Made by a program: the position numbers and the translations under genes. Source: Alphaproteobacteria bacterium (lineage in GTDB: Bacteria > Pseudomonadota > Alphaproteobacteria > UBA7887). Taken from it: 64,000 nucleotides of DNA. Below, piece after piece: positions 1 to 64,000 of this stretch. How positions within the stretch are numbered: the stretch's first letter is position 1; every line of letters starts with the position of its first letter. The stretch spans positions 736,001-800,000 of the forward strand of contig CBDCGL010000011.1 in NCBI GenBank assembly GCA_965216755.1. The letters are read 5' to 3'. The notes below the pieces were generated by a model. That model worked only from the letters and a program-made list of their open reading frames with translations, was not told the origin of the DNA and searched no databases.

Positions 1-660
1 GCCAACAAACAGTGCGTCGGCAAAGGTGCGCAAGGTACAAGCGGGATCGAGCATTAAGGTCATGCGCGAGCCGACAGCCTTCGCCACATGCAGAACGTTA
101 TCGGCTTCCTCGCGCGCGTTGCCCTCCAGCCAGCCGTGTATCTTGAATGCGCGATAGCCCATTTCGTAGCTTTGCTCGGCGAACGCCGCATACGCTTCTT
201 TGCTGTCCAGACCGCCATTGCGATCGCCGAGATAGGTGGATGCGTACGCGGGCAAGCGTTTCCGATAACCACCCAGCAAGGTCGATATGGAACAGTCGAG
301 CTGGCGTCCTTGCCAGTCCCACAGCGCTATGTCCAGGGCACCGTGGCCCATATGATCAAATTGACGCACCTGCCATTTGAGGTCGTCATAAATGGCCTCA
401 CGCTGTTCCGCATGGCAGCCAATCAGTCTGGGAGCGAGCATCTTGGTCTGCGCCAGACTTGCCGCCGACGCGACCCAATGCGTGACATATTCGCCCGGGC
501 AGCCGTCCGTTGTCACAATCCGCACGGCGTATTTTGGCAGACGTGTGACGGCGCCTTTGACATAGGTGACGCTGCCAACGGTCTTTGCGTCTGACATTTG
601 GCCGAGGTTGACGGCATCAAACTCGAACTCGTGGATTTCGACGCGGCTGATAAGCGTCAT
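1..660 (-). CDS. Enolase-superfamily (mandelate racemase/muconate lactonizing enzyme family) protein, 3' end runs off the window
   Basis: Not in the ORF track (no stop in window). Manual translation from ATG at 660: MTLISRVEIHEFEF...GALDIALWDWQGRQLDCSISTLLGGYRKRLPAYAST...GYRAFKIHG...MTLMLDPAC. DIALWD...LLGG is the typical N-terminal domain motif. Confidence 0.9.
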   Translation of the reverse strand, partial: MTLISRVEIHEFEFDAVNLGQMSDAKTVGSVTYVKGAVTRLPKYAVRIVTTDGCPGEYVTHWVASAASLAQTKMLAPRLIGCHAEQREAIYDDLKWQVRQFDHMGHGALDIALWDWQGRQLDCSISTLLGGYRKRLPAYASTYLGDRNGGLDSKEAYAAFAEQSYEMGYRAFKIHGWLEGNAREEADNVLHVAKAVGSRMTLMLDPACTLRTFADALFVG

Positions 661-850
661 TGGGGCCTTCCATTCTTGCGTTGCATGGCGTGGCGATAAG
701 GCGCGAAACGGGGCATAAAGTCAATGTCACGCCCAGTACCCGGACCGCTCCAGCTGGATCGCGTTCCAATCGTTGTACAAGATGTTGCGCGAACTGGACG
801 ACCAACCCGGGATTCTGAGATGATGACTTGCTACAAGCCTAGGAGTGATC

Positions 851-2158
851 ATGCATAGGAACAAGGGGCGATCCAGGCCGGCGTCCGGGCTGTTCGAGAC
901 GTTCGAAAAGGACGCGGCGCAAGCTGATCGGGATTTCTTCGGGCGCATTGCCCACCCGGACCGCCGCGGTTTTCTGCGCGATGCCGGATTGTTGACGATG
1001 AGTGGGCTGCTTGGCGCCACGATACCATTTCATCGCACCATGCCGGCCGGTTTTATTCCGGTAGCTTTGGCCCAAGACGCTATGTTGGAGGGCAAGGATG
1101 GTTTGACTTTGCTGAACGATCGGCCGATCAATGCCGAGACACCGCCGCACTTGCTCGACGATCCGATCACGCCGACCCACCGGCATTTCATTCGCAACAA
1201 TGGCGTCCCGCCAGAAACCGCGGACGCTGCGATGTGGACGTTGACCATTGATGGGCTGGTCGACAACCCCATGACCCTGTCGATCGCTGATTTGCGCACT
1301 GGGTTCGAAACCGTCAGCCTGGCCCTGACCATCGAGTGCGGAGGCAACGGTCGTGCCTTTTTTGATCCACCCGCGAAAGGCAACCAATGGACGTATGGTG
1401 CGGTGGCCTGTTCCATGTGGACCGGTGTGCGTCTGAAGGATGTTTTGGCGGCCGCTGGCGTAAAGGATGGTGTGGTTTATACCGCCCATTTTGGTGCCGA
1501 CGCGCACCTGTCTGGAGATCCTGACAAATTGCCAATCTCGCGCGGCGTGCCGATCGCCAAGGCAATGAGCGATACGGTGTTGATTGCGTTCGAGATGAAT
1601 GGCGGGCCGCTCCATCCAATGAACGGCGCGCCGCTGCGGCTGGTTGTGCCGGGGTGGCCGGGGTCCTGCTCACAAAAATGGCTCAGGCGTGTAACCCTGC
1701 GTGACATAGTCCATGACGGTCCGAAGATGACGGGCACGTCGTATCGTGTGCCCAATCGGCCCATTGCGCCGGGCGAGGATGTCGCCAAGGAAGACTTCGC
1801 CATTATCGAACGCATGCCTGTGAAATCCTTGATCACTAGCCCCGCGACAGGCACAGAAACAAACGGCCGGACAATTGAAGTGCGCGGCCACGCGTGGTCC
1901 GGTGATCGCGATATCAGCCAAGTCGAAGTGTCGATCGATTTCGGCGCGACCTGGACAAATGCGACGGTCGACGGACCCGTTAATGCCGGTGCCTGGCAAA
2001 ACTGGCGCATAAACGTTGAATTTCCGCAGGCGGGATACTACGAGGCTTGGGCGCGTGCAACCGATAGTCATGGTGTCGCGCAGCCCCATGCCATCGCGTG
2101 GAACCCCAAGGGATATCTCAACAACAGCATGCACCGTGTTGCGATTCATGTCGTTTGA
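851..2158 (+). CDS. Periplasmic sulfite oxidase-family molybdoenzyme (SorA/SorT-like sulfite dehydrogenase)
   Basis: Tat motif DRRGFLR; FIRNNG; Mo-ligand Cys in TIECGGNGR; NGAPLRLVVPGWPG, KWL; C-terminal dimerisation domain WNPKGYLNN. RBS AGGAG at 841-845. Confidence 0.92.
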   Translation: MHRNKGRSRPASGLFETFEKDAAQADRDFFGRIAHPDRRGFLRDAGLLTMSGLLGATIPFHRTMPAGFIPVALAQDAMLEGKDGLTLLNDRPINAETPPHLLDDPITPTHRHFIRNNGVPPETADAAMWTLTIDGLVDNPMTLSIADLRTGFETVSLALTIECGGNGRAFFDPPAKGNQWTYGAVACSMWTGVRLKDVLAAAGVKDGVVYTAHFGADAHLSGDPDKLPISRGVPIAKAMSDTVLIAFEMNGGPLHPMNGAPLRLVVPGWPGSCSQKWLRRVTLRDIVHDGPKMTGTSYRVPNRPIAPGEDVAKEDFAIIERMPVKSLITSPATGTETNGRTIEVRGHAWSGDRDISQVEVSIDFGATWTNATVDGPVNAGAWQNWRINVEFPQAGYYEAWARATDSHGVAQPHAIAWNPKGYLNNSMHRVAIHVV

Positions 2159-2501
2159 ATTGCATGTTTTGCGCACGACCTGGATTGCAAAATCTTGCGT
2201 CATGCTATCCGTGGCATGGCTCAGTGTTGCGATGGGCGCAAAAGCACAGAACGACTATGGCGCTTTGTTCGATGCAGAGGGCGTTGAACAGACCTATGGC
2301 TATTGTACCGCGTGCCACTCTGAGATGATCGTGGCCCAACAAGGCTTGAGTCGCACACATTGGGACGAGTTGCTGATATGGATGGTCGACGAGCAAGGCA
2401 TGCCGGAGATCGATGAACCAGATCGCTCGATCGTGCTCGATTATCTAGCGGCACATTATGGGCAGGATCGACCGAATTTCCCCCGCCGCGTGGGCGATTA
2501 A
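2148..2501 (+). CDS. Monoheme cytochrome c, probable electron acceptor of the sulfite dehydrogenase
   Basis: Signal-peptide-like N-terminus, heme motif CTACH, later Met in WMVDEQGM. ATG at 2148 overlaps the end of the molybdoenzyme gene. Confidence 0.85.
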   Translation: MSFELHVLRTTWIAKSCVMLSVAWLSVAMGAKAQNDYGALFDAEGVEQTYGYCTACHSEMIVAQQGLSRTHWDELLIWMVDEQGMPEIDEPDRSIVLDYLAAHYGQDRPNFPRRVGD

Positions 2502-3127
2502 TCTAAGCCCAGTCCCTGCAGATAAATGAGCACGCCGGCTTCCAGCAGGTCCTCGGGTCGCATCGGGACCTTGCGGCGGGCCGCGTCGCCACGCGCAAAC
2601 AGCGAGGCGATGCCATGTGACAAAGCCCAAACATGTAGGCTCATCATCAACGCCGGCGGGCGTTTGTCGGCCGGCATGGTTGTGCAAATCGCTTCGGATG
2701 CCTGCCTCACGACGGCAAACGCCTGATCGCCAGCGCGCGCCAAGGCAGGGCTGATGTCCGGCGGCAGACCGGCCTCGAACATTGCGGCGTAAAAGGATGG
2801 ATGGTTGCGCGCAAAGGTCAAATAGGCGCGGCCGACATTCTTGAACGCCGTGACCGGGTCGGGCGTGCCGCCGTCCCAAGCGTCGCTCAGGTCGCGCGTG
2901 AAACTTTCAAAGCCGCGCCGGGCGATATCGGCCATTAATGCGTCGCGGTCCCGAAAGTGGCGATAGGGCGCTGCCGCGCTGACGCCGGCCGCCCGCGCAA
3001 CTTCGGCAAACGTGAAGCCTGTCGGACCACGCTCGGCGATCAAATCCAGCGCCGCTTGCACCAGCGCCTCGCTGAGATTTCCGTGATGGTAGCTGTCCCG
3101 ACCACGGCGACGTTTCGACCATGTCAT
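2498..3127 (-). CDS. TetR/AcrR family transcriptional regulator
   Basis: YHHGNLSEALVQAALDLIAERG...EVARAAGVSAAAPYRHF HTH; C-terminal WALSHG (WHG-type). Confidence 0.95.
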   Translation of the reverse strand: MTWSKRRRGRDSYHHGNLSEALVQAALDLIAERGPTGFTFAEVARAAGVSAAAPYRHFRDRDALMADIARRGFESFTRDLSDAWDGGTPDPVTAFKNVGRAYLTFARNHPSFYAAMFEAGLPPDISPALARAGDQAFAVVRQASEAICTTMPADKRPPALMMSLHVWALSHGIASLFARGDAARRKVPMRPEDLLEAGVLIYLQGLGLD

Positions 3128-3144
3128 GTAATGAGTATTTACAT
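3126..3144. promoter_or_regulatory. Palindromic operator ATGTAA-N7-TTACAT overlapping the TetR start codon (probable autoregulatory site)
   Basis: Sequence ATGTAATGAGTATTTACAT: perfect 6-bp inverted repeat, AT-rich within GC-rich DNA. Confidence 0.6.
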
Positions 3145-3186
3145 CAATCGGACGCTATGGGCATAGGCGACGGCCGAAAATGTCTG

Positions 3187-5052
3187 TCAAAGCGTCTGCG
3201 TATGGTAATCCCGTTGCACATCGGCACACCAATTTCCGACGTTCCATCGGCCATAGGCACCCATGCCGCCGACCGGGTGGCTGCCGCCATACACCGGCAC
3301 ATGGACGACGCTGAGGCCATCATGGGCAAGGGCCTGTTCAAGCGAGGCGCGCAGCGATTCAATGGTTCTCCCGCCTTTGAAACCGCGTACGCCTTCGACC
3401 GCGGCGGCTAACACGACATAATCGACCGCGACAAGATCGCTGGTTCGGAAACCGTGGCCATATTGCGCCACTTGCAGGCCCGTAATGGCCGCCATGCGCC
3501 GATTGTCGAAGATGACGATCATGGCGCGCAGCCCATGCGCAACGCCGTCGATTAGTATCTGCGGGTTCATCATGAACGATCCGTCACCAGTGAACGCCAC
3601 GCCGTAGCGGGCTTTGTCCGCTAGCGCGCCGGACATCAATGCACTCACGGCGAAGCCCATATAGGACGACCCCGACTCAGTAATTGTCTCGGTTGGCGCG
3701 TCGTCTTCAACGATTTGAAACCCATTGGCCTGCACGTCGCCGGCATCGAAGAATTTCAGCGCACCAATTGATTTGGCGAAATCGCTGACGACTTTTATCG
3801 CCTGGGGTTGGGTGAGGACTGTTTCGTTCCAAGCCTCATCCTTTGGCTGCGCGGCGGCATATTGTCGCGCTTTGAAAGCCACCCATGCCGCTTTTTGCGC
3901 CGCGCATTCGGCCAACCACCCGGCTTTGCCGGACGCCGCGCCGTCAAGGAAAGGCAGCAGACGTTCGATGATGGCGTCGGCGTTCCCCACAAGGGCAAGG
4001 GTATGGTTGTAATGATGGGCGTCATTGAGATCGGCGTTGATATTGATGACGTGGCGGACGCGCGGATAGCCGATTCCGGAGCAATCAGATTGGCAAACGG
4101 CGCGGCTGCCAATCGCGATCAAGAGGTCGGCATTCTCCATCGCAAAATTGCCGCTGATCGAGCCTTTCGATCCGCCAACATGCATATTCTGCGGATGCGC
4201 GTCGGGCAGGACGCCAGTCGAACCCGGCGACAGCACGACTGCTGCGCCGCTGGCTTCGGCCAGCTGGCGGACCAAATCGGCGCTGTGCCGTGCGCCGCCG
4301 CCGGCCTTGATCATCGGCCGTTTCGCCTGACGAATCAGATCCGCGGCGGCGTGATAGCACGCATCATCGGTGGGAGCTGTCGACCGGTGTTCGGTCGGTC
4401 CGGGCAATGCATCGAGTCGAACAGTCACCGGTTGCGGCTGTGTATTGATCGGCAACATGAAGGTAAACGGTCCGGCCTTTGTCGGATGGTTGACTGTGGC
4501 CAAGCCTTGACGAAGAGCTTCCCGCAGGGCGTGCGGCGTATGCAATGTGTAGGAGCGGTTCATCAGCCCAGTAATTATGCCGTACGCGCCCTGCATGGGT
4601 TTCGGCACCTGTTGCATGTTGTAGCCTTCGCCGTGCGTCGTCTCATCGCCATAGATGTGGTAGACGCCGATGCCGTTCGACGCCGCGGCCAGTGAGCCAG
4701 CCATGGATTGCAACGCGCCCGGACCAATAGACGTGACGACAGCGGCGGTTTCGCCATAGGCCCAACGCAGCGCAGTCGCCGCATGCGCCATGGCCACTTC
4801 ATTGCGAAATTGAAAAGTCTGGGTCAGGCCGGCCTGCTCATAGACTCGCAAGACTTCGCCCATATCGGTCGAGCCGTGACCGAAAATGGCCAGATATTTG
4901 GTAACCCCTTGTCGCATGAGCCCGAGCACGAGCGCCTCCGACAAGGTGAGCGTTACTGGCAGAGGGAGGACACCGGCCATCAGCGCGGCGTCCAACTTGC
5001 CCGCGTCGGCGATGGCTTGGGCCCGTGCGGCGATCGACTCGGGGCCGTCCAA
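3187..5052 (-). CDS. ThDP-dependent enzyme, IolD-like (cyclic 1,2-dione acylhydrolase-related)
   Basis: IFGHG and RNEVAMAHAA/TSIGPGA motifs typical of IolD; ThDP-binding GDGSFMM...FDN. Start uncertain (TTG ~5052; ORF open to 5136). Confidence 0.8.
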   Translation of the reverse strand: MDGPESIAARAQAIADAGKLDAALMAGVLPLPVTLTLSEALVLGLMRQGVTKYLAIFGHGSTDMGEVLRVYEQAGLTQTFQFRNEVAMAHAATALRWAYGETAAVVTSIGPGALQSMAGSLAAASNGIGVYHIYGDETTHGEGYNMQQVPKPMQGAYGIITGLMNRSYTLHTPHALREALRQGLATVNHPTKAGPFTFMLPINTQPQPVTVRLDALPGPTEHRSTAPTDDACYHAAADLIRQAKRPMIKAGGGARHSADLVRQLAEASGAAVVLSPGSTGVLPDAHPQNMHVGGSKGSISGNFAMENADLLIAIGSRAVCQSDCSGIGYPRVRHVININADLNDAHHYNHTLALVGNADAIIERLLPFLDGAASGKAGWLAECAAQKAAWVAFKARQYAAAQPKDEAWNETVLTQPQAIKVVSDFAKSIGALKFFDAGDVQANGFQIVEDDAPTETITESGSSYMGFAVSALMSGALADKARYGVAFTGDGSFMMNPQILIDGVAHGLRAMIVIFDNRRMAAITGLQVAQYGHGFRTSDLVAVDYVVLAAAVEGVRGFKGGRTIESLRASLEQALAHDGLSVVHVPVYGGSHPVGGMGAYGRWNVGNWCADVQRDYHTQTL

Positions 5053-5071
5053 GCGATGGTTGGCCGATCGA

Positions 5072-6151
5072 CTAGACAATGGATTCGACCGAGACGGCTT
5101 CGCCGCGTTGGGCAGAAGCTTGCGCGGCGACGGCAAAGCGCAAGACCTCGCGACCCTGTGTGCCGGTCAAGACCAAGGGCCTGCCGTGGCGTAGAGCCTC
5201 AATCGTGTGGCGCGTCGAATGGACAAAGCTCGTTTCCCAGCCCGTCTCGACATCGGTGTACTCGGTGATGATTCCGTCTCGATAGAGGACGACCGGTGCT
5301 GGGTTGCCAATTTGTCCATGACCGCGATTGATCCAGATCACGCCTTTGGTGCCCGTGATTTCGACGCGATCATCTTGGGCATAGTGCCGCGTCTCGATCG
5401 GCATGGCCTTGGAATAGGCAATCTCCAGATTGCCGACGCGATTGCCAGGGAACCGAAATGAGATCATTGACGGCGCATCGTGCAGCAAGCCGCGATCGTC
5501 GATTGTTTCGCCAATCCAAGCGTGGACTGTTTCAGCCTGTCCCATGAAATGCCAAGCCAACGCGAATTTGTGGTGGCCGTCGTCAAATGTCAGTGGGCCG
5601 CCGCCCGACTGGCCGACGTCCTGCCGCCATGCGCGCGCGGAATTCGGAACGTGCCACGCACTGTCGCTGACGCCTTGATGGCTCTTCAACCGTATAGTCA
5701 GCGGATCGCCGATGGCGCCATCGTCGATGAGTGCTTTCGCCTTGCTCACCGGCGGGTAAAAAATGAAGTTTTCGAAGACCTTGAACGGCACCTTCGCGTC
5801 TGCCGCTGCGTCGATCAATTGATCGGCTTCCGCGACTGTCAGGCACATGGGCTTTTGAAGCGACACCGCTTTGCCGGCGCCGAATGCTGCCAAGGCGATC
5901 GGCGCATGAAGATGGTGCGGCACCAACACCTCGACCAAATTGATTCGCTCATCGGCGAGCAATTCATGGTAGTCAGCGGTAACCCGCGCGTCCGGCAGGC
6001 CCCACGCGGCGGCACGGTCGTGTGCTTTAGCGATATCGGGGTCACACAAACCGACGATGGTCGCGTATCGGTTGTTGCAATATTCGATGGCGTGCAGATC
6101 TGAAATCCGACCGGTGCCGATCATGCCCACCCGAATTTGGTCATAAGCCAT
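5072..6151 (-). CDS. Gfo/Idh/MocA family NAD(P)-dependent oxidoreductase
   Basis: Rossmann VGMIGTGRIS; QKPM (EKP equivalent); SGGGPLTFDDGHH. Confidence 0.92.
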   Translation of the reverse strand: MAYDQIRVGMIGTGRISDLHAIEYCNNRYATIVGLCDPDIAKAHDRAAAWGLPDARVTADYHELLADERINLVEVLVPHHLHAPIALAAFGAGKAVSLQKPMCLTVAEADQLIDAAADAKVPFKVFENFIFYPPVSKAKALIDDGAIGDPLTIRLKSHQGVSDSAWHVPNSARAWRQDVGQSGGGPLTFDDGHHKFALAWHFMGQAETVHAWIGETIDDRGLLHDAPSMISFRFPGNRVGNLEIAYSKAMPIETRHYAQDDRVEITGTKGVIWINRGHGQIGNPAPVVLYRDGIITEYTDVETGWETSFVHSTRHTIEALRHGRPLVLTGTQGREVLRFAVAAQASAQRGEAVSVESIV

Positions 6152-6277
6152 GGTGTCGACTCCGCGACGGGTTCACTCGACGTCCGCGTTCACGCGGTAC
6201 GCATCGAAGCATAGCGTCGGATTGTTCCTGGCGGATACCGATTGTTTGTTGCGCTTGCACGTGACGCAAGGACGCTC

Positions 6278-7018
6278 ATGACCCGGCATGTTATCGGCCA
6301 CCGTGGTTTGGCTGCGGCGATGCCGGAAAACACGCTTGAAGGTATTGAATTTGCTGCGCAATTGGGGTTGCGTTGGGTGGAATTCGATGTCCGACTTACG
6401 CGCGACGGCCACCTGATCCTGATGCATGACGCGACATTGAACCGCACGACCAACGGCCGTGGTCGGGTGATCGAAACGCCATTTGACGAGATGCGCAAAC
6501 TAGATGCCGGTGCCTGGTTCTATGATCAGCCGCAGGCCAAGAGCATTCGCATACCGACCATGCACGAGGCTCTTTGTCTCGCCCGCGAGCACGGCATATG
6601 CGCCAACGTTGAATTGAAGCCCGATCGCGGCCGCGAAGCGGAGCTGGGCACGGCCGTCGGCACGGCTTTGCGGCTCGATTGGTCCACATCCTCGCCGTCG
6701 ATCGTCGTGTCGAGCTTTTCCGCAGCCTGTCTGCGCGCTTTTCGTGAAACCAATGACCAAGTCGCGCTTGCGCTATTGGTCAGAGCCGTACCTCGGAATT
6801 GGCGAAAGCGGTTGAGCGATTTGGGCGCCGTTGCGCTACACGTTGAGGACACAAAGCTAACCGAAGCACAGGCTGCCGCCGTCAAGGCCGCCAACTATGA
6901 TCTTCGCGTTTTCACGGTCAATGAACCGGCGCGCGCGCGCCTGCTATTCGGCTGGGGCGTCGACGGTGTCGTTACCGACCGCGCGGAGGTTTATCGCGCC
7001 GTGACGTGGGCGCCCTGA
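6278..7018 (+). CDS. ugpQ: Glycerophosphodiester phosphodiesterase
   Basis: IGHRG...PENT, VEFDVRLTRDG, MHDATLNRTT, NVELK, FTVN, GVDGVVTD. Confidence 0.92.
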   Translation: MTRHVIGHRGLAAAMPENTLEGIEFAAQLGLRWVEFDVRLTRDGHLILMHDATLNRTTNGRGRVIETPFDEMRKLDAGAWFYDQPQAKSIRIPTMHEALCLAREHGICANVELKPDRGREAELGTAVGTALRLDWSTSSPSIVVSSFSAACLRAFRETNDQVALALLVRAVPRNWRKRLSDLGAVALHVEDTKLTEAQAAAVKAANYDLRVFTVNEPARARLLFGWGVDGVVTDRAEVYRAVTWAP

Positions 7019-7021
7019 GCC

Positions 7022-7774
7022 TTATTTTCGAAAGCGCGCCATGGCTTCATGGGGTTCGCCCGACCGGTAGGCGTCAACTTGGAGCGGTGCCGCTGCGGCC
7101 AAAGTGGCATCGAATCCGGCCTGCGTGGCATCACGGAATCGTTTCTTGGTCAGGCGCATCGCGTTGACCGGCTTGGACGCGAGTTCATTTGCGCAGGCCA
7201 GCGCTTCATCGAGGACTTGCCCCACCGGTACAAGCTTGTTGACGAGACCGATGCGGTGGCACTCCTCGGCATCCATCAAACGCCCCGTCAACGCCAGATC
7301 AACGGCGCGGGCATGCCCCAATGAAAGGGTCAACAAATGAACACCGATGACGCTTGCCAACCCGACATTGATTTCCGGTTGGCCCATTCGGAGTCCGGAA
7401 TGCCCGATGCGCATGTCGGCCAGGAGAGCGATCTGTATTCCGGCGCCGGCCGCGACGCCGTTCAGAGCCGCGACACATGGCTTGTCGAGGCCACGTATGG
7501 TTTCGTAGCAGGTGCGCAGATCTTCGACCCAGGCATCTGCCAGCGCCGGATCGAAGTTGCTTGCCTCGACCAGGTCTTGGCCGGCACAAAATGCTTTTTC
7601 GCCGGCGCCAGTGATCACGACTGCGCGCGTCGCAGAGTCCTCGTTAACACGGCCGAGCACATGGCGGAGCTCGTCGCGCATTTTCGCATTAAATGCGTTA
7701 AGGGCTCTTGGGCGATTTAGTGTAACGACGCGAATCCCGTCATGTTCGTCGACCACAAGCGTATCGAAGCTCAT
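7022..7774 (-). CDS. Crotonase/enoyl-CoA hydratase superfamily protein with a single catalytic Glu
   Basis: TLNRPRALNA, AFCAGQDL, KPCVAALNGVAAGAGIQIAL, QPEINVG. Confidence 0.9.
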   Translation of the reverse strand: MSFDTLVVDEHDGIRVVTLNRPRALNAFNAKMRDELRHVLGRVNEDSATRAVVITGAGEKAFCAGQDLVEASNFDPALADAWVEDLRTCYETIRGLDKPCVAALNGVAAGAGIQIALLADMRIGHSGLRMGQPEINVGLASVIGVHLLTLSLGHARAVDLALTGRLMDAEECHRIGLVNKLVPVGQVLDEALACANELASKPVNAMRLTKKRFRDATQAGFDATLAAAAPLQVDAYRSGEPHEAMARFRK

Positions 7775-9672
7775 CCCTTATTTTCTTCCCGTTTTTCAAT
7801 CGCCAATGCGGTCATCGATTCGACAAATGACGTTACGGCATCATTGTCGTCGAACAATCCAGGTACGGTCGCGCGGATCTGATCCCGGACCTGCCGTCCA
7901 AGATCACGGTCGCTGGCCAGCTGGACCGCCCGTTGTGCGTAATTCTCCGCCGACGTCGCGATCGCGTCCATGACCCCCATACGCGCATAAAAACCATAGG
8001 TCAAACGGCCGCGCAAATAGCGGCCGGGCAGGGTGACGGTCGGTGTTCCGGCGGCCAGACATTCCAGACTGGTCTTGCCGCCACAGAAATGTGGTGTGTC
8101 CAATACGACATCGGCCGCGGCCTGCGCGCGAACAAAGTCATCGCGACTAAGGTTGGGGGCAAACACGATGCGGTCGGCAACATCACCATGAGACTTGTTT
8201 ATGCGCGCCGTCAGCAATGTTTGCCAGTGGGCGCGGTGGCCCTTCAATAAACAAATGCGGGCGGCCGGATCGCGCCGCAGAATGTCGGCCAAGATCGCGT
8301 CAAAAGAGGGGTGCAATTTGAACAGGCTTTGCGGGCAGAGATAAAGTCGACCATTGGTCGGTAAGCCGAGGTCCGCGCGGGATTTCGCATCACGTGCGAC
8401 CTCTGGGTACGGAAATTTGAGAAACAGCCAGGGTAGGCGGATCAGGTGTTCGGAATAGTCTTTGTCCGCATCCGCGCGCTCGAAAATCGGCGCCGAAATC
8501 ATCACGTCGATGTTCGGAATTCCTGATGTCACCGGGTGGCCCCAGCCCATGACCTGAACGGGCGCCAAGCGGGCATAGGCGAGGAAATAGGTCGCCGGAT
8601 CCATGCCGATTTCGGGAAAAAACAGCACATCAAGATGGGCGTCACTGACAATATCTCGCATGCGCGCCAGGTTACGCGGTAGCACCGTGTAATGTTCGGC
8701 GCTTCGCGCGATCTCGTTGGCGACTGGGTCGTCGGCCGCGCCGATTTGAAACAAGAAAAGCTCGATTGGTTCGTGTCTCAGGGCCTTGATCGCGTCCTTG
8801 AACAAAGCCCCAATGGTATGGTCATAAAAATAGGCCGAGATCATGCCCAATCGAAGTCGTCGACCTTGCAACGGCCGCCGGTTGCGAACCCGGTTTTCGG
8901 TCAGACTCGGACATGCGCTGATAAAGAAACGCGCCACCTGTTCTTGGATGGGCCGATCGTCCAAGCCGTGATAGGCGAGATAGAAATTGGTCCAATCACA
9001 ATCGTGCAGCGGATCTTCGATGACCGGTGCGTCATCGATTAAAGCGCCCAAATTCCCTCGCATTCGCGTCCGCAAGTCATCAATCGTAGCTGCCGCTTCG
9101 ACAATCGGCGGCAGCATCATGGCGCGACGGAAGCGGAGCGCGGGATTCGGATCCAGCTTCAGCGCCGTTGCATAGGCCCGATCGGCGTTGTCCAGCTTGC
9201 CTTGCGCTTGGGCCGCAACTGCCAGGTTAACGTGGGACTCAACCGATGTCGGCATCGCCTTGGTCGCACGCGTAAACATAGCCTCCGCATCCGCCCACTG
9301 ATCTTGCCCGCGCAGCAAGGCCCCAAGGTTGTTCAGTGCACCCACATGATTGGGTCGTATCGATAGGACATTTTGATAGTGCGCGACCGCTTCCGTCAAT
9401 CTGCCCGCCCGGCGCAGCAGATTGGCCAAGTTGAAATGTGCCTCGGGCAGATGTGGGTCGAGCTCCAAGGCAGCACGAAACGAGTCGATGGCGTGCTCTT
9501 CATTTCCGGCCCGAGCTTGAAGGATGCCGAGGGCGACCCGGGCACCAAGATCGTAAGGTTTGATTTTCAGCCGTGCTTCGAGCTGTGCCTGCTCGGAACT
9601 CGGTCTCGCGCCATCCGTCAACTGGTCATGCAATCTGATGGACCCGGTATAGTCGCTTCGCGAAGGCCGCAT
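7771..9672 (-). CDS. TPR-containing O-GlcNAc-transferase/SPINDLY-like glycosyltransferase (GT41-like)
   Basis: About five N-terminal TPRs (AHFNLANLL, ALNNLGALL); C-terminal ISAYFYDHTIG, APVQVMGWGHPVTSG, PQSLFKLHP, LDTPHFCGGKTSLE. Confidence 0.88.
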   Translation of the reverse strand: MRPSRSDYTGSIRLHDQLTDGARPSSEQAQLEARLKIKPYDLGARVALGILQARAGNEEHAIDSFRAALELDPHLPEAHFNLANLLRRAGRLTEAVAHYQNVLSIRPNHVGALNNLGALLRGQDQWADAEAMFTRATKAMPTSVESHVNLAVAAQAQGKLDNADRAYATALKLDPNPALRFRRAMMLPPIVEAAATIDDLRTRMRGNLGALIDDAPVIEDPLHDCDWTNFYLAYHGLDDRPIQEQVARFFISACPSLTENRVRNRRPLQGRRLRLGMISAYFYDHTIGALFKDAIKALRHEPIELFLFQIGAADDPVANEIARSAEHYTVLPRNLARMRDIVSDAHLDVLFFPEIGMDPATYFLAYARLAPVQVMGWGHPVTSGIPNIDVMISAPIFERADADKDYSEHLIRLPWLFLKFPYPEVARDAKSRADLGLPTNGRLYLCPQSLFKLHPSFDAILADILRRDPAARICLLKGHRAHWQTLLTARINKSHGDVADRIVFAPNLSRDDFVRAQAAADVVLDTPHFCGGKTSLECLAAGTPTVTLPGRYLRGRLTYGFYARMGVMDAIATSAENYAQRAVQLASDRDLGRQVRDQIRATVPGLFDDNDAVTSFVESMTALAIEKREENKG

Positions 9673-9740
9673 CGGATCGTGAGGTGAAAATCTCCGGTGC
9701 AGCCCGTATGTTTAGAAATATAGTCCGGGCGTAATGTAAA

Positions 9741-10571
9741 ATGTCTCGTTGTCAACATGTAAGCGCGATAATCCTGCTCCTGGTTACAACACTCTTGGCA
9801 AGTGTTGCGCCATCGCACGGCCAAGAACCAGACGGGCGGTTCGCGGATGCTGAAGTCGCCTATGACCGTGGCGACTTTGACCTGGCATTGTCCATCTGGA
9901 TCGTGGCGGCAGAGAACGGCGATGCCACGGCGCAATACAACGCGGCGACGCTCTATCGCTTGGGCAAGGGCGTACCCAGGAACATACCGCGCGCCATGGA
10001 GTTGTATCGGTCGGCGGCGGATCAAGGCCATACGCGCGCGCAAGTGAACCTGGGTCGGCTATTCTTGCAGCCGACCCGTGGCGGGCGCGACCCGGCGCGG
10101 GCGGCTTATTGGTTTCGACTCGCCGCCGATAAAGAAAACTCCCTCGGCCAATATTTCTTGGGCCGTCTATATCGGTCCGGCGAGGGCGTCCCCCCCGATG
10201 CCGCCCAAGCAGCAACACTCTTTCACAAAGCGGCGGAACAGGGTCTGTCCGACGCCGCGTTCGCCTATGCCGAGATGGTGTCGCGTGGCGAGGGCGTGGA
10301 TAGCGACCGGGCCAAAGCCGCGCGTTGGTATACCGTTGCGGCGGCCAGTGGACACGCGGAATCACAGCTGCGGCTCGGCGACATTTACGAGCGTGGCGAT
10401 GGTGTCACAGTGTCTTTCGAACGGGCCTATTTCTGGTACAGCCTTGCGCGTACGACCGGCATCGGCGCGGCGCTGGACGGTCGCGATCGGGTCGCACCTT
10501 TGGTCAGCGATGAAGTGCGTGCCGATCTGGATCGGCGCGTCCAAATGTGGCGGTCTAACGCGGAGAGATAG
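9741..10571 (+). CDS. Exported Sel1-like repeat protein
   Basis: Signal peptide plus about five repeats of type AQYNxAxLYxxGxGVxxxxxxAxxWxxxAA. Confidence 0.92.
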   Translation: MSRCQHVSAIILLLVTTLLASVAPSHGQEPDGRFADAEVAYDRGDFDLALSIWIVAAENGDATAQYNAATLYRLGKGVPRNIPRAMELYRSAADQGHTRAQVNLGRLFLQPTRGGRDPARAAYWFRLAADKENSLGQYFLGRLYRSGEGVPPDAAQAATLFHKAAEQGLSDAAFAYAEMVSRGEGVDSDRAKAARWYTVAAASGHAESQLRLGDIYERGDGVTVSFERAYFWYSLARTTGIGAALDGRDRVAPLVSDEVRADLDRRVQMWRSNAER

Positions 10572-10645
10572 GAACCCTTGGCGCCATGGGGTGCTGGGCG
10601 TGATAGTCTGGCCTGTCAATACGTCGCCAACACCAAGATGTGACG

Positions 10646-11335
10646 ATGGACTTCATTTTCATGGTGACCCAGAATGACCGGACGGTGCCCGATGCTGTCG
10701 GCGTTATCGAGTCAGTCGCGCACCTTGGCTTGGCACATATTGGCTTCAAGGATATCGGCGCCGATCGTGACCGATTGCTCGAAATTCACAGCGCGATTCG
10801 CACAATCGGTGCGCAAAGCTATATGGAGCTTGTTGACACCGACGCGGCAAACTCTCGCGAGTCGGTGATTTTTGCTGCGGCGGCGGGGGTGGATCATGTG
10901 TTGGGCGGCCGCGACCCCGCCATGATTCAAGATCTACTGATCGACACGCCCGTCAATTACTACGCTTTCGCGGGAATACCAGAGGGACATCCAACACGCC
11001 TGCGTGGAGGGACTTCAGAGATCTCTGAGAGCTGTCGTTCGGCCGTCGATTTGGGCTGTGCCGGGGTGGACCTACTGGCTTATCGCGCCGTCGACGCCGC
11101 ACCGCTCGATTTACTGCGGGCGGCACGGGCAGCATGCACTTCGCGCCTTATCGTCGCGGGCAGTATCACGTCCGCAGCCCAATTGGACGAGCTTAATGAG
11201 ACCGGCGCGGATGCCTTTACCATTGGTTCCGCGCTGTTCGCCGAGACCTTCGAACCCGAGTCGAACGGATTGGCAGCGCAGATTCGAGCGGTTCTCGCAG
11301 CTTGTGGTCCGAATCAGGTGTCGCGATTAGCTTGA
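10646..11335 (+). CDS. Uncharacterised TIM-barrel protein (ribulose-phosphate-binding barrel-like)
   Basis: HIGFKDIG, GVDLLAYR, C-terminal phosphate-binding-like IVAGSI...GADAFTIGSALF. Confidence 0.65.
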   Translation: MDFIFMVTQNDRTVPDAVGVIESVAHLGLAHIGFKDIGADRDRLLEIHSAIRTIGAQSYMELVDTDAANSRESVIFAAAAGVDHVLGGRDPAMIQDLLIDTPVNYYAFAGIPEGHPTRLRGGTSEISESCRSAVDLGCAGVDLLAYRAVDAAPLDLLRAARAACTSRLIVAGSITSAAQLDELNETGADAFTIGSALFAETFEPESNGLAAQIRAVLAACGPNQVSRLA

Positions 11336-11392
11336 ACCATCTCTATCTGGAGCTTCGTTCAATCATACTCGGTTTGAATGCGCTTAGGCGAA

Positions 11393-12745
11393 TTAGTGAA
11401 TGTCTGAAGAAAAGTATTCGTACTTACCATTTGGCATACGATGAATCCTGTCTTTGTACTCGAAATCGTATGAGTAAACGTCTCCAAAACAATCATTAAA
11501 ATAGTTTTCTAAGCGACTCTCCTGATCTTTGCTCAGCACATGATCGACGACAAGGCGCACGAGAATTTGGTCTAATAGACCCTGATGTAATTGGAATTGT
11601 TGCACAGGCGCGATAGCGCTTATTTCACTGGCATCGATCTCGGGCAGCGCGCGGTCGCCGTTTCGGTGGGCCACCAAGTTGCGCGTACGCCCATATACCG
11701 CATTCAACACAGCCAAGCCTCGTCCACAAGGGCAGGACTCACCGCGCTCCGCGATGTCGCCTGTGTCATATCGGATGATCGGAGACGCGAAATTGTGCAA
11801 GTCTGTTACCACAACGCGGCCCGGTTGACCAATTGCACAATCTTGGTCGGTGCCGTCAAGGATTTCTACGAAGACGGACTCGCTTTGGATATGGAGGTTC
11901 TCGCTCTGTGGACATTGGTGCGCGATCACACCCACTTCAGCGGCACTGTACGTTTCGACAACCGGCGTGTTCCATATGTCGGCACAAACGCGGCGGACGT
12001 TGGGGGTGAGAGGCTCACCAAACGTCCGGACTTCCCTCAGTTTCTGCGGATAGTAGCCGGTTTCCTCGGACAGCTTGGCTAGTTCTAGCAGCGTGTACGG
12101 AAGGGTCTGAAGATAGTCGGGATCTTCTGCGATCAAGACGTCCAGCAATGTCCGTGGCGGGCGCACGATTGATGCTTGCACGGACGGGCCCGTTCGAAAA
12201 CCTCTCGCCCAGCCGTCACTTCGCCGCAGGCCAGAGGCCGAAGAGAACGCGCGGAAAGTCAGGTTTTTCGCGGATAGGTCGCGGCCGTGCCAAACATGGA
12301 ACCTTAGGTCGAGAGCGTCCTGGATCACCGCATTGACATTGGTCTGCAGCACCTCCACAGGAGCGCCGCAAGATCCGGCAGTGTACACAGATTTTGGCGC
12401 CCCATGACCGGGCGGGATCTGGCCGCTTTGCAGGGCGCGCTTGCGTCGGTGCAAATCGTCGCGTGTGAGCAACGGTAGAGACCGAAAATCGTGGGATGTC
12501 AACGATTTAGGGTTGTTCTTGCCATAGTCGGCCAGGCGCCGTCTGTAAAACGGCGTGGTTCGCGCCGCATGTTGCATCAACCGCTGCAATTGCCGCATTT
12601 GCATCTCTAGAAGTCGTTCCGGAGGCCACCATTGCGATTGATCCAATTGGAATTGAATGGCTAATTCGCGCGCTTCATCACCATCGGCTAGGGCGGGCCA
12701 AAGAATTCCAGAAACGCGCGATTTTGGAACGGAATCGAACACCAA
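11393..12745 (-). CDS. Phenylacetate-CoA ligase (PaaK/CapK)-family adenylate-forming enzyme
   Basis: HAARTTPFYRRRL, LPLLTRDDL, YTAGSCG (P-loop variant), YSAAEVG, SPIIRYDTGD, CPCGRGL, GRTRN. Start uncertain (TTG ~12745; ORF open to 12982 but that would overlap the divergent gene). Confidence 0.82.
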   Translation of the reverse strand: MVFDSVPKSRVSGILWPALADGDEARELAIQFQLDQSQWWPPERLLEMQMRQLQRLMQHAARTTPFYRRRLADYGKNNPKSLTSHDFRSLPLLTRDDLHRRKRALQSGQIPPGHGAPKSVYTAGSCGAPVEVLQTNVNAVIQDALDLRFHVWHGRDLSAKNLTFRAFSSASGLRRSDGWARGFRTGPSVQASIVRPPRTLLDVLIAEDPDYLQTLPYTLLELAKLSEETGYYPQKLREVRTFGEPLTPNVRRVCADIWNTPVVETYSAAEVGVIAHQCPQSENLHIQSESVFVEILDGTDQDCAIGQPGRVVVTDLHNFASPIIRYDTGDIAERGESCPCGRGLAVLNAVYGRTRNLVAHRNGDRALPEIDASEISAIAPVQQFQLHQGLLDQILVRLVVDHVLSKDQESRLENYFNDCFGDVYSYDFEYKDRIHRMPNGKYEYFSSDIH

Positions 12746-12926
12746 TTTGCCGTCGGATATTATCAGGTTAGGCCATGTGCTTGATTCACAGAGAAGGTGT
12801 GATAGACGCGCCTGCCTGTGATCGCAATTACTTTTCGCGTCGGACACCTGTCCTATATCGAACCGTGACGCGGTATCTCGACGAACCCACAATTCAAGAC
12901 CTCTTTCGTTAAAAAGGAATAGAGTT

Positions 12927-13397
12927 TTGAAAATTAAATACTTTATGGTTTTCGCTTTGGTTTGTGCAGGTGTATCGACCATGCCTGCTGAGGCGGCACA
13001 AGAAGTGAACGAAAGCGAGCGTGCTTGCCTGGCCGAGAATGTATATTGGGAAGGTCGCTCCGAGCCGATCGAAGGCCAACAGGCGATCGCTCACGTGACG
13101 CTCAATCGTGTTTCAGACCCCGCGTTCCCCAACAATATCTGCCAAGTCGTGCGCCAAGGTGGCGAGAAACCACGCGGGCGATGCCAGTTCTCGTGGTGGT
13201 GTGATGGCAAGTCAGATCGGGTGACCGACGCAGATGCGTGGGCGTTGGCCGTTCATATTGCCGACTATGCCATTCGTGGCAAAAGCAGTGATCCGACGGA
13301 CGGCGCCCTGTATTTCCACAATGGCAAAGTTCGTCCAGCGTGGAGTCATATCAAGCAGCAAACGGCGGAAATCGGCCAACACACCTATTACAGGTAG
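12927..13397 (+). CDS. Cell wall hydrolase (SleB/Hydrolase_2 family)
   Basis: Signal peptide; CLAENVYWEGRSE, VTLNRV, ICQVVRQ, CQFSWWCDG, GALYFH, IGQHTYY. Confidence 0.93.
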   Translation: MKIKYFMVFALVCAGVSTMPAEAAQEVNESERACLAENVYWEGRSEPIEGQQAIAHVTLNRVSDPAFPNNICQVVRQGGEKPRGRCQFSWWCDGKSDRVTDADAWALAVHIADYAIRGKSSDPTDGALYFHNGKVRPAWSHIKQQTAEIGQHTYYR

Positions 13398-13452
13398 CGC
13401 GTTACCAGAGGCGCGGCCAAACTCGTCGCCGGCCACTTAGCGGTCACGCGTA

Positions 13453-14223
13453 TCAACTTAGTGGCCGACCGCCATCAACGGGCAATACGCAGCCCGTGCT
13501 GCTCTTCATCTGGGCGACCGCCGCGTACGCGACTCTGGCTACATCTTCGGGGCTGGCGAGTTTACCCAGCGGAGTTAGACGTTCCTGCGCGTTGCGCCAT
13601 TCGGGATCCAGCCCCTGAACGAATTCCGTATCGACCAGACCCGGCGCGATGGCGACCACGCGAATATCCGGCGCCAGCGCGCGCGCAAGTGATATCGTCA
13701 TGGTGTTGACTGCCGCTTTTGACGCGCAATAGGCAACATTGCTTCCCATCCCCGTGGTGCCGGCGATCGACGAAATGTTGATGATCGTGCCGCCGCCTGT
13801 CTCTGCGATCAGTGGTTTCAGTGCGCGAATGGCTGCAAACGTACCACGCCAATTGACGCGGAAAATCTCGTCGATCAGGTTGTCGTCCAGTGATTCGAGG
13901 TCGTCATGGGCGACAAATCGCGTCGTGCCGGCACAGTTGACCAATACGTCGAGCCGGCCTTCGTGCTGACGGAGATCTTCGCGCAGGTCTTGGAGGTTAG
14001 CCGAGTCTTCGACATCAATAGCAATATGTCGGTGTTCGTCGCCTGGTAGAGTCGTGACGAGTTCCGTGGCCGCATTGGCACGCCTGCGATATCCAACCAC
14101 CACGCGCATGCCGCCGGCAGCAAGCGCCCGACAAATGGCGCCGCCGATGCCGCCAGCGCCGCCGACGACCAATGCGACCTTATCCCGCATGTCCGCTGTA
14201 AGTTGAAAATCGCTGTTCGACAT
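13453..14223 (-). CDS. Short-chain dehydrogenase/reductase
   Basis: GGAGGIG, VNCAG, NISSIAG, YCASK. Confidence 0.93.
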   Translation of the reverse strand: MSNSDFQLTADMRDKVALVVGGAGGIGGAICRALAAGGMRVVVGYRRRANAATELVTTLPGDEHRHIAIDVEDSANLQDLREDLRQHEGRLDVLVNCAGTTRFVAHDDLESLDDNLIDEIFRVNWRGTFAAIRALKPLIAETGGGTIINISSIAGTTGMGSNVAYCASKAAVNTMTISLARALAPDIRVVAIAPGLVDTEFVQGLDPEWRNAQERLTPLGKLASPEDVARVAYAAVAQMKSSTGCVLPVDGGRPLS

Positions 14224-14409
14224 GTGGTTACCTTTCTCATGTCACGAAGTCATCAATCGCATTTGGCGTGGCAATTGCGATGGCGACTTTTGGATATTGG
14301 ACGCGTCGCGCTAAGCTTTGTTCGGCCAGTCGGGATTTTTGCAGGATACGGCCCCCATATGATCGTGTCGCGCGTCATTTCGGCTAAGTCAACTATCGGA
14401 GACAACGCG

Positions 14410-16074
14410 GTGTCGCAAGTTATCAAGCAGCCAAGGCAACCATCTTCGCTACAGGCGACGGCGGCACTGCTGGCGGCTGCTGCCGTGCTCAACACCACAT
14501 TGACCTTTCATAATATCTGGCCAACGCCGTGGATTCGTCCGTCGGCGGAGGTTTCCGTAGAGATCGTGTCTTTGGTGCTGGCGCTGGCGCTGGCGATGGC
14601 GATCGGGTTCCGGCCCGGCGCGACCACCCGTTGGCTGCTTACCATCGTCGTTATGTTCTTGGCTGCCGCGCGCTATGCCGAAGTTACAGCACCAGCCTTA
14701 TTTGGCCGGGCGATCAATGTTTATTGGGATCTGCCCCATGTGCCCAACGTTATACGGATGATGACCGAAGCGCTGCCGGCTGCGTTTTTGGTGGTGGGCC
14801 TTGGCTGTCTTGTTATTGGCTTGTTTTTGCTGGCGAGCGCAATCAACGCTGCCTTGCGTTGGCTTTCGATTGCGCTTGCCGTCGTGCCGTTGCGACGAAT
14901 GGCGATAATTGCGTCCGTTTGTTTGATCGCCTTGTTTCACCTTTCGTACGGCGGTTTCGGCATCGCGCCTTTGATCCGTTTCTCGATCCCGGTTACGCGC
15001 ACATATGCACAGCAAGCCGAATTCTTGATCGATGTCGCGCAAAGCGCTGATCAGCTCGAACGAACCTGGCCGACCGCCCCTGTTAATCCCGATATCGCGC
15101 GCCTCAGGCATACCGACCTGGATTTGCTCTTTTTTGAGTCTTATGGCGCGACGGCCTTAGACGAACCACGGCATGCCGGTTCGTTGTCGGCCGCATTTGC
15201 CGCCCTTGAAGTTGGCTTGAAGGGATCGCCTTGGCAGGTTGTCTCAGGTTATTTGCGTGCGCCGACATTTGGGGGCGCTTCGTGGCTGACGCACGCCAGT
15301 GTTTTGTCCGGTCTGCACATCACCGACCAGCAAGACTACCATATGCTTCTGACCACCGACCGCGCCACGCTCGTCCAGCATTTCGACGCGTTGGGGCACC
15401 GCACGGTGGCCGTCTTTCCAGGCTTTCGCAAAGCATGGCCGGAGGGCCAATACTACAGGTTCGACCAGCTCTACGATGCACAGATGCTTGACTATCCGGG
15501 CCCGGCGTTCGGTTGGTGGACCATCCCCGATCAGTTCAGCTTGGCCAAGGCACGCTCGCAAGAATTGCGTATCGCCGACACCGCACCCCGTTTCACGGTT
15601 TTCGCATCGATAACAAGTCACGCGCCATTCGCGCCAACTCCGCCCTACATCGACGACTGGTCGCAGATGACGCGCCCGCACCCCTATCGCGACGCCGCGG
15701 TCCCGGTTGACGTTGAAGAGCGGAACAGATGGACGGATATGAGCCCATCCTATGTGCGCACGATACGCTATAACTTGAATGTGTTAGCCGGCTGGTTAAA
15801 TCTGCGATCGGCCGACGATGCGATTGTGATCGCCATGGGTGACCATCAGCCGCCAGCCGCGGTCAGTGGCGAGAGTGCGCGGTGGGACGTGCCCGTGCAT
15901 GTTTTTGCTCAGTTCGATGGATTTCTAAGACCCTTCGTGGCCGCGGGTTTTACGCCGGGCCTTGTTCCACGAGGGCCGACCCTGGGCGGAGTCGAGCTGA
16001 TCCATGATGTGGTCGTCCATAGCTTTGGCAAATTGGGCACCGCGCAAGTTCGTGCGTACAACAAAAGCGATTAG
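14410..16074 (+). CDS. Membrane-anchored alkaline-phosphatase/sulfatase-superfamily protein (LtaS/OpgB/EptA-like phosphotransferase)
   Basis: About five N-terminal TM helices, then FFESYG (metal Glu), PTFGGASWLTH (Ser at the nucleophile position), TSHAPF, GDHQP. GTG start at 14410 after GGAG. Confidence 0.8.
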   Translation: MSQVIKQPRQPSSLQATAALLAAAAVLNTTLTFHNIWPTPWIRPSAEVSVEIVSLVLALALAMAIGFRPGATTRWLLTIVVMFLAAARYAEVTAPALFGRAINVYWDLPHVPNVIRMMTEALPAAFLVVGLGCLVIGLFLLASAINAALRWLSIALAVVPLRRMAIIASVCLIALFHLSYGGFGIAPLIRFSIPVTRTYAQQAEFLIDVAQSADQLERTWPTAPVNPDIARLRHTDLDLLFFESYGATALDEPRHAGSLSAAFAALEVGLKGSPWQVVSGYLRAPTFGGASWLTHASVLSGLHITDQQDYHMLLTTDRATLVQHFDALGHRTVAVFPGFRKAWPEGQYYRFDQLYDAQMLDYPGPAFGWWTIPDQFSLAKARSQELRIADTAPRFTVFASITSHAPFAPTPPYIDDWSQMTRPHPYRDAAVPVDVEERNRWTDMSPSYVRTIRYNLNVLAGWLNLRSADDAIVIAMGDHQPPAAVSGESARWDVPVHVFAQFDGFLRPFVAAGFTPGLVPRGPTLGGVELIHDVVVHSFGKLGTAQVRAYNKSD

Positions 16075-16077
16075 ACC

Positions 16078-18681
16078 TTGACCGCGCGCAATCTGCTCAT
16101 TGTGTCTTGGGTCGCGGCACTGACTGTCACGATTTGGTGGGCGGCTCATTCGCCCCACAGCCCACCATCTTGGGATGGCGGTCTGGTCGGTGGCCTGACC
16201 TATGCGCCATATCAACGGCACGACGACCCCGCACGCCGGGACGTGCCTTCGCGAGAGGATGTTTACCGCGACGTCGACCTCATTGCTGGCCGCGCCGGCG
16301 CAATACGGACCTACGCGATGGACGCCGCAGGCGCACGTGCCGTCGCCGCGGCAGCAGCGTACAATTTGCGCATCACTGCCGGGGCATGGCTGCGTGGGGC
16401 CCGTGACGCCGACCGCGCTGAGATCGAGCACTTGATCGCGGTGGCCAATCGTACGTCGGCGATCGAGCGTCTCTTGATCGGCAACGAAACGGTTTTGCAT
16501 GAGCGACTTGCGCCGCGAGAGCTCGCGGCGCTGATCGGCAATGTGCGCCAAACAGCGTCTGTGCCTGTCGGCACGGCGGAGCCATGGCACATATGGCTGG
16601 CCCATCCCGAGCTTGCCGCGGCAAGCGACTTCGTCGGTGTTCACATCCTGCCCTATTGGGAGGGTATTTCACGCACCGCCGCCATCGACTATGTCTTTCG
16701 GCGCCTCGCGGCGCTGCGGACGGCGTTTCCAGGCAAACCGATCGTTTTGGCAGAGGTTGGCTGGCCGAGTGACGGACCAAGAATGGGTGCGGCCGTTCCA
16801 TCGATCGCCAACCAGGCGTGGTTTAGCCGCGCTTTCGCTACCCGCGCGGAAAAGGAAGGTTTCAGCGACTATTTCTTCATCGAGGCATTTGACCAACCTT
16901 GGAAATCGGCGAGCGAGGGACAAGTCGGGCCGTATTGGGGCCTGTGGAACGCCAATCGGCAGCCCAAATTCCCCTGGGTCGGTTCGGTCACGCCGCGTCC
17001 TTCTTGGTGGTTGCCAACGATGGTGGTGGTTTTGGGGCTGCTTATCGTCGCCGGTGTCTATTTACGCGCCAGGCCGCAGATTTCGTCGACGGGCACAGCG
17101 GCAATGTCGTTTTTTGTTGTGGGCAGTTTTTCGCTTTACGCATTGACCGCGTCGGCGCCGCTTGTTCGGTACTACACAGGGGCTGAGATTGCGGTATGGA
17201 GTGTGCTTCTGGCCGCCCAATTGCTATTGATCGCGACGGCACTTGTAGAGGCCATTGAAGCGCTAGACGTAACGTGTACGGGGCCGCGACGACGCATTTT
17301 TGCGGCGAACCCTGGCGTTGTCGCCCGGCACCCAATGGTGTCGATCCATGTCCCATGCTGCGACGAGCCGCCGGACATGGTCGCGCAAACTTTGCGGGCG
17401 CTCGGGCGACTGGACTACCCCGCCTACGAGGTCTTGGTTATCGTCAACAATACGCCGGATCCGGAAAACAGACGGGCAATCTCCGATCTGTGCCGGCGCT
17501 TTGGTCCGAAGTTCCGCTTCATCTGTTTGCCGGATTGTCCTGGCTACAAGGCTGGCGCATTGAACGTCGCCCTGTCACGAAGTCACGCAGCGGCGGAAAT
17601 CGTGGCCGTCGTCGACAGCGACTATACGGTCGACCCGCATTGGCTGAGTGCGGCGGTTCCGCATTTCACCGCGCCCGACGTGGCCATTGTTCAGGCACCG
17701 CAGGACTATAGAGATCGCTTGCGAAGCGTCTTCAAGCGCCTTTGCTTTTGGGAATATGCAGCGTTTTTCAAAATCGGCATGGTGCAACGGAATGAGGCCA
17801 ACGCCATCATTCAACATGGCACAATGACTCTCATTCGGCGGCGGGCGCTGCAGGACGTCGGCGGCTGGAACGGATGGTGCATTACTGAAGATGCGGAACT
17901 GGGGCTGCGTCTTATGGCCGCCGGATGGCGTTCGGCCTTTATCACCCGGTCCCTGGGGCGCGGCCTGACACCCGATCGATTTGAGTCCTACAAGGCCCAG
18001 CGATTTCGCTGGGTCTACGGGGCCATGCAAGTCTTGAAGCATCACGCAGGGGCTCTGTTTCTGGGGCGCGAAACGCAACTTTCGGTCTCGCAGCGCTACC
18101 ATTTTGTCGCCGGTTGGTTGCCTTGGTTGGCCGATGGCTGCGGATTGCTGTTCACGGTTGGCGCCATCGCGTGGTCGGCCGCGCTGGCATTGTGGCCTGA
18201 CGCGATCATGGCGCCAGCCGCTGTGTTTCTGCTGCCCACCGTTGCGGTGTTCTTATTTCGGCAGGCGCGGGTCTTGTGGCTCTATCGCCGCACGATGGGC
18301 TGTCGTTTCGTGCAAGCAGCCGGAGCATCGATTGCCGGCTTGGGCCTGAGCCACACTGTCGGCAAGGGGGTGTTGTGGGGTCTATTCACACGACAGCGGC
18401 CGTTTCTTCGCACCCCCAAATGCGAAGACAGGCCCGGATTGCTCAATTTGGTGGCCGGCGTGGGCGAAGAAGCCGTCATTTTCCTGGCGCTGGCCGGGTC
18501 GATAGCGGCTGTCGCGCTGCAACAGGGATTGGATAACATAGATGTCCGATTGTGGCTGCTGGTACTGACGATACAGACGATTCCCTATGCTGCGGCGATC
18601 GCACTTGCGGTCCTTAGTGGTCGACCTATCCAGGTCGGCCAACAGATGGCTGCGCCTATTGTTGTCGAACCGGCTGAATAA
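16078..18681 (+). CDS. GH17 + GT2 fusion, NdvB-like (cyclic) beta-1,3-glucan synthase
   Basis: GH17: IRTY, IGNETV, HILPYWEG, AEVGWPS, IEAFDQPWK. TM segment. GT2: GYKAGALN, VDSDY, QAPQDYR, ITEDAELG, QRFRW. C-terminal TMs and FLRTPK. Confidence 0.92.
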   Translation: MTARNLLIVSWVAALTVTIWWAAHSPHSPPSWDGGLVGGLTYAPYQRHDDPARRDVPSREDVYRDVDLIAGRAGAIRTYAMDAAGARAVAAAAAYNLRITAGAWLRGARDADRAEIEHLIAVANRTSAIERLLIGNETVLHERLAPRELAALIGNVRQTASVPVGTAEPWHIWLAHPELAAASDFVGVHILPYWEGISRTAAIDYVFRRLAALRTAFPGKPIVLAEVGWPSDGPRMGAAVPSIANQAWFSRAFATRAEKEGFSDYFFIEAFDQPWKSASEGQVGPYWGLWNANRQPKFPWVGSVTPRPSWWLPTMVVVLGLLIVAGVYLRARPQISSTGTAAMSFFVVGSFSLYALTASAPLVRYYTGAEIAVWSVLLAAQLLLIATALVEAIEALDVTCTGPRRRIFAANPGVVARHPMVSIHVPCCDEPPDMVAQTLRALGRLDYPAYEVLVIVNNTPDPENRRAISDLCRRFGPKFRFICLPDCPGYKAGALNVALSRSHAAAEIVAVVDSDYTVDPHWLSAAVPHFTAPDVAIVQAPQDYRDRLRSVFKRLCFWEYAAFFKIGMVQRNEANAIIQHGTMTLIRRRALQDVGGWNGWCITEDAELGLRLMAAGWRSAFITRSLGRGLTPDRFESYKAQRFRWVYGAMQVLKHHAGALFLGRETQLSVSQRYHFVAGWLPWLADGCGLLFTVGAIAWSAALALWPDAIMAPAAVFLLPTVAVFLFRQARVLWLYRRTMGCRFVQAAGASIAGLGLSHTVGKGVLWGLFTRQRPFLRTPKCEDRPGLLNLVAGVGEEAVIFLALAGSIAAVALQQGLDNIDVRLWLLVLTIQTIPYAAAIALAVLSGRPIQVGQQMAAPIVVEPAE

Positions 18682-18685
18682 GCCG

Positions 18686-19492
18686 ATGGCCCACGTCACG
18701 CACGCATATTGGCAAGATCTGAAAACCACGGATTTCGATGCAATGGATCGGGAGACCACGGTCGTGCTGCTGCCGGTGTCCGCGATCGAACAGCACGGGC
18801 CGCATCTACCGCTCGGCACCGATTGGTTCATTAACGAGGCGATTTTGCAGCGCGCGATCGACCACATATCCGTGCCAGCGAGAGTATTGATTTTGCCAAG
18901 CCAGGCCGTCGGGCATAGCGGCGAACATATTGCCTTCGCGGGCACACTCAGCCATGAGGCTGAAACCCTGATCGCGGCGTGGACGGAAATCGGCGCCGAC
19001 GTGGCGCGTACCGGATTGCGGAAGTTGGTTATTTTCAACAGCCATGGTGGGCAATCACATGTCGTGGACATTGTTGCGGGGCGGCTGCGCCGCGCGCACG
19101 GCATGCTGGTTATTCGCACCAACAGCTTCCGGTTGGGCCCGCCGCCAGGATTGTTTGATGAATGGGAGGCCGCCCACGGCATCCATGGCGGGGCGATTGA
19201 AACATCGATGATGCTCCACTTGCGACCGGAGCTCGTTGAAATGGAAAAGGCGGCCCGCTTTGTCCCATACTCCGAGCACATGGAACGCCAGATGGCGATT
19301 GTACGCGCAGACCGCCCAGTCGGTTTCGGCTGGCAAAGTGAGGATTTGCATGCCGCGGGCGCCGCCGGTGACGCGGCCGCGGCCGACGCTGAAAAAGGCC
19401 GCATAGCCATCCACGACATGGCCAAGAAGCTCGCTTTGGTCATCGACGATGCAGCCCGATTTCCTTTGGCGAAGCTGGGCAATGCGCCGTGA
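18686..19492 (+). CDS. Creatininase family amidohydrolase (FAPy-nucleotide deformylase-like)
   Basis: LPVSAIEQHGPHLPLGTD, SGEH, FNSHGGQ, HGGAIETS. ATG 4 nt after the glucan synthase stop. Confidence 0.9.
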   Translation: MAHVTHAYWQDLKTTDFDAMDRETTVVLLPVSAIEQHGPHLPLGTDWFINEAILQRAIDHISVPARVLILPSQAVGHSGEHIAFAGTLSHEAETLIAAWTEIGADVARTGLRKLVIFNSHGGQSHVVDIVAGRLRRAHGMLVIRTNSFRLGPPPGLFDEWEAAHGIHGGAIETSMMLHLRPELVEMEKAARFVPYSEHMERQMAIVRADRPVGFGWQSEDLHAAGAAGDAAAADAEKGRIAIHDMAKKLALVIDDAARFPLAKLGNAP

Positions 19493-20334
19493 AAATTGGT
19501 ATCGACGACGCCTGGGCAATGTTGCTTGCCGCACGCCATGCGCATCACGGCGTCGAGAACGGAGCGCTGAGGGTTGCTGACGACGGCACGTGGCAATGCG
19601 ACGTTTCGGTGAGTGACGCGGCCGCCGAGCTGCTTGATCTATATGCGCCGGTCGCCGCGGCTGGTCCGGAAAGCCCGCTGATTGTCGGTCATCTGGGGCA
19701 AAGCCTTGATGGCCGCATCGCGACGCATAATGGCGATTCAGACTATGTGACTGGCGCGGACAACCTCGACCACTTGCACCGCATGCGCGCGTTGAGTGAC
19801 GCCGTGATTGTGGGCGCCGGGACCGTAAAGAGCGACAACCCACGGCTCACGACACGGCGAGTCGCCGGACCTTCGCCTCTGCGCGTCATTGTTGGCGACG
19901 TCCCGGTTGATTGTGGCGGCGACCGTGTTGCCCCGGCAATTTCATTTGTCTCGAACGCAGGACGCGCGGCGGACAACGGGATCGGTGAGATCATTGTCGT
20001 GCCACCGAACGGCAACGGCCTTGACCTGTCGGCCGTGGTCTCGATCTTGCGGGACCGAGGTGCCCATGTTCTGTTCGTCGAAGGGGGGGGGATTACGGTT
20101 TCCCGATTTCTGGAACTGGGTCTTATTGATCGTCTGCAGATCACCGTGGCGCCAATCATCATCGGATCCGGGCGCGATGGCATCAGGTTGCCGAAGATTG
20201 ATTGTTTGACGAACTGTATCAGGGCGCCAAGTCGCCGTTACATGATGGGCCAAGATGTCATGTTTGAATTGGACCTTGTGTCGCAAAGAAATCTGTATGG
20301 CCGACAAGGAGATGCGAGTCGCCCGCCACGATGA
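19489..20334 (+). CDS. RibD C-terminal-domain (pyrimidine reductase-like) protein
   Basis: GQSLDGRIAT, HRMRALSDAVIVGAGTVKSDNPRLTTR, LFVEGGG, APIIIGSG. No deaminase domain. GTGA overlap with the upstream gene. Confidence 0.9.
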   Translation: MKIGIDDAWAMLLAARHAHHGVENGALRVADDGTWQCDVSVSDAAAELLDLYAPVAAAGPESPLIVGHLGQSLDGRIATHNGDSDYVTGADNLDHLHRMRALSDAVIVGAGTVKSDNPRLTTRRVAGPSPLRVIVGDVPVDCGGDRVAPAISFVSNAGRAADNGIGEIIVVPPNGNGLDLSAVVSILRDRGAHVLFVEGGGITVSRFLELGLIDRLQITVAPIIIGSGRDGIRLPKIDCLTNCIRAPSRRYMMGQDVMFELDLVSQRNLYGRQGDASRPPR

Positions 20335-21085
20335 GTCTTCTGCGGCGGTTCGCCCAGGCCCGGATTTGTGCTGCGTTGCCAGGTGCCATTGAAGCGGCCG
20401 CGCCAGACCAGTCAGCCAACAATGCCTTTTGCATGGCGACGTCATCGGTGCCGAGCTGCCAGTCGCTGCAGGCACTGATCAGGTCATATCCATGCGCCTT
20501 CAATAGTTTTTGCGCCGTTTCGGCGGCTTGGGGACCCAACGCCGGGCCAAAGCCTTTGTCTGTCTTCTGGTGGCGATTGATCAGGCCGGCCACCATGTCG
20601 TCGTCGCGGTCGCTCGGCGCCCAGCGGATCAGGCCCTGATAGCTCAGTCGAAACAAGATCGCCGGCGTTGTGCTGACAATTGCGCTGATCGCATCGGTGA
20701 GCCACGATTCCGAAACCAAATCCAGGAACGCCGAGGCCGTGACCAAATCAAAGCGTTGTTCTGTCAACACCGGCAGACCTTGCACCATATCCGAGACTTG
20801 CGTGGTAACGGCGATGCTACCGCGACCGCCCGCCAAGGCCCTCAAGCGCGGATTAACGAGGTCGATCAGGGCCGGATCGTTGTCGATAAGATGCCAGGCT
20901 TGCCGTGAACTTAAGTGCGGCGCGATGGCGCGCAGGTTGGCGCCCGTGCCGGCAGCCAGGTCGAGGATCCGCAACGTTTCCTGTAGGCTCGACCAAGCGC
21001 GTAGCGGCTTGGTGATTTGAGCACCCAACGTGCTCCGATCGTAGGGCTCGCGCAGGTCAAGCCAAGCGCTTTCGAACATGGTCAT
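20258..21085 (-). CDS. Class I SAM-dependent methyltransferase
   Basis: WLDLREPYD N-terminus, ILDLAAGTGANLR motif I, DLVTASAFLDLVS. Confidence 0.85.
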   Translation of the reverse strand: MTMFESAWLDLREPYDRSTLGAQITKPLRAWSSLQETLRILDLAAGTGANLRAIAPHLSSRQAWHLIDNDPALIDLVNPRLRALAGGRGSIAVTTQVSDMVQGLPVLTEQRFDLVTASAFLDLVSESWLTDAISAIVSTTPAILFRLSYQGLIRWAPSDRDDDMVAGLINRHQKTDKGFGPALGPQAAETAQKLLKAHGYDLISACSDWQLGTDDVAMQKALLADWSGAAASMAPGNAAQIRAWANRRRRLIVAGDSHLLVGHTDFFATQGPIQT

Positions 21086-22143
21086 GGGCGCAAAAAGCGT
21101 TCAATTTCGGCGCCAAAATCGCGGGCGGCCTCGGCCCAATTCGGCAGGCTTGCGCCGGCAACCCGTGCGCGGTCAGCCATCTGCTGGCGAAGCGGCGGCG
21201 AATTGATCAGCCGCCCAAGTGCGTGCGCCAAACCGCCAACATCGCCGGGCGGCACCAATAGGCCCGCCTCGGTTGGCACCGTTTCAGGTATTGCACCGGC
21301 GTTCGTGCTAACGATTGGCAGTCCGCGCGCCAAGGCTTCCGCGAGCACCATGCCGTAGCCCTCGTAATACGATGCGAGCACGAACATATCGGACGCACGG
21401 AAATACTCTTCGAGCGTCGGTCCGACCGCTTCGCCAACCAATGAGACCTTTTCTTGCAATCCCGCGTCGTCGATTGCCGTGCGGACAGCCTTGGTCGTGC
21501 TTGGGTCTAGATCCTGCGGTCCGACACACACCAACCGCCACTGCCTATACGCGGCGCCCGAAAGACACGACAAGGCACGAATCAATACCACGTGCCCCTT
21601 GCGTGGCGTCAACGACGCAACGCACAGCAGGGTGACGATGCCATCCGTCGATCCTGTCACTTGTGTTGCCGGGTCGGTGCCCGGCCGAACCACACTTATC
21701 TTCTCGATTTCAACATCATAGGAGGCCAAGGCGTCGGCGGTCGTCTTGCTGGGCACGATCACATGTGTGGCCGCCGCAAGCGCATGCCGCTCACTCGCGA
21801 AAAACCCTGCTTTTTCGCGTGCGTCGAGACCTGTTTCCGCCGCGAGTGGGTGGTGTACCAACGCGACAAGACACAGGCGCTGGGCCTGAGCGTACGCAAG
21901 TTCGGATAGTACGCCCAACGCCAGGCCGTCGACCACGACCGTGGCGCCGTCGGGAATGTCGCCAAATACTGCCTCGGCATGTGCAACAGCCGCGCGGCTG
22001 GGTTGGGGAAAACCGTTCTTTAGTGCCAGCGCGACAACGTCCCAACTCTCGTGGCGCAGTCCGGCGATGATGCGACGGTCATAAATGAAGCCGCCGGTCT
22101 TGGTCTCCGGATCGCCCGGCACGATGAAATAAAGCCGCGCCAT
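21082..22143 (-). CDS. Glycosyltransferase family 4
   Basis: TGGFIYDRR, VASLTPRKGH, YEGYGMVLAEALARGLP (E-x7-E). Confidence 0.93.
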   Translation of the reverse strand: MARLYFIVPGDPETKTGGFIYDRRIIAGLRHESWDVVALALKNGFPQPSRAAVAHAEAVFGDIPDGATVVVDGLALGVLSELAYAQAQRLCLVALVHHPLAAETGLDAREKAGFFASERHALAAATHVIVPSKTTADALASYDVEIEKISVVRPGTDPATQVTGSTDGIVTLLCVASLTPRKGHVVLIRALSCLSGAAYRQWRLVCVGPQDLDPSTTKAVRTAIDDAGLQEKVSLVGEAVGPTLEEYFRASDMFVLASYYEGYGMVLAEALARGLPIVSTNAGAIPETVPTEAGLLVPPGDVGGLAHALGRLINSPPLRQQMADRARVAGASLPNWAEAARDFGAEIERFLRP

Positions 22144-22554
22144 TCAACCCTTCGCCGGCAGGGCGCCTTCATAGGCCGCCCACGCAATGTGTGATTCATG
22201 CAAAGTCACCCGCAGGCCGGTCAGGCCGGTCGCGCTGGCGCCCAGTTCGCCGGCCGAGACCCGTGCGCCCAATTGTTCGAAAATCCAGCCCGCCAGCCAT
22301 TCGGTGGTTGTGTTTTGCCCGGTAAACGCAGGTAGAGTGTCCAAGTTCTGATAGTTGACCTCTGCCAGAACGGCGCCGAGCGTTTGACTGGCCAAGCCAA
22401 TGTCGACGACCAGACCGTCATCGTCCAAGGCCGGTCGTCGGAAGGTGGCGTCGACCACAAAGGTGGCGCCGTGTAGCTGTTGTGCCGGACCAAATACGGC
22501 GCCGCGAAAGCTATGCGCGATCATCAAATGGTCGCGGACGGTCAGGCTATACAT
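22144..22554 (-). CDS. 6-pyruvoyl-tetrahydropterin synthase/QueD (COG0720) homologue, PTPS-IV type
   Basis: [42 protein letters not shown]. Lacks the CxxxHGH motif of QueD. Confidence 0.88.
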
Positions 22555-22566
22555 GGTGGCGGCTCC

Positions 22567-23547
22567 TTAGCGATCGGGATAACGAACCCGGTGGCATATC
22601 GTGCCCGCGCCATCAACGGCAAGGTCGGCGATCGTTTTTGGAAGATCATGGAAGTTACTCTCTCCGGTGATCAGCACGTCCAAGACCGGATCCGCAAGAA
22701 GGGACAATGCCAGGCGAAGCCGCTGGCGGCGGTTCCAGCGGCCGCGGCGGTGCGGAGGAATGCGGCCCACTTGTGACGAGATGATCCTAAGGCGCTCTGG
22801 ATGAAACCGTTCGCCCAGCGGTAGTGTCACGTGCCGGTCGCCATACCAACTCATTTCGATGATTGCCGCTTCCGGTGCCGCCAGGCCAAGTGCGTGCACC
22901 AACCCATCCGGGTGACCAGAACTGTGGAAGATTAAGTCCGCCTGATCCTTCGCCGCGTCAGGCCGCGCGAAGTCGACACCGAGTCGCCGAGTGACCGCGC
23001 GTTTGCTCGGGTCGACATCGATCAGTTGCACCGATACGCCCGGAATCTGTGCCGCCAAGTACGCTGTTAGGCAGCCGACGCAACCGGCGCCGATCACGAC
23101 CACGCGATCACCAAGACATGGCGGTGCATCCCAAAGCGCGGTCACCGCCGTTTCCATATTGGCCGCCAGTACGGCCCGTGATGCCGGGACGTCGCTTGGC
23201 AGCGGCACCGCGTCGACGCCGGGGACGACAAATCGGGTCTGGTGGGGGTACAGACAGAATACGGTCTGTCCGATCCTATCGCGCGGGCCCTGTTCGATGA
23301 TCCCGACATTCACATAGCCGTATTTGACGGGCGCCGGAAAAGAGCCGCTTTGGAACGGCGCGCGCATAGGCTCATACAGTGATTCAGGTACACGGCCCGA
23401 CCATACCAGGGTCTCGGTGCCGCGACTGATCGCGCCGAAAAGGGCGCGTACCCGTACATCTCCCGCGCTAGCAGACGACAGAGCCTCCGGGCGAATCTCA
23501 CCCCGGCGTGGCGCGGCGACCCAAAATGCTTCCGCCTTTTCTGTCAT
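22567..23547 (-). CDS. MDR (zinc-type alcohol dehydrogenase-like) oxidoreductase
   Basis: ISRGTE, KYGY (in place of GHE), YPHQ, ANMETA, VIGAGCVG Rossmann motif, ISSQVG. Confidence 0.88.
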   Translation of the reverse strand: MTEKAEAFWVAAPRRGEIRPEALSSASAGDVRVRALFGAISRGTETLVWSGRVPESLYEPMRAPFQSGSFPAPVKYGYVNVGIIEQGPRDRIGQTVFCLYPHQTRFVVPGVDAVPLPSDVPASRAVLAANMETAVTALWDAPPCLGDRVVVIGAGCVGCLTAYLAAQIPGVSVQLIDVDPSKRAVTRRLGVDFARPDAAKDQADLIFHSSGHPDGLVHALGLAAPEAAIIEMSWYGDRHVTLPLGERFHPERLRIISSQVGRIPPHRRGRWNRRQRLRLALSLLADPVLDVLITGESNFHDLPKTIADLAVDGAGTICHRVRYPDR

Positions 23548-23598
23548 ATCAAAGCGCCGATTTTGTGCATTTCCAGGATGTGACCGTATGATGGCAAA

Positions 23599-24390
23599 AT
23601 GGTTTCACGCATTCGCGCCATTGCTGTCAATGTTCCATCTGTTCAGCGCGGGCACGCCACCTCGAAGCGCTTGTCGCGCGTTTCTGGGCAGGTTCTGCCG
23701 CTCGCCATGGCGAACTCCGTGACTGTGGCCGGGTTGGGGCTATTTCTGTTTGGGGTGCCCGCTGACGTGATCGCCCGTGGCCTGCTTGCGGCGGGCGCTA
23801 TTGCGATGGTCGTGGTATGGGCTTTTTGTGCCCGCTGCCAATTGGACCGGTTCGAGATTGCCAATCAGATTACGCTTGGGCGCGCCGTTTTGGCAGGCTT
23901 CTGTGTTGGGTTTGTGGGTCAACCTGACACGGCCGCGTACCACGGATGGTTGCTTTTTGGCACGGTCGTGTTGGCCGCTCTCCTCGACGGCGTCGACGGT
24001 TGGGTGGCGCGGCGCACGCGCAGCGAAAGTGCCTTCGGCGCGCGCTTCGATATGGAAATCGATGCCGCGTTTGTGCTGGTCCTCTCTATCCTCGTCTATC
24101 AACTTGACAAGGCTGGCGCGTGGGTCCTGCTATCCGGACTGCTTCGATACTTGTTCATCGCCGCCGGCTTTGTCGTGCCACGATTGCGCGCGACGTTGCC
24201 GCCCAGCATCCGCAGACGGGTGATCTGCGCAATTCAAGTGGCTGCCTTGGTGGTGTGTTTGGCGCCGGCCATGCCAAGCAAGGCCGGCTTATTTGCGGCC
24301 GCGGGCGCTCTCGTTTTGCTGACTTTATCTTTCGGCCGCGATGTGGCTTGGTTACTCCAGGCAGAACCAAATAGGGAGGTAACCAGATGA
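23599..24390 (+). CDS. CDP-alcohol phosphatidyltransferase family membrane protein
   Basis: ANQITLGR and signature DGVDGWVARR...FGARFDMEID; multiple TMs. Confidence 0.92.
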   Translation: MVSRIRAIAVNVPSVQRGHATSKRLSRVSGQVLPLAMANSVTVAGLGLFLFGVPADVIARGLLAAGAIAMVVVWAFCARCQLDRFEIANQITLGRAVLAGFCVGFVGQPDTAAYHGWLLFGTVVLAALLDGVDGWVARRTRSESAFGARFDMEIDAAFVLVLSILVYQLDKAGAWVLLSGLLRYLFIAAGFVVPRLRATLPPSIRRRVICAIQVAALVVCLAPAMPSKAGLFAAAGALVLLTLSFGRDVAWLLQAEPNREVTR

Positions 24391-24989
24391 ACATGTCCGG
24401 TTTGCGTGCGATCCGAACCGCAGTCGCAACTGGCGCCCTTGTGACGATGGCCAATATCGCTGTTGCGGCGCCGGCGAACTACACCATCGACGCTGAACAT
24501 TTCAGTTTTGGCTTCTTAGTGCGTCATATTGGGTTTGCCGACATTCTCGGTATGTTTCTCGAGATGCAGGGCTCGTATACGTTCGATGAAGAGACCATGG
24601 AACTGTCGGATGTGCGTGTCGTCGTCAAGACAGAAAGTGTATTTACAAATCACGAGGCGCGGGACGAACATTTGCGAAGCGCGGATTTCTTCAATAGCGG
24701 CGAATTTCCCGAGATGGTTTTTGTCGGTCAAGGCGCCGAAAAGATCGGCGATCGGTCGGGGAAAGTGGTTGGTGAACTGACTTTGCTTGGTGTCACGCAA
24801 CCGCTGACCTTAGATGTGACATGGAACAAGAGTGGCAATTATCCGTTTGGAGATGGCCACTTTGCCATGGGCATGTCGGCGCGTGGCAAGCTAAGTCGCA
24901 GTGACTTCGGAATGACTTACGCGGTGCAAGGCGATATTGTTGGCGATGAAGTTGAACTGATCTTAGAATTTGAAGGGATCCGCCAATAG
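24387..24989 (+). CDS. YceI family periplasmic polyisoprenoid/lipid-binding protein
   Basis: Signal peptide, YTIDAEH, RDEHLRSADFF, GELTLLGVT, RSDFGM. ATGA overlap with the upstream gene. Confidence 0.92.
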   Translation: MNMSGLRAIRTAVATGALVTMANIAVAAPANYTIDAEHFSFGFLVRHIGFADILGMFLEMQGSYTFDEETMELSDVRVVVKTESVFTNHEARDEHLRSADFFNSGEFPEMVFVGQGAEKIGDRSGKVVGELTLLGVTQPLTLDVTWNKSGNYPFGDGHFAMGMSARGKLSRSDFGMTYAVQGDIVGDEVELILEFEGIRQ

Positions 24990-25034
24990 TGCCTTTCAGA
25001 CCGTAAACCTGGGTATTAAGAGTCGACGCAGGCC

Positions 25035-25922
25035 ATGGATGCATTGGCGCAGTTTGCGCAACAAGTTGTCAGCGGAACTGCCATTGGATGCGTTTATGGC
25101 CTGGTCGCGCTCGGCTTCGTTCTGATCTATAAGGCGACCGAGGTCGTCAATTTCGCCCAAGGCGAATTGATGATGCTGGGTGCCTTTCTGGCTTTTACAT
25201 TCATCGTCATTTTCGGTCTGAATTTCTGGGTCGGCGCGCTGCTGGCAATCATCTTGTGCGCCGGCTTTGGCGGATTACTTGATCGAGTCGTCATGCGGCC
25301 GATGGTTGGCCAACCGGTATTCGCGATCGTCATGGTGACTATTGGCATCGGTTTTCTGATGCGCAGCGTCGCCAGTATGATTCCGGGGTGGGGAGTCGAC
25401 ACGCATCTGATCGAAACACCCTTTTACAACAAGGTCGTCAATTTTGGTGCGTTGGTGATCAGCCAAGACCACATGGCCGTGATCATCATGACCGCGGTTC
25501 TGTCGTTGGTTTTATTCGGGTTCTTCCGCTATACGCGCTTGGGCGTTGCCATGCAGGCATCGTCGCAAAACCAATTAGCTGCCTATTATATGGGTATACC
25601 TGTAAAATCGGTCTTTTCTATGATCTGGGCGATTAGCGCAGGCGTCGCAGCATTTGCCGGGCTTTTGCTGGCGCCAATCGCGTTTGTTCACGTGAACATG
25701 GGATTCATTGGCATCAAGGCGTTCCCTGCGGCTGTACTAGGGGGCTTCGGGAGCATTCCGGGTGCGCTGATTGGCGGTTTGATCATTGGGATTGTTGAGG
25801 CTTTGGCCGGATTCTACTTGCCCGAGGGATTCAAAGATGTTGCGGCGTACGTGGTTCTGCTTGCGGTTTTGGTAATTCGCCCCGAGGGATTGTTTGGCGA
25901 ATCGATGCGCAAGAAGGTTTGA
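25035..25922 (+). CDS. livH: Branched-chain amino acid-type ABC transporter permease
   Basis: YGLVALGFVLIY, VNFAQGE, AAVLGGFGSIPGA. Confidence 0.9.
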   Translation: MDALAQFAQQVVSGTAIGCVYGLVALGFVLIYKATEVVNFAQGELMMLGAFLAFTFIVIFGLNFWVGALLAIILCAGFGGLLDRVVMRPMVGQPVFAIVMVTIGIGFLMRSVASMIPGWGVDTHLIETPFYNKVVNFGALVISQDHMAVIIMTAVLSLVLFGFFRYTRLGVAMQASSQNQLAAYYMGIPVKSVFSMIWAISAGVAAFAGLLLAPIAFVHVNMGFIGIKAFPAAVLGGFGSIPGALIGGLIIGIVEALAGFYLPEGFKDVAAYVVLLAVLVIRPEGLFGESMRKKV

Positions 25923-25923
25923 C

Positions 25924-27000
25924 ATGCGCTTTATCTTCAAGACCGACTATGACCAGGACATTCGGATATTCAAGGATACCCGCGCTGTGTTGTGGTATGG
26001 GTTATTGATTGTTTTCCTTTTGTTGGCGCCCTGGGTCATGGACGAATATTTTTTGTCTCAGCTGACCTTTGTGTGCATCTATGCTATTGCCGGCATCGGT
26101 TTGATGTTGCTGTCCGGCTTTACCGGTCAAATTTCTCTTGGCCATGCAGCGTTTCTTGCCACTGGCGCATATACAGAAGCCATTTTGCTTTCCCACGGCG
26201 TGCCGTTCTTGCTGTCTCTTCCGGCATCCGCGGTGGTGGCCGCGCTATTGGGCATTGTAATTGGCCTACCGGCGTTGCGACTTGCCGGCATTTATTTGGC
26301 CATGGCGACGCTGGCCTTTGCCTTCATCGTCGAAGAAGTTCTCGCCCGGTGGGAATCACTGACAGGTGGCAATGTTGGTTTGTTGGTGGACTCAGTTGCG
26401 ATCGGCCCGGTGACGTTCGATGAGGAATGGCGGCTCTACTATTTGTGCCTATTTCTTGTGGCGCTGGTCCTGCTGGCGGCAATCAACATCTTGCGTTCGT
26501 CGACCGGCCGCGCGATGACGGCAATTCGCGACAGCGAAATTGCTGCCCAGAGTATGGGTGTGAACCTTGCCAAGTATAAGACGATCGCCTTCGCGCTCAG
26601 TGCGGCGTTCACCGGCGTTGCTGGCGCGCTGTATGCGCATCGCCTGCAATATATCAGCCCAGAGCAGTTTACGATTCTGGTGTCCATCGAACTGCTCTTA
26701 CTTGTCGTTGTCGGCGGCCTTGGTTCACTGCACGGTGCGATTTTTGGCGCCATATTCATCATCGTTTTGCCACAAGCCATCGTTGTGGTTAAAGCGTGGT
26801 TGCCAACCGCCGTCGCGGAGCAGACAGGGCTTGATGCGGGGCTTTTCGGCTTGATTATCATCCTCTTTATGCTTTACGAGCCGCTTGGTCTGTACGGCCG
26901 TTGGGTGAAGATCAAGAGCTATTTTGATCGGTTCCCCCTCTACAAAAAGGACACATTCAAGCGGCAGAAATCCTATCTGCGGACCGAGCGGCTACGATGA
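25924..27000 (+). CDS. livM: Branched-chain amino acid-type ABC transporter permease
   Basis: GFTGQISLGHAAF, YLAMATLAF, AIRDSEIAA, VVGGLGS. Confidence 0.9.
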   Translation: MRFIFKTDYDQDIRIFKDTRAVLWYGLLIVFLLLAPWVMDEYFLSQLTFVCIYAIAGIGLMLLSGFTGQISLGHAAFLATGAYTEAILLSHGVPFLLSLPASAVVAALLGIVIGLPALRLAGIYLAMATLAFAFIVEEVLARWESLTGGNVGLLVDSVAIGPVTFDEEWRLYYLCLFLVALVLLAAINILRSSTGRAMTAIRDSEIAAQSMGVNLAKYKTIAFALSAAFTGVAGALYAHRLQYISPEQFTILVSIELLLLVVVGGLGSLHGAIFGAIFIIVLPQAIVVVKAWLPTAVAEQTGLDAGLFGLIIILFMLYEPLGLYGRWVKIKSYFDRFPLYKKDTFKRQKSYLRTERLR

Positions 27001-27758
27001 GCCTGCTACAGGTTGACGGGTTGTCGATGCATTTCGGCGGCGTGCGCGCGGTCGACGATGTGAGTTTTCACGTCGATGCCGGCGAAATTTTCACAATCAT
27101 TGGGCCCAACGGAGCCGGCAAAACAACGATTTTCAATCTGATCAGCCGCATCTATGACCCGACCGCGGGCATTCTACGGTTCGATGGACAAGAATTCACG
27201 CATGTCCCTCCGGCCGATATCGCGGCGATGGGGATCGCGCGAACGTTCCAGAATATTGAGCTATTTGAAAACGGCTCGGTGCTTGGGAACTTGCTGTTGG
27301 GGCGCCATGCTCAAGCGACCAAGAACGTATTTGCCGAAATGTTGTTCTTGCCCACGGTACGGGCCCGCGAACATGCCCACCGCCACAAGGTTGAAGAGAT
27401 CATCGATTTCCTGGATTTGGAACCCTATCGCGATGGCCGCATTGGTGGGCTCGCCTATGGGATTCGCAAGGTCGTCGAGCTGGGGCGCGCGCTGGCAACC
27501 GAGCCGCGCCTGTTGTTGCTCGATGAACCATCTTCGGGACTCAATGTCGAAGAGACCGACGACATGGCGTTTTGGATTCGCGATATCAAAGAAGATCTGG
27601 GCATTACCGTGTTGATGGTGGAGCACGATATGAACTTGGTCGGCCGCGTGTCCGACCGCGTCTTGGCGCTAAATTACGGTCGCCTGATTGCGCAGGGCAC
27701 GCCGGACGAAGTTCAGGCACATCCCGAAGTCATTGAAGCGTATCTGGGCGCGGAATAA
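26997..27758 (+). CDS. livG: ABC transporter ATP-binding protein
   Basis: GPNGAGKTT, ARTFQN, LLLDEP, VEHDM, EAYLG. Confidence 0.92.
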   Translation: MSLLQVDGLSMHFGGVRAVDDVSFHVDAGEIFTIIGPNGAGKTTIFNLISRIYDPTAGILRFDGQEFTHVPPADIAAMGIARTFQNIELFENGSVLGNLLLGRHAQATKNVFAEMLFLPTVRAREHAHRHKVEEIIDFLDLEPYRDGRIGGLAYGIRKVVELGRALATEPRLLLLDEPSSGLNVEETDDMAFWIRDIKEDLGITVLMVEHDMNLVGRVSDRVLALNYGRLIAQGTPDEVQAHPEVIEAYLGAE

Positions 27759-28528
27759 TGGCAAGCCAGCTGTCCGTCCGGAATCTTGAAACCTTTTACG
27801 GGCCGATTATGGCGATACGGGGCGTGAGCCTGGACGTGACGCAAGGTGCCATCGTGACGGTTTTGGGCGCGAACGGGGCCGGCAAATCAACATTGCTGCG
27901 CACGATTTCGGGTGTTGTCGATCCGCAAAAAGGCACAGTAAGTTTCGAAGGGCAAGACATCCACGGAGTCAATCCCGATCGCATTGTCGCGTCGGGAATC
28001 GGGCACGTGCCCGAGGGGAGAGAGGTTTTTCCTTACTTGACGGTCAGAGAGAACCTTATCATGGGCGCATATCTGCGCCGCGATCGCGCCGCCATTGATC
28101 AAGATCTCGACCGGGTGTTCGGCTACTTCCCGGTATTGCGGGAACGCGCGCGCCAGCAGGCCGGGCAATTGTCCGGCGGCGAGCAACAAATGTTGGCGAT
28201 CAGCCGGGCCTTGATGGGGCGGCCGAAAATGCTTCTGCTCGACGAACCGTCGCTCGGCTTGAGCCCGCGCCTGGTTAAAGAAATATTCGACATTGTGCGG
28301 CGCATCAATCAAGAACAAGACATTACGATCCTGTTGGTCGAACAAAATGCGCACATGGCTTTGAATGTTGCGGATTATGGCTATGTGCTTGAAGTTGGAC
28401 GGATCGTTATGGAGGATAGCTGCGATCGACTACGCGAGAAGGAAGACATTAAGGAGTTTTACTTAGGCATGAAGGACAGCGGTGTGCGTGGCGAGCGTCG
28501 ATGGAAAAAGAAAAAGCTTTGGCGCTGA
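27758..28528 (+). CDS. livF: ABC transporter ATP-binding protein
   Basis: GANGAGKST, VPEGR, LSGGEQQM, LDEPSLGL, VEQN. Confidence 0.92.
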   Translation: MASQLSVRNLETFYGPIMAIRGVSLDVTQGAIVTVLGANGAGKSTLLRTISGVVDPQKGTVSFEGQDIHGVNPDRIVASGIGHVPEGREVFPYLTVRENLIMGAYLRRDRAAIDQDLDRVFGYFPVLRERARQQAGQLSGGEQQMLAISRALMGRPKMLLLDEPSLGLSPRLVKEIFDIVRRINQEQDITILLVEQNAHMALNVADYGYVLEVGRIVMEDSCDRLREKEDIKEFYLGMKDSGVRGERRWKKKKLWR

Positions 28529-30342
28529 CTGATTTGCCCCGTCAAGACACGATACCGACGCTGTTTTGGACATTGGTCCACGAACGCGGCGGAAAGGTGG
28601 CGCTGCGCGAGAAGGATCTTGGGATATGGCGCGCCATTTCCTGGACCGCGTTTGGCGACGCGGTGCGCAAGGTTGCCATGGGGCTGGTGTCACTCGACCT
28701 AGCGCCCGGCGACATGACCTGCATCTTGAGCAACAATCTGCCGGAGTGGGTCTATGCCGATCTTGGAGCATTGTGTGCGGGTGCCGTATCGGTTGGCATT
28801 TATCCGACCGACTCGACTGATCAGGTCGAATACATCCTCAATGATTGTCATGCGAAAGTTTTGTTCGTTGAGGACGAAGAGCAACTTGACAAAGCCCTGG
28901 CGGTCAGGGACAGCACGCCCGGCATGCGTCACATCGTCGTCTTCGACATGGAAGGATTGCGCGGTTTCAGCGATCCGATGGTGATGAGCTTCGAGGAACT
29001 GTGCGAACGGGGGCAGGTCTATGACCGCGACCACCCGGGTGTTTTCGAACAGCGTGTGGTCGGGCCCAACAAGGACGACTTGGCGGTTCTGGTCTATACG
29101 TCAGGCACGACCGGGCCGCCAAAAGGGGCCATGTTAAGCCACGATAACATCGTGTTTTCAGTCACAGAATGTCAGAAGTTCATGCCCTTCTCAGAAGATG
29201 ATGAGCGATTGTCATTTTTGCCGTTGTGCCACGTTGCCGAACGTGTCATCGGCCTTTATTGGTCACTTGCCAGCGGTGCGGTCTGCAACTTCGCGGAGAG
29301 CGTGGAGACGGTTGCGGAAAACGTGTGTGAAGTTCAACCTACGGTCATGCTGGCGGTGCCGCGCATTTGGGAGAAGTTCTACTCGGCGATCACCATTACG
29401 ATGTCTGAGGCAACACCACTTGCCCGTTGGGCCTATGGCAAAGCCATGAGTCTAGGCGAGCAAATGGTTGCCTATAAATTGGACCAAAGGCCGGCACCGC
29501 TAGCGTTGCGTTTTCGCTATTGGCTGGCGTCTCAATTGGTTCTGGGCAACATTCGGCGGGCGATGGGACTTGATCGGGCACGTTGGTTGATCTCGGGTGC
29601 CGCGCCGATCTCGCCAGATCTGATTCGCTGGTACCTGGCGCTCGGCCTCGACATGGGCGAGGGGTACGGGCAGACGGAGAGCTCTGGCTTCGCGACGTTG
29701 ATGCCATGGGACAATTTGAAACCCGGTACGATCGGACAGCCGGCACCGTTCAACGACATCAAGATCTCGCCGGAGAATGAGATCCTGATACGGGGCAGGA
29801 ATGTCTTTATGGGCTACTACAACAATTCCGAGAAGACCGCCGAAACTATACGTGATGGATGGTTGCATACGGGCGATATTGGTTCGATCGACAATGAAGG
29901 CTTCGTGCGCATCACCGATCGTATGAAGGACATTATCATCACCGCGGGCGGCAAGAATGTCACGCCATCGGAAATCGAGAACCAGCTGAAATTTAGCCCC
30001 TACATCTCGGATGCGGTTGTTATCGGGGATCGGCGCAAATACTTGACCTGTCTAGTTATGATCGATCACGACAATGTCGTGAAGTTTGCGCAGGACCATA
30101 ATGTGCCCTTTACCAATTTCGCCAGTCTCACCAGGGCGACAGCGGTGATTGACTTGATCGGACAGGAAGTCGAGGCGGTAAACGCAAAGTTCGCGCGTGT
30201 CGAGACGATCAAGCAGTTTCGGCTGATCGGCCAGATGCTGGATCCGGAAGATGACGAATTGACGCCAACGATGAAACTGAAGCGGAAATTCGTGAATGAA
30301 AAATATGGCACCTTGATTGATGGCATGTACGCCGGCGCATAA
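28501..30342 (+). CDS. Long-chain-fatty-acid-CoA ligase (FAA1/ACSL-type)
   Basis: YTSGTTGPPKG, GYGQTE, WLHTGDIG, ITDRMKDIIITAGGKN, LTPTMKLKR. Confidence 0.92.
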   Translation: MEKEKALALTDLPRQDTIPTLFWTLVHERGGKVALREKDLGIWRAISWTAFGDAVRKVAMGLVSLDLAPGDMTCILSNNLPEWVYADLGALCAGAVSVGIYPTDSTDQVEYILNDCHAKVLFVEDEEQLDKALAVRDSTPGMRHIVVFDMEGLRGFSDPMVMSFEELCERGQVYDRDHPGVFEQRVVGPNKDDLAVLVYTSGTTGPPKGAMLSHDNIVFSVTECQKFMPFSEDDERLSFLPLCHVAERVIGLYWSLASGAVCNFAESVETVAENVCEVQPTVMLAVPRIWEKFYSAITITMSEATPLARWAYGKAMSLGEQMVAYKLDQRPAPLALRFRYWLASQLVLGNIRRAMGLDRARWLISGAAPISPDLIRWYLALGLDMGEGYGQTESSGFATLMPWDNLKPGTIGQPAPFNDIKISPENEILIRGRNVFMGYYNNSEKTAETIRDGWLHTGDIGSIDNEGFVRITDRMKDIIITAGGKNVTPSEIENQLKFSPYISDAVVIGDRRKYLTCLVMIDHDNVVKFAQDHNVPFTNFASLTRATAVIDLIGQEVEAVNAKFARVETIKQFRLIGQMLDPEDDELTPTMKLKRKFVNEKYGTLIDGMYAGA

Positions 30343-30362
30343 GACGTACGAGGGAGTAGGAG

Positions 30363-31544
30363 ATGGTAACCAATATGTTCAAATACATTGCGCCGGTGGT
30401 GGCCGCCGCTCTGGTTGCGACATCGACCAGCGGACTTGCCGACGATCCGCAGGGTGTGACCGGCACCGAGGTGGTCATTGGATCTCACCAAGACCTAAGT
30501 GGGCCCATCACATTTTGGGGTGTGCCCGTCAAGAACGGCATGATGATGGCGGCGGAAGAGATCAATGCGGCTGGAGGGGTCCACGGCCGCACCCTCAAAC
30601 TGCTCATTGAGGATTCGGGTTACGACCCGAAGAAAGCCGTCCTAGCGACTCAGAAGTTGCTGACCCGCGATGAAATATTTGTCATGGCCGGCGCCATGGG
30701 GACGCCAACCGTGCTCGCGTCCATGCCGTTGGTACTCAAGAAAGGCCTGCCACACATTTTCCCTTTGACCGCCGCTGAGCAAACCTACGAGCCCTTCAAT
30801 CCGCTGACGTTCGCCATGTTCACGCCCTATTACCATTCGATGCGCGCGGGAACGAAATACATGATTGAAACGTTCGACAAAAAGCGCCCGTGCGCGATGC
30901 ATCAAGACGACGAGTTTGGCTTGAACAACTTGCGCGGTGTCGAGCAGCAGCTGGACGAAATGGGCATGGAACTGGTCTCCGTGACCAGCTACAAGCGCGG
31001 CGCGACCGACTTTTCCAGCCAGATTGCGCGCATGCGTGGCGACGATTGTGACGTTGTCTTTCTGGCGACCATAATCCGTGAAACCGTCGGCGCCATGGCG
31101 GAAGCACGCAAACTGGGCTGGAATGTCGATTTCCTTACCGGACAAGCCGGTTTTGCACCCGAGGTCGCGCTTCTTGGCAAAGACGTCGTCGAAGGGTTGT
31201 ACGGGGTCGGACAAACCCCGATCCCATATCGTGACACGGCGGATGAGGCGGTTGGCACTTGGATGGATCGCTACAAGGACATGTTTGGCAGCGAGGCCAA
31301 TATTCAAGCTGTTGCCGGTTACAATGTTGTGATGCTAACCGCCGAGGGGTTACAGAATGCGGGCCCCGCTCTGACAGTCGAGGCATTTGTTGCCGGGCTC
31401 GAACAGATCAATGGCTACGAAGATATTTTCGGCAGTGCACCGGTGACCTTCAGCAGCGACAACCATCTTGGCAATACACGCGTATTCGTGAGCCAGATAC
31501 GGGATGGCCGTTGGGAACGCCTTACCGAGCCTCTGCTATTCTGA
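30363..31544 (+). CDS. ABC transporter substrate-binding protein (LivJ/LivK-like fold)
   Basis: Signal peptide; QGVTGTEVVIG, INAAGGVHGR, EDSGYDP, TDFSSQ. Confidence 0.9.
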   Translation: MVTNMFKYIAPVVAAALVATSTSGLADDPQGVTGTEVVIGSHQDLSGPITFWGVPVKNGMMMAAEEINAAGGVHGRTLKLLIEDSGYDPKKAVLATQKLLTRDEIFVMAGAMGTPTVLASMPLVLKKGLPHIFPLTAAEQTYEPFNPLTFAMFTPYYHSMRAGTKYMIETFDKKRPCAMHQDDEFGLNNLRGVEQQLDEMGMELVSVTSYKRGATDFSSQIARMRGDDCDVVFLATIIRETVGAMAEARKLGWNVDFLTGQAGFAPEVALLGKDVVEGLYGVGQTPIPYRDTADEAVGTWMDRYKDMFGSEANIQAVAGYNVVMLTAEGLQNAGPALTVEAFVAGLEQINGYEDIFGSAPVTFSSDNHLGNTRVFVSQIRDGRWERLTEPLLF

Positions 31545-31577
31545 GGGACCTGGGTTCTATTCTGAGGGACCAGGGTT
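31536..31577 (+). repeat. 21-bp tandem direct repeat (2 copies, 1 mismatch) spanning the binding-protein stop codon
   Basis: CTATTCTGAGGGACCTGGGTT followed directly by CTATTCTGAGGGACCAGGGTT. Confidence 0.9.
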
Positions 31578-31624
31578 CGCGGAAAACGCGATTCAGGCTA
31601 AAACGGAAGCGGGAACGATGCAGG

Positions 31625-32923
31625 TTAATAGCTAACCCGCTTCCAAGCGCCGGTGCCGTAACGGCCGCTCATCACAAGGGTCTTGGAATCGGGCACCGTG
31701 TATGTGCCCTCGTCTTGCCAGTTCGGCCCGCGCATCGACCACGTGCCACCAATGGTCGTGAACTTGCCACTATGTGGGCCGAAGATTGGGTTATCGCTAG
31801 TGAAATTGTAGGTGCTATCCTGGTTGACGACCAGTTGAAATCGGGCCCGTACGTCTTCGAACGGCACGTACATCTCCCACACGCCAACCACATCCGGGTC
31901 GATCGCGGCGGCCGGCGGATCGTTCTTGATCGCGACTTTGTCCACGGTGTCCGTTACGTTTGCTGAGCCGGATTTTTTCAGCTGCTCAACCTTGATTTGT
32001 GCGATCAGGGCATAAGCGCCTTCTGGATATTGCGCCAAATAAGCTTCAAAGAGCGCCGGATTGCCGCTGTCTTGTATCGATTGCCAGAATACCGTTTCTT
32101 TGTCCGCGGCCGCTTTCGTCATGTCTTCGACGGTTTCGTCCGACGCCTCGGGCGAGGGGTTGAAAAAGAAATCACCGGTAAGCGACGAGGCTTCCCACGG
32201 CACCTGGAAGTCTTGGGTTTCGGCCATCACTCGAACGCGAACATTCTTGAAAACTTCTTCGACCTTCAGTCCGGGTTCGCGGATCATCGTCGCCAACGCC
32301 GCGGTGAAGGGGCTGTTAGGTTCATTTGGGTCACCATCGGACGCCACATCGCCAGGGGCGGTCGCGTACGAAATGTAGGCGCCGGTCGGGGCGCGCATCT
32401 CCGCCAGCCCCCGCGCGCTGGCGCGGAAGCTGCGTTTGAATGGATTGTTGCGACAGGCATCCAGAATCAGAATGTTGAGGGCATTGCCGGCGAACTCCAT
32501 GCCGCCGAGCACCCAATCGGCGGCCACCGCCTCAACTTCTAAGTCGCGTTCACGCAGTATCGGCGCACCGAGCGGAATCAGATAATTGCGGCCGTTTGCC
32601 TGGACCCCATGGCCGGCGTAATAGAACAAACCGACTGCATCTTTGCCGGCCTTTTCCAATTTCTCGCTGAATTCGGCGATCGCGGTCTTCATCTGGCGTT
32701 GGTCGACATCGATCGCGCTCAGCACTTCGAATCCGACCGCATGCAATGTCGCCGCCACGAGGCTGGCATCGTTGGCCGGGTTTGCGAGCGATGGGATTTC
32801 CGTATAGGCGCCGTTGCCGACGACCAGGGCAATGCGCTGCTGCGCGATCGCCGGTCCGTGAACGCAGGCCAACACAAAGACACAGACAACGAATTGGACA
32901 CTTCGAAGCTTCAATCGGCCCAT
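31625..32923 (-). CDS. Exported caspase-like protease (peptidase C14) with C-terminal domains
   Basis: Signal peptide ending AIA-QQ; RIALVVGNGAY, LANPANDA, YYAGHG (His), ILDACRNNP (Cys), QVPW. RBS GGGAGG before ATG at 32923. Confidence 0.92.
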   Translation of the reverse strand: MGRLKLRSVQFVVCVFVLACVHGPAIAQQRIALVVGNGAYTEIPSLANPANDASLVAATLHAVGFEVLSAIDVDQRQMKTAIAEFSEKLEKAGKDAVGLFYYAGHGVQANGRNYLIPLGAPILRERDLEVEAVAADWVLGGMEFAGNALNILILDACRNNPFKRSFRASARGLAEMRAPTGAYISYATAPGDVASDGDPNEPNSPFTAALATMIREPGLKVEEVFKNVRVRVMAETQDFQVPWEASSLTGDFFFNPSPEASDETVEDMTKAAADKETVFWQSIQDSGNPALFEAYLAQYPEGAYALIAQIKVEQLKKSGSANVTDTVDKVAIKNDPPAAAIDPDVVGVWEMYVPFEDVRARFQLVVNQDSTYNFTSDNPIFGPHSGKFTTIGGTWSMRGPNWQDEGTYTVPDSKTLVMSGRYGTGAWKRVSY

Positions 32924-33060
32924 GATCGCCGAACCTCCCGTCTGTATTATGGCTCCCATAACGGGACACCGTAAAGACACGACAAGTAGACATCTGATTC
33001 CGATTTCGTTCTGACCGGGGTTGGCGGTACGGTGGTTCGTCATAACTCAATCTGAGACTG

Positions 33061-34221
33061 GTGCCCATGCAATTGACCCCAGAACACGAAGCTTTGCGCG
33101 CCTCCGTAGGGCGTTTTATCGACCAGGAAATCAATCCGCATGTCGATGACTGGGAAGCCGCCGAGGATTTTCCCGCACACGGCCTATTTAGGAAACTGGG
33201 CGATGCGGGTTTCTTGGGCGTTACCAAGCCGAATGCATATGGCGGCATGGGGCTGGACTATTCCTATGCGATGGTGTTGGCCGAGGCCCTCGGGCATGTG
33301 CACTGCGGTGGTGTGCCGATGGCGATCGGGGTGCAAACCGACATGTGTACGCCTGCATTGGCACGGTTTGGCGAGGACCGTTTGTGTCGGGAATTCCTGG
33401 CACCGGCAATCGCCGGTGAAGCGATCGGCTGTATCGGCGTCAGCGAACCAGGTGGGGGATCCGATGTCGCGGCGATCCGCACAAATGCCCGCGCCGATGG
33501 CGACGACTACGTCATCGACGGGCACAAGATCTGGATAACCAATGGCGCCCACGCCGATTGGACGTGCTTGCTGGCCAACACGGGCGATGGCCCTGCCCAC
33601 CACAACAAGTCATTGATCATTGTACCGATGAAGACACCTGGCGTTACGGTCGCGCGCCGAATTCGGACGCTCGGCATGTGGTCATCGGACACGACGGAAA
33701 TTCTGTTTGACTCCGTGCGGGTTCCAAAGCGCAACCGCATCGGCGACGAAAACAAAGGTTTCATTTACCAGATGTTGCAATTCCAAGAGGAGCGCTTGTG
33801 GGCCGGCGCCAATATGGTCGCCATGCTGGACGACGCCATTGTCGATGTGGCCGCGTATACGCGCGACAGGCATGTATTCGGGCGACCGGTACTAAACAAT
33901 CAGGTCGTGCACTTCCGGCTGAGCGAACTTGCCACGGAAGTGGAGAGTTTGCGCGCACTGGTTTACCGCGCCACCGAGGACTATATCGCAGGGCAAGACG
34001 TGACCCGATTGGCATCGATGGTCAAACTAAAGGCTGGACGGCTAGGGCGCGAAGTCGCGGATGCGTGCCTTCAATACTACGGAGCCCAGGGCTATGTTTG
34101 GGACTCACGCATCGCACGGCTTTATCGCGACGTTCGGTTGGCGTCGATTGGCGCTGGCGCCGATGAAGTGATGCTTTCGATTATTTCTCGTCTCGACGGC
34201 TTCGCGCCGGACGGCCGCTAA
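33061..34221 (+). CDS. atuD: Acyl-CoA dehydrogenase, AtuD (citronellyl-CoA dehydrogenase)-like
   Basis: GGVPMAIGVQTDMCTPALARFG, IGVSEPGGGSDVA, KIWITNG, QFQEERL, SIGAGADEVM. Family call strong; orthology inferred from motifs and context. Confidence 0.75.
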   Translation: MPMQLTPEHEALRASVGRFIDQEINPHVDDWEAAEDFPAHGLFRKLGDAGFLGVTKPNAYGGMGLDYSYAMVLAEALGHVHCGGVPMAIGVQTDMCTPALARFGEDRLCREFLAPAIAGEAIGCIGVSEPGGGSDVAAIRTNARADGDDYVIDGHKIWITNGAHADWTCLLANTGDGPAHHNKSLIIVPMKTPGVTVARRIRTLGMWSSDTTEILFDSVRVPKRNRIGDENKGFIYQMLQFQEERLWAGANMVAMLDDAIVDVAAYTRDRHVFGRPVLNNQVVHFRLSELATEVESLRALVYRATEDYIAGQDVTRLASMVKLKAGRLGREVADACLQYYGAQGYVWDSRIARLYRDVRLASIGAGADEVMLSIISRLDGFAPDGR

Positions 34222-34236
34222 TTCCGTCTTTGCACC

Positions 34237-36180
34237 ATGATCGACTATGCATCCCTCGGTCCGTTGCTGATCGCAAATCGCGGTGAAATTGCTTGCCGCG
34301 TCATGCGCACGGCGCGGACACTCGGTTTGCGGACCATAGCCATTTACAGCGACGCCGATGCGACCGCGCCCCATGTGCTATCGGCCAACACGGCTGTGCG
34401 GATCGGGCCTGCACCGGTTGGCGAGTCTTATTTGTCGTTCAACGCCATTCTCGCGGCTGCACGACAGACGGGTGCTCGCGCGGTGCATCCGGGCTATGGG
34501 TTTCTCGCGGAGAATGCCGATTTCGCGGCGGCTTGCGTAGACGCCGACCTGATCTTTGTTGGTCCCGCACCCGAGGTTATACGGCTGATGGGTGACAAAC
34601 GCGCGGCCAAAGAGCGTATGTTGGCAGCCGGGGTGCGGTGTGTACCCGGTTGGCAAGGGGCGGCGCAAGACGAGAAAAGCCTGACCGCCGCCGCGCGCGA
34701 AGTGGGGTTCCCGCTCATGATCAAGGCCGCGGCGGGCGGCGGCGGCCGCGGCATGCGTCGCGTCGAAAGATCTGACGATCTTGCCGAGACCCTTGACGCA
34801 GCGCGGCGCGAAGCGATCGGCGCGTTCGGCGATGGGACGCTGATACTGGAAGCGGCAATCGATGGCGGGCGCCATATCGAAGTTCAAATATTTGGTGATC
34901 GGCGCGGCAACATAATTCATTTGGGCGAACGGGATTGCTCGGTGCAACGGCGCCATCAAAAGATCATCGAAGAGGCTCCGGCGCCAAACCTGCCTGACGC
35001 GACGCGGCGCGCCGTGCATGACGCTGCTGTTCGCGTCGCCGGCGCGATCGGGTACGAGGGTGCGGGTACCGTCGAGTTCCTCGTCGACCAATCGTACAAT
35101 GTTTATTTCATGGAAATGAATACACGCCTTCAAGTCGAACATGGTGTGACCGAAGCCATCACCGGCGAGGACTTGGTTGCCTGGCAACTTGCTGTCGCCG
35201 CGGGCGCGCCACTACCGAAACGCCAAGACCAAATTTCATCTGACGGCCATGCCATAGAAGTGCGCCTCTATGCCGAAGATGCCAACAACGGCTTCGCGCC
35301 GCAGACCGGGCGTATCGCGCAATGGCGTGTTCCGAATCGGACGGCAATCCGAGTCGATGACGCTCTTGAAGTGGGGCAGCCGATCACCCACCACTATGAC
35401 CCGATGCTGGCAAAGATCATCGCGCACGGCACCACGCGCGATCAGGCCCGCGCAGATCTTGTGAATGCCATCTCGGAGACGGAAATACTTGGCGTGACAT
35501 CGAACAAGTATTTCTTGCGGCAAATTTTGACGAATGACACCTTTGTCACCGGCGACGCGACAACGGATTTCGTTGAAAAGGTCTTTCCCGCCCCGGCCGA
35601 CACCAACAGCCCGTCGGCGCATACTCGTGCCGTTGCGGCTGTTTTGCTTTTCGATCGGGATGCGGGTCCGGCAGCGGACGGTTGGCGCAATAGCGGCGTG
35701 GCGCGCTGGCCGGTGCAGTTGTGCGCGGCTAACGTTGAGTCCAATCTGTGGGTGGAAACTATCGGATCGCACCAACGCCGCGTCTCAATTGCCGATCAGG
35801 AAATTATTATTGACGTCAAAGATACCATAAAACTCATCGCGACCGCTTTCCACGATGGTGTGCTTTTCATGGACGACGGCTCTGGCGTGTTTGCTTTTCA
35901 GGACGCGACTTACGCGCCCGCCGACATGTTGGGCGGACCAGCCGATGGTCGCGTCACAGCGGCAATGAGTGGTCGCGTGCTGCAAGTGACGGCGGCCAAG
36001 GGTGACAGAATCGAGAAGGGCGAACGTTTGTTTGTGTTGGAATCCATGAAAATGGAGCATCAGTTGAGTAGCGACATCTCTGGAATCGTAATCGACGTCT
36101 TGGTTTGCGATGGCGAACAGGTGCAGGCGGGTCAAGTTCTGGCCTTCATTGACAGCGCACGCGACGCCGATGATGGATGA
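34237..36180 (+). CDS. atuF: Biotin carboxylase/biotin carrier subunit of an acyl-CoA carboxylase (geranyl-CoA carboxylase alpha-like)
   Basis: LIANRGEIA, HPGYGFLAEN, GGGGRGMR, ERDCSVQRRHQK, EMNTRLQVEH, biotinylation motif ESMKME. Orthology inferred from context. Confidence 0.75.
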   Translation: MIDYASLGPLLIANRGEIACRVMRTARTLGLRTIAIYSDADATAPHVLSANTAVRIGPAPVGESYLSFNAILAAARQTGARAVHPGYGFLAENADFAAACVDADLIFVGPAPEVIRLMGDKRAAKERMLAAGVRCVPGWQGAAQDEKSLTAAAREVGFPLMIKAAAGGGGRGMRRVERSDDLAETLDAARREAIGAFGDGTLILEAAIDGGRHIEVQIFGDRRGNIIHLGERDCSVQRRHQKIIEEAPAPNLPDATRRAVHDAAVRVAGAIGYEGAGTVEFLVDQSYNVYFMEMNTRLQVEHGVTEAITGEDLVAWQLAVAAGAPLPKRQDQISSDGHAIEVRLYAEDANNGFAPQTGRIAQWRVPNRTAIRVDDALEVGQPITHHYDPMLAKIIAHGTTRDQARADLVNAISETEILGVTSNKYFLRQILTNDTFVTGDATTDFVEKVFPAPADTNSPSAHTRAVAAVLLFDRDAGPAADGWRNSGVARWPVQLCAANVESNLWVETIGSHQRRVSIADQEIIIDVKDTIKLIATAFHDGVLFMDDGSGVFAFQDATYAPADMLGGPADGRVTAAMSGRVLQVTAAKGDRIEKGERLFVLESMKMEHQLSSDISGIVIDVLVCDGEQVQAGQVLAFIDSARDADDG

Positions 36181-37037
36181 TGATGGACAAGGCGATAATC
36201 ACCTGCGCGCTGACCGGCGTGCTCACCGATCCGACCAAACATCCGGTACCGGTTACAGTCACTGAAATGGCGCAATCGGCACGCGAGGCCTTCGACGCCG
36301 GCGCGACGATCATGCATGTGCATTTTCGTCGCCAAGAGCCTGACCAAGGTCACCTTCCAAGTTGGGAACCTGACGTCGCGGCACCGATCATCGACGCCAT
36401 ACGCGACGTTTGCCCGGGCGTGATCATCAATATGTCCACCGGCGTGATTGGCCCGGATGTATCCGGGCCGTTGGCGTGTCTGGATCGACTGCGACCGGAA
36501 ATCGCCGCCTGCAATGCCGGCACGCTCAACTACCTCAAGACCCGCGCCGATGGGTCATGGGCTTGGCGGCCGATCGTATTTGACAATCCGGTCGACAAGA
36601 TCGAGACGATGCTGGACGCCATGGCGCGCACCAAGACCCATCCGGAATTTGAGTGCTTCGACGTCGGCATTGTGCGCTCTGTCGCACTTTACGTTGAAAA
36701 CGGCATGGCGCAGGCGCCGAGCTATAACTTCGTGATGGGCGTTGCCTCGGGCATGCCGGCAGATGCGGAGCTGCTGCCCTTATTGCTGCGCTATCGGCTG
36801 CCGGACCATCCGTGGCAAGTCACGGCCATCGGGCGTGAAGAGGTCTGGCCCTTGCACCGTCGCGCTGCGGAACTCGGCGGCGCGCTGCGCACGGGCGTTG
36901 AGGATACGTTTTATCTGCCTGATGGGCGCCGGGCGCGCGGCAACGGCGACTTGGTGGACGCGTTGGCGGCTACCGCGCGTCTGGTCGGTCGCGACATCGC
37001 GTCCGCCGAGGAAGCGCGCACGGCATTGAGTATTTAG
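36177..37037 (+). CDS. Beta-keto acid cleavage enzyme (BKACE/DUF849; 3-keto-5-aminohexanoate cleavage family)
   Basis: IITCALTG, HVHFR (Zn ligands), NMSTG, PEFECFD, RTGVED. Confidence 0.92.
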   Translation: MMMDKAIITCALTGVLTDPTKHPVPVTVTEMAQSAREAFDAGATIMHVHFRRQEPDQGHLPSWEPDVAAPIIDAIRDVCPGVIINMSTGVIGPDVSGPLACLDRLRPEIAACNAGTLNYLKTRADGSWAWRPIVFDNPVDKIETMLDAMARTKTHPEFECFDVGIVRSVALYVENGMAQAPSYNFVMGVASGMPADAELLPLLLRYRLPDHPWQVTAIGREEVWPLHRRAAELGGALRTGVEDTFYLPDGRRARGNGDLVDALAATARLVGRDIASAEEARTALSI

Positions 37038-37044
37038 GACCGAT

Positions 37045-37716
37045 TTAAGGCGTTGTCGCGGGCGGGATGGTAAAGCCGTGCACTTCGGCGTGGGTCTTGC
37101 CCGATTCAAGTTGTGCGATCCAGCCGGCTTCCTTTTCCATTTTTGCCTGCGCACGGGCGATCACTTCGCGAAGTTCCGTTTGCGGGATAACGACAACACC
37201 GTCGTCGTCGCCGACAATCACATCGCCCGGAACGACGCGAATGCCACCAACGATGATGGGCCCATCAATGATGCCGCGCGGATCAAATCCGGCGCCATGG
37301 GGGGTCGCGCCGCGCGCGTAGACCGGGAAATCGCGGCCCCGGATCTCGCCAATGTCGCGCACCGCGCCGTCAACGACGCACCCAGCATAGCCGCGTTTTG
37401 CGGCGCCAAAAGCCATGATCCCGCCAAGGCTGGCGTGGTCGACGCCACCGCCGCCGTCAATCACCAACACTTCACCGGGATTGCCGAGTGCAATTGTGCA
37501 GATCGCTGCTTCGACCGTGCCGGGGCAAAAGACCGTGCGCGCCTGGCCCACCATCGGCATACCGGGCCGGACCGGCTTGATTGCGCCGGTCATGGTGCCG
37601 CCGCTGAACATCGCATCTGACAGCAACGTCGTGTCGAGTGCGTCAAGGGCGCGGCGCGTTTCATCGTCGAGTGGCGCGAAGTCAGTTTTGTGACGCGTGA
37701 TTGTCATGCGGTCCAA
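37045..37716 (-). CDS. RraA/HMG-aldolase family protein
   Basis: LSDAM, GEVLVIDGGG, LGGIM, VVDGAVRD, PGDVIVGDDDGVV. Confidence 0.9.
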   Translation of the reverse strand: MDRMTITRHKTDFAPLDDETRRALDALDTTLLSDAMFSGGTMTGAIKPVRPGMPMVGQARTVFCPGTVEAAICTIALGNPGEVLVIDGGGGVDHASLGGIMAFGAAKRGYAGCVVDGAVRDIGEIRGRDFPVYARGATPHGAGFDPRGIIDGPIIVGGIRVVPGDVIVGDDDGVVVIPQTELREVIARAQAKMEKEAGWIAQLESGKTHAEVHGFTIPPATTP

Positions 37717-37779
37717 CCATCATGCTTGGGGTTTGAGACGCGCGAACTTAGACAAATTGACCGCCGCGGAAAAGCACTC

Positions 37780-39399
37780 CTAAAACCGCGCGACGCCAAA
37801 ACTGTTTAGCCGCGGTGCGCGAGCGTCGGCCTCACGACATGTCGCCAACACAAAAGCCAACACTTTCCGACTATCGCGTGGATCGACAATGCCATCGTCC
37901 CACAGCCGGGCCGTGGCGTAGTAGGGCGTCGATTCCCGATCAAACTGGGCGATGATCTTGCTTTGCATTTTCTCAAGCGCGGCGTGATCGATCGGTCTGC
38001 CGGTGCGCGCCAATTTCTCTTCCGTAATAATCGCCATCACACGCGCGGCCTGCTCACCGCCCATCACTGAAATGCGGCTGTTCGGCCAGGCAAACAAGAA
38101 GCGCGGATCATAGGCGCGTCCGCACATACCAAAATTGCCGGCGCCAAATGAACCGCCGATAATCAAGGTGATTTGCGGTACCGTGGCGTTGGATACAGCT
38201 TGGATCATCTTTGATCCGTGTTTGACAATGCCGGCTTCTTCGGCCGCGCGCCCGACCATGTAGCCCGTGGTGTTCTGGAGGTAGAGAATTGGTGTGCCGG
38301 ATTGGCAGCACAGCTGTATGAACTGGCCCGCCTTCGCGGCACCGTCGGGGTCGATTGGACCGTTGTTGCCGATGATGCCGACACCGTGACCATCTAGGGC
38401 TGCGTGACCACAAACCGTGTGGGCGCCATAGGTCGACTTGAAATCCAGAAACGCCGATGCGTCGACCAACCGGGCAATAACTTCGCGTACGTCATAGGGC
38501 TTGCGGTAGTCAACCGGTACCAGCCCGCACAACTCGTCGATGTCGTAGTGCGGCATCGGTGCCGTCCCGCGCGTCGATGAGCCGCTTTGCCAGGTGCGCG
38601 CCAACATGGCCATGATTTCGCGGGCAATGCGAATGGCATCGGCGTCGTTTTCGGCGACATATTCCGCCGTGCCTGAAACATTGGCGTGCAGCATGGCGCC
38701 ACCGAGGCTTTCGTCATCGGCGATTTCGCCAGTCGCAGCCTTCAGCAAGGGCGGGCCCGCGAGGAAAATCTTGGCGCGGTCGCGGACCACGACGACATAG
38801 TCCGACAAACCGGGAAGATAGGCGCCGCCCGCCGTCGATGATCCATGAACAACGGTGATTTGCGGTATGCCTGCTGCCGACAGGCGCGCTTGGTTGGCGA
38901 ACGTGCGGCCACCTTCGACAAAGATCTCGGCTTGGTGCAACAAATCGGCACCGGCGCTTTCGGCCAGCGTGATCAGCGGAAGCTTGTTCTCGAAAGCGAT
39001 TGTGTGTGCGCGCAGCAATTTGCGCAGCCCGGCCGGCGTCATGGCGCCGCCTTTGATAGCGCTGTCGTGAGCGACAACGAGGGCGCGGACGCCCTGTACA
39101 AATCCGATTCCGGTGATCAGGCCGCCGCCCGTAATGGCTTCGCCGCCATCGTCATCGTGCATGCCGAAGCCAGCGAGCGTCGAAAGTTCCAAGAGTGGCG
39201 CGCCACGATCGAGCAGGTATGAGAGGCGTTCACGCGGCAGCAACTGGCCACGCGCTTCGAAACGCGGTTTCGCGCGCGCCGAGCGATCACGGACACGCTT
39301 TTCGGCGTCACGAAACGCATCGATCAGCGCCGTCATTGCGGCACGCTGTTCACGAAAGCGCTTGTCCGTGGGATCGACCCGTGACGTGAGTGGTGGCAC
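37780..39399 (-). CDS. atuC: Acyl-CoA carboxylase carboxyltransferase subunit (geranyl-CoA carboxylase beta-like)
   Basis: RGQLLPRER, ESAGADL, HGSSTAGGAYLPGLSD, LQNTTGYMVG, GSFGAGNFGMCGR, LWDDGIVDPRD, FGVARF. Confidence 0.8.
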   Translation of the reverse strand: MPPLTSRVDPTDKRFREQRAAMTALIDAFRDAEKRVRDRSARAKPRFEARGQLLPRERLSYLLDRGAPLLELSTLAGFGMHDDDGGEAITGGGLITGIGFVQGVRALVVAHDSAIKGGAMTPAGLRKLLRAHTIAFENKLPLITLAESAGADLLHQAEIFVEGGRTFANQARLSAAGIPQITVVHGSSTAGGAYLPGLSDYVVVVRDRAKIFLAGPPLLKAATGEIADDESLGGAMLHANVSGTAEYVAENDADAIRIAREIMAMLARTWQSGSSTRGTAPMPHYDIDELCGLVPVDYRKPYDVREVIARLVDASAFLDFKSTYGAHTVCGHAALDGHGVGIIGNNGPIDPDGAAKAGQFIQLCCQSGTPILYLQNTTGYMVGRAAEEAGIVKHGSKMIQAVSNATVPQITLIIGGSFGAGNFGMCGRAYDPRFLFAWPNSRISVMGGEQAARVMAIITEEKLARTGRPIDHAALEKMQSKIIAQFDRESTPYYATARLWDDGIVDPRDSRKVLAFVLATCREADARAPRLNSFGVARF

Positions 39400-39408
39400 G
39401 GCGAGTCC

Positions 39409-40140
39409 TCAAGCTATTAGTTCGAGTAAAGCTTCGAGCATCGCCGCGGTCTCAGCGTCGAAACAGCCGTCCACACGCGACGGCCGAAAATGGCGCTGAA
39501 AGGCCAAGACGACATCGCGCGTCTTGTCGTCAAAGTGACCATCCGTCGCGACCGCATAGCCATACGCCGCCAACGCCGATTGAGCGGCGGTGACAGATGA
39601 ACCTTTGTCGCCCAACTCTACAGGCGATCGTGTGGTCCTCAACGCGGCGGGTTCAGCCCACAAGCCTATGCCCTTGGCCGCCAGGCGACGCCAATCGAAC
39701 AGCTCGCCCGGGTCCTGTTTGCGCGACGGCGCCACGTCCGAATGGCCCAAAACGCGCCGCCGCGGAATTGGATGGCGCCTCAATATGTCCCACGCCAATT
39801 CCTCAAGCGCTACCATCTGCGCTTCGGGATAAGGCTGATAGCCGAATTCGTGCCCGGGATTTTCCAGCTCTATGCCGATCGATAAGTTATTGATATCGGT
39901 TTCGCCGGCCCAGGCGCTGATGCCCGCATGCCAAGCGCGCCGTGCCTCGGGCACAAGACGAAATATGGTCCCCGATGTCTCGATAAAATAGTGAGCACTC
40001 ACATCGACATCCGGGTCGCAGAGGCGATCGAGCGCCGCGTCGGGGGACTGCATACCAGTGTAATGCAGCACCAGCATGTCAATGACACGGTCCGCGCTGC
40101 GCGCATCGTTAGACGGGGAAGGACGATCTACAAGATTCAC
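39409..40140 (-). CDS. N-acetylmuramoyl-L-alanine amidase (Amidase_2) with peptidoglycan-binding domain
   Basis: LVLHYTGM, VSAHY, RAWHAG, SIGIELENPGH, GHSDVAPSRKQDPGE, AFQRHFRP. Start approximate (GTG 40140). Confidence 0.93.
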   Translation of the reverse strand: MNLVDRPSPSNDARSADRVIDMLVLHYTGMQSPDAALDRLCDPDVDVSAHYFIETSGTIFRLVPEARRAWHAGISAWAGETDINNLSIGIELENPGHEFGYQPYPEAQMVALEELAWDILRRHPIPRRRVLGHSDVAPSRKQDPGELFDWRRLAAKGIGLWAEPAALRTTRSPVELGDKGSSVTAAQSALAAYGYAVATDGHFDDKTRDVVLAFQRHFRPSRVDGCFDAETAAMLEALLELIA

Positions 40141-40269
40141 AATACAACCACACTGCCCGAATTGCGCGGAACCAAAGCGCTGGCAAAGTTTCGTGGATGA
40201 ACGCAGCATCGAAATCTATTCGGAATCGCCTTCTTGTGCGAGAGCGTGACTGGCCGAGAGGTCAGCGGA

Positions 40270-40287
40270 GGCGGCGATTTCGCCGCC
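40270..40287 (-). terminator. GC-rich hairpin downstream of flagellin (possible terminator or stabiliser)
   Basis: GGCGGCG-ATTT-CGCCGCC; no clear U-tract. Confidence 0.4.
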
Positions 40288-40341
40288 CCTGTGCCGAATT
40301 CGAAACGGTCTCTTTCTGGACCGCCTGGCTGGCCATCAGAC

Positions 40342-41166
40342 CTAACGGAACAATCCCAAAAGGGTTTGCGGAGCGGAGTTTGCAATGCCCAAGGTCTGCA
40401 CGGCTAGCTGTTGCTTGACCTGTAGCGCCTGAAGCTTTGCGGATTCCTTGGCCAGGTCAGCATCAACGATGGAGCCGAGACCTTCCTCGACCGAATCGGA
40501 GATCGAGGACAGGAAGCTATCCTGGAAGTCGAGGGCGCGGAAGTCAGCACCCAACTGGCCCAATGCCGTGTTGACCACAGCGATGACCGAATTGACCGCC
40601 GTCAGCGCCGCCGACGCAGCCGTTGTCGACGCCAAGGTTTGCGCGTTCAAAAGACTGTAGGCGTTGGCCTCCAGATCTTGCGCCCGAACAGTCAAAGCGC
40701 CGCCGGTCGTGTCCGCGATGACGTTCACGTTGGTACCACCCGACTCGAGGATGTTTCGGCCGTTGAATTCAGCGTTTTGAATGAAATTCAAAACCTGGCC
40801 GACCAGTTCAGAATAGTCCGCGTTGAGGATATTCTGCTGCTCGGTCGTGTTACCGGGGTTCAACCCCTCGATAATCTTGGCTTTGATGTCTTGCAGCAGA
40901 TCCGACACGGCGGTGGCACCGGCAACACCAACGGATGCCACGCCTTGGCCGTTGGAGAGACCTTGACGAACCGCGCCAATGGCTTTGATTTCAGCTCGAA
41001 TGCCCTGGGCGATCGCGAAGTTTGACGCGTTGTCTTTGGCGCCAATAACCTTCAAGCCCGTGGACACACGGTCCTGCGTCTTGCCTAACGCGGTATTCGT
41101 CAGGTTTAGGTTTTTCAGCGCCACAAGGGCGCCGACATTTGTATTGATAGAGTTTTGCAATGCCAT
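40342..41166 (-). CDS. fliC: Flagellin (short alphaproteobacterial type)
   Basis: SINTNVGALVAL...RVSTGLKV, AEFNGRNIL, VDADLAKESAKLQALQVKQQL...IANSAPQTLLGLFR. Confidence 0.95.
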   Translation of the reverse strand: MALQNSINTNVGALVALKNLNLTNTALGKTQDRVSTGLKVIGAKDNASNFAIAQGIRAEIKAIGAVRQGLSNGQGVASVGVAGATAVSDLLQDIKAKIIEGLNPGNTTEQQNILNADYSELVGQVLNFIQNAEFNGRNILESGGTNVNVIADTTGGALTVRAQDLEANAYSLLNAQTLASTTAASAALTAVNSVIAVVNTALGQLGADFRALDFQDSFLSSISDSVEEGLGSIVDADLAKESAKLQALQVKQQLAVQTLGIANSAPQTLLGLFR

Positions 41167-41204
41167 AGTTACACTCCATGCATGCGTGTGAGTGCATTAG
41201 CGTC

Positions 41205-41319
41205 TGCAAAAACTATGCCGTCTCGACAAGGACTATAAATGATTGATTTATAAATCGTAATGCGCCGAGGGACAGGCCCTGCGACACACTGCTCGGTCGC
41301 CGAGGGGCAAGATCTGCCC
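41205..41319 (-). promoter_or_regulatory. sigma54 flagellin promoter with IHF site and FlbD/ftr-like enhancer
   Basis: Minus strand CGGCATAGTTTTTGCA (GG-N10-GC) at 41205-41220; AATCAATCATTTA (exact WATCAANNNNTTR) at 41236-41248; palindrome GGGCA-AGATC-TGCCC at 41305-41319. Confidence 0.8.
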
Positions 41320-41338
41320 GCCGGTTTTGGTGCGTTCT

Positions 41339-42136
41339 TTAGTCGAACATCTTGTCAATATCGTCTTGGCTTACACGCTCAACGTTGACAGATTTCTTAT
41401 CGATAATTTTATCGAGATCATCCAGACCTTTTGGCGCGTCCGGTAGATCGACCGCGTTAATGTCATCCTCGCCCCAGATTTTGATGATTTTTTCGACGCG
41501 TTCCTCAACATATTTGAGCGTATTTACAACCTTACCAAGGCGTTGACCCGTCAAGTCTTGGAAATTGCATGCTTCGAAAACGCTTGTGACTTGATCGGCG
41601 ATCGTCTCCGCAAGTGACCGCAGATAGTCATTCTCGGTGCTTTTCTGAATTGACGCCGCCGCTTCGTCGATTTGCTCCATCGATTCGATGATTTGGCTCG
41701 TCGCATTGGCCGTGGCGGCAACAACACCGTCAAGCTCATGCTGAACGACCGTCATTCGGGTGTCGGTCTCTGCCGAGCGATAAAGAGCCGCGACTTCTTC
41801 CTTTGTCTCTTGGATCGAGTATGACAGCGCGTGCACTTCGTTTTTCACCAATTGGAGCTCGTCGGCGAGCTTCTCCTTTTCTTCCGCGGCTTGTGCAACA
41901 GCGGCAGACTCGGCCGCTTCCGCGTCTTCCTCGCTCGCGGTGCCGCCGACAGCTGCGACCAGGTGCCGGATGTCCGATTGCATACCTATCACGGCCGTCA
42001 AGAGCATCTCGAGTTCTGCTGAACCGATCTGGCCATTGGTTGGTGCCGCATTCAGCCCGAGTGGCAGCTTGACCTTGGGGCCACTGTGTTGCCGATCGAC
42101 CGTATATTGACGTGCATGTGCTGCGTTCACCATCAA
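41339..42136 (-). CDS. cheZ: CheZ-family chemotaxis phosphatase (alphaproteobacterial type)
   Basis: ELDGVVAATANATSQI, FEACNFQDLTGQRLGKVV, C-terminal SQDDIDKMFD. Confidence 0.85.
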   Translation of the reverse strand: MMVNAAHARQYTVDRQHSGPKVKLPLGLNAAPTNGQIGSAELEMLLTAVIGMQSDIRHLVAAVGGTASEEDAEAAESAAVAQAAEEKEKLADELQLVKNEVHALSYSIQETKEEVAALYRSAETDTRMTVVQHELDGVVAATANATSQIIESMEQIDEAAASIQKSTENDYLRSLAETIADQVTSVFEACNFQDLTGQRLGKVVNTLKYVEERVEKIIKIWGEDDINAVDLPDAPKGLDDLDKIIDKKSVNVERVSQDDIDKMFD

Positions 42137-42332
42137 GTCCTCCCTCGCCAGCAGTCGGCCAGTACCCTTCGGGGCGCCGGCGCGTTGTGTTCGTCGCGCG
42201 CGTTCCGACCTAAGAAATCGATAGATCGGTTGGATCGCTTGTCAAGCCGTGCCAAGGCTTCCTAGACTTCAGCGCGCGTGCGACCGCGAATTCTCAGGGA
42301 CAACCGTTAATATTTGGGAGCCGACCGTGAAT

Positions 42333-43334
42333 ATGAGCTACTGGTTACGCATCACGCTAATTTTCATGGTATTTGCGACGTCTTTCGGTGGTATTCGACA
42401 TGTCGCGTCGGCCCAAGAGACATTGCGCGCGGTTTCGATGTTTCCCGAGCCCGTTGTGTTCACGCGTAGTTTCCTGGGCTTTGTAGACAAGGTGAATGGC
42501 GATCCATCGGGCCTTGTTCAGATCCAATTCATCGGCGGCCCCGAAGCGTTGCCGACCAGCGAACAGGCTGAGGCCGTGCGCGCCGGCGTTGTAGATATGA
42601 TGTACGGCCCGGGCAGCTACTATCCCGGCATCGTGCCCGAAACCGACGCCTTGATCGGAAGCAATGTCTTGCCTATGGAACAGCGGGCCAACGGCGGCAT
42701 TGCATTGCTGGGCAAGATCCACCGCGAGAAGATGAATGCGCACTATTTGGCACACACCGAGGGTGGTATCGGATTCCATATCTATTTGCGGGAACCGCCG
42801 CCCGTGAACGATGCGGGGATTGCGGATCTTAGCGGACTAAAACTGCGCGCCGGCCCATTCTATCGCGAATTCTTCAATCGACTGGGCGCGATCCATGTCG
42901 GCATTCCGGCGGCTGAGGTTTATACGGCCTTGGCCAGGGGCACGGTCGACGGCATAGGGTGGACGTCGATCGGCGTCATGGATTTTTCCTGGGACGAGTA
43001 TCTGAAAGTCAGAATTGAGCCATCATTTTCGCAGACCGATGTTGGCATCGTGGTCAACCAAGATCGTTGGGACTCGCTCAGCGAAGCCGCGAAAGAGGTG
43101 CTCGAATCGGCCGCGATCGAATATGAAGAGGAAAGCTACCAGCGTTTGCAGGCACTTAAGGCGGAGGAGGACGCGCAATTGCGCGCGCGGGGCATGCGCG
43201 TCGTCGCACTGGCACCTGGGCAAGCGGAGAGCTACTTGGAAGCAGCCTATGAATCAATTTGGCAGCGCCTACGCGAACGCGACGGTACCTATTACGATGA
43301 TCTGCGCGCACGTTTCTACCGCGAACCGCAATAG
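42333..43334 (+). CDS. dctP: TRAP transporter substrate-binding protein
   Basis: Signal peptide; GGPEALP, DLSGLKLR, EVYTALARGTVDG, WDSLSE. Confidence 0.9.
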   Translation: MSYWLRITLIFMVFATSFGGIRHVASAQETLRAVSMFPEPVVFTRSFLGFVDKVNGDPSGLVQIQFIGGPEALPTSEQAEAVRAGVVDMMYGPGSYYPGIVPETDALIGSNVLPMEQRANGGIALLGKIHREKMNAHYLAHTEGGIGFHIYLREPPPVNDAGIADLSGLKLRAGPFYREFFNRLGAIHVGIPAAEVYTALARGTVDGIGWTSIGVMDFSWDEYLKVRIEPSFSQTDVGIVVNQDRWDSLSEAAKEVLESAAIEYEEESYQRLQALKAEEDAQLRARGMRVVALAPGQAESYLEAAYESIWQRLRERDGTYYDDLRARFYREPQ

Positions 43335-43380
43335 CCGTGACCATGATGCGCAGCGGCTGGCCTGACGAGCGACCGTAAAC

Positions 43381-43893
43381 GTGAACCGCCTGATTCGTGC
43401 TCACGATCGGTTTCTCAGTGGGCTCGCGGGCCTTGCAGGCAGCATTCTGGCCGCCATCGTCGTTTTTGTCGCGATCGACGTTGTCCTCCGCAATATTGGT
43501 TTTCAACCGCCTCCGCACACATTGGCACTGAGCGAGTACGGTCTGTATTACGCGACGTTGTTCGCGGCGCCGTGGTTGGTCCGCTCCCGCGGCCATGTTT
43601 CTGTCGAAATCGTGACGGCCGCGGTACCGGCTGGGATCAGGCGCATCATGATGGCGATCGCTTGTCTGTCCTGCGGTCTTGCGTGCCTGATCGTCGCTTG
43701 GTTCGGTTGGGAAGTGACTGCCAGCAATTACGTACGTGGCACATTCGACGTCCGGTCTTTCGATATGCCTAAATGGCTGTTGTTTGCGGCCATGCCTCTT
43801 TCCTTTTTGTTGATGGCCGTTGAATTTGCCCGTCTCTTGTTCCGGCCTCAAACAGCGCCCACCAACGCAAGACATCAACCGGATCCGCTGTAA
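43381..43893 (+). CDS. dctQ: TRAP transporter small permease
   Basis: Four TMs, DVVLR, GHVSVE; lies between dctP and dctM. Confidence 0.88.
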   Translation: MNRLIRAHDRFLSGLAGLAGSILAAIVVFVAIDVVLRNIGFQPPPHTLALSEYGLYYATLFAAPWLVRSRGHVSVEIVTAAVPAGIRRIMMAIACLSCGLACLIVAWFGWEVTASNYVRGTFDVRSFDMPKWLLFAAMPLSFLLMAVEFARLLFRPQTAPTNARHQPDPL

Positions 43894-43895
43894 CG

Positions 43896-45200
43896 ATGCC
43901 TTGGGGTGTTGTGACCAGCGTTATGGTCGGCGCGGTCGTCGGACTTATGGCGCTGGGACTGCCAGTGGCGTTTGCGTTCCTCGCGGTCGACTTGGCGGGC
44001 GCCTACAAAGTATTGGGTGGTGCCGCGGGGCTCAGGCAGTTCGTCTCCAATGCGACAGCGTCGATCACGACATTTGCCCTGGTTCCGGTCCCTCTTTTCC
44101 TCTTGATGGGCGAGCTGTTCTTTCACACCGGTCTTGCGGTCCGGGTCTTCGATGCGCTGGATGCTTGCTTCGGTCGATTGCCGGGCCGCCTATCGTTTCT
44201 GACGGTCGCCGGCGGCACCCTCTTTGCGACGCTGTCCGGATCAAGCATGGCGAACACGGCCATGCTTGGATCCTTGCTGGTGCCTGAAATGGCGCGGCGC
44301 GGTTACAAGCCTGCCATGTCCATTGGGCCAATCTTGGGTACCGGGGGCTTGGCCATGTTGATCCCACCCTCGGCTCTGGCGGTCTTGTTGGCCAGCTTGG
44401 CGCGCATCGACGTCGGTGCTTTGCTCATCGCCGGCCTTCTGCCGGGTCTGCTATTGGCGAGCCTCTACGGCGCGATGATTTTGGTCCGCCTACGACTTGA
44501 TCCGGATTCCGCGCCGGACTATCCGGTCGATGTCTTGCCTATGGCCGAGCGGCTAGGCCTTGTCGCACGCGATGTATTGCCGATGGGCCTGGTCGTGATC
44601 TTCGTCATCGGTTCAATTCTTGGTGGCTTCGCCACCCCGTCCGAGGCCGCGGCATTCGGCGTTATCGGCGTCCTCATTCTTGCTTTCGTGCGCGGGACCT
44701 TGAACTGGCCAGCGGTCGCCAAGAGCCTGCGCGGCGCCACACGGGTTACCGCGATGGCGTTTTTGATTATCATGATGTCGGCCACATTTGCGCAGATCCT
44801 CGCGTTTTCCGGCGCCAGCAGCGGGTTGGTGCGTTGGGCGACAAGCCTTGAGGCCTCGGGAATCGTGCTCTTGTTGGCGATGCTCGCGGTCCTGCTAATG
44901 CTCGGCATGTTCATGGATCAGCTATCCATGATGTTGCTGACCGTACCGATCTTTTTTCCGCTCGCGCAGAGCCTCGGCTTTGATCCGATCTGGTTTGCGG
45001 TGTTGATGTTGCTCGCCCTGGAGATCGGTTTGACCACGCCGCCCTTCGGTTTGTTGCTGTTTGTGATGCGCGGTGTTGCGCCGGCCGGTACGACGATGGG
45101 ACAAATCTACACCGCCGCGCTGCCCTTTATCGGCTGCGCGATGGCGGTGGTCGTTTTGGTTATCCTATTCCCTGGGATCGCGTTGTTTCTTGTTCGCTAG
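43896..45200 (+). CDS. dctM: TRAP transporter large permease
   Basis: VPLFLLMGEL, SGSSMA, LIPPS, TPSEAAA, GLTTPPFG. Confidence 0.93.
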   Translation: MPWGVVTSVMVGAVVGLMALGLPVAFAFLAVDLAGAYKVLGGAAGLRQFVSNATASITTFALVPVPLFLLMGELFFHTGLAVRVFDALDACFGRLPGRLSFLTVAGGTLFATLSGSSMANTAMLGSLLVPEMARRGYKPAMSIGPILGTGGLAMLIPPSALAVLLASLARIDVGALLIAGLLPGLLLASLYGAMILVRLRLDPDSAPDYPVDVLPMAERLGLVARDVLPMGLVVIFVIGSILGGFATPSEAAAFGVIGVLILAFVRGTLNWPAVAKSLRGATRVTAMAFLIIMMSATFAQILAFSGASSGLVRWATSLEASGIVLLLAMLAVLLMLGMFMDQLSMMLLTVPIFFPLAQSLGFDPIWFAVLMLLALEIGLTTPPFGLLLFVMRGVAPAGTTMGQIYTAALPFIGCAMAVVVLVILFPGIALFLVR

Positions 45201-46187
45201 AGCTGGCGCGCGCGCCAGACCGAAATGGTCCAAGAAGCCAAGGAACCGCGCCAGAATCTCACGTTTGTAGGCATTCATGTCACGATCGCCGTAGCTGTAG
45301 AAACCGCGGCCGGTTTTGATGCCGATGGCACCTGATTCCATATTCTGTTTGACCACCGGTGGCGCTGCAAAACGGTCGCTACCCAGCTTGTTTTCCAGAT
45401 AGCGATCGGCGTAATAGAGAATGTCGCCACCGCCCCAGTCGATGAACTCTATGACACCGATGCCGGCAAATCGAAAGCCAAGTCCAAATCGCGTTGCCTG
45501 GTCAATTTCCTCAGGCGTGGCAACGCCTTCCGCCACCATACGCGCGGCCTCGTTCATGATCAGCGCCTGCAAGCGCGGAACGATGTAGCCAGGCGACGCG
45601 GCACAGGTGACGGGCACCTTGCCAATGTCGGCCAGAAATTTGCGGGTCTCCTCGATAACCGTCGGTTTCGTAGGTGCCGCCGGACTAATCTCGACAAGTG
45701 GAATTAGAAATGCCGGATTCAACCAATGGACATTGAGAAAGCGTTCGGGTCGTCCGACGAAGGATGCCAGTTCGTCGGCCAGCATGGTCGATGTCGTTGA
45801 GGCAATCACCGTCTCCGGCGCGGCGACCTGGTCAATCGCCGCCAATGTTGGCCGCTTTGCGTCGGCATGTTCAGGAACTGCTTCAAACACGAACCGCGCT
45901 TGGCCGACGTGAGCGGCCAATTGAGCTGCCGGATTGACCGTAATCCGTGTCAATATCGGGTCGACCAGGTTGGCGTCAAACTGGCCGCTCGCGGCGACGT
46001 CGCTCAGGCTCGCACGAACGTCCGCTTCGGCATCAAGGCGAAGCGTTGTGAATGCCTCATCCGTGCGGTTCTTGGCGTCGATCAGACTGACGCCATACCC
46101 GGCATAAGCGAAGACATGGGCCAAACCTCGTCCCATCCGACCCGCGCCGACAATGGCAACATGTTCATTTCGCACGTTATTGGTCAT
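45165..46187 (-). CDS. 3-hydroxyacyl-CoA (3-hydroxybutyryl-CoA) dehydrogenase family protein
   Basis: VGAGRMGRG, FEAVPE, ASTTST, HWLNPAFLIPLVE, PGYIVPRLQ. Confidence 0.9.
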   Translation of the reverse strand: MTNNVRNEHVAIVGAGRMGRGLAHVFAYAGYGVSLIDAKNRTDEAFTTLRLDAEADVRASLSDVAASGQFDANLVDPILTRITVNPAAQLAAHVGQARFVFEAVPEHADAKRPTLAAIDQVAAPETVIASTTSTMLADELASFVGRPERFLNVHWLNPAFLIPLVEISPAAPTKPTVIEETRKFLADIGKVPVTCAASPGYIVPRLQALIMNEAARMVAEGVATPEEIDQATRFGLGFRFAGIGVIEFIDWGGGDILYYADRYLENKLGSDRFAAPPVVKQNMESGAIGIKTGRGFYSYGDRDMNAYKREILARFLGFLDHFGLARAPALANKKQRDPRE

Positions 46188-47275
46188 GACTCGTTGAAAC
46201 CGTCAGAAAGCTTTAGCTTTAGATCTTCAATCGAATATGGGGCCAAGCCGAGCTCTTGAAGCGTGCGTCCATGCGCGACAAGATTTTCCTCAAGAACGGC
46301 AGCCGCGATTGCCAGCAAGCCGTCGGCTAGGGGCGTGTGGACTCCGGCTTTGCGCGCGACGGACGTCATGAACGTCAGGCCATGCACGACGTCTTCGCGC
46401 ATATAGCGATGGTCATGTAGGTCGATCGGTTCGCGCCAATCACCACTGTCGACCAACTTTTCATGGGCGGCGTTTCCGTACATCCATTCCTCGCCATCGG
46501 GCGCGTAGTGGTCGGCGAGCGGGAAGTGTGGCGGCGGATACGACAATGCTTGACGCACCGCAATGCGCTCCGCGTCCAAAGCATCGGTCACCCGGCGAAT
46601 CGCCGGTTGTGTGCCTTCATTGTGGATATCCCAGTTGGATGCGTATTCAAGGGGCCCCGCGTTCATCAGGATGAGCGGCGGATGGATGATTGGCCCGGCG
46701 TTCTGAAGGGCCGCGTCAAGCGCATCGCAACAGCGTTCAACCGCGGGAAAAGCGGCTTCGATAACGGCAAAAGCGTGAGCCGCATCGATGCCTGGAAAAA
46801 CACCACTTGGTAGGCGCGTGGCGCGGGCGCTAATCGCGACCAAGTCTTGGCCACGCTTGCGAGCCAACCAAGGCAAAGTTCCTGCTTCCGCGAAGCTGAC
46901 ATGCGCTCGACTACCTGCTCTACGCACCGCTTCCGCCATGACGTAGCTGCCAAATGTCCCCGGCGGCATAAAAACGACCTGGCCATCGACCAAATATGGC
47001 GCCAACGCCGCGCCGACAGACGATTGGCTGGGGGCCGGCAATGGCGCGACGATCAGGGCGGCGCCATTGACAACCTTGCCGAGATCGGTGCTGGCCAAGG
47101 CCAAAGGAACGCGACGTTCGCCCCGAACATCCAGAATGCGAACTGATTGTTGCGACAATACGGGTCCGAATGCTTCGGCGTCGCGTCGCCAGAGCCGCAC
47201 GGCATGACCCTGTTCAGCCAAGTCAGCGGCAGCCGCGTATGCGCCGTGGCCACCGCCGACAACCGCAATTTCCAT
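46184..47275 (-). CDS. NAD/NADP-dependent opine (octopine/nopaline) dehydrogenase family protein
   Basis: MEIAVVGGGHGAYAAAADL, PPGTFGS, EAGTLPW, NAGPIIHP, HRYMRED. Confidence 0.88.
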   Translation of the reverse strand: MEIAVVGGGHGAYAAAADLAEQGHAVRLWRRDAEAFGPVLSQQSVRILDVRGERRVPLALASTDLGKVVNGAALIVAPLPAPSQSSVGAALAPYLVDGQVVFMPPGTFGSYVMAEAVRRAGSRAHVSFAEAGTLPWLARKRGQDLVAISARATRLPSGVFPGIDAAHAFAVIEAAFPAVERCCDALDAALQNAGPIIHPPLILMNAGPLEYASNWDIHNEGTQPAIRRVTDALDAERIAVRQALSYPPPHFPLADHYAPDGEEWMYGNAAHEKLVDSGDWREPIDLHDHRYMREDVVHGLTFMTSVARKAGVHTPLADGLLAIAAAVLEENLVAHGRTLQELGLAPYSIEDLKLKLSDGFNES

Positions 47276-47441
47276 TCTCAACCTCGCTGTGATTTGGCGG
47301 CAGAACTTAGCCGAGCGTGCGGCTATCCTCTGGATGCATTTGGGCGGCGTCAAGCGCGCCGCCATCATCGTCGCGACGCTTGCCAATGTCATATCAGATC
47401 CGCCATAAGCCCAGTTCCCGCGGCGGGGAGACGCGGTCCCT

Positions 47442-48233
47442 ATGGAATCCGAGAGAAGCATGCTTGATATTGAAGCCTATAAGCCGGCGCGCATGGCCGA
47501 ATTGGCCGAGACCGCAGGTGTGGCCAAGACCAAACTTGGATTTGCGCAAACTTTTGCGCTCGCCACCTTGGCCGGCGCCTTCATTGGCTTTGGTGCGCTG
47601 TTCTACATGGTGGCCGTGACCGACACAGGTCTGGGCTATGGGCCGACCCGATTGTTGGGTGGATTGGCTTTCTGTCTTGGGCTCATACTCGTTGTTGTTG
47701 CAGGCGCCGAACTCTTCACGGGCAACAATCTCATCGTCATGGCCTGGGCCCATGGCCATGTCAAGAGCGTCGAGGTGTTACGAAATTGGGCGATTGTCTT
47801 TGCCGGAAATCTGGTTGGCGCGGTTGGCTTGGCCGCATTGGTACTGGCATCGGGGATCACGGACGGCCCAATCCAGAGCACAGCCATCGCCATTGCCCAA
47901 GGCAAAGTCGCGCTGGAGCCAGATCAAGCTTTTTTTCGAGGAATCCTTTGTAACACATTGGTTTGTCTAGCGGTTTGGCTCTGCTTTGCGGCGCGGCGCG
48001 TAACCGGGAAGATTGCCGCAATCATTTTTCCGATCACCGCCTTTGTCGCCATCGGTTTCGAACACTCCATCGCCAACATGTTCTTCTTGCCGGTCGGTTT
48101 GTGGCTTTCCGAAACCGCGATTCTGATGCCGCTGGTCACCAACCTGGTGCCTGTAACGTTGGGAAATATTGTTGGGGGCGCGGTGTTTGTGGGCGGTACT
48201 TACTGGTTTTGCTATCTGCGCGAGCAGGATTAG
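47442..48233 (+). CDS. Formate/nitrite transporter (FNT) family channel
   Basis: LAGAFIG, GAELFTGN, GNLVG, GILCNTLVCLAVW, FEHSIANM, TLGNIVGG. Confidence 0.93.
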   Translation: MESERSMLDIEAYKPARMAELAETAGVAKTKLGFAQTFALATLAGAFIGFGALFYMVAVTDTGLGYGPTRLLGGLAFCLGLILVVVAGAELFTGNNLIVMAWAHGHVKSVEVLRNWAIVFAGNLVGAVGLAALVLASGITDGPIQSTAIAIAQGKVALEPDQAFFRGILCNTLVCLAVWLCFAARRVTGKIAAIIFPITAFVAIGFEHSIANMFFLPVGLWLSETAILMPLVTNLVPVTLGNIVGGAVFVGGTYWFCYLREQD

Positions 48234-48375
48234 CGAGACCTAAATCCAAGGCTAAATTTGCGTTCGGTTTGCTTTGAACCGTCAGCGAGATATGTCAATC
48301 ACATAACAATAAACAGGGAGAGCCGGAAGAAAAGGGGGACGAGTGCGGCTTGCTGGCGCGAATAGGAGCGGCAAT

Positions 48376-48753
48376 ATGATACGTATTCTCGTTGGACCCC
48401 TGCTGATGCTGTTTTTGGCCATTCCGGCCTTGGACTGGTCCGCAAAGGCTCAAACAACGGAAAGTCCCAAAGGAAACACGCCGGCTTTACAGCCATCGAA
48501 CCCGTCTTCTACTCCAGGCGTCAAGTGCTTGCCACACGACGACGCCGTCTCGAATCTGAAGCAGCACTATGACGAGGATGCCATTGGTTTGGGACTCAGC
48601 AACAAGGGGCAGTCTGTAGTCGAGTTGTTCGTCGCCGATACCGGCAGTTGGACCATATTGGTGACCAATACCCAAGGCGTTAGCTGTGTGGCGGCCGCTG
48701 GGCAAAACTGGTCGGACACAAAAGCCATCGACGCCTCTGAAAAAGGCACCTGA
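48376..48753 (+). CDS. Small exported hypothetical protein with two Cys
   Basis: Signal peptide; CLPHDD...VVELF...GSWTILVT...SCVAAAGQNW; RBS AGGAG upstream. Confidence 0.7.
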   Translation: MIRILVGPLLMLFLAIPALDWSAKAQTTESPKGNTPALQPSNPSSTPGVKCLPHDDAVSNLKQHYDEDAIGLGLSNKGQSVVELFVADTGSWTILVTNTQGVSCVAAAGQNWSDTKAIDASEKGT

Positions 48754-48806
48754 CGCGTTCGGGCGCGAGCAGGTCAATTTCAAGCTCGCGCGCCGCATTC
48801 ACACCG

Positions 48807-49772
48807 CTATTCGGACGTTGAGCCGACGATCGCGTGGATGTTGGCCTGATCGGCGTTGCCGCCGGTGAGAATGGCGGCGGCACGCTTGCCCCGCAATTGA
48901 TCCTGCTCGGCCAATGCTGCGGCCAACGGGGCCGCGCCCGCCGGTTCGGCCAAATTGTGGGTATCTTGCAGCAATATGCCTTGAGCACGAAGAATTTGGT
49001 CGTCACTGACCAAGACGACGCGCGCCGCGCCGCGATTGATGACGCCAACCGCGTCGGGCACGGGCACCCGCGTTGCCACACCATCGGCGAACGTATCGCA
49101 CCGATTGGTTGAAACAGGTTGGCCGCGTTCGAACGACAACGCGTAACACGGCGCGCCCTCGGCTTGAACGCCCACTACCGCACATCGCAACCCCAGCGCG
49201 TCGCGCGCGTGAATCACACCGCAAATGCCGGATCCAAGACCGATCGGCACATAGACCACATCTAAATCCGCGACATTGTCGAACAGCTCCAAGGCATAAC
49301 TGGCGACACCCATGACAAGGTCAGGATGAAACGACGGCACCATGTGCAAATCATCGGCAACGGCGCGTTCTTGCGCATGTTCGAGAGCCGCTTGAAAATC
49401 GTCGCCATGTACAACCAGCCTTGCGCCTTGAGCCGCCATGGCGCGATTCTTCTCCGGATTGTTTCCCTCGGGCACGACGATCGTTGCGGGTAGGTCAAAT
49501 CGGCTCGCCGCCACGGCAATGGATTGGCCATGATTGCCGCGCGTCGCCGCAATCACGCCGCGGCATTCGGGTTGCCGCCGTTTCAACCCGGCCATGTAGA
49601 CAACGCCACCCCGAATTTTGAACGCGCCGGTCGGCGTATGGTTTTCATGTTTGATCCATACCGAACACCCGATACGCTCGGCCAACAACGGCCAAGGGTA
49701 TTGGGGCGTCGGCGAGACGTGCGCGTGGACTTGTGCCGCGGCGGCGCGGAGCTCGCTTAATGTCGGAGGCAT
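48807..49772 (-). CDS. PLP-dependent threonine/serine dehydratase-like enzyme (no regulatory domain)
   Basis: KHENHTPTGAFKIRGG, TRGNHGQ, PIGLGSG, EPAGAA, LTGGN. Confidence 0.9.
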   Translation of the reverse strand: MPPTLSELRAAAAQVHAHVSPTPQYPWPLLAERIGCSVWIKHENHTPTGAFKIRGGVVYMAGLKRRQPECRGVIAATRGNHGQSIAVAASRFDLPATIVVPEGNNPEKNRAMAAQGARLVVHGDDFQAALEHAQERAVADDLHMVPSFHPDLVMGVASYALELFDNVADLDVVYVPIGLGSGICGVIHARDALGLRCAVVGVQAEGAPCYALSFERGQPVSTNRCDTFADGVATRVPVPDAVGVINRGAARVVLVSDDQILRAQGILLQDTHNLAEPAGAAPLAAALAEQDQLRGKRAAAILTGGNADQANIHAIVGSTSE

Positions 49773-49883
49773 TTCGACTCGTTCCACAATCGGGATGGCG
49801 ACATTATGGTGGACAACGTCAGACAGACAAGCGACAGCTTCGATGGGCTGCTGTGAGAGCGTCTGCAACAAGGGGCATTGTGC

Positions 49884-50759
49884 ATGTTCGAGGGATTTGC
49901 GCGCCGACGAATCATAGTTGACGATGTCGAGATCGCGCTTGTGGCGGCCGGCGATGGGCCGCCGCTCTTGCTGCTACACGGCTATCCGCAAAACCACGTC
50001 ATGTGGCACAAGATCGCGCCCAGTCTGGCGCGGCAATTCACCGTCGTCGCGACCGATCTGCGCGGCTATGGCGAGAGTAGTAAGCCGGAGAGCGACGCGG
50101 AACACGCCGCGTACAGCAAGCGGGCCATGGCCGCTGATCAAGTTGCAGTTATGACCGCGCTCGGTTTCGAGAAATTTATGGTGGCTGGGCACGATCGCGG
50201 TGGCCGGGTTGCCCATCGAATGGCGCTCGATCATCCCGACAGGGTCCAGAAACTCAGTGTCTTGGACATCGTGCCGACCTACCAGATATTCACAGATATC
50301 GAACAGAAGCTCGCAACGGCCTATTACCACTGGTTTTTTCTGATCCAGCCGGAGCCATTTCCGGAAACGATGATAGCCAACAGCCTGGAATTCTACCTGC
50401 GCACCATAATGGGGCGCCTGACGCGATCCGAAAATGCCATTACCGAAGACGCGTTCGCCCATTATTTGAAGTGCTTGCGGGATCCGGCGACGATTCACGC
50501 GACGTGCGAGGACTATCGCGCGGCGGCAACGATCGATTTGCGCCATGATGGGGCGAGCCGCGATCAAAAGATTACCTGCCCACTTCTGGCACTATGGGGA
50601 CGACGCGCGGTCATGGAAGCGATGTATGATGTTTTGGCCGTGTGGCGCGAATGGGCCATCGACGTGTCCGGCCAATCGGTCGATTGTGGACACTTTCTGC
50701 CCGAGGAAGCACCGGATGAAACGGCGGACGCGTTGGTCGATTTTTTTGGCTCACCTTAG
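49884..50759 (+). CDS. Alpha/beta hydrolase, haloacetate (fluoroacetate) dehalogenase type
   Basis: HGYPQ, GHDRGGRVAHR, LDIVPT, YYHWFF, CEDYRA, CGHFLPEEAP. Confidence 0.85.
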   Translation: MFEGFARRRIIVDDVEIALVAAGDGPPLLLLHGYPQNHVMWHKIAPSLARQFTVVATDLRGYGESSKPESDAEHAAYSKRAMAADQVAVMTALGFEKFMVAGHDRGGRVAHRMALDHPDRVQKLSVLDIVPTYQIFTDIEQKLATAYYHWFFLIQPEPFPETMIANSLEFYLRTIMGRLTRSENAITEDAFAHYLKCLRDPATIHATCEDYRAAATIDLRHDGASRDQKITCPLLALWGRRAVMEAMYDVLAVWREWAIDVSGQSVDCGHFLPEEAPDETADALVDFFGSP

Positions 50760-50858
50760 GTATCAATGCACTTTCGCGTTTGCGGCCGAGGCGGCGCAAA
50801 TACGACAAAGTGTTTTTCGTGTGTGACATCAATCATCAGATGACGTGCGGCGGTTTGC

Positions 50859-51653
50859 ATGGCGGAGAGACGTAGAGGCAATCGCAGATCGGACGACCGC
50901 GAAGGCAGCGTGCGGCAGGCCTTTCAACGAGGCGCGCGGCGTCCTGGATTGATGGCGCGACTACGCACCTATTTCTTGGCGGGAATCGTCGCGACCGCGC
51001 CGATTGGGATTACCTTGGCGCTGGCCTGGTGGCTGATCAATTGGATTGATTCCAAGATCGAGGGGCTGCTCTCGCCCTCGTACAACCCCCAAACCTATTT
51101 GGAACACTATCTCGGCTTCCACGTGCCGGGCATTGGCCTAATCGTCGTTTTGGTGGGATTGACGATCATCGGTTTCCTGGCCGCCGGATTGGCTGGACGA
51201 TTTGTCGTCCGGACCGGCGAGCATCTGCTTAATCGCATGCCCGTGATTCGCAGCGTCTACGGTGCACTTAAGCAGATATTCGAAACCGTTCTTGAATCAT
51301 CATCGCGATCGTTTCGCGAAGTCGTCCTGATTCAATACCCGCGACGCGGGTTATGGGCAGTCGCGTTTATCACCAGTGACACGACGGGCGAGGTGCAACG
51401 CGTTACCGACGAAACGGTGGTCAATGTGTTCCTACCGACGACTCCGAACCCGACGTCAGGGTTCCTGCTCTTCGTGCCGCGCGCGGATTTGATCATGCTC
51501 GACATGACGGTCGAGGAAGGTATCAAGATGGTGATTTCGGCAGGAATTGTTACGCCGCCTGATCGGGCGATGGAAGAAACGGCCGAGGAAGAGGAATTGG
51601 CGGCAAGCGACAAAACCGAGACGAAACAACTAAGCGAAACCGAGGTTTCTTAG
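50859..51653 (+). CDS. DUF502 family membrane protein
   Basis: RLRTYFLAG, PVIRSVY, YPRRG, VFLPTTPNPTSGFL. Confidence 0.92.
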   Translation: MAERRRGNRRSDDREGSVRQAFQRGARRPGLMARLRTYFLAGIVATAPIGITLALAWWLINWIDSKIEGLLSPSYNPQTYLEHYLGFHVPGIGLIVVLVGLTIIGFLAAGLAGRFVVRTGEHLLNRMPVIRSVYGALKQIFETVLESSSRSFREVVLIQYPRRGLWAVAFITSDTTGEVQRVTDETVVNVFLPTTPNPTSGFLLFVPRADLIMLDMTVEEGIKMVISAGIVTPPDRAMEETAEEEELAASDKTETKQLSETEVS

Positions 51654-51919
51654 TTAAGTATTTGATTGTTAAAGAAAATAGTTGGGCTTGCAAAGTAAAA
51701 TCGCGAAGTGCCTCAGCATTGCTCTAAAATTCCAGTTTTATTTCTATTTTTCAGCGAGTTACATGAGGTCATATTTTGGACACCGATAGGATCCGTAGCT
51801 CGAATACGCACGAGCGTGTAGAATATTAAGCACAAAATCAACATGTTAAACTCAATTTTTGTCAAGCATCGTAAATCGCTGATGAGACTAGGCGTCGACA
51901 AATCAGCGAGGATAATTTT

Positions 51920-52324
51920 GTGTATGTTACATCAATGGCTTGCGACAAATCCGACCAAGCCAAGGATCGGCGGCGTCTGATGCGGCGCGACGATTCGTCG
52001 CCTTCGGCTTATCGTGCAGATGTCGTTGGCAAACAAAGAGAATTACTCGACGCAATTCGTGCGGAGATCCTGGCCCTGGCGCCTCAAATCGAAGAGCAGA
52101 TGGCCTATGGCATGCTCAACTATCCCGGTATCGGCTGTTTGGCAGCGCAAAAACACCATGTCAGCCTTTACGTGTCGCCTGATGTGCTGGATAGTTTTCG
52201 TGACCGCTTCGTCGGTGTGAATTGCGGGAAAAGTTGTGTGCGATTCCGAAAACGCGAACAACTCGACCGCGACGTGCTACGACGTCTGTTACGCGCCGTT
52301 CTTCGCACCCAAGCTATGGGGTGA
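51920..52324 (+). CDS. DUF1801 (YdhG-like) small protein
   Basis: LLDAIRAEI...EQMAYGMLNY, LAAQKHHVSLY, GKSCVRF. True start possibly ATG ~51979. Confidence 0.7.
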   Translation: MYVTSMACDKSDQAKDRRRLMRRDDSSPSAYRADVVGKQRELLDAIRAEILALAPQIEEQMAYGMLNYPGIGCLAAQKHHVSLYVSPDVLDSFRDRFVGVNCGKSCVRFRKREQLDRDVLRRLLRAVLRTQAMG

Positions 52325-52328
52325 ATGA

Positions 52329-54410
52329 CTACCCAGCGCGGAGGAAACTGATCGCCACGTCACGCTCGAACAAGTAGAGCAGGGTACGTAGCGCGTGGCC
52401 ACGTTCACTGGTGAGTTCCGGATCCGTGTCCAATGTCAAGCGGGCATCGTCGCGTGCCATGGCCAGCAAGTCCGCGTGCGCGGCCAGATCAGCCAACCGA
52501 AATATTGGCACGCCGCTTTGGCGCGTGCCGAGCAGTTCACCCGCACCCCGCAGACGCAGATCCTCTTCCGCAATTCGGAATCCGTCATTCGTCTGGCGCA
52601 ATACATTGATCCGTTCGCGGGCGGTGTCGCCCAACGGTGGCTGAAATAGTAGCAAGCACGTCGACGGTCGATCTCCGCGACCGACGCGACCGCGCAGTTG
52701 ATGAAGCTGCGCCAACCCGAACCGTTCCGCGTGTTCGATGACGATCACGGTCGCTTCGGGCACATCGACGCCGACCTCAATCACGGTCGTTGCCACCAAG
52801 ATAGAGCTGTCGCCGCGCGCAAAGGCATCCATGGCGGCGTCTTTGTCCGCGCCCTTCATGCGCCCGTGAACCAGGCCCACTTGCTCTCCAAATCGCTGTT
52901 TAAGGGCCTCGAAACGTTCTTCTGCCGCGGCCAGGTCGACAATTTCGGAGTCTTCGACCAGCGGACAAACCCAATAGACGCGCTCTCCGTGGCTGCGAGC
53001 ACGATCGACCGCATCAATCACCTCACTCAAGCGGTCAAGGGCCATGGCGACTGTATTGACGGGTTTGCGACCCTTTGGCTTATCGACGATTCTTGACACG
53101 TCCATATCGCCATAGGCGGTCATCATAAGTGTGCGTGGGATCGGCGTCGCAGTCATCACCAGCAAATTCACGCCCTTTCCTTTGGCTTGCAGGCTCAGAC
53201 GCTGGTGCACGCCAAATTTGTGCTGCTCGTCGACCACGGCCAGCGCGAGATCGGCAAACTCAACGTCGCCTTGGAAGACGGCGTGGGTGCCGATGAGAAT
53301 GTCGATGTCACCCGTCGCCAAGTCGGCCAACATTTGCTCACGCGGTTTCCCTTTGCTTCGCCCGGTTAGCAGCGCGCAGCGTATTCCAATGGCATCGACC
53401 AAAGGCGCAACCGTGGCGAAATGCTGTACAGCGAGAACTTCCGTCGGCGCCATAAGTGCCGCTTGCGCGCCCACTTCAACGGCGATGAGCATCGCCATGA
53501 GCGCGACGACTGTCTTGCCACTGCCGACGTCGCCTTGCAGCAGCCGCAACATGCGTGTGGGCGCCGCAAGGTCTTGCGCAATCTCATCGATTCCGACCAC
53601 TTGACCCGGTGTCAGGTCAAAGGGCAGGTGTGCGGTCAGGGCGCCACGCAATCGGCCATCGCCATTGATGCGGCGGCCGGCACTGCGCCGTACCCGCAAT
53701 CTGACAATCGCAAGTGCCAATTGATTGGCCAACAGCTCATCATAAGCAAGTCTCAGGCGGGCTGGTGTGACAGGTTCCAAATCGTTCTGGCACTCTGGTG
53801 CGTGGACAGTGCGCACAGCGCACCGCCAATTTGGCCATTCGTGCTGTTCGATCACATCTGGCCGATGCCATTCATCAAGATCGGGTGCGCGGTCGCACGC
53901 CGCCCTGGCGGCTTTCAAAACCACACGCGGGGTCAACCCGGCCGTGAGTGGATAGACTGGCTCCACGCGCGGCAACCCGTGCGCTTCCTCTGGCGTGACG
54001 ACATAATCTGGGTGCGTGATTTGCGGGGCACCGCCGTAAAGCTCGACCGTTCCGCTGACAATTCGTGCTTCCCCGACCGGCAACAGCCGCCTCAAATAGT
54101 CTCCGCGGCCATGGAAGTAGACCAGTGATAACGTGCCGGTATCATCGGAACAGATGACTTTGTAGGGCTGTCGCGGATGGCGCGGCGCGAGATGTTCCTC
54201 GATCGTGACAGTCATCGTGGCAATACGGCCCCCCGGCGCCACGGCAATTTCGGGTGTGAAGCTGCGATCGACCAGGTTGCTCGGGAAATGCCACAATATG
54301 TCGACAACTCTTGATCCCGTGAGTTTGCCGAACAAGCTGGCCAAGCGTGGGCCGACACCCGGCAATGTCGTGACTTCTGCGAATAGCGGGTTCAGGACTG
54401 TCGGGCGCAT
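52329..54410 (-). CDS. recG: ATP-dependent DNA helicase RecG
   Basis: LLQGDVGSGKT, APTEVLA, DEQHKFGV, TATPIPRT, QLHQLRGRVGRG, GTRQSG. Confidence 0.97.
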   Translation of the reverse strand: MRPTVLNPLFAEVTTLPGVGPRLASLFGKLTGSRVVDILWHFPSNLVDRSFTPEIAVAPGGRIATMTVTIEEHLAPRHPRQPYKVICSDDTGTLSLVYFHGRGDYLRRLLPVGEARIVSGTVELYGGAPQITHPDYVVTPEEAHGLPRVEPVYPLTAGLTPRVVLKAARAACDRAPDLDEWHRPDVIEQHEWPNWRCAVRTVHAPECQNDLEPVTPARLRLAYDELLANQLALAIVRLRVRRSAGRRINGDGRLRGALTAHLPFDLTPGQVVGIDEIAQDLAAPTRMLRLLQGDVGSGKTVVALMAMLIAVEVGAQAALMAPTEVLAVQHFATVAPLVDAIGIRCALLTGRSKGKPREQMLADLATGDIDILIGTHAVFQGDVEFADLALAVVDEQHKFGVHQRLSLQAKGKGVNLLVMTATPIPRTLMMTAYGDMDVSRIVDKPKGRKPVNTVAMALDRLSEVIDAVDRARSHGERVYWVCPLVEDSEIVDLAAAEERFEALKQRFGEQVGLVHGRMKGADKDAAMDAFARGDSSILVATTVIEVGVDVPEATVIVIEHAERFGLAQLHQLRGRVGRGDRPSTCLLLFQPPLGDTARERINVLRQTNDGFRIAEEDLRLRGAGELLGTRQSGVPIFRLADLAAHADLLAMARDDARLTLDTDPELTSERGHALRTLLYLFERDVAISFLRAG

Positions 54411-54535
54411 CGACTCCGCCAACCTAACTGGGCGAGGGCGCCAAACTAGCGCAGCGAGACGCCGGGACCAACTACCGGAATGACCGCCATTTGCAGGCTG
54501 ACAGGAGGCGCCGGTCAGCTTATATGCTAGCACTT

Positions 54536-54832
54536 ATGTCTCTATCGTCAGAGCCCGCACCCGACCACCAGCGATCCCTCGATACGCGGCGCCGGCGGGC
54601 ACGGTTTCGCGCTTGGCATCGCGGATCTCGCGAGGCCGATTTGTTGCTGGGGCCGTTTGTCGACGCGTGGGTCGAGCGCTTGAAAGATGACGAGTTATCG
54701 ACTCTGGAAGCGCTCTTGGATGAAGATGACCACGACATTTGGGATTGGGTGCTCGCGCGTTCGCCGTTGCCACCGCACTTCGAGCACCCTGTGCTCGACA
54801 AACTGATCGCAATGGCAACGCGCGAGACGTGA
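54536..54832 (+). CDS. sdhE: Succinate dehydrogenase flavinylation factor SdhE/SDHAF2
   Basis: RFRAWHRGSREADLLLG (RGxxE motif); typical position between recG and mfd. Confidence 0.9.
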   Translation: MSLSSEPAPDHQRSLDTRRRRARFRAWHRGSREADLLLGPFVDAWVERLKDDELSTLEALLDEDDHDIWDWVLARSPLPPHFEHPVLDKLIAMATRET

Positions 54833-57800
54833 TCGTGACGACAATCGACAAGCTTCTGCAATCCGGCGCTCATCTGACTTTGACAGGCGCACCAGAAGGT
54901 CGCGACGCCTTGGCCGTTGCCGATTTGGCGTCGACGGCGGCGGAGCGCGACATTTTGGTGATCGCCCGCGACGATGCGCGCATGGCGTCGTTGGCGGCGG
55001 CGACTAAAGTGTTCGCGCCAGACCTTGCCGTTTCGATTTTCCCCGCGTGGGATTGCCTGCCATATGATCGCGTGTCGCCGCGCCGCGATCTTTGCGCGAC
55101 ACGTTTGCGTACGTTGTCCGAGTTGGCCTCGCGGCCGAATGGCGCGCAGTCGACCAGGCGCGTTGTTGTGGCGACATGCAACGCGGTTATTCAACGGGTG
55201 CCACCGGCGACGGTTCTGGCCGGATTGTCTTGGCAGCTGAAATCTGGCGATTCGCTTGATGTTGCAGCGTTAACAGCGTTCTTGCAGCGGGCCGGCTACG
55301 TCCGCACGGCAACGGTGATGGAACCCGGCGAATACACCGTGCGTGGCGGAATTATCGACATTTATCCGCCAGGTGAAGATGAGCCGGTTCGGGTCGATCT
55401 GTTTGGCGATATCGTGGAATCAATCCGCGCATTTGACCCATTGACCCAACGCTCTTCGACTCGCCGGCCATCGCTCCATCTGATCCCGGCGTCGGAAGTG
55501 CAGTTAGATGACGACTCGATTGCCCGATTTCGCGGCCGCTATCGTGCTTTGTTCGGCGCCGTAACTGGTGACGATCCCTTATACGAGGCCGTTTCGGCAG
55601 GCCGACATCACGTTGGGATGGAACACTGGCTGCCCCTTTTTCATGAACATTTGGAAACAATTTTCGAATATCTGCCAGATGCGGTGGTGCTTTTGGACCA
55701 TTTGTGTGACGAGGCCCGCAGTGAGCGACTACAGGCGATAGACGACTACTATCAGGCGCGGGTTGACCAAGCGACCCGGCAGTCGACCATGGCGGGAACC
55801 GACTACAAGCCCGTCGAGCCCGAAGCACTTTTTGTTGGGGCGAGTGCGTGGACCCGCATCCTCGCTGGCTACAGCATCGGCAGTTTTGTGCCGTTCCAAG
55901 TGCCGGAGGCGACCCCGCAAATTGTCGATTTAGGCGGCCGACGGGTGCGTGATTTTGCTCCGGAAAGGCAAAAACGCGACTCTGGTCTGTTCGACGCAGT
56001 ATCCAAGTTCTTGGGCGATCGCCTCGCGCAGGGGCGCGTGGTCGCCATCGTCTGTCGCAGCGCGGGTTCGCGAGATCGCTTGCACGCTCTGCTGGAGAGT
56101 CACGGATCTAATGCGTGTGCGCGGGTCGAGCAATGGCAAGAACTGGCGGCGACGCGGGGGCGTGTGGCCGGTCTATTGGTCCTTGGGTTGGACCATGGTT
56201 TCGAAACCGACGACACGACTGTCCTTTCCGAGGAGGACATTCTCGGCGATCGCTTGGCGCGTCCACCGCGCCGCAACCGCCGCGCCGCTAAGTTCTTAGC
56301 CGAGGTTTCGAATTTGGAGGCCGGGGACCTGATCGTTCACGTTGATCATGGCGTCGGTCGGTTTGAGGGATTGGTATCCCTGGATGTCGCCAGCGCCCCG
56401 CACGATTGCTTGAAGCTAAGCTATGCCGGCGGCGACCGTTTGTTTGTTCCGGTCGAGAACATCGATGTCCTTTCGCGGTTTGGATCGGGAGACGGCGTTG
56501 CGCCACTAGACAAATTGGGTGGCGCTGGGTGGCAAGCGCGGAAATCCAGACTCAAGAAAGCCTTGCGCGATATGGCTGCCGAATTGATGCAGACCGCGGC
56601 CGCCAGAGTAGTGCGTTACAGTCCCGTGATATCACCACCAGAAGGCCTTTATGATCAATTCTGTGCGCGCTTTCCTTACGACGAAACAGATGATCAAAAA
56701 CAAGCCATCGACGACTGTATAGCCGACCTTGCCACCACCAAACCCATGGACAGGCTGATTTGCGGTGACGTCGGCTTCGGCAAAACGGAAGTGGCACTAC
56801 GCGCCGCGTTCATCGCGGCTTATAGCGGACGCCAAGTGGCTGTGGTTGTGCCGACGACATTGTTATGCCGTCAACACTATCAGACATTTCGGGATCGATT
56901 TGAGGGATTACCGCTGGAAATTGGGCAATTGTCCCGGTTGGTGGGATCCAAGGAGGCCGGGGCCGTTAAAGAGGGGCTCGCGGAGGGGCGGATAGACATC
57001 GTCATTGGGACGCATACGCTTCTGGCCAATACGATTTCATTCAAGGATCTCGGCCTGCTGATTATCGACGAAGAGCAACATTTTGGTGTCGCGCAAAAGG
57101 AAAGACTCAAGGCACTCAAGGCAGAGGTCGATGTCTTAACTCTGACCGCGACACCGATTCCGCGCACTTTGCAGTTGGCGCTCAGTGGGGTCCGCGATTT
57201 GAGCTTGATCGCGACTCCGCCGATCGATCGGTTAGCGGTACGTACCTTCGTGATGCCGTTCGATCCGGTTGTTGTCCGCGAAGCGATTTTGCGCGAACAG
57301 TATCGTGGCGGCCAAACATTCTACATTTGCCCGCGCATCGAAGACCTTGACAGGGTAGCGGCCGAACTTTCACGGATTGTCCCGGAAGCAAAGGTTGCCA
57401 TCGCGCACGGCCGCATGGCCGCACGCCGCCTGGAAGACGTGATGACGTCCTTTTGTGACGGCAAATACGACATATTGTTGTCAACTTCGATTATCGAATC
57501 CGGTTTGGACATTCCGAGCGCGAATACAATGGTGGTTCATCGGGCCGACATGTTCGGATTGGCCCAGCTCTACCAACTGCGTGGACGCGTCGGCCGTTCG
57601 AAAACACGCGCCTATGCCTATTTCACGGTGCCGCCGCACAGACTGCTAAAAGGCGCGGCCGAGGCGCGTCTGAACGTCATTCAAACACTGGACAGCCTCG
57701 GGGCTGGGTTTTCGCTCGCAAGCCACGACTTAGACATTCGGGGCGCGGGCAACCTCTTGGGGGATGCCCAATCCGGCCACATACGTGAAGTCGGGATCGA

Positions 57801-58335
57801 ACTTTATCAGCAGCTTCTGGAAGAAGCGGTACAGGCGGCGCGGGCCGAGCCCGGCGCGGATGCGCCGGGCGACCAATGGTCGCCACAGATTACAGTTGGC
57901 GTATCGGTAATGATTCCAGAAAGCTATGTCCAGGACCTGACTGTGCGGATGAGTTTGTACCGCCGGATCGGCAATCTGGTCGTGGATGATGAGGTCGATT
58001 CCTTTGCGGCCGAAATGGTCGACCGCTTTGGCAGCTTGCCCGACGAAACCGAACAGCTACTGAATGTGGTGAAGATAAAGGGACTATGTCGCGTGGCCGG
58101 GATCGAGAAGATCGACGCCGGTCCGAAGGGCGCGGTGATCTCGTTTCGTGATAATCGCTTCGCGCGCCCCGAGAAGTTGATTGCGCTGATCGCCGATCGC
58201 GTCCACGAAGTTAAGCTTCGGCCCGACCACAAGCTCGTCGTCGTGCGCAATTGGGCTGACCCAGCGCGTCGCCTGGTCGGCGTTCATGAATTCGTGCGTG
58301 AGCTGGCTGAAATGGCGGAACCCGTTGCGGCTTAA
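54829..58335 (+). CDS. mfd: Transcription-repair coupling factor
   Basis: PAWDCLPYDRVSP, VRGGIID, HGVGRF, CGDVGFGKTEVA, DEEQHFGV, QLYQLRGRVGRS, TRCF C-terminus. Confidence 0.97.
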   Translation: MIVTTIDKLLQSGAHLTLTGAPEGRDALAVADLASTAAERDILVIARDDARMASLAAATKVFAPDLAVSIFPAWDCLPYDRVSPRRDLCATRLRTLSELASRPNGAQSTRRVVVATCNAVIQRVPPATVLAGLSWQLKSGDSLDVAALTAFLQRAGYVRTATVMEPGEYTVRGGIIDIYPPGEDEPVRVDLFGDIVESIRAFDPLTQRSSTRRPSLHLIPASEVQLDDDSIARFRGRYRALFGAVTGDDPLYEAVSAGRHHVGMEHWLPLFHEHLETIFEYLPDAVVLLDHLCDEARSERLQAIDDYYQARVDQATRQSTMAGTDYKPVEPEALFVGASAWTRILAGYSIGSFVPFQVPEATPQIVDLGGRRVRDFAPERQKRDSGLFDAVSKFLGDRLAQGRVVAIVCRSAGSRDRLHALLESHGSNACARVEQWQELAATRGRVAGLLVLGLDHGFETDDTTVLSEEDILGDRLARPPRRNRRAAKFLAEVSNLEAGDLIVHVDHGVGRFEGLVSLDVASAPHDCLKLSYAGGDRLFVPVENIDVLSRFGSGDGVAPLDKLGGAGWQARKSRLKKALRDMAAELMQTAAARVVRYSPVISPPEGLYDQFCARFPYDETDDQKQAIDDCIADLATTKPMDRLICGDVGFGKTEVALRAAFIAAYSGRQVAVVVPTTLLCRQHYQTFRDRFEGLPLEIGQLSRLVGSKEAGAVKEGLAEGRIDIVIGTHTLLANTISFKDLGLLIIDEEQHFGVAQKERLKALKAEVDVLTLTATPIPRTLQLALSGVRDLSLIATPPIDRLAVRTFVMPFDPVVVREAILREQYRGGQTFYICPRIEDLDRVAAELSRIVPEAKVAIAHGRMAARRLEDVMTSFCDGKYDILLSTSIIESGLDIPSANTMVVHRADMFGLAQLYQLRGRVGRSKTRAYAYFTVPPHRLLKGAAEARLNVIQTLDSLGAGFSLASHDLDIRGAGNLLGDAQSGHIREVGIELYQQLLEEAVQAARAEPGADAPGDQWSPQITVGVSVMIPESYVQDLTVRMSLYRRIGNLVVDDEVDSFAAEMVDRFGSLPDETEQLLNVVKIKGLCRVAGIEKIDAGPKGAVISFRDNRFARPEKLIALIADRVHEVKLRPDHKLVVVRNWADPARRLVGVHEFVRELAEMAEPVAA

Positions 58336-58521
58336 GGCCCGAAGTCGAAACAAAGCAATTTGGTGCCTCGACGCGGAGAGATGGGTCCAAGGCACAATGT
58401 CCGACAATATTGAACCATTCTGTTCGCGACCGGCGGGCGCCCCCCCCCAATGGGAATCCATGTGAACGACCACATTGGTCGGACGGCTTGCCCGATCCAC
58501 CGCACGAGATCCAAATATTCG

Positions 58522-58598
58522 GCTCGTGTCCTGACGAAACCGAAGTTCGTACGGTGCCTGGGGTCAGACGTGACGAACTTTGGTTTCGGGACACGAGC
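58522..58598 (+). other. Long intergenic hairpin (candidate structured RNA or miniature inverted-repeat element)
   Basis: GCTCGTGTCC/GGACACGAGC (10 bp), 3-nt bulge, then CGAAACCGAAGTTCGT/ACGAACTTTGGTTTCG (16 bp with one G-U). Confidence 0.6.
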
Positions 58599-58676
58599 AT
58601 CGCGCCGCGCCGTCCTTCGCGTGGACCGCCACGCCGGGCCGCGGACAGAATTGATTCAATGTTATTGGATACTGCT

Positions 58677-59360
58677 TTAGAGGCGGCCTGCCCAATTGGG
58701 AAGGCCGCTCGGCACCGGTTCAGGGTCAGTCTCCACCTGTTCGGCGACCGTGAAGACCTGCAAAAAAACCTCGGGCTCCTGTGCGCCTGAAATGGCGTAG
58801 CGACCATTGATGATAAAACAGGGAACACCGGTGACCCCGATACGGCGCGCGTTCAAATCCTCGCGCCGAACGACCTCGACGTCGTCATCGGATTGCAGGT
58901 AGTGACTCAGCGGCGCGCTATCTAAGCCAGCCTGAGCACCGATTTCGATCAGCGATTCGGACGATCCGATGTCGCGACCTTCAAGAAAGTAGGCGCGGAA
59001 CATAGCTTCGATCGCGGCGTCTTGATTGCCATGTTGTTGTGCGTACCGCGCTAACCTGTGTGAGTGGACCGTGTTCGGCGTCATGGCGATCAAATCGAAC
59101 CTAAAATCCAACCCCTCGCTCGTGCCGGCTCGCCGAATGGCTTGATAAATCTCGCGTGCGCGAGCCTCACCGCCAAACTTGAGGCTTAAATATGTGGTTC
59201 GATCCAGACCGCTATCCGGCATATCGGGGTTAAGTTGAAAGGGATGCCAAACAACTTCAACGTCTAGCCCGGGTCGTTGAGCGAGAGCGCGTTCGAGGCG
59301 GCGCTTGCCGATAAAGCACCACGGGCAGACGGTGTCAGAGATTACGTCAACGCGCATCAC
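58677..59360 (-). CDS. DsbA/FrnE family oxidoreductase
   Basis: SDTVCPWCFIGKRRL, PFQLNP, GVPCFII, SGAQEP. Confidence 0.93.
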   Translation of the reverse strand: MMRVDVISDTVCPWCFIGKRRLERALAQRPGLDVEVVWHPFQLNPDMPDSGLDRTTYLSLKFGGEARAREIYQAIRRAGTSEGLDFRFDLIAMTPNTVHSHRLARYAQQHGNQDAAIEAMFRAYFLEGRDIGSSESLIEIGAQAGLDSAPLSHYLQSDDDVEVVRREDLNARRIGVTGVPCFIINGRYAISGAQEPEVFLQVFTVAEQVETDPEPVPSGLPNWAGRL

Positions 59361-59486
59361 GAAACGAACCTAATTGGCGTCGACAGACACAGCAACAACA
59401 AGATTGCGCAGCGCGCGATTCATCGCGCCTCGTGCATTCCACCCAAGCCAGTGTGGGTATGTGAGCCACAGACGAGGCGCTTGATC

Positions 59487-60869
59487 CTATCGGGCCACGA
59501 GCGCAGCGCGGTTGATCGGGTCGGTTGCCAAATCTCCGGGTCTAAAAGCTGAGGTGCCGACCGTAATCGAAGCGTGGATGGGTGCGGCGCCACCAGCGAT
59601 CAGGAACTCGGTTGTTTCTATGACGCCGGCGATACGCCCCATGACGCGCCGGGCGCTGTCGATATCTGTTTCCGGCAATATGATGCACATCTCGCGACCG
59701 CGGTACCGGGCCGGTAAATCTTCCGCGCGGACCAGGCGCCGAACGATTTGACCGACCTGCCGTATCAGATTATCACCTGCCGCATAGCCGTGCTTCTTGT
59801 TCAGGCCCGGCACTTCTTGCAGACCAACATAACCGAGCGCAAAACCGCTGCCGTGCTGTTCGCAGTCTGCGATGAGCGCGTCGAGGTAATCGAGCAAAAA
59901 GCCGTGGCTGAACAATCCCGTCAATGAATCGGTTGTCAGCGTATCTCGAGCGGCTTGCGCGGCATGCATAAGGTCGCCGCGATACTGCTGTTCAAGGACC
60001 CAAACGAGAACGCGATCGTGGAGGTCGTTTTCGGTCTCGTGATTGATCAATATATCATTGGCCCCAGCGGTGTAGGCCGCATCGGCGGACAAGATCCCCG
60101 GTTGCGTGCATACCAACAACAGCGGCAAATTAAACAGAGACGGGTTGTGGCGTGCGTCGCGGCAAAATTGGATCGCCTGCGGTGCATCAACTGCGTCGGC
60201 GACGATAATCGCAGCAAGATGTCGCGTTGGTTGCAAACGCTCTAACGCGTTACCTGGGGCAACAGCCGTATCGCATTGGTATGTCTCTTCAAGAGAGCTG
60301 ACCAGGTCGGCATCTTTGGCCAGATTCAGAACCAATATCGCTGCATCTTGATCGATTTCCTGGCGTCGCTCGGGAATCGTGACGTCGACATCGAAGCGTG
60401 CGATCGTTTCGCGTCGTCGGGTCAGTTCGTCGTGAAGCAGGCGCAAACGGACGAGACAACGCAGCCGCGGAACAAATCGTGCAAAATCCAATTCAATGTC
60501 GATGGCATCGTCCGCGTATGACAACAAGTCCTGGATTTCGGTCCGCGGCCGGCCCCGTCCGACTACCAATAGTGGAATTCCAGCGGTACGCGGATCTGCC
60601 TTGATACCCGAGACGACCGGCAGCCAATCACAGTCGCGATCATCAAAGCACAGGACCACCGCACTGGGCCGCAAGGCTTTGACGGTATCAATCGCAGCAC
60701 TGTCAGCGGTTCGGCCAACGAGGGTGAATCCGCCGTCTTTGACGGAATTGACGATATCGACATCGCCGTCGATGGCGTGTCCCAACACCATCACGCGCGC
60801 CGATGACGTCGCAAAATGGGTCTGTGACGATGCGATTGGCGCGGTGTGATACATGGAAATCCTATGCAA
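59487..60869 (-). CDS. PleD-architecture protein (two REC-like domains + degenerate GGDEF), PopA-like c-di-GMP effector candidate
   Basis: REC-like IKADPRTAGIPLL and RHNPSLFNLPLL; TDSLTGL, NKKHGYAAGD; I-site RAED followed by LPARY-RGREM in place of GG(D/E)EF. Confidence 0.82.
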   Translation of the reverse strand: MHRISMYHTAPIASSQTHFATSSARVMVLGHAIDGDVDIVNSVKDGGFTLVGRTADSAAIDTVKALRPSAVVLCFDDRDCDWLPVVSGIKADPRTAGIPLLVVGRGRPRTEIQDLLSYADDAIDIELDFARFVPRLRCLVRLRLLHDELTRRRETIARFDVDVTIPERRQEIDQDAAILVLNLAKDADLVSSLEETYQCDTAVAPGNALERLQPTRHLAAIIVADAVDAPQAIQFCRDARHNPSLFNLPLLLVCTQPGILSADAAYTAGANDILINHETENDLHDRVLVWVLEQQYRGDLMHAAQAARDTLTTDSLTGLFSHGFLLDYLDALIADCEQHGSGFALGYVGLQEVPGLNKKHGYAAGDNLIRQVGQIVRRLVRAEDLPARYRGREMCIILPETDIDSARRVMGRIAGVIETTEFLIAGGAAPIHASITVGTSAFRPGDLATDPINRAALVAR

Positions 60870-60998
60870 ATGAAGACGCGACAGCTACATCTTGGGCGTT
60901 CGAAACTCAATCGAGATCAAGTCGGGAAGGCGCCGCAAATCTCGCATCTTGGTGAACCCATTGTCCCACTGGTCCGACCAAAGGAGCGTAAAACTGTA

Positions 60999-62675
60999 AT
61001 GGCCGAAACTGTGCCGGCAGTTAACCCATATGAGATAGGATTGGAGCAGGGACCGGCCAACCATGCCGCGCTCACGCCGATCCATTTCTTGTATCGCGCG
61101 GCGACCACTTATCCAGATCATGTGGCCGTTATTTATGGTTCTGAGCGACGTACATATGCGGAACTTCTCGACCGATGTCAGAGGTTGGCCGCGGCGTTTG
61201 TCGCCCAGAATATCGTGGTCGGCGATACGGTTTCGGTGATTGCGCCGAATATTCCCCAATTGCTTGAGTGCCACTTTGCAGTGCCCATGTCCGGCGCGGT
61301 TTTGAACGCCATGAATACGCGTTTGGACGCCGCAACGATCGCGTTCATTCTCGATCATGCCCAAACAAAAATACTCATTTCAGACAGCTCGTTTAGGGAT
61401 CAAGTTGAAGTTGCAGTTAAGCAATTAAGGAACCCGCCGCGGATAGTTTGGATCGAGGATACGCAGGTATCGCAGCAGGCCGATGCTCGGCCGTCAGCGA
61501 CGGTCCGCGGCATGGACTATGAGGAATTCCTAGCCACTGGCTCGGCCGACACCGAGCTGTCGCGGCCGGTCGACGAATGGCAAGCCATTTCTTTGAATTA
61601 CACTTCCGGAACAACAGGCAACCCAAAGGGCGTCGTTTACCATCACCGGGGCGCCTATTTGAACGCGTTGTCTGGCGCGTTTGCCACGGAGATAAACCAT
61701 CGCAGCGTCTATTTGTGGACACTGCCCATGTTTCATTGCAACGGGTGGTGTTTTCCGTGGGCGGTGACGGCAGTGGCCGGCACACACGTGTGCTTGCGGA
61801 GCATCGACCCCGCCCACATTTTCGACAGCGTCGTCGAGCACGAGGTCACTGCCTTCTGTGGCGCGCCGATTATCCTCAATATGTTGATCCATGCGCCCGC
61901 CGCGGCCCAACGTGGATTTGACCACAATTGCAGTGTGTTCACGGGCGGCGCGGCACCGCCAAGCGTCGTCATAGCTGGAATGGAAGAACTCGGTTTTTCA
62001 GTCACCCAGCTCTATGGTCTCACCGAATGCTACGGTCCTTGTTTGGTTTGCCCACCACAGGCGGACTGGTCTGAGCTGCCGTTGAAGGAGCGGGCCGGCT
62101 TGATGGCGCGCCAGGGACTGGGGTACCCATTGCTCGAATCGATCATGGTCGCAGATCCGACGACTTGCGCGCCGGTACCTTGTGACGGCGAAACCATCGG
62201 CGAGATCATGTTACGCGGCAATACGGTCATGAAGGGATATCTGAAAAACCCCGAGGCAACTGCCGCCGCTTTCCAGGGCGGTTGGTTCCACACCGGAGAT
62301 TTGGCGGTTGCTCATCCCGATGGCTATATCGAGGTCAAAGACCGCTCAAAAGACATCATCATCTCTGGTGGCGAGAACATATCGTCTCTAGAGATCGAAG
62401 AGGTGCTTTATCAGCACCCCGACATCATGGAAGCTGCCGTTGTTGCGAGACCGGACGGGAAATGGGGTGAAAGCCCTTGTGCCTTTGTTGACTTAGGACC
62501 GTCGGCGGACCGCATCTCCCAAGCAGATGTCATCGCTTATTGCCGGACTCGTATGGCAGCATTCAAGATTCCGCGAACGGTTGTGTTTGGACCCTTGCCG
62601 AAGACGTCAACGGGTAAGATCCAGAAATTCGACCTGCGCCAGCGGGCGGCGGCGCTCAACGAGAACGAAGGGTGA
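60999..62675 (+). CDS. Acyl-CoA synthetase (short/medium-chain, AMP-forming)
   Basis: ALTPIHFL, YTSGTTGNPKG, PMFHCNGW, YGLTE, WFHTGD, DRSKDIIISGGEN, PKTSTGKIQK. Confidence 0.93.
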   Translation: MAETVPAVNPYEIGLEQGPANHAALTPIHFLYRAATTYPDHVAVIYGSERRTYAELLDRCQRLAAAFVAQNIVVGDTVSVIAPNIPQLLECHFAVPMSGAVLNAMNTRLDAATIAFILDHAQTKILISDSSFRDQVEVAVKQLRNPPRIVWIEDTQVSQQADARPSATVRGMDYEEFLATGSADTELSRPVDEWQAISLNYTSGTTGNPKGVVYHHRGAYLNALSGAFATEINHRSVYLWTLPMFHCNGWCFPWAVTAVAGTHVCLRSIDPAHIFDSVVEHEVTAFCGAPIILNMLIHAPAAAQRGFDHNCSVFTGGAAPPSVVIAGMEELGFSVTQLYGLTECYGPCLVCPPQADWSELPLKERAGLMARQGLGYPLLESIMVADPTTCAPVPCDGETIGEIMLRGNTVMKGYLKNPEATAAAFQGGWFHTGDLAVAHPDGYIEVKDRSKDIIISGGENISSLEIEEVLYQHPDIMEAAVVARPDGKWGESPCAFVDLGPSADRISQADVIAYCRTRMAAFKIPRTVVFGPLPKTSTGKIQKFDLRQRAAALNENEG

Positions 62676-63448
62676 TGACCATGCAACAACCACCCTATCG
62701 ACTTGATGGCCGAGTCGCGCTGGTCACCGGTGCGTCGCAAGGCTTGGGCGCGCAATTCGCGCTAACCCTGGCGCGGGCGGGTGCGGAGGTCGCACTGGCA
62801 GCGCGCAATATGGAACGTTTACAGTCTGTTGCCCAGAATATTAAAGATGTTGGTGGCATTGCGATGCCGATCCATTTGGACGTGACGGATGTGGATAGCA
62901 TCGAGGCCGCGGTTGGGGCGGCGCAGGATTCATTCGGGCCGATCCACATTTTGGTCAACAATTCCGGCGTCGCGGTGACCAAGCCGGCGCTTGAAATGAC
63001 CGAGCAGGATTGGGATTACGTTGTCGACACCAATTTAAAGGGCGTTTGGCTGGTCGCGCAAAAGGTCGCCAAGAGCATGGCCGAGCGAGGGGCAGGCGGC
63101 AAAATCATCAACATTGCCTCGATCGCGTCAGATATCGTCCTGGGCCAACTTGCGCCATATTGCGCATCGAAGGCTGGCGTGGCCCATCTGACGCGGGCCC
63201 TGGCAGTCGAGTTCGCACGTCATCAGATCCAAGTAAATGCTATTGCGCCCGGCTACATCGAAACCGAGATGAACCGGGAATTCTTCTCCAGCGAAGCGGG
63301 TCAGCAGCTGATACGTCAAAGCATCCCGATGCGGCGTATCGGACAACCATCCGATCTGGATGGCGCGCTCATGTTGCTGGCTTCCGAGGCGTCGGCTTTC
63401 ATGACCGGAAGCATTATCGCCGTCGATGGCGGCCACGGTGTGGCGTAG
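62672..63448 (+). CDS. Short-chain dehydrogenase/reductase
   Basis: TGASQGLG, VNNSG, NIASIA, YCASK, VNAIAPG. Confidence 0.93.
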   Translation: MMTMQQPPYRLDGRVALVTGASQGLGAQFALTLARAGAEVALAARNMERLQSVAQNIKDVGGIAMPIHLDVTDVDSIEAAVGAAQDSFGPIHILVNNSGVAVTKPALEMTEQDWDYVVDTNLKGVWLVAQKVAKSMAERGAGGKIINIASIASDIVLGQLAPYCASKAGVAHLTRALAVEFARHQIQVNAIAPGYIETEMNREFFSSEAGQQLIRQSIPMRRIGQPSDLDGALMLLASEASAFMTGSIIAVDGGHGVA

Positions 63449-63504
63449 TGTGAGACCCTTGCCATGCGGTAGTACTTGTCGGCTAACAGGGGAAGGTTGT
63501 AGGC

Positions 63505-64000
63505 ATGCTGTATCGCGAATTCGCTGATCAAGAATCTCTGGACGTTGAATACAATCCCGCCGCACGGTCTGATGAAGGAGATCGCTTGATTCCGGAATGG
63601 ACCGCAGACAGCGAGGCGGCGCGGCGCGAGCTGGATTGTGTCCTCGGTCTCAAGTTTGGTCCGACGATTGCCGAGTATTTGGACATATTTCCAGCTGGCC
63701 CTGAGGCGCCGGTCCATATTTTCATACACGGCGGTTATTGGCGACGGTTCACAGCGGCGGACTATTCGTTTATCGCACGGCGTCTTGTTGACGCCGGAGT
63801 TACGACCGTTATCAACAATTATGCCTTATGTCCGGTCGTTACAATTGATGAGATTGTACGTCAAATCCGTGCGGCAATCATCTGGACGCACAACAATATA
63901 TCAAGTTATGGCGGCGATCCCGACCGATTGACCATTTCGGGGCATTCGGCCGGCGGACACCTCGTCGGGATGGCCGTATCGACAGCATGGCAGCGTGACT
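63505..64000 (+). CDS. Arylformamidase/HSL-family alpha/beta hydrolase, 3' truncated by window
   Basis: Not in the ORF track. Manual translation MLYREFADQESLDVEYNP...IFIHGGYW...NYALCP...ISGHSAGGHL. Confidence 0.88.
   Translation, partial: MLYREFADQESLDVEYNPAARSDEGDRLIPEWTADSEAARRELDCVLGLKFGPTIAEYLDIFPAGPEAPVHIFIHGGYWRRFTAADYSFIARRLVDAGVTTVINNYALCPVVTIDEIVRQIRAAIIWTHNNISSYGGDPDRLTISGHSAGGHLVGMAVSTAWQRD

What the first reader, a model, noticed from the sequence alone, without database searches (positions are those of the whole stretch)
14410..24989. Candidate new envelope-modification system: PTPS-IV (GTP-derived) biosynthetic cluster wired to a beta-glucan synthase and an LtaS/OpgB-like transferase
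Seen: ten contiguous genes in three tightly coupled units. (+) membrane sulfatase-fold protein - GH17/GT2 glucan synthase - creatininase - RibD-C, with gaps of 3 and 4 nt and a GTGA overlap. (-) MDR dehydrogenase - PTPS homologue - GT4 - methyltransferase. (+) CDP-alcohol phosphotransferase - YceI, with an ATGA overlap. Known (from recall): COG0720 PTPS-IV genes (e.g. Streptomyces SCO6650) cluster with creatininase-type FAPy deformylase, RibD-like, GT, dehydrogenase and CDP-alcohol phosphotransferase genes, and the end product is unknown to me. NdvB-type GH17-GT2 enzymes make periplasmic cyclic beta-1,3-glucans, and LtaS/OpgB/EptA enzymes move phospho-head groups from lipids to glycans. Inference: the cytoplasmic enzymes build a GTP-derived, glycosylated and methylated alcohol, the CDP-alcohol transferase loads it on a lipid, and the sulfatase-fold enzyme transfers it to the glucan. 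The glucan synthase sitting inside the operon would identify the pathway's acceptor.
Basis: partly seen in the sequence, partly recalled or inferred. Interest (0 to 1): 0.85.

Follow-up and report, generated by a model that had tools for sequence, protein, structure and literature searches.

The report
PTPS-IV cluster tied to periplasmic glucans
Ten neighbouring genes join an unexplained GTP-derived biosynthetic pathway to a lipid-transfer enzyme pair and a periplasmic beta-glucan synthase, which points to a decoration of the bacterial envelope that has not been described.

Summary
All ten genes, their domains and their tight junctions are as described.

The PTPS is an orthologue of SCO6650 and carries the FGPAQ signature of PTPS-IV.

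All ten genes recur in 6 loci of the same family, but in a different order. The sulfatase-fold/GH17-GT2 pair moved as a unit.

Outside that family the GH17-GT2 gene is never near the cluster. OpgH/OpgG, an unrelated periplasmic glucan synthase system, takes its place:
- 23 of 48 non-actinobacterial loci hold a glucan synthesis gene within 10 kb.
- 20 of 22 PTPS-IV genomes have OpgH, against 68 of 379 without PTPS-IV.

The sulfatase-fold protein has the MCR-1/LtaS fold. It is found in exactly the 9 of 41 relatives that hold PTPS-IV.

The CDP-alcohol phosphotransferase occurs naturally fused to the sulfatase-fold domain, YceI, FkbM, GTP cyclohydrolase II or a flippase-like domain.

Best reading: a GTP-derived, glycosylated and methylated head group is put on a lipid and then moved onto periplasmic glucan. 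The chemistry and the acceptor are inferred, not shown. I found no report of this link in print. It is a new variant of glucan substitution and of high interest.

The parts
14359..16074 (+). Polytopic membrane protein with a C-terminal alkaline-phosphatase-superfamily (sulfatase-fold) domain. It is the proposed phospho-head-group transferase. The start is either ATG 14359 (database model, 571 aa) or GTG 14410 (554 aa, GGAGA 8 nt upstream).
   Evidence: PF00884 22.7 bits, below cut-off. No NCBIfam hit. AlphaFold model has pLDDT 82, with N-terminal helices followed by an alpha/beta domain. Foldseek top hits are full-length MCR-1 (E 7e-9), LtaP/LtaS, EptC and GacH. E243, S291, H295 and H404 are invariant, and T286, D478 and H479 nearly so, in 13 homologues. 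Found in the same 9 of 41 relatives as PTPS-IV.
16078..18681 (+). NdvB-type bifunctional glucan synthase: an N-terminal GH17 beta-1,3-glucanosyltransferase domain and a C-terminal processive GT2 (867 aa, TTG start, 3 nt after the previous stop).
   Evidence: GT2 Pfam families up to 112 bits, GH17 24 bits. PDB matches: residues 55-285 to the GH17 glucanosyltransferase 4wtp (E 8.8e-22) and residues 403-693 to BcsA (E 4e-25). Adjacent to the sulfatase-fold gene in 6 related loci.
18686..19492 (+). Creatininase-family amidohydrolase (ATG 4 nt after the synthase stop).
   Evidence: PF02633 228 bits. Below every NCBIfam equivalog cut-off. Beside the core in 67 of 107 loci.
19489..20334 (+). RibD C-terminal-type pyrimidine reductase with no deaminase domain (GTGA overlap with the creatininase gene).
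   Evidence: PF01872 111 bits. TIGR00227 and the archaeal reductase TIGR01508 match below cut-off. Beside the core in 49 of 107 loci with this query.
20258..21085 (-). Class I SAM-dependent methyltransferase, the last gene of the minus-strand operon.
   Evidence: Methyltransf_25 32 bits. Present in 101 of 107 loci.
21082..22143 (-). GT4 (retaining) glycosyltransferase.
   Evidence: Glycos_transf_1 107 bits. Nearest solved relatives are sucrose-phosphate synthase 6kih, MshA, PimB' and BshA, which are glycosyltransferases of small polyol or acid acceptors. Present in 107 of 107 loci.
22144..22554 (-). PTPS-IV (COG0720 subfamily), an orthologue of SCO6650.
   Evidence: PF01242 79 bits. The FGPAQ motif is in the translation and is named as the PTPS-IV signature in PMC5445326. 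3d7j 'Uncharacterized protein SCO6650' matches at E 1.8e-54.
22567..23547 (-). Medium-chain dehydrogenase/reductase, the first gene of the minus-strand operon.
   Evidence: Weak ADH_zinc_N and Rossmann hits. The only solved relative at E<=1e-5 is galactitol-1-phosphate 5-dehydrogenase 4a2c. Present in 107 of 107 loci.
23599..24390 (+). CDP-alcohol phosphotransferase, divergent from the MDR gene across 51 nt.
   Evidence: PF01066 63.8 bits. The stretch DGVDGWVARRTRSESAFGARFDMEID is seen. Present in 89 of 107 loci. Natural fusions to the sulfatase-fold domain, YceI, FkbM, GCH-II and LPG_synthase_TM.
24387..24989 (+). Periplasmic YceI-family (lipid/isoprenoid-binding barrel) protein, ATGA-coupled to the CDP-alcohol phosphotransferase gene.
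   Evidence: PF04264 137 bits. An N-terminal signal-peptide-like stretch is in the translation. Fused to the CDP-alcohol transferase in 8 of 105 long relatives (one re-scanned).

Best explanation
The ten genes form one envelope-modification unit.

Cytoplasmic steps (inferred):
- A GTP cyclohydrolase II encoded elsewhere in this genome opens GTP to a diaminopyrimidinone ribosyl phosphate.
- The RibD_C-type reductase, the creatininase-fold hydrolase, the MDR (polyol-phosphate-type) dehydrogenase and PTPS-IV remodel it into a pterin- or pyrimidine-type alcohol.
- The GT4 enzyme glycosylates it and the methyltransferase methylates it.

Membrane steps (inferred from family chemistry, co-occurrence and fusions):
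- The CDP-alcohol phosphotransferase joins this alcohol through a phosphodiester to a lipid. CDP-diacylglycerol is the usual donor of the family.
- On the periplasmic face, the polytopic sulfatase-fold enzyme, which has the fold of MCR-1/EptC/LtaS/GacH, moves the phospho-head group to an acceptor. The periplasmic YceI barrel may hold the lipid tail.

Acceptor (inferred from gene linkage): the periplasmic beta-glucan made by the adjacent NdvB-type GH17-GT2 synthase.

What is shown here: the gene content, the domain and fold assignments, conservation of the unit through a rearrangement, phyletic co-occurrence, repeated adjacency to two unrelated periplasmic glucan synthase systems, and natural gene fusions.

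My odds: about 0.85 that the PTPS-IV pathway is functionally coupled to periplasmic glucan, and about 0.55 for the full lipid-donor-to-glucan mechanism in this organism.
For: Unit:
- All ten genes recur together in 6 loci of the same family, in the order creat-RibDC | MT-GT4-PTPS-MDR | CDPOH-YceI-sulf-NdvB. The sulf-NdvB pair has moved as a block in the window.
- Within the family (22 genomes besides the window's), PTPS-IV, the sulfatase-fold gene and the GH17-GT2 gene are each found in the same 7.

Glucan link:
- Among 48 non-actinobacterial loci, 23 hold a glucan synthesis gene within 10 kb: the NdvB type in 6, OpgH and/or OpgG in 17.
- All 4 neighbour GT2s tested pass the NCBIfam MdoH cut-off.
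- In a 401-genome phylum sample, OpgH is found in 20 of 22 PTPS-IV genomes against 68 of 379 others.
- The two exceptions are the window's genome, which has the NdvB type, and G417.
- 12 of those 20 have an opgH within 10 kb of PTPS-IV. In 5 of these it is a second, divergent copy.
- The four genomes with the NdvB type in the cluster that were tested have no OpgH. G031 has the cluster, no NdvB type, and OpgH.

Sulfatase-fold gene and glucan:
- It lies within 2 kb of opgH or opgG in G302, G167, G269 and G119. Its PTPS-IV-less relatives do the same in G369 and G384.

Lipid module:
- Sulfatase-fold homologues occur in 15 of 401 genomes, 10 of them PTPS-IV-positive.
- In the 8 sampled PTPS-IV genomes whose locus holds the CDP-alcohol transferase, a sulfatase-fold homologue is found in all 8.
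- 4 of 4 sulf-negative genomes tested lack a CDP-alcohol transferase orthologue. In G064 the orthologue sits directly after opgH.
- Fusions among 105 long relatives of the CDP-alcohol transferase: 28 with the sulfatase domain, 8 with YceI, 3 with FkbM, 1 with GCH-II, 1 with LPG_synthase_TM (examples re-scanned). The transferase part is 43-45% identical to the window's.

Fold: MCR-1, LtaP/LtaS, EptC and GacH are the top matches.

GTP origin: GCH-II is beside the core in 71 of 107 loci, and PTPS-IV is an orthologue of SCO6650.
Against: - No chemistry, lipid or glucan was measured.
- 12 of 22 PTPS-IV genomes in the phylum sample lack the sulfatase-fold gene, and 4 of 4 of those tested lack the CDP-alcohol transferase. 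Yet 9 of the 12 keep opgH beside the core. The glucan link therefore does not require the lipid module.
- 56 of 59 actinobacterial loci have the CDP-alcohol transferase but no glucan gene (0 of 59), and only 2 have the sulfatase-fold gene. There the lipid may be the end product.
- The GH17-GT2 gene is near the cluster only in one family: 0 of 99 loci outside it.
- The sulfatase-fold family shows no sequence-level relation to E. coli OpgB (hhalign probability 6%) or to any solved chain.
- GCH-II is not in the window.
- Related genomes are not independent, so the enrichment figures overstate the case.
- No RNA data were available to test co-transcription.
Confidence: 0.55

Rival explanations
1. 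The end product is a new membrane phospholipid, a GTP-derived glycosylated head group on diacylglycerol phosphate, that stays in the envelope membranes. The sulfatase-fold enzyme moves the head group to some other acceptor such as lipid A, a lipoprotein or peptidoglycan. The glucan genes are neighbours only because both serve envelope adaptation.
For: 56 of 59 actinobacterial loci have the CDP-alcohol transferase and 57 have a flippase-like LPG_synthase_TM gene, with no glucan gene and almost no sulfatase-fold gene. The nearest folds include the lipid A phosphoethanolamine transferases MCR-1 and EptC. YceI-family proteins are lipid binders (family knowledge).
Against: The sulfatase-fold gene itself sits within 2 kb of opgH or opgG in six genomes, two of which have no PTPS-IV, and beside the NdvB-type gene in the window's family. 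In G064 the CDP-alcohol transferase follows opgH. OpgH is found in 20 of 22 PTPS-IV genomes against 68 of 379 others.
Confidence: 0.2
2. The GT4 product, a glucoside of the GTP-derived compound, is the primer or aglycone from which OpgH or the NdvB-type synthase grows and exports the glucan. The heterocycle would then sit at the chain origin. The CDP-alcohol transferase/sulfatase-fold pair is a separate optional module that adds an ordinary phospho-substituent.
For: 9 PTPS-IV genomes keep opgH directly beside the core while lacking the sulfatase-fold gene, and the 2 of these 9 that were tested (G112, G324) lack the CDP-alcohol transferase. In 5 of the 9 this opgH is a dedicated second copy. 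From recall, not from any call: the E. coli OpgH system needs a beta-glucoside primer in vitro.
Against: One natural fusion joins GCH-II to the CDP-alcohol transferase and three join FkbM to it. This ties the lipid step to the GTP pathway rather than to ordinary phospholipids. The CDP-alcohol transferase orthologue was found only in PTPS-IV genomes among those tested. A cyclic beta-1,3-glucan has no free chain origin (family knowledge).
Confidence: 0.12
3. The pathway makes a soluble cofactor or pigment, either F420-related as stated in PMC5041015 as unpublished work, or a pterin glycoside. The membrane and glucan genes are bystanders.
For: [quoted passage not shown] The window's genome and G007 do have CofD and a CofG/H-type gene. 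Pterin glycosides made by glycosyltransferases are known (abstracts listed).
Against: 3 of 5 PTPS-IV genomes tested (G060, G302, G111) have no CofD or CofH above cut-off. The F420 genes of the window's genome lie 3.4 Mb from the cluster. Fusions tie GCH-II and FkbM to a membrane CDP-alcohol transferase. The CDP-alcohol transferase is beside the core in 89 of 107 loci.
Confidence: 0.06
4. The CDP-alcohol transferase is a dedicated phosphatidylglycerol-phosphate-type synthase and the sulfatase-fold enzyme is an OpgB analogue. Together they put plain phosphoglycerol on the glucan, and the PTPS-IV product is chemically unrelated to that step.
For: Some database sources name homologues 'phosphatidylglycerophosphate synthase' and 'phosphoglycerol transferase MdoB-like'. 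Sulfatase-fold relatives beside opgH exist in genomes without PTPS-IV (G369, G384).
Against: Best NCBIfam scores for PgsA are far below cut-off: 31.8 bits against 109. The phyletic pattern is identical to that of PTPS-IV in 41 relatives. Fusions exist with GCH-II and FkbM.
Confidence: 0.07

Closest known systems
OPG substitution by OpgB (phosphoglycerol transferase I) and OpgE (phosphoethanolamine transferase) in E. coli. CgmB of Sinorhizobium is a further example, from recall.
   Same: A polytopic inner-membrane enzyme with a periplasmic alkaline-phosphatase-superfamily domain moves a phospho-head group from a membrane phospholipid to periplasmic glucan. The abstract of PMC3818809 as listed says that OPG substituents derive from membrane phospholipids. 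The genes are linked to a periplasmic glucan synthase.
   Different: There is no sequence-level relation to OpgB. The donor would be a dedicated lipid made by its own CDP-alcohol transferase, with a head group from a GTP-derived pathway of about seven enzymes. The two transferases occur fused.
LtaS/LtaP, GacH, EptA/EptC/MCR-1 phospho-head-group transferases
   Same: They are the best structural matches and share the overall architecture: an N-terminal helical membrane domain followed by a catalytic domain.
   Different: Sequence identity is 9-16% in the listed structural alignments. There is no PDB match by sequence, and Pfam Sulfatase scores below its cut-off. The acceptor and donor are unknown.
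SCO6650-type PTPS-IV gene cluster of Streptomyces (COG0720 subfamily, function unknown)
   Same: The PTPS orthologue matches at E 1.8e-54 and carries the FGPAQ signature. The same core of MDR-PTPS-GT4-methyltransferase with a CDP-alcohol transferase, creatininase and GCH-II is seen in 59 actinobacterial loci.
   Different: The streptomycete loci have no glucan synthase, and the sulfatase-fold gene is present in only 2 of 59. They have an LPG_synthase_TM gene instead (57 of 59). In the two Streptomyces loci aligned, the GCH-II has Met at the E. coli Tyr105 column. All 17 proteobacterial ones, the one from Gemmatimonadota and the window genome's own keep Tyr.
NdvB-type GH17-GT2 cyclic beta-1,3-glucan synthases (Pseudomonas, Bradyrhizobium; recall)
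   Same: The two-domain architecture was confirmed against solved GH17 and BcsA structures.
   Different: The product was not determined. Here the gene is translationally coupled to a sulfatase-fold transferase and embedded in a PTPS-IV cluster.
Pterin glycosides and pteridine glycosyltransferases of cyanobacteria and Chlorobium
   Same: A GTP-derived heterocycle is glycosylated by a dedicated glycosyltransferase (abstracts listed).
   Different: Those start from GTP cyclohydrolase I and canonical PTPS and give soluble products. Here the neighbours are GCH-II and RibD_C, and membrane enzymes follow. No sequence comparison with a pteridine glycosyltransferase was run.

Membership tests
PTPS-IV (COG0720 subfamily) | PTPS fold (PF01242) | tested here: met
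   79.1 bits against a cut-off of 22.4.
PTPS-IV (COG0720 subfamily) | FGPAQ signature in place of the CxxxHGH-type motifs | tested here: met
   [13 protein letters not shown] is in the translation. The signature is named in PMC5445326. F21, G22, P23, A24 and Q25 are invariant in 14 relatives.
PTPS-IV (COG0720 subfamily) | Orthology to SCO6650 | tested here: met
   3d7j matches at E 1.8e-54 over residues 1-132.
PTPS-IV (COG0720 subfamily) | Neighbourhood with GTP cyclohydrolase II and RibD_C (PMC5445326) | tested here: inconclusive
   RibD_C is in the window. GCH-II is not. The cluster-type copy lies at C11:3.29 Mb of the same genome.
NdvB-type GH17-GT2 glucan synthase | N-terminal GH17 domain plus C-terminal processive GT2 in one chain | tested here: met
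   4wtp matches at E 8.8e-22 (residues 55-285). BcsA 4hg6 matches at E 5e-25 (residues 403-693). Pfam GH17 alone is below its cut-off.
NdvB-type GH17-GT2 glucan synthase | Makes periplasmic (cyclic) beta-1,3-glucan | not testable with these tools
   This needs glucan chemistry.
LtaS/OpgB/EptA-type phospho-head-group transferases | Polytopic N-terminal membrane domain followed by an alkaline-phosphatase-superfamily domain | tested here: met
   The model has pLDDT 82, with long helices up to residue 219 and then an alpha/beta domain. Full-length MCR-1, LtaP/LtaS, EptC and GacH are the top matches.
LtaS/OpgB/EptA-type phospho-head-group transferases | Conserved metal ligands and a Thr/Ser nucleophile | tested here: inconclusive
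   E243, S291, H295 and H404 are invariant, and T286, D478 and H479 nearly invariant, in 13 sequences. I did not superpose them on a solved active site, and which residue is the nucleophile is open.
LtaS/OpgB/EptA-type phospho-head-group transferases | Sequence-profile membership (OpgB, Pfam Sulfatase) | tested here: not met
   hhalign against E. coli OpgB gives probability 6%. PF00884 scores 22.7 bits, under the cut-off of 25. There is no NCBIfam hit and no PDB sequence hit at E<=1.
CDP-alcohol phosphotransferases | PF01066 and the D-G-x2-A-R-x8-G-x3-D-x3-D motif (motif recalled) | tested here: met
   63.8 bits against a cut-off of 22. DGWVARRTRSESAFGARFDMEID is visible. No equivalog (PgsA, Pss, PIP synthase) reaches its cut-off.
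Periplasmic glucan substitution systems (OpgB/OpgE kind) | Genetic link of the transferase to a periplasmic glucan synthase | tested here: met
   The gene is adjacent to the NdvB-type gene in the window and in 6 related loci, and to opgH or opgG in 6 further genomes.
Periplasmic glucan substitution systems (OpgB/OpgE kind) | Head group found on the glucan and dependent on the transferase | not testable with these tools
   This needs mutants and LC-MS/NMR.
ArfB-type FAPy deformylase (creatininase fold) | Partner cyclohydrolase that stops at the formylated product (Met for Tyr at the E. coli RibA Tyr105 position; recalled from Spoonamore et al. 2006, not seen) | tested here: not met
   The column holds Tyr in all 17 proteobacterial cluster-linked GCH-II sequences, in the one from Gemmatimonadota, in one Micromonospora sequence, and in the window genome's cluster-type copy. 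It holds Met in 2 Streptomyces sequences and His in 2 other actinobacteria.
F420 biosynthesis | Co-occurrence with CofD and CofG/H | tested here: not met
   Present above cut-off in 2 of 5 PTPS-IV genomes (G000, G007) and not found in G060, G302 or G111.

The most novel reading that the evidence does not exclude
Periplasmic glucans of many Proteobacteria, and of at least one member of Gemmatimonadota, carry a covalently bound GTP-derived heterocycle of pterin, lumazine or diaminopyrimidine type, glycosylated and methylated. It would be delivered through a dedicated phospholipid by a new transferase family. This would make the glucan a scaffold for a redox-active or light-absorbing group in the periplasm. 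YceI or cytochrome b561, which replace each other in the clusters, would be its lipid-handling or electron-transfer partner. In Actinomycetota the same head group would remain as an undescribed membrane lipid.
Probability: 0.25. Interest if true: 0.9.

Novelty: new variant of a known kind. Interest (0 to 1): 0.8.

Why it matters
PTPS-IV/SCO6650 has had a solved structure since 2008 and has thousands of close relatives: 8000 hits at E<=1e-5 were scored, at about 70% identity across phyla. Yet it has no assigned product.

The linkage found here gives a concrete place to look for that product. It points to the phospholipids and the periplasmic glucans, and it names the genes to delete.

It also defines a new family of sulfatase-fold membrane transferases tied to glucan synthases. 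If the reading is right, it adds a nitrogen-rich, GTP-derived substituent to the short list of known glucan decorations: phosphoglycerol, phosphoethanolamine, succinate, phosphocholine.

Periplasmic glucans matter for osmoadaptation, envelope signalling, symbiosis and virulence, so a new class of substituent would be of broad interest.

Tried and rejected
- Promoter and terminator scan of 13300-25300: no more sites than in shuffles. It says nothing on operon structure.
- RNA evidence: no RNA holder was listed for the stretch.
- F420 link: rejected as a general explanation.
- FAPy-deformylase logic: not supported in proteobacteria.
- Sequence relation of the sulfatase-fold family to OpgB or to any solved chain: none.
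- The upstream SDR gene (13453-14223, -) has only 25-29% matches in three related loci. The 529-aa ORF at 11393-12982 has no match there. Neither was counted as part of the unit.
- The Liv-type transporter genes downstream (25035-31544) gave weak matches in a few loci. I take these as generic.
I repeated it on 48 loci, with ORFs of at least 120 aa. Clusters 6, 7, 8, 10, 13, 19 and 23 of that run were treated as antisense or merged shadow ORFs and dropped.
- In one search the row for the window genome's copy at 0.157 Mb was a partial stretch, aligned badly, and is ignored.
- Literature: searches found no paper that joins PTPS-IV, 6-pyruvoyl or GCH-II terms with periplasmic glucan or CDP-alcohol terms. 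The 2026 pterin review PMC13259868 has no occurrence of 'glucan', 'PTPS' or 'lipid'.
- Phillips et al. 2012 (PMC3262898) and the SCO6650 structure paper were not held. What I say of them, and of Spoonamore et al. 2006, is recalled.
Additional file 2 of PMC5445326 may list more PTPS-IV neighbours.
The pdb_via library was not on the machine.
- Complex prediction, the search of protein representatives, the protein-atlas search and the second structure job were not used.

Full report
OBSERVATION

- Plus strand: a sulfatase-fold membrane protein (14359 or 14410 to 16074), a GH17/GT2 protein (16078-18681), a creatininase-family protein (18686-19492) and a RibD_C protein (19489-20334).
- Minus strand: an MDR-type dehydrogenase (23547-22567), PTPS (22554-22144), GT4 (22143-21082) and a methyltransferase (21085-20258).
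- Plus strand again: a CDP-alcohol phosphotransferase (23599-24390) and YceI (24387-24989).

The junctions are as described: 3 nt and 4 nt gaps, and GTGA and ATGA overlaps from the ORF coordinates. On the minus strand the gaps are 12, 0 and -4 nt.

The flanks are unrelated general metabolism. Upstream lie an SDR, an ORF without a Pfam match, and Sel1, TPR/GT41, enoyl-CoA hydratase and GDPD genes. Downstream lie a Liv-type ABC transporter with an acyl-CoA synthetase, then a caspase-like peptidase and acyl-CoA enzymes. G+C falls from 0.61 inside the block to 0.54-0.56 just downstream.

IDENTITY OF THE PARTS

PTPS. The protein contains FGPAQ, which PMC5445326 names as the PTPS-IV signature (passage seen). 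Its only solved relative is 3d7j, 'Uncharacterized protein SCO6650', at E 1.8e-54. Relatives are about 70% identical across Actinomycetota and alpha-, beta- and gammaproteobacteria.

GH17/GT2. The protein matches a solved GH17 beta-1,3-glucanosyltransferase over residues 55-285 and BcsA over residues 403-693. This is the NdvB-type architecture.

Sulfatase-fold protein.
- It has no NCBIfam hit, a sub-threshold Pfam hit and no PDB hit by sequence.
- An AlphaFold model built on 13 homologues has pLDDT 82.
- Foldseek puts full-length MCR-1, LtaP/LtaS, EptC and GacH on top, at E 7e-9 to 4e-6.
- E243, S291, H295 and H404 are invariant, and T286 and D478-H479 nearly so.
- A profile comparison with E. 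coli OpgB found nothing (probability 6%).
- I conclude that it works like the LtaS/OpgB/EptA class by fold and architecture, but is a family of its own.

Other proteins.
- The nearest solved relative of the MDR is galactitol-1-phosphate 5-dehydrogenase.
- The nearest solved relatives of the GT4 are sucrose-phosphate synthase, MshA, PimB' and BshA.
- The CDP-alcohol transferase reaches no equivalog cut-off.
- YceI has a signal-peptide-like N-terminus.

CONSERVATION OF THE UNIT

The window belongs to an alphaproteobacterium. A genome of the 'same class' is the record titled as a Rhodospirillaceae MAG.

Among 41 relatives:
- PTPS-IV is found in 9.
- The sulfatase-fold gene is found in the same 9.
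- The GH17-GT2 gene is found in 12. These are the 8 of the window's own family that have PTPS-IV, counting the window's genome, plus 4 genomes of other families without it.

In 6 of the 8 loci fetched from PTPS-IV-positive relatives, all ten genes are together, but in a different order. In those loci the order is creat-RibDC | MT-GT4-PTPS-MDR | CDPOH-YceI-sulf-NdvB. In the window, sulf-NdvB stands before creat-RibDC. The pair has therefore moved as a block and stayed with the cluster. Of the other two loci, one is a 7.5-kb contig that ends inside the sulfatase-fold gene, and one is G031.

WIDER NEIGHBOURHOODS

I examined 107 loci. They are 8 from relatives, 20 from a 401-genome sample of the phylum (22 of 401 have PTPS-IV) and 79 from the species collection after dropping one duplicate. 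Further overlap between the two collections is possible.

Genes beside the core, out of 107 loci:

| Gene | Loci |
|---|---|
| MDR-PTPS-GT4 core | 107 |
| Methyltransferase | 101 |
| CDP-alcohol transferase | 89 |
| LPG_synthase_TM (flippase-like) | 73 |
| GCH-II | 71 |
| Creatininase | 67 |
| RibD_C (with this query) | 49 |
| YceI | 22 |
| Sulfatase-fold gene | 21 |
| FkbM methyltransferase | 14 |
| Cytochrome b561 | 8 |

YceI and cytochrome b561 never occur in the same locus (0 of 107).

The GH17-GT2 gene is near the cluster only in the window's family: 6 of 8 loci there, 0 of 99 elsewhere.

Clustering the neighbours turned up a GT2 of about 630-680 aa in 16 of 48 loci and MdoG in 8. All 4 of these GT2s that I tested pass the NCBIfam cut-off for MdoH/OpgH. 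In all, 23 of 48 non-actinobacterial loci hold a periplasmic glucan synthesis gene within 10 kb, against 0 of 59 actinobacterial loci.

The arrangements differ between lineages:
- In one set of gammaproteobacteria, creat-FkbM-OpgH-OpgG.
- In another family, OpgH-OpgG a few kb from RibD_C.
- In several alphaproteobacterial families, OpgH directly beside MDR.
- In a Gemmatimonadota MAG, OpgG-OpgH-MDR-PTPS-GT4-MT.

GENOME-WIDE CO-OCCURRENCE

In the phylum sample OpgH is found in 88 of 401 genomes. That is 20 of the 22 with PTPS-IV and 68 of the 379 without. The two exceptions are the window's genome, which has the NdvB type, and G417, where I found neither type.

Of the 20, 12 have an opgH within 10 kb of PTPS-IV. 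In G184, G196, G260, G324 and G414 this is a second, lower-scoring copy beside a housekeeping one.

The window's genome and three relatives with the NdvB type in the cluster have no OpgH. G031 has the cluster, no NdvB type, and OpgH.

Related genomes are not independent, so these ratios overstate the statistical weight. Even so, the adjacency occurs in at least seven families and in several gene orders.

THE LIPID MODULE

Sulfatase-fold homologues occur in 15 of 401 genomes. Ten are PTPS-IV-positive and five belong to one PTPS-IV-negative family.
- The gene lies within 2 kb of opgH or opgG in G302, G167, G269 and G119.
- Its relatives do the same in the PTPS-IV-negative genomes G369 and G384.

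All 8 sampled PTPS-IV genomes whose locus holds the CDP-alcohol transferase have the sulfatase-fold gene somewhere in the genome.

Four of four sulf-negative PTPS-IV genomes tested have no orthologue of the transferase. In G064 the orthologue lies directly after opgH, 65 kb from the core.

The strongest evidence comes from natural fusions. Of the 120 best relatives of the sulfatase-fold protein, 6 are fusions with a CDP-alcohol transferase domain that is 43-45% identical to the window's. The 105 long relatives of the transferase break down as follows:

| Fusion partner (precomputed Pfam) | Count |
|---|---|
| Sulfatase domain | 28 |
| YceI | 8 |
| FkbM | 3 |
| GCH-II | 1 |
| LPG_synthase_TM | 1 |
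| Class-V aminotransferase | 1 |
| PF01066 alone | 62 |
| No Pfam domain | 1 |

One example of each fusion type was confirmed by a fresh Pfam scan. Two of three 'PF01066 alone' proteins showed a sub-threshold sulfatase domain.

These fusions tie the transferase to the GTP-derived pathway on one side and to the periplasmic transferase and YceI on the other.

MECHANISM

The early chemistry is inferred. GCH-II gives 2,5-diamino-6-ribosylamino-pyrimidinone phosphate. A RibD_C enzyme without a deaminase domain would reduce the ribosyl chain while keeping the 2-amino group. A polyol-phosphate-type dehydrogenase and PTPS-IV would then remodel the chain, possibly closing a pterin ring. The GT4 and the methyltransferase finish the alcohol.

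In my alignment:
- Met occurs only in the 2 Streptomyces sequences, and His in 2 other actinobacteria.
- All 17 proteobacterial sequences, the Gemmatimonadota one, one Micromonospora sequence and the window genome's own cluster-type copy keep Tyr.

The substrate of the hydrolase in this organism is therefore open.

The later steps follow family chemistry. A CDP-alcohol transferase makes a phosphodiester between a lipid phosphate and an alcohol. An LtaS/EptA-like enzyme then moves the phospho-head group to an extracytoplasmic acceptor. This is how phosphoglycerol and phosphoethanolamine reach periplasmic glucans in E. coli (abstract of PMC3818809 as listed).

WHAT SPEAKS AGAINST IT

- Twelve of the 22 PTPS-IV genomes lack the sulfatase-fold gene, and the four tested lack the transferase. 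Nine of the twelve still have opgH beside the core, often with FkbM and cytochrome b561. There must therefore be a second way in which the pathway meets glucan. One example would be the GT4 product acting as a primer of the synthase.
- In Actinomycetota the transferase and a flippase-like gene are present without any glucan gene. A lipid may be the end product there.
- The statement in PMC5041015 that PTPS-IV serves F420 synthesis (unpublished work, passage seen) does not fit as a general rule. CofD and CofH are found in 2 of 5 PTPS-IV genomes tested.

NOVELTY

PTPS-IV and its GCH-II/RibD_C neighbourhood are in print (PMC5445326, passages; PMC5041015).

I found no paper that links the family to periplasmic glucans, to a CDP-alcohol transferase or to a sulfatase-fold transferase (searches; review checked). 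Phillips et al. 2012 and the supplements could not be read.

The logic of lipid-derived glucan substituents is known. The head-group pathway, the transferase family and the fusions are not.

VERDICT

- Observation: confirmed.
- Interpretation: supported by comparative genomics, but unproven chemically.
- Classification: a new variant of a known kind.
- Interest: 0.8.

Noticed in passing
107 related loci (L010-L117); window 24387-24989: YceI and cytochrome b561 genes replace each other beside the PTPS-IV core: 22 loci have YceI, 8 have cytochrome b561, and none has both. The b561 loci mostly lack the CDP-alcohol transferase and have opgH beside the MDR gene.
   Followed up: partly
L118 (G000:C11:2045000-2062000), outside the window: The genome's homologue of the cluster-linked FkbM methyltransferase (45% identical to that of L019) lies beside a 3-dehydroquinate-synthase-like gene, a xylose-isomerase-like TIM-barrel gene and a UbiA prenyltransferase gene. 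From recall, this set resembles 'ebo' clusters.
   Followed up: no
G000:C11:4137794-4142497, outside the window: CofD and a 916-aa CofG/H-type open frame (F420 biosynthesis) are present in this alphaproteobacterial genome and in relative G007, but not in three other PTPS-IV genomes.
   Followed up: partly
window 20258-20334: The RibD_C gene (+) and the methyltransferase gene (-) converge and overlap by 77 nt at their 3' ends. In relative L010 the two ORFs do not overlap.
   Followed up: no
window 11393-12982 (-): A 529-aa ORF without any Pfam match at E<=0.001 and without a match in the eight related loci.
   Followed up: no
G369:C59 and G384:C27 (phylum sample): Sulfatase-fold relatives (32% identical) lie 1.7 kb from opgH in genomes of a family where PTPS-IV was not found. 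This may be an independent glucan transferase branch of the new family.
   Followed up: no
P0292 (885 aa, metagenomic): A single chain joins a CDP-alcohol transferase domain (325-479) and GTP cyclohydrolase II (697-861) after about 320 N-terminal residues with no Pfam match.
   Followed up: no
window 25035-31544 (+): A Liv-type ABC transporter (two permeases, two ATPases, a binding protein) has an AMP-binding acyl-CoA synthetase gene inserted between them. G+C is lower than in the cluster.
   Followed up: no
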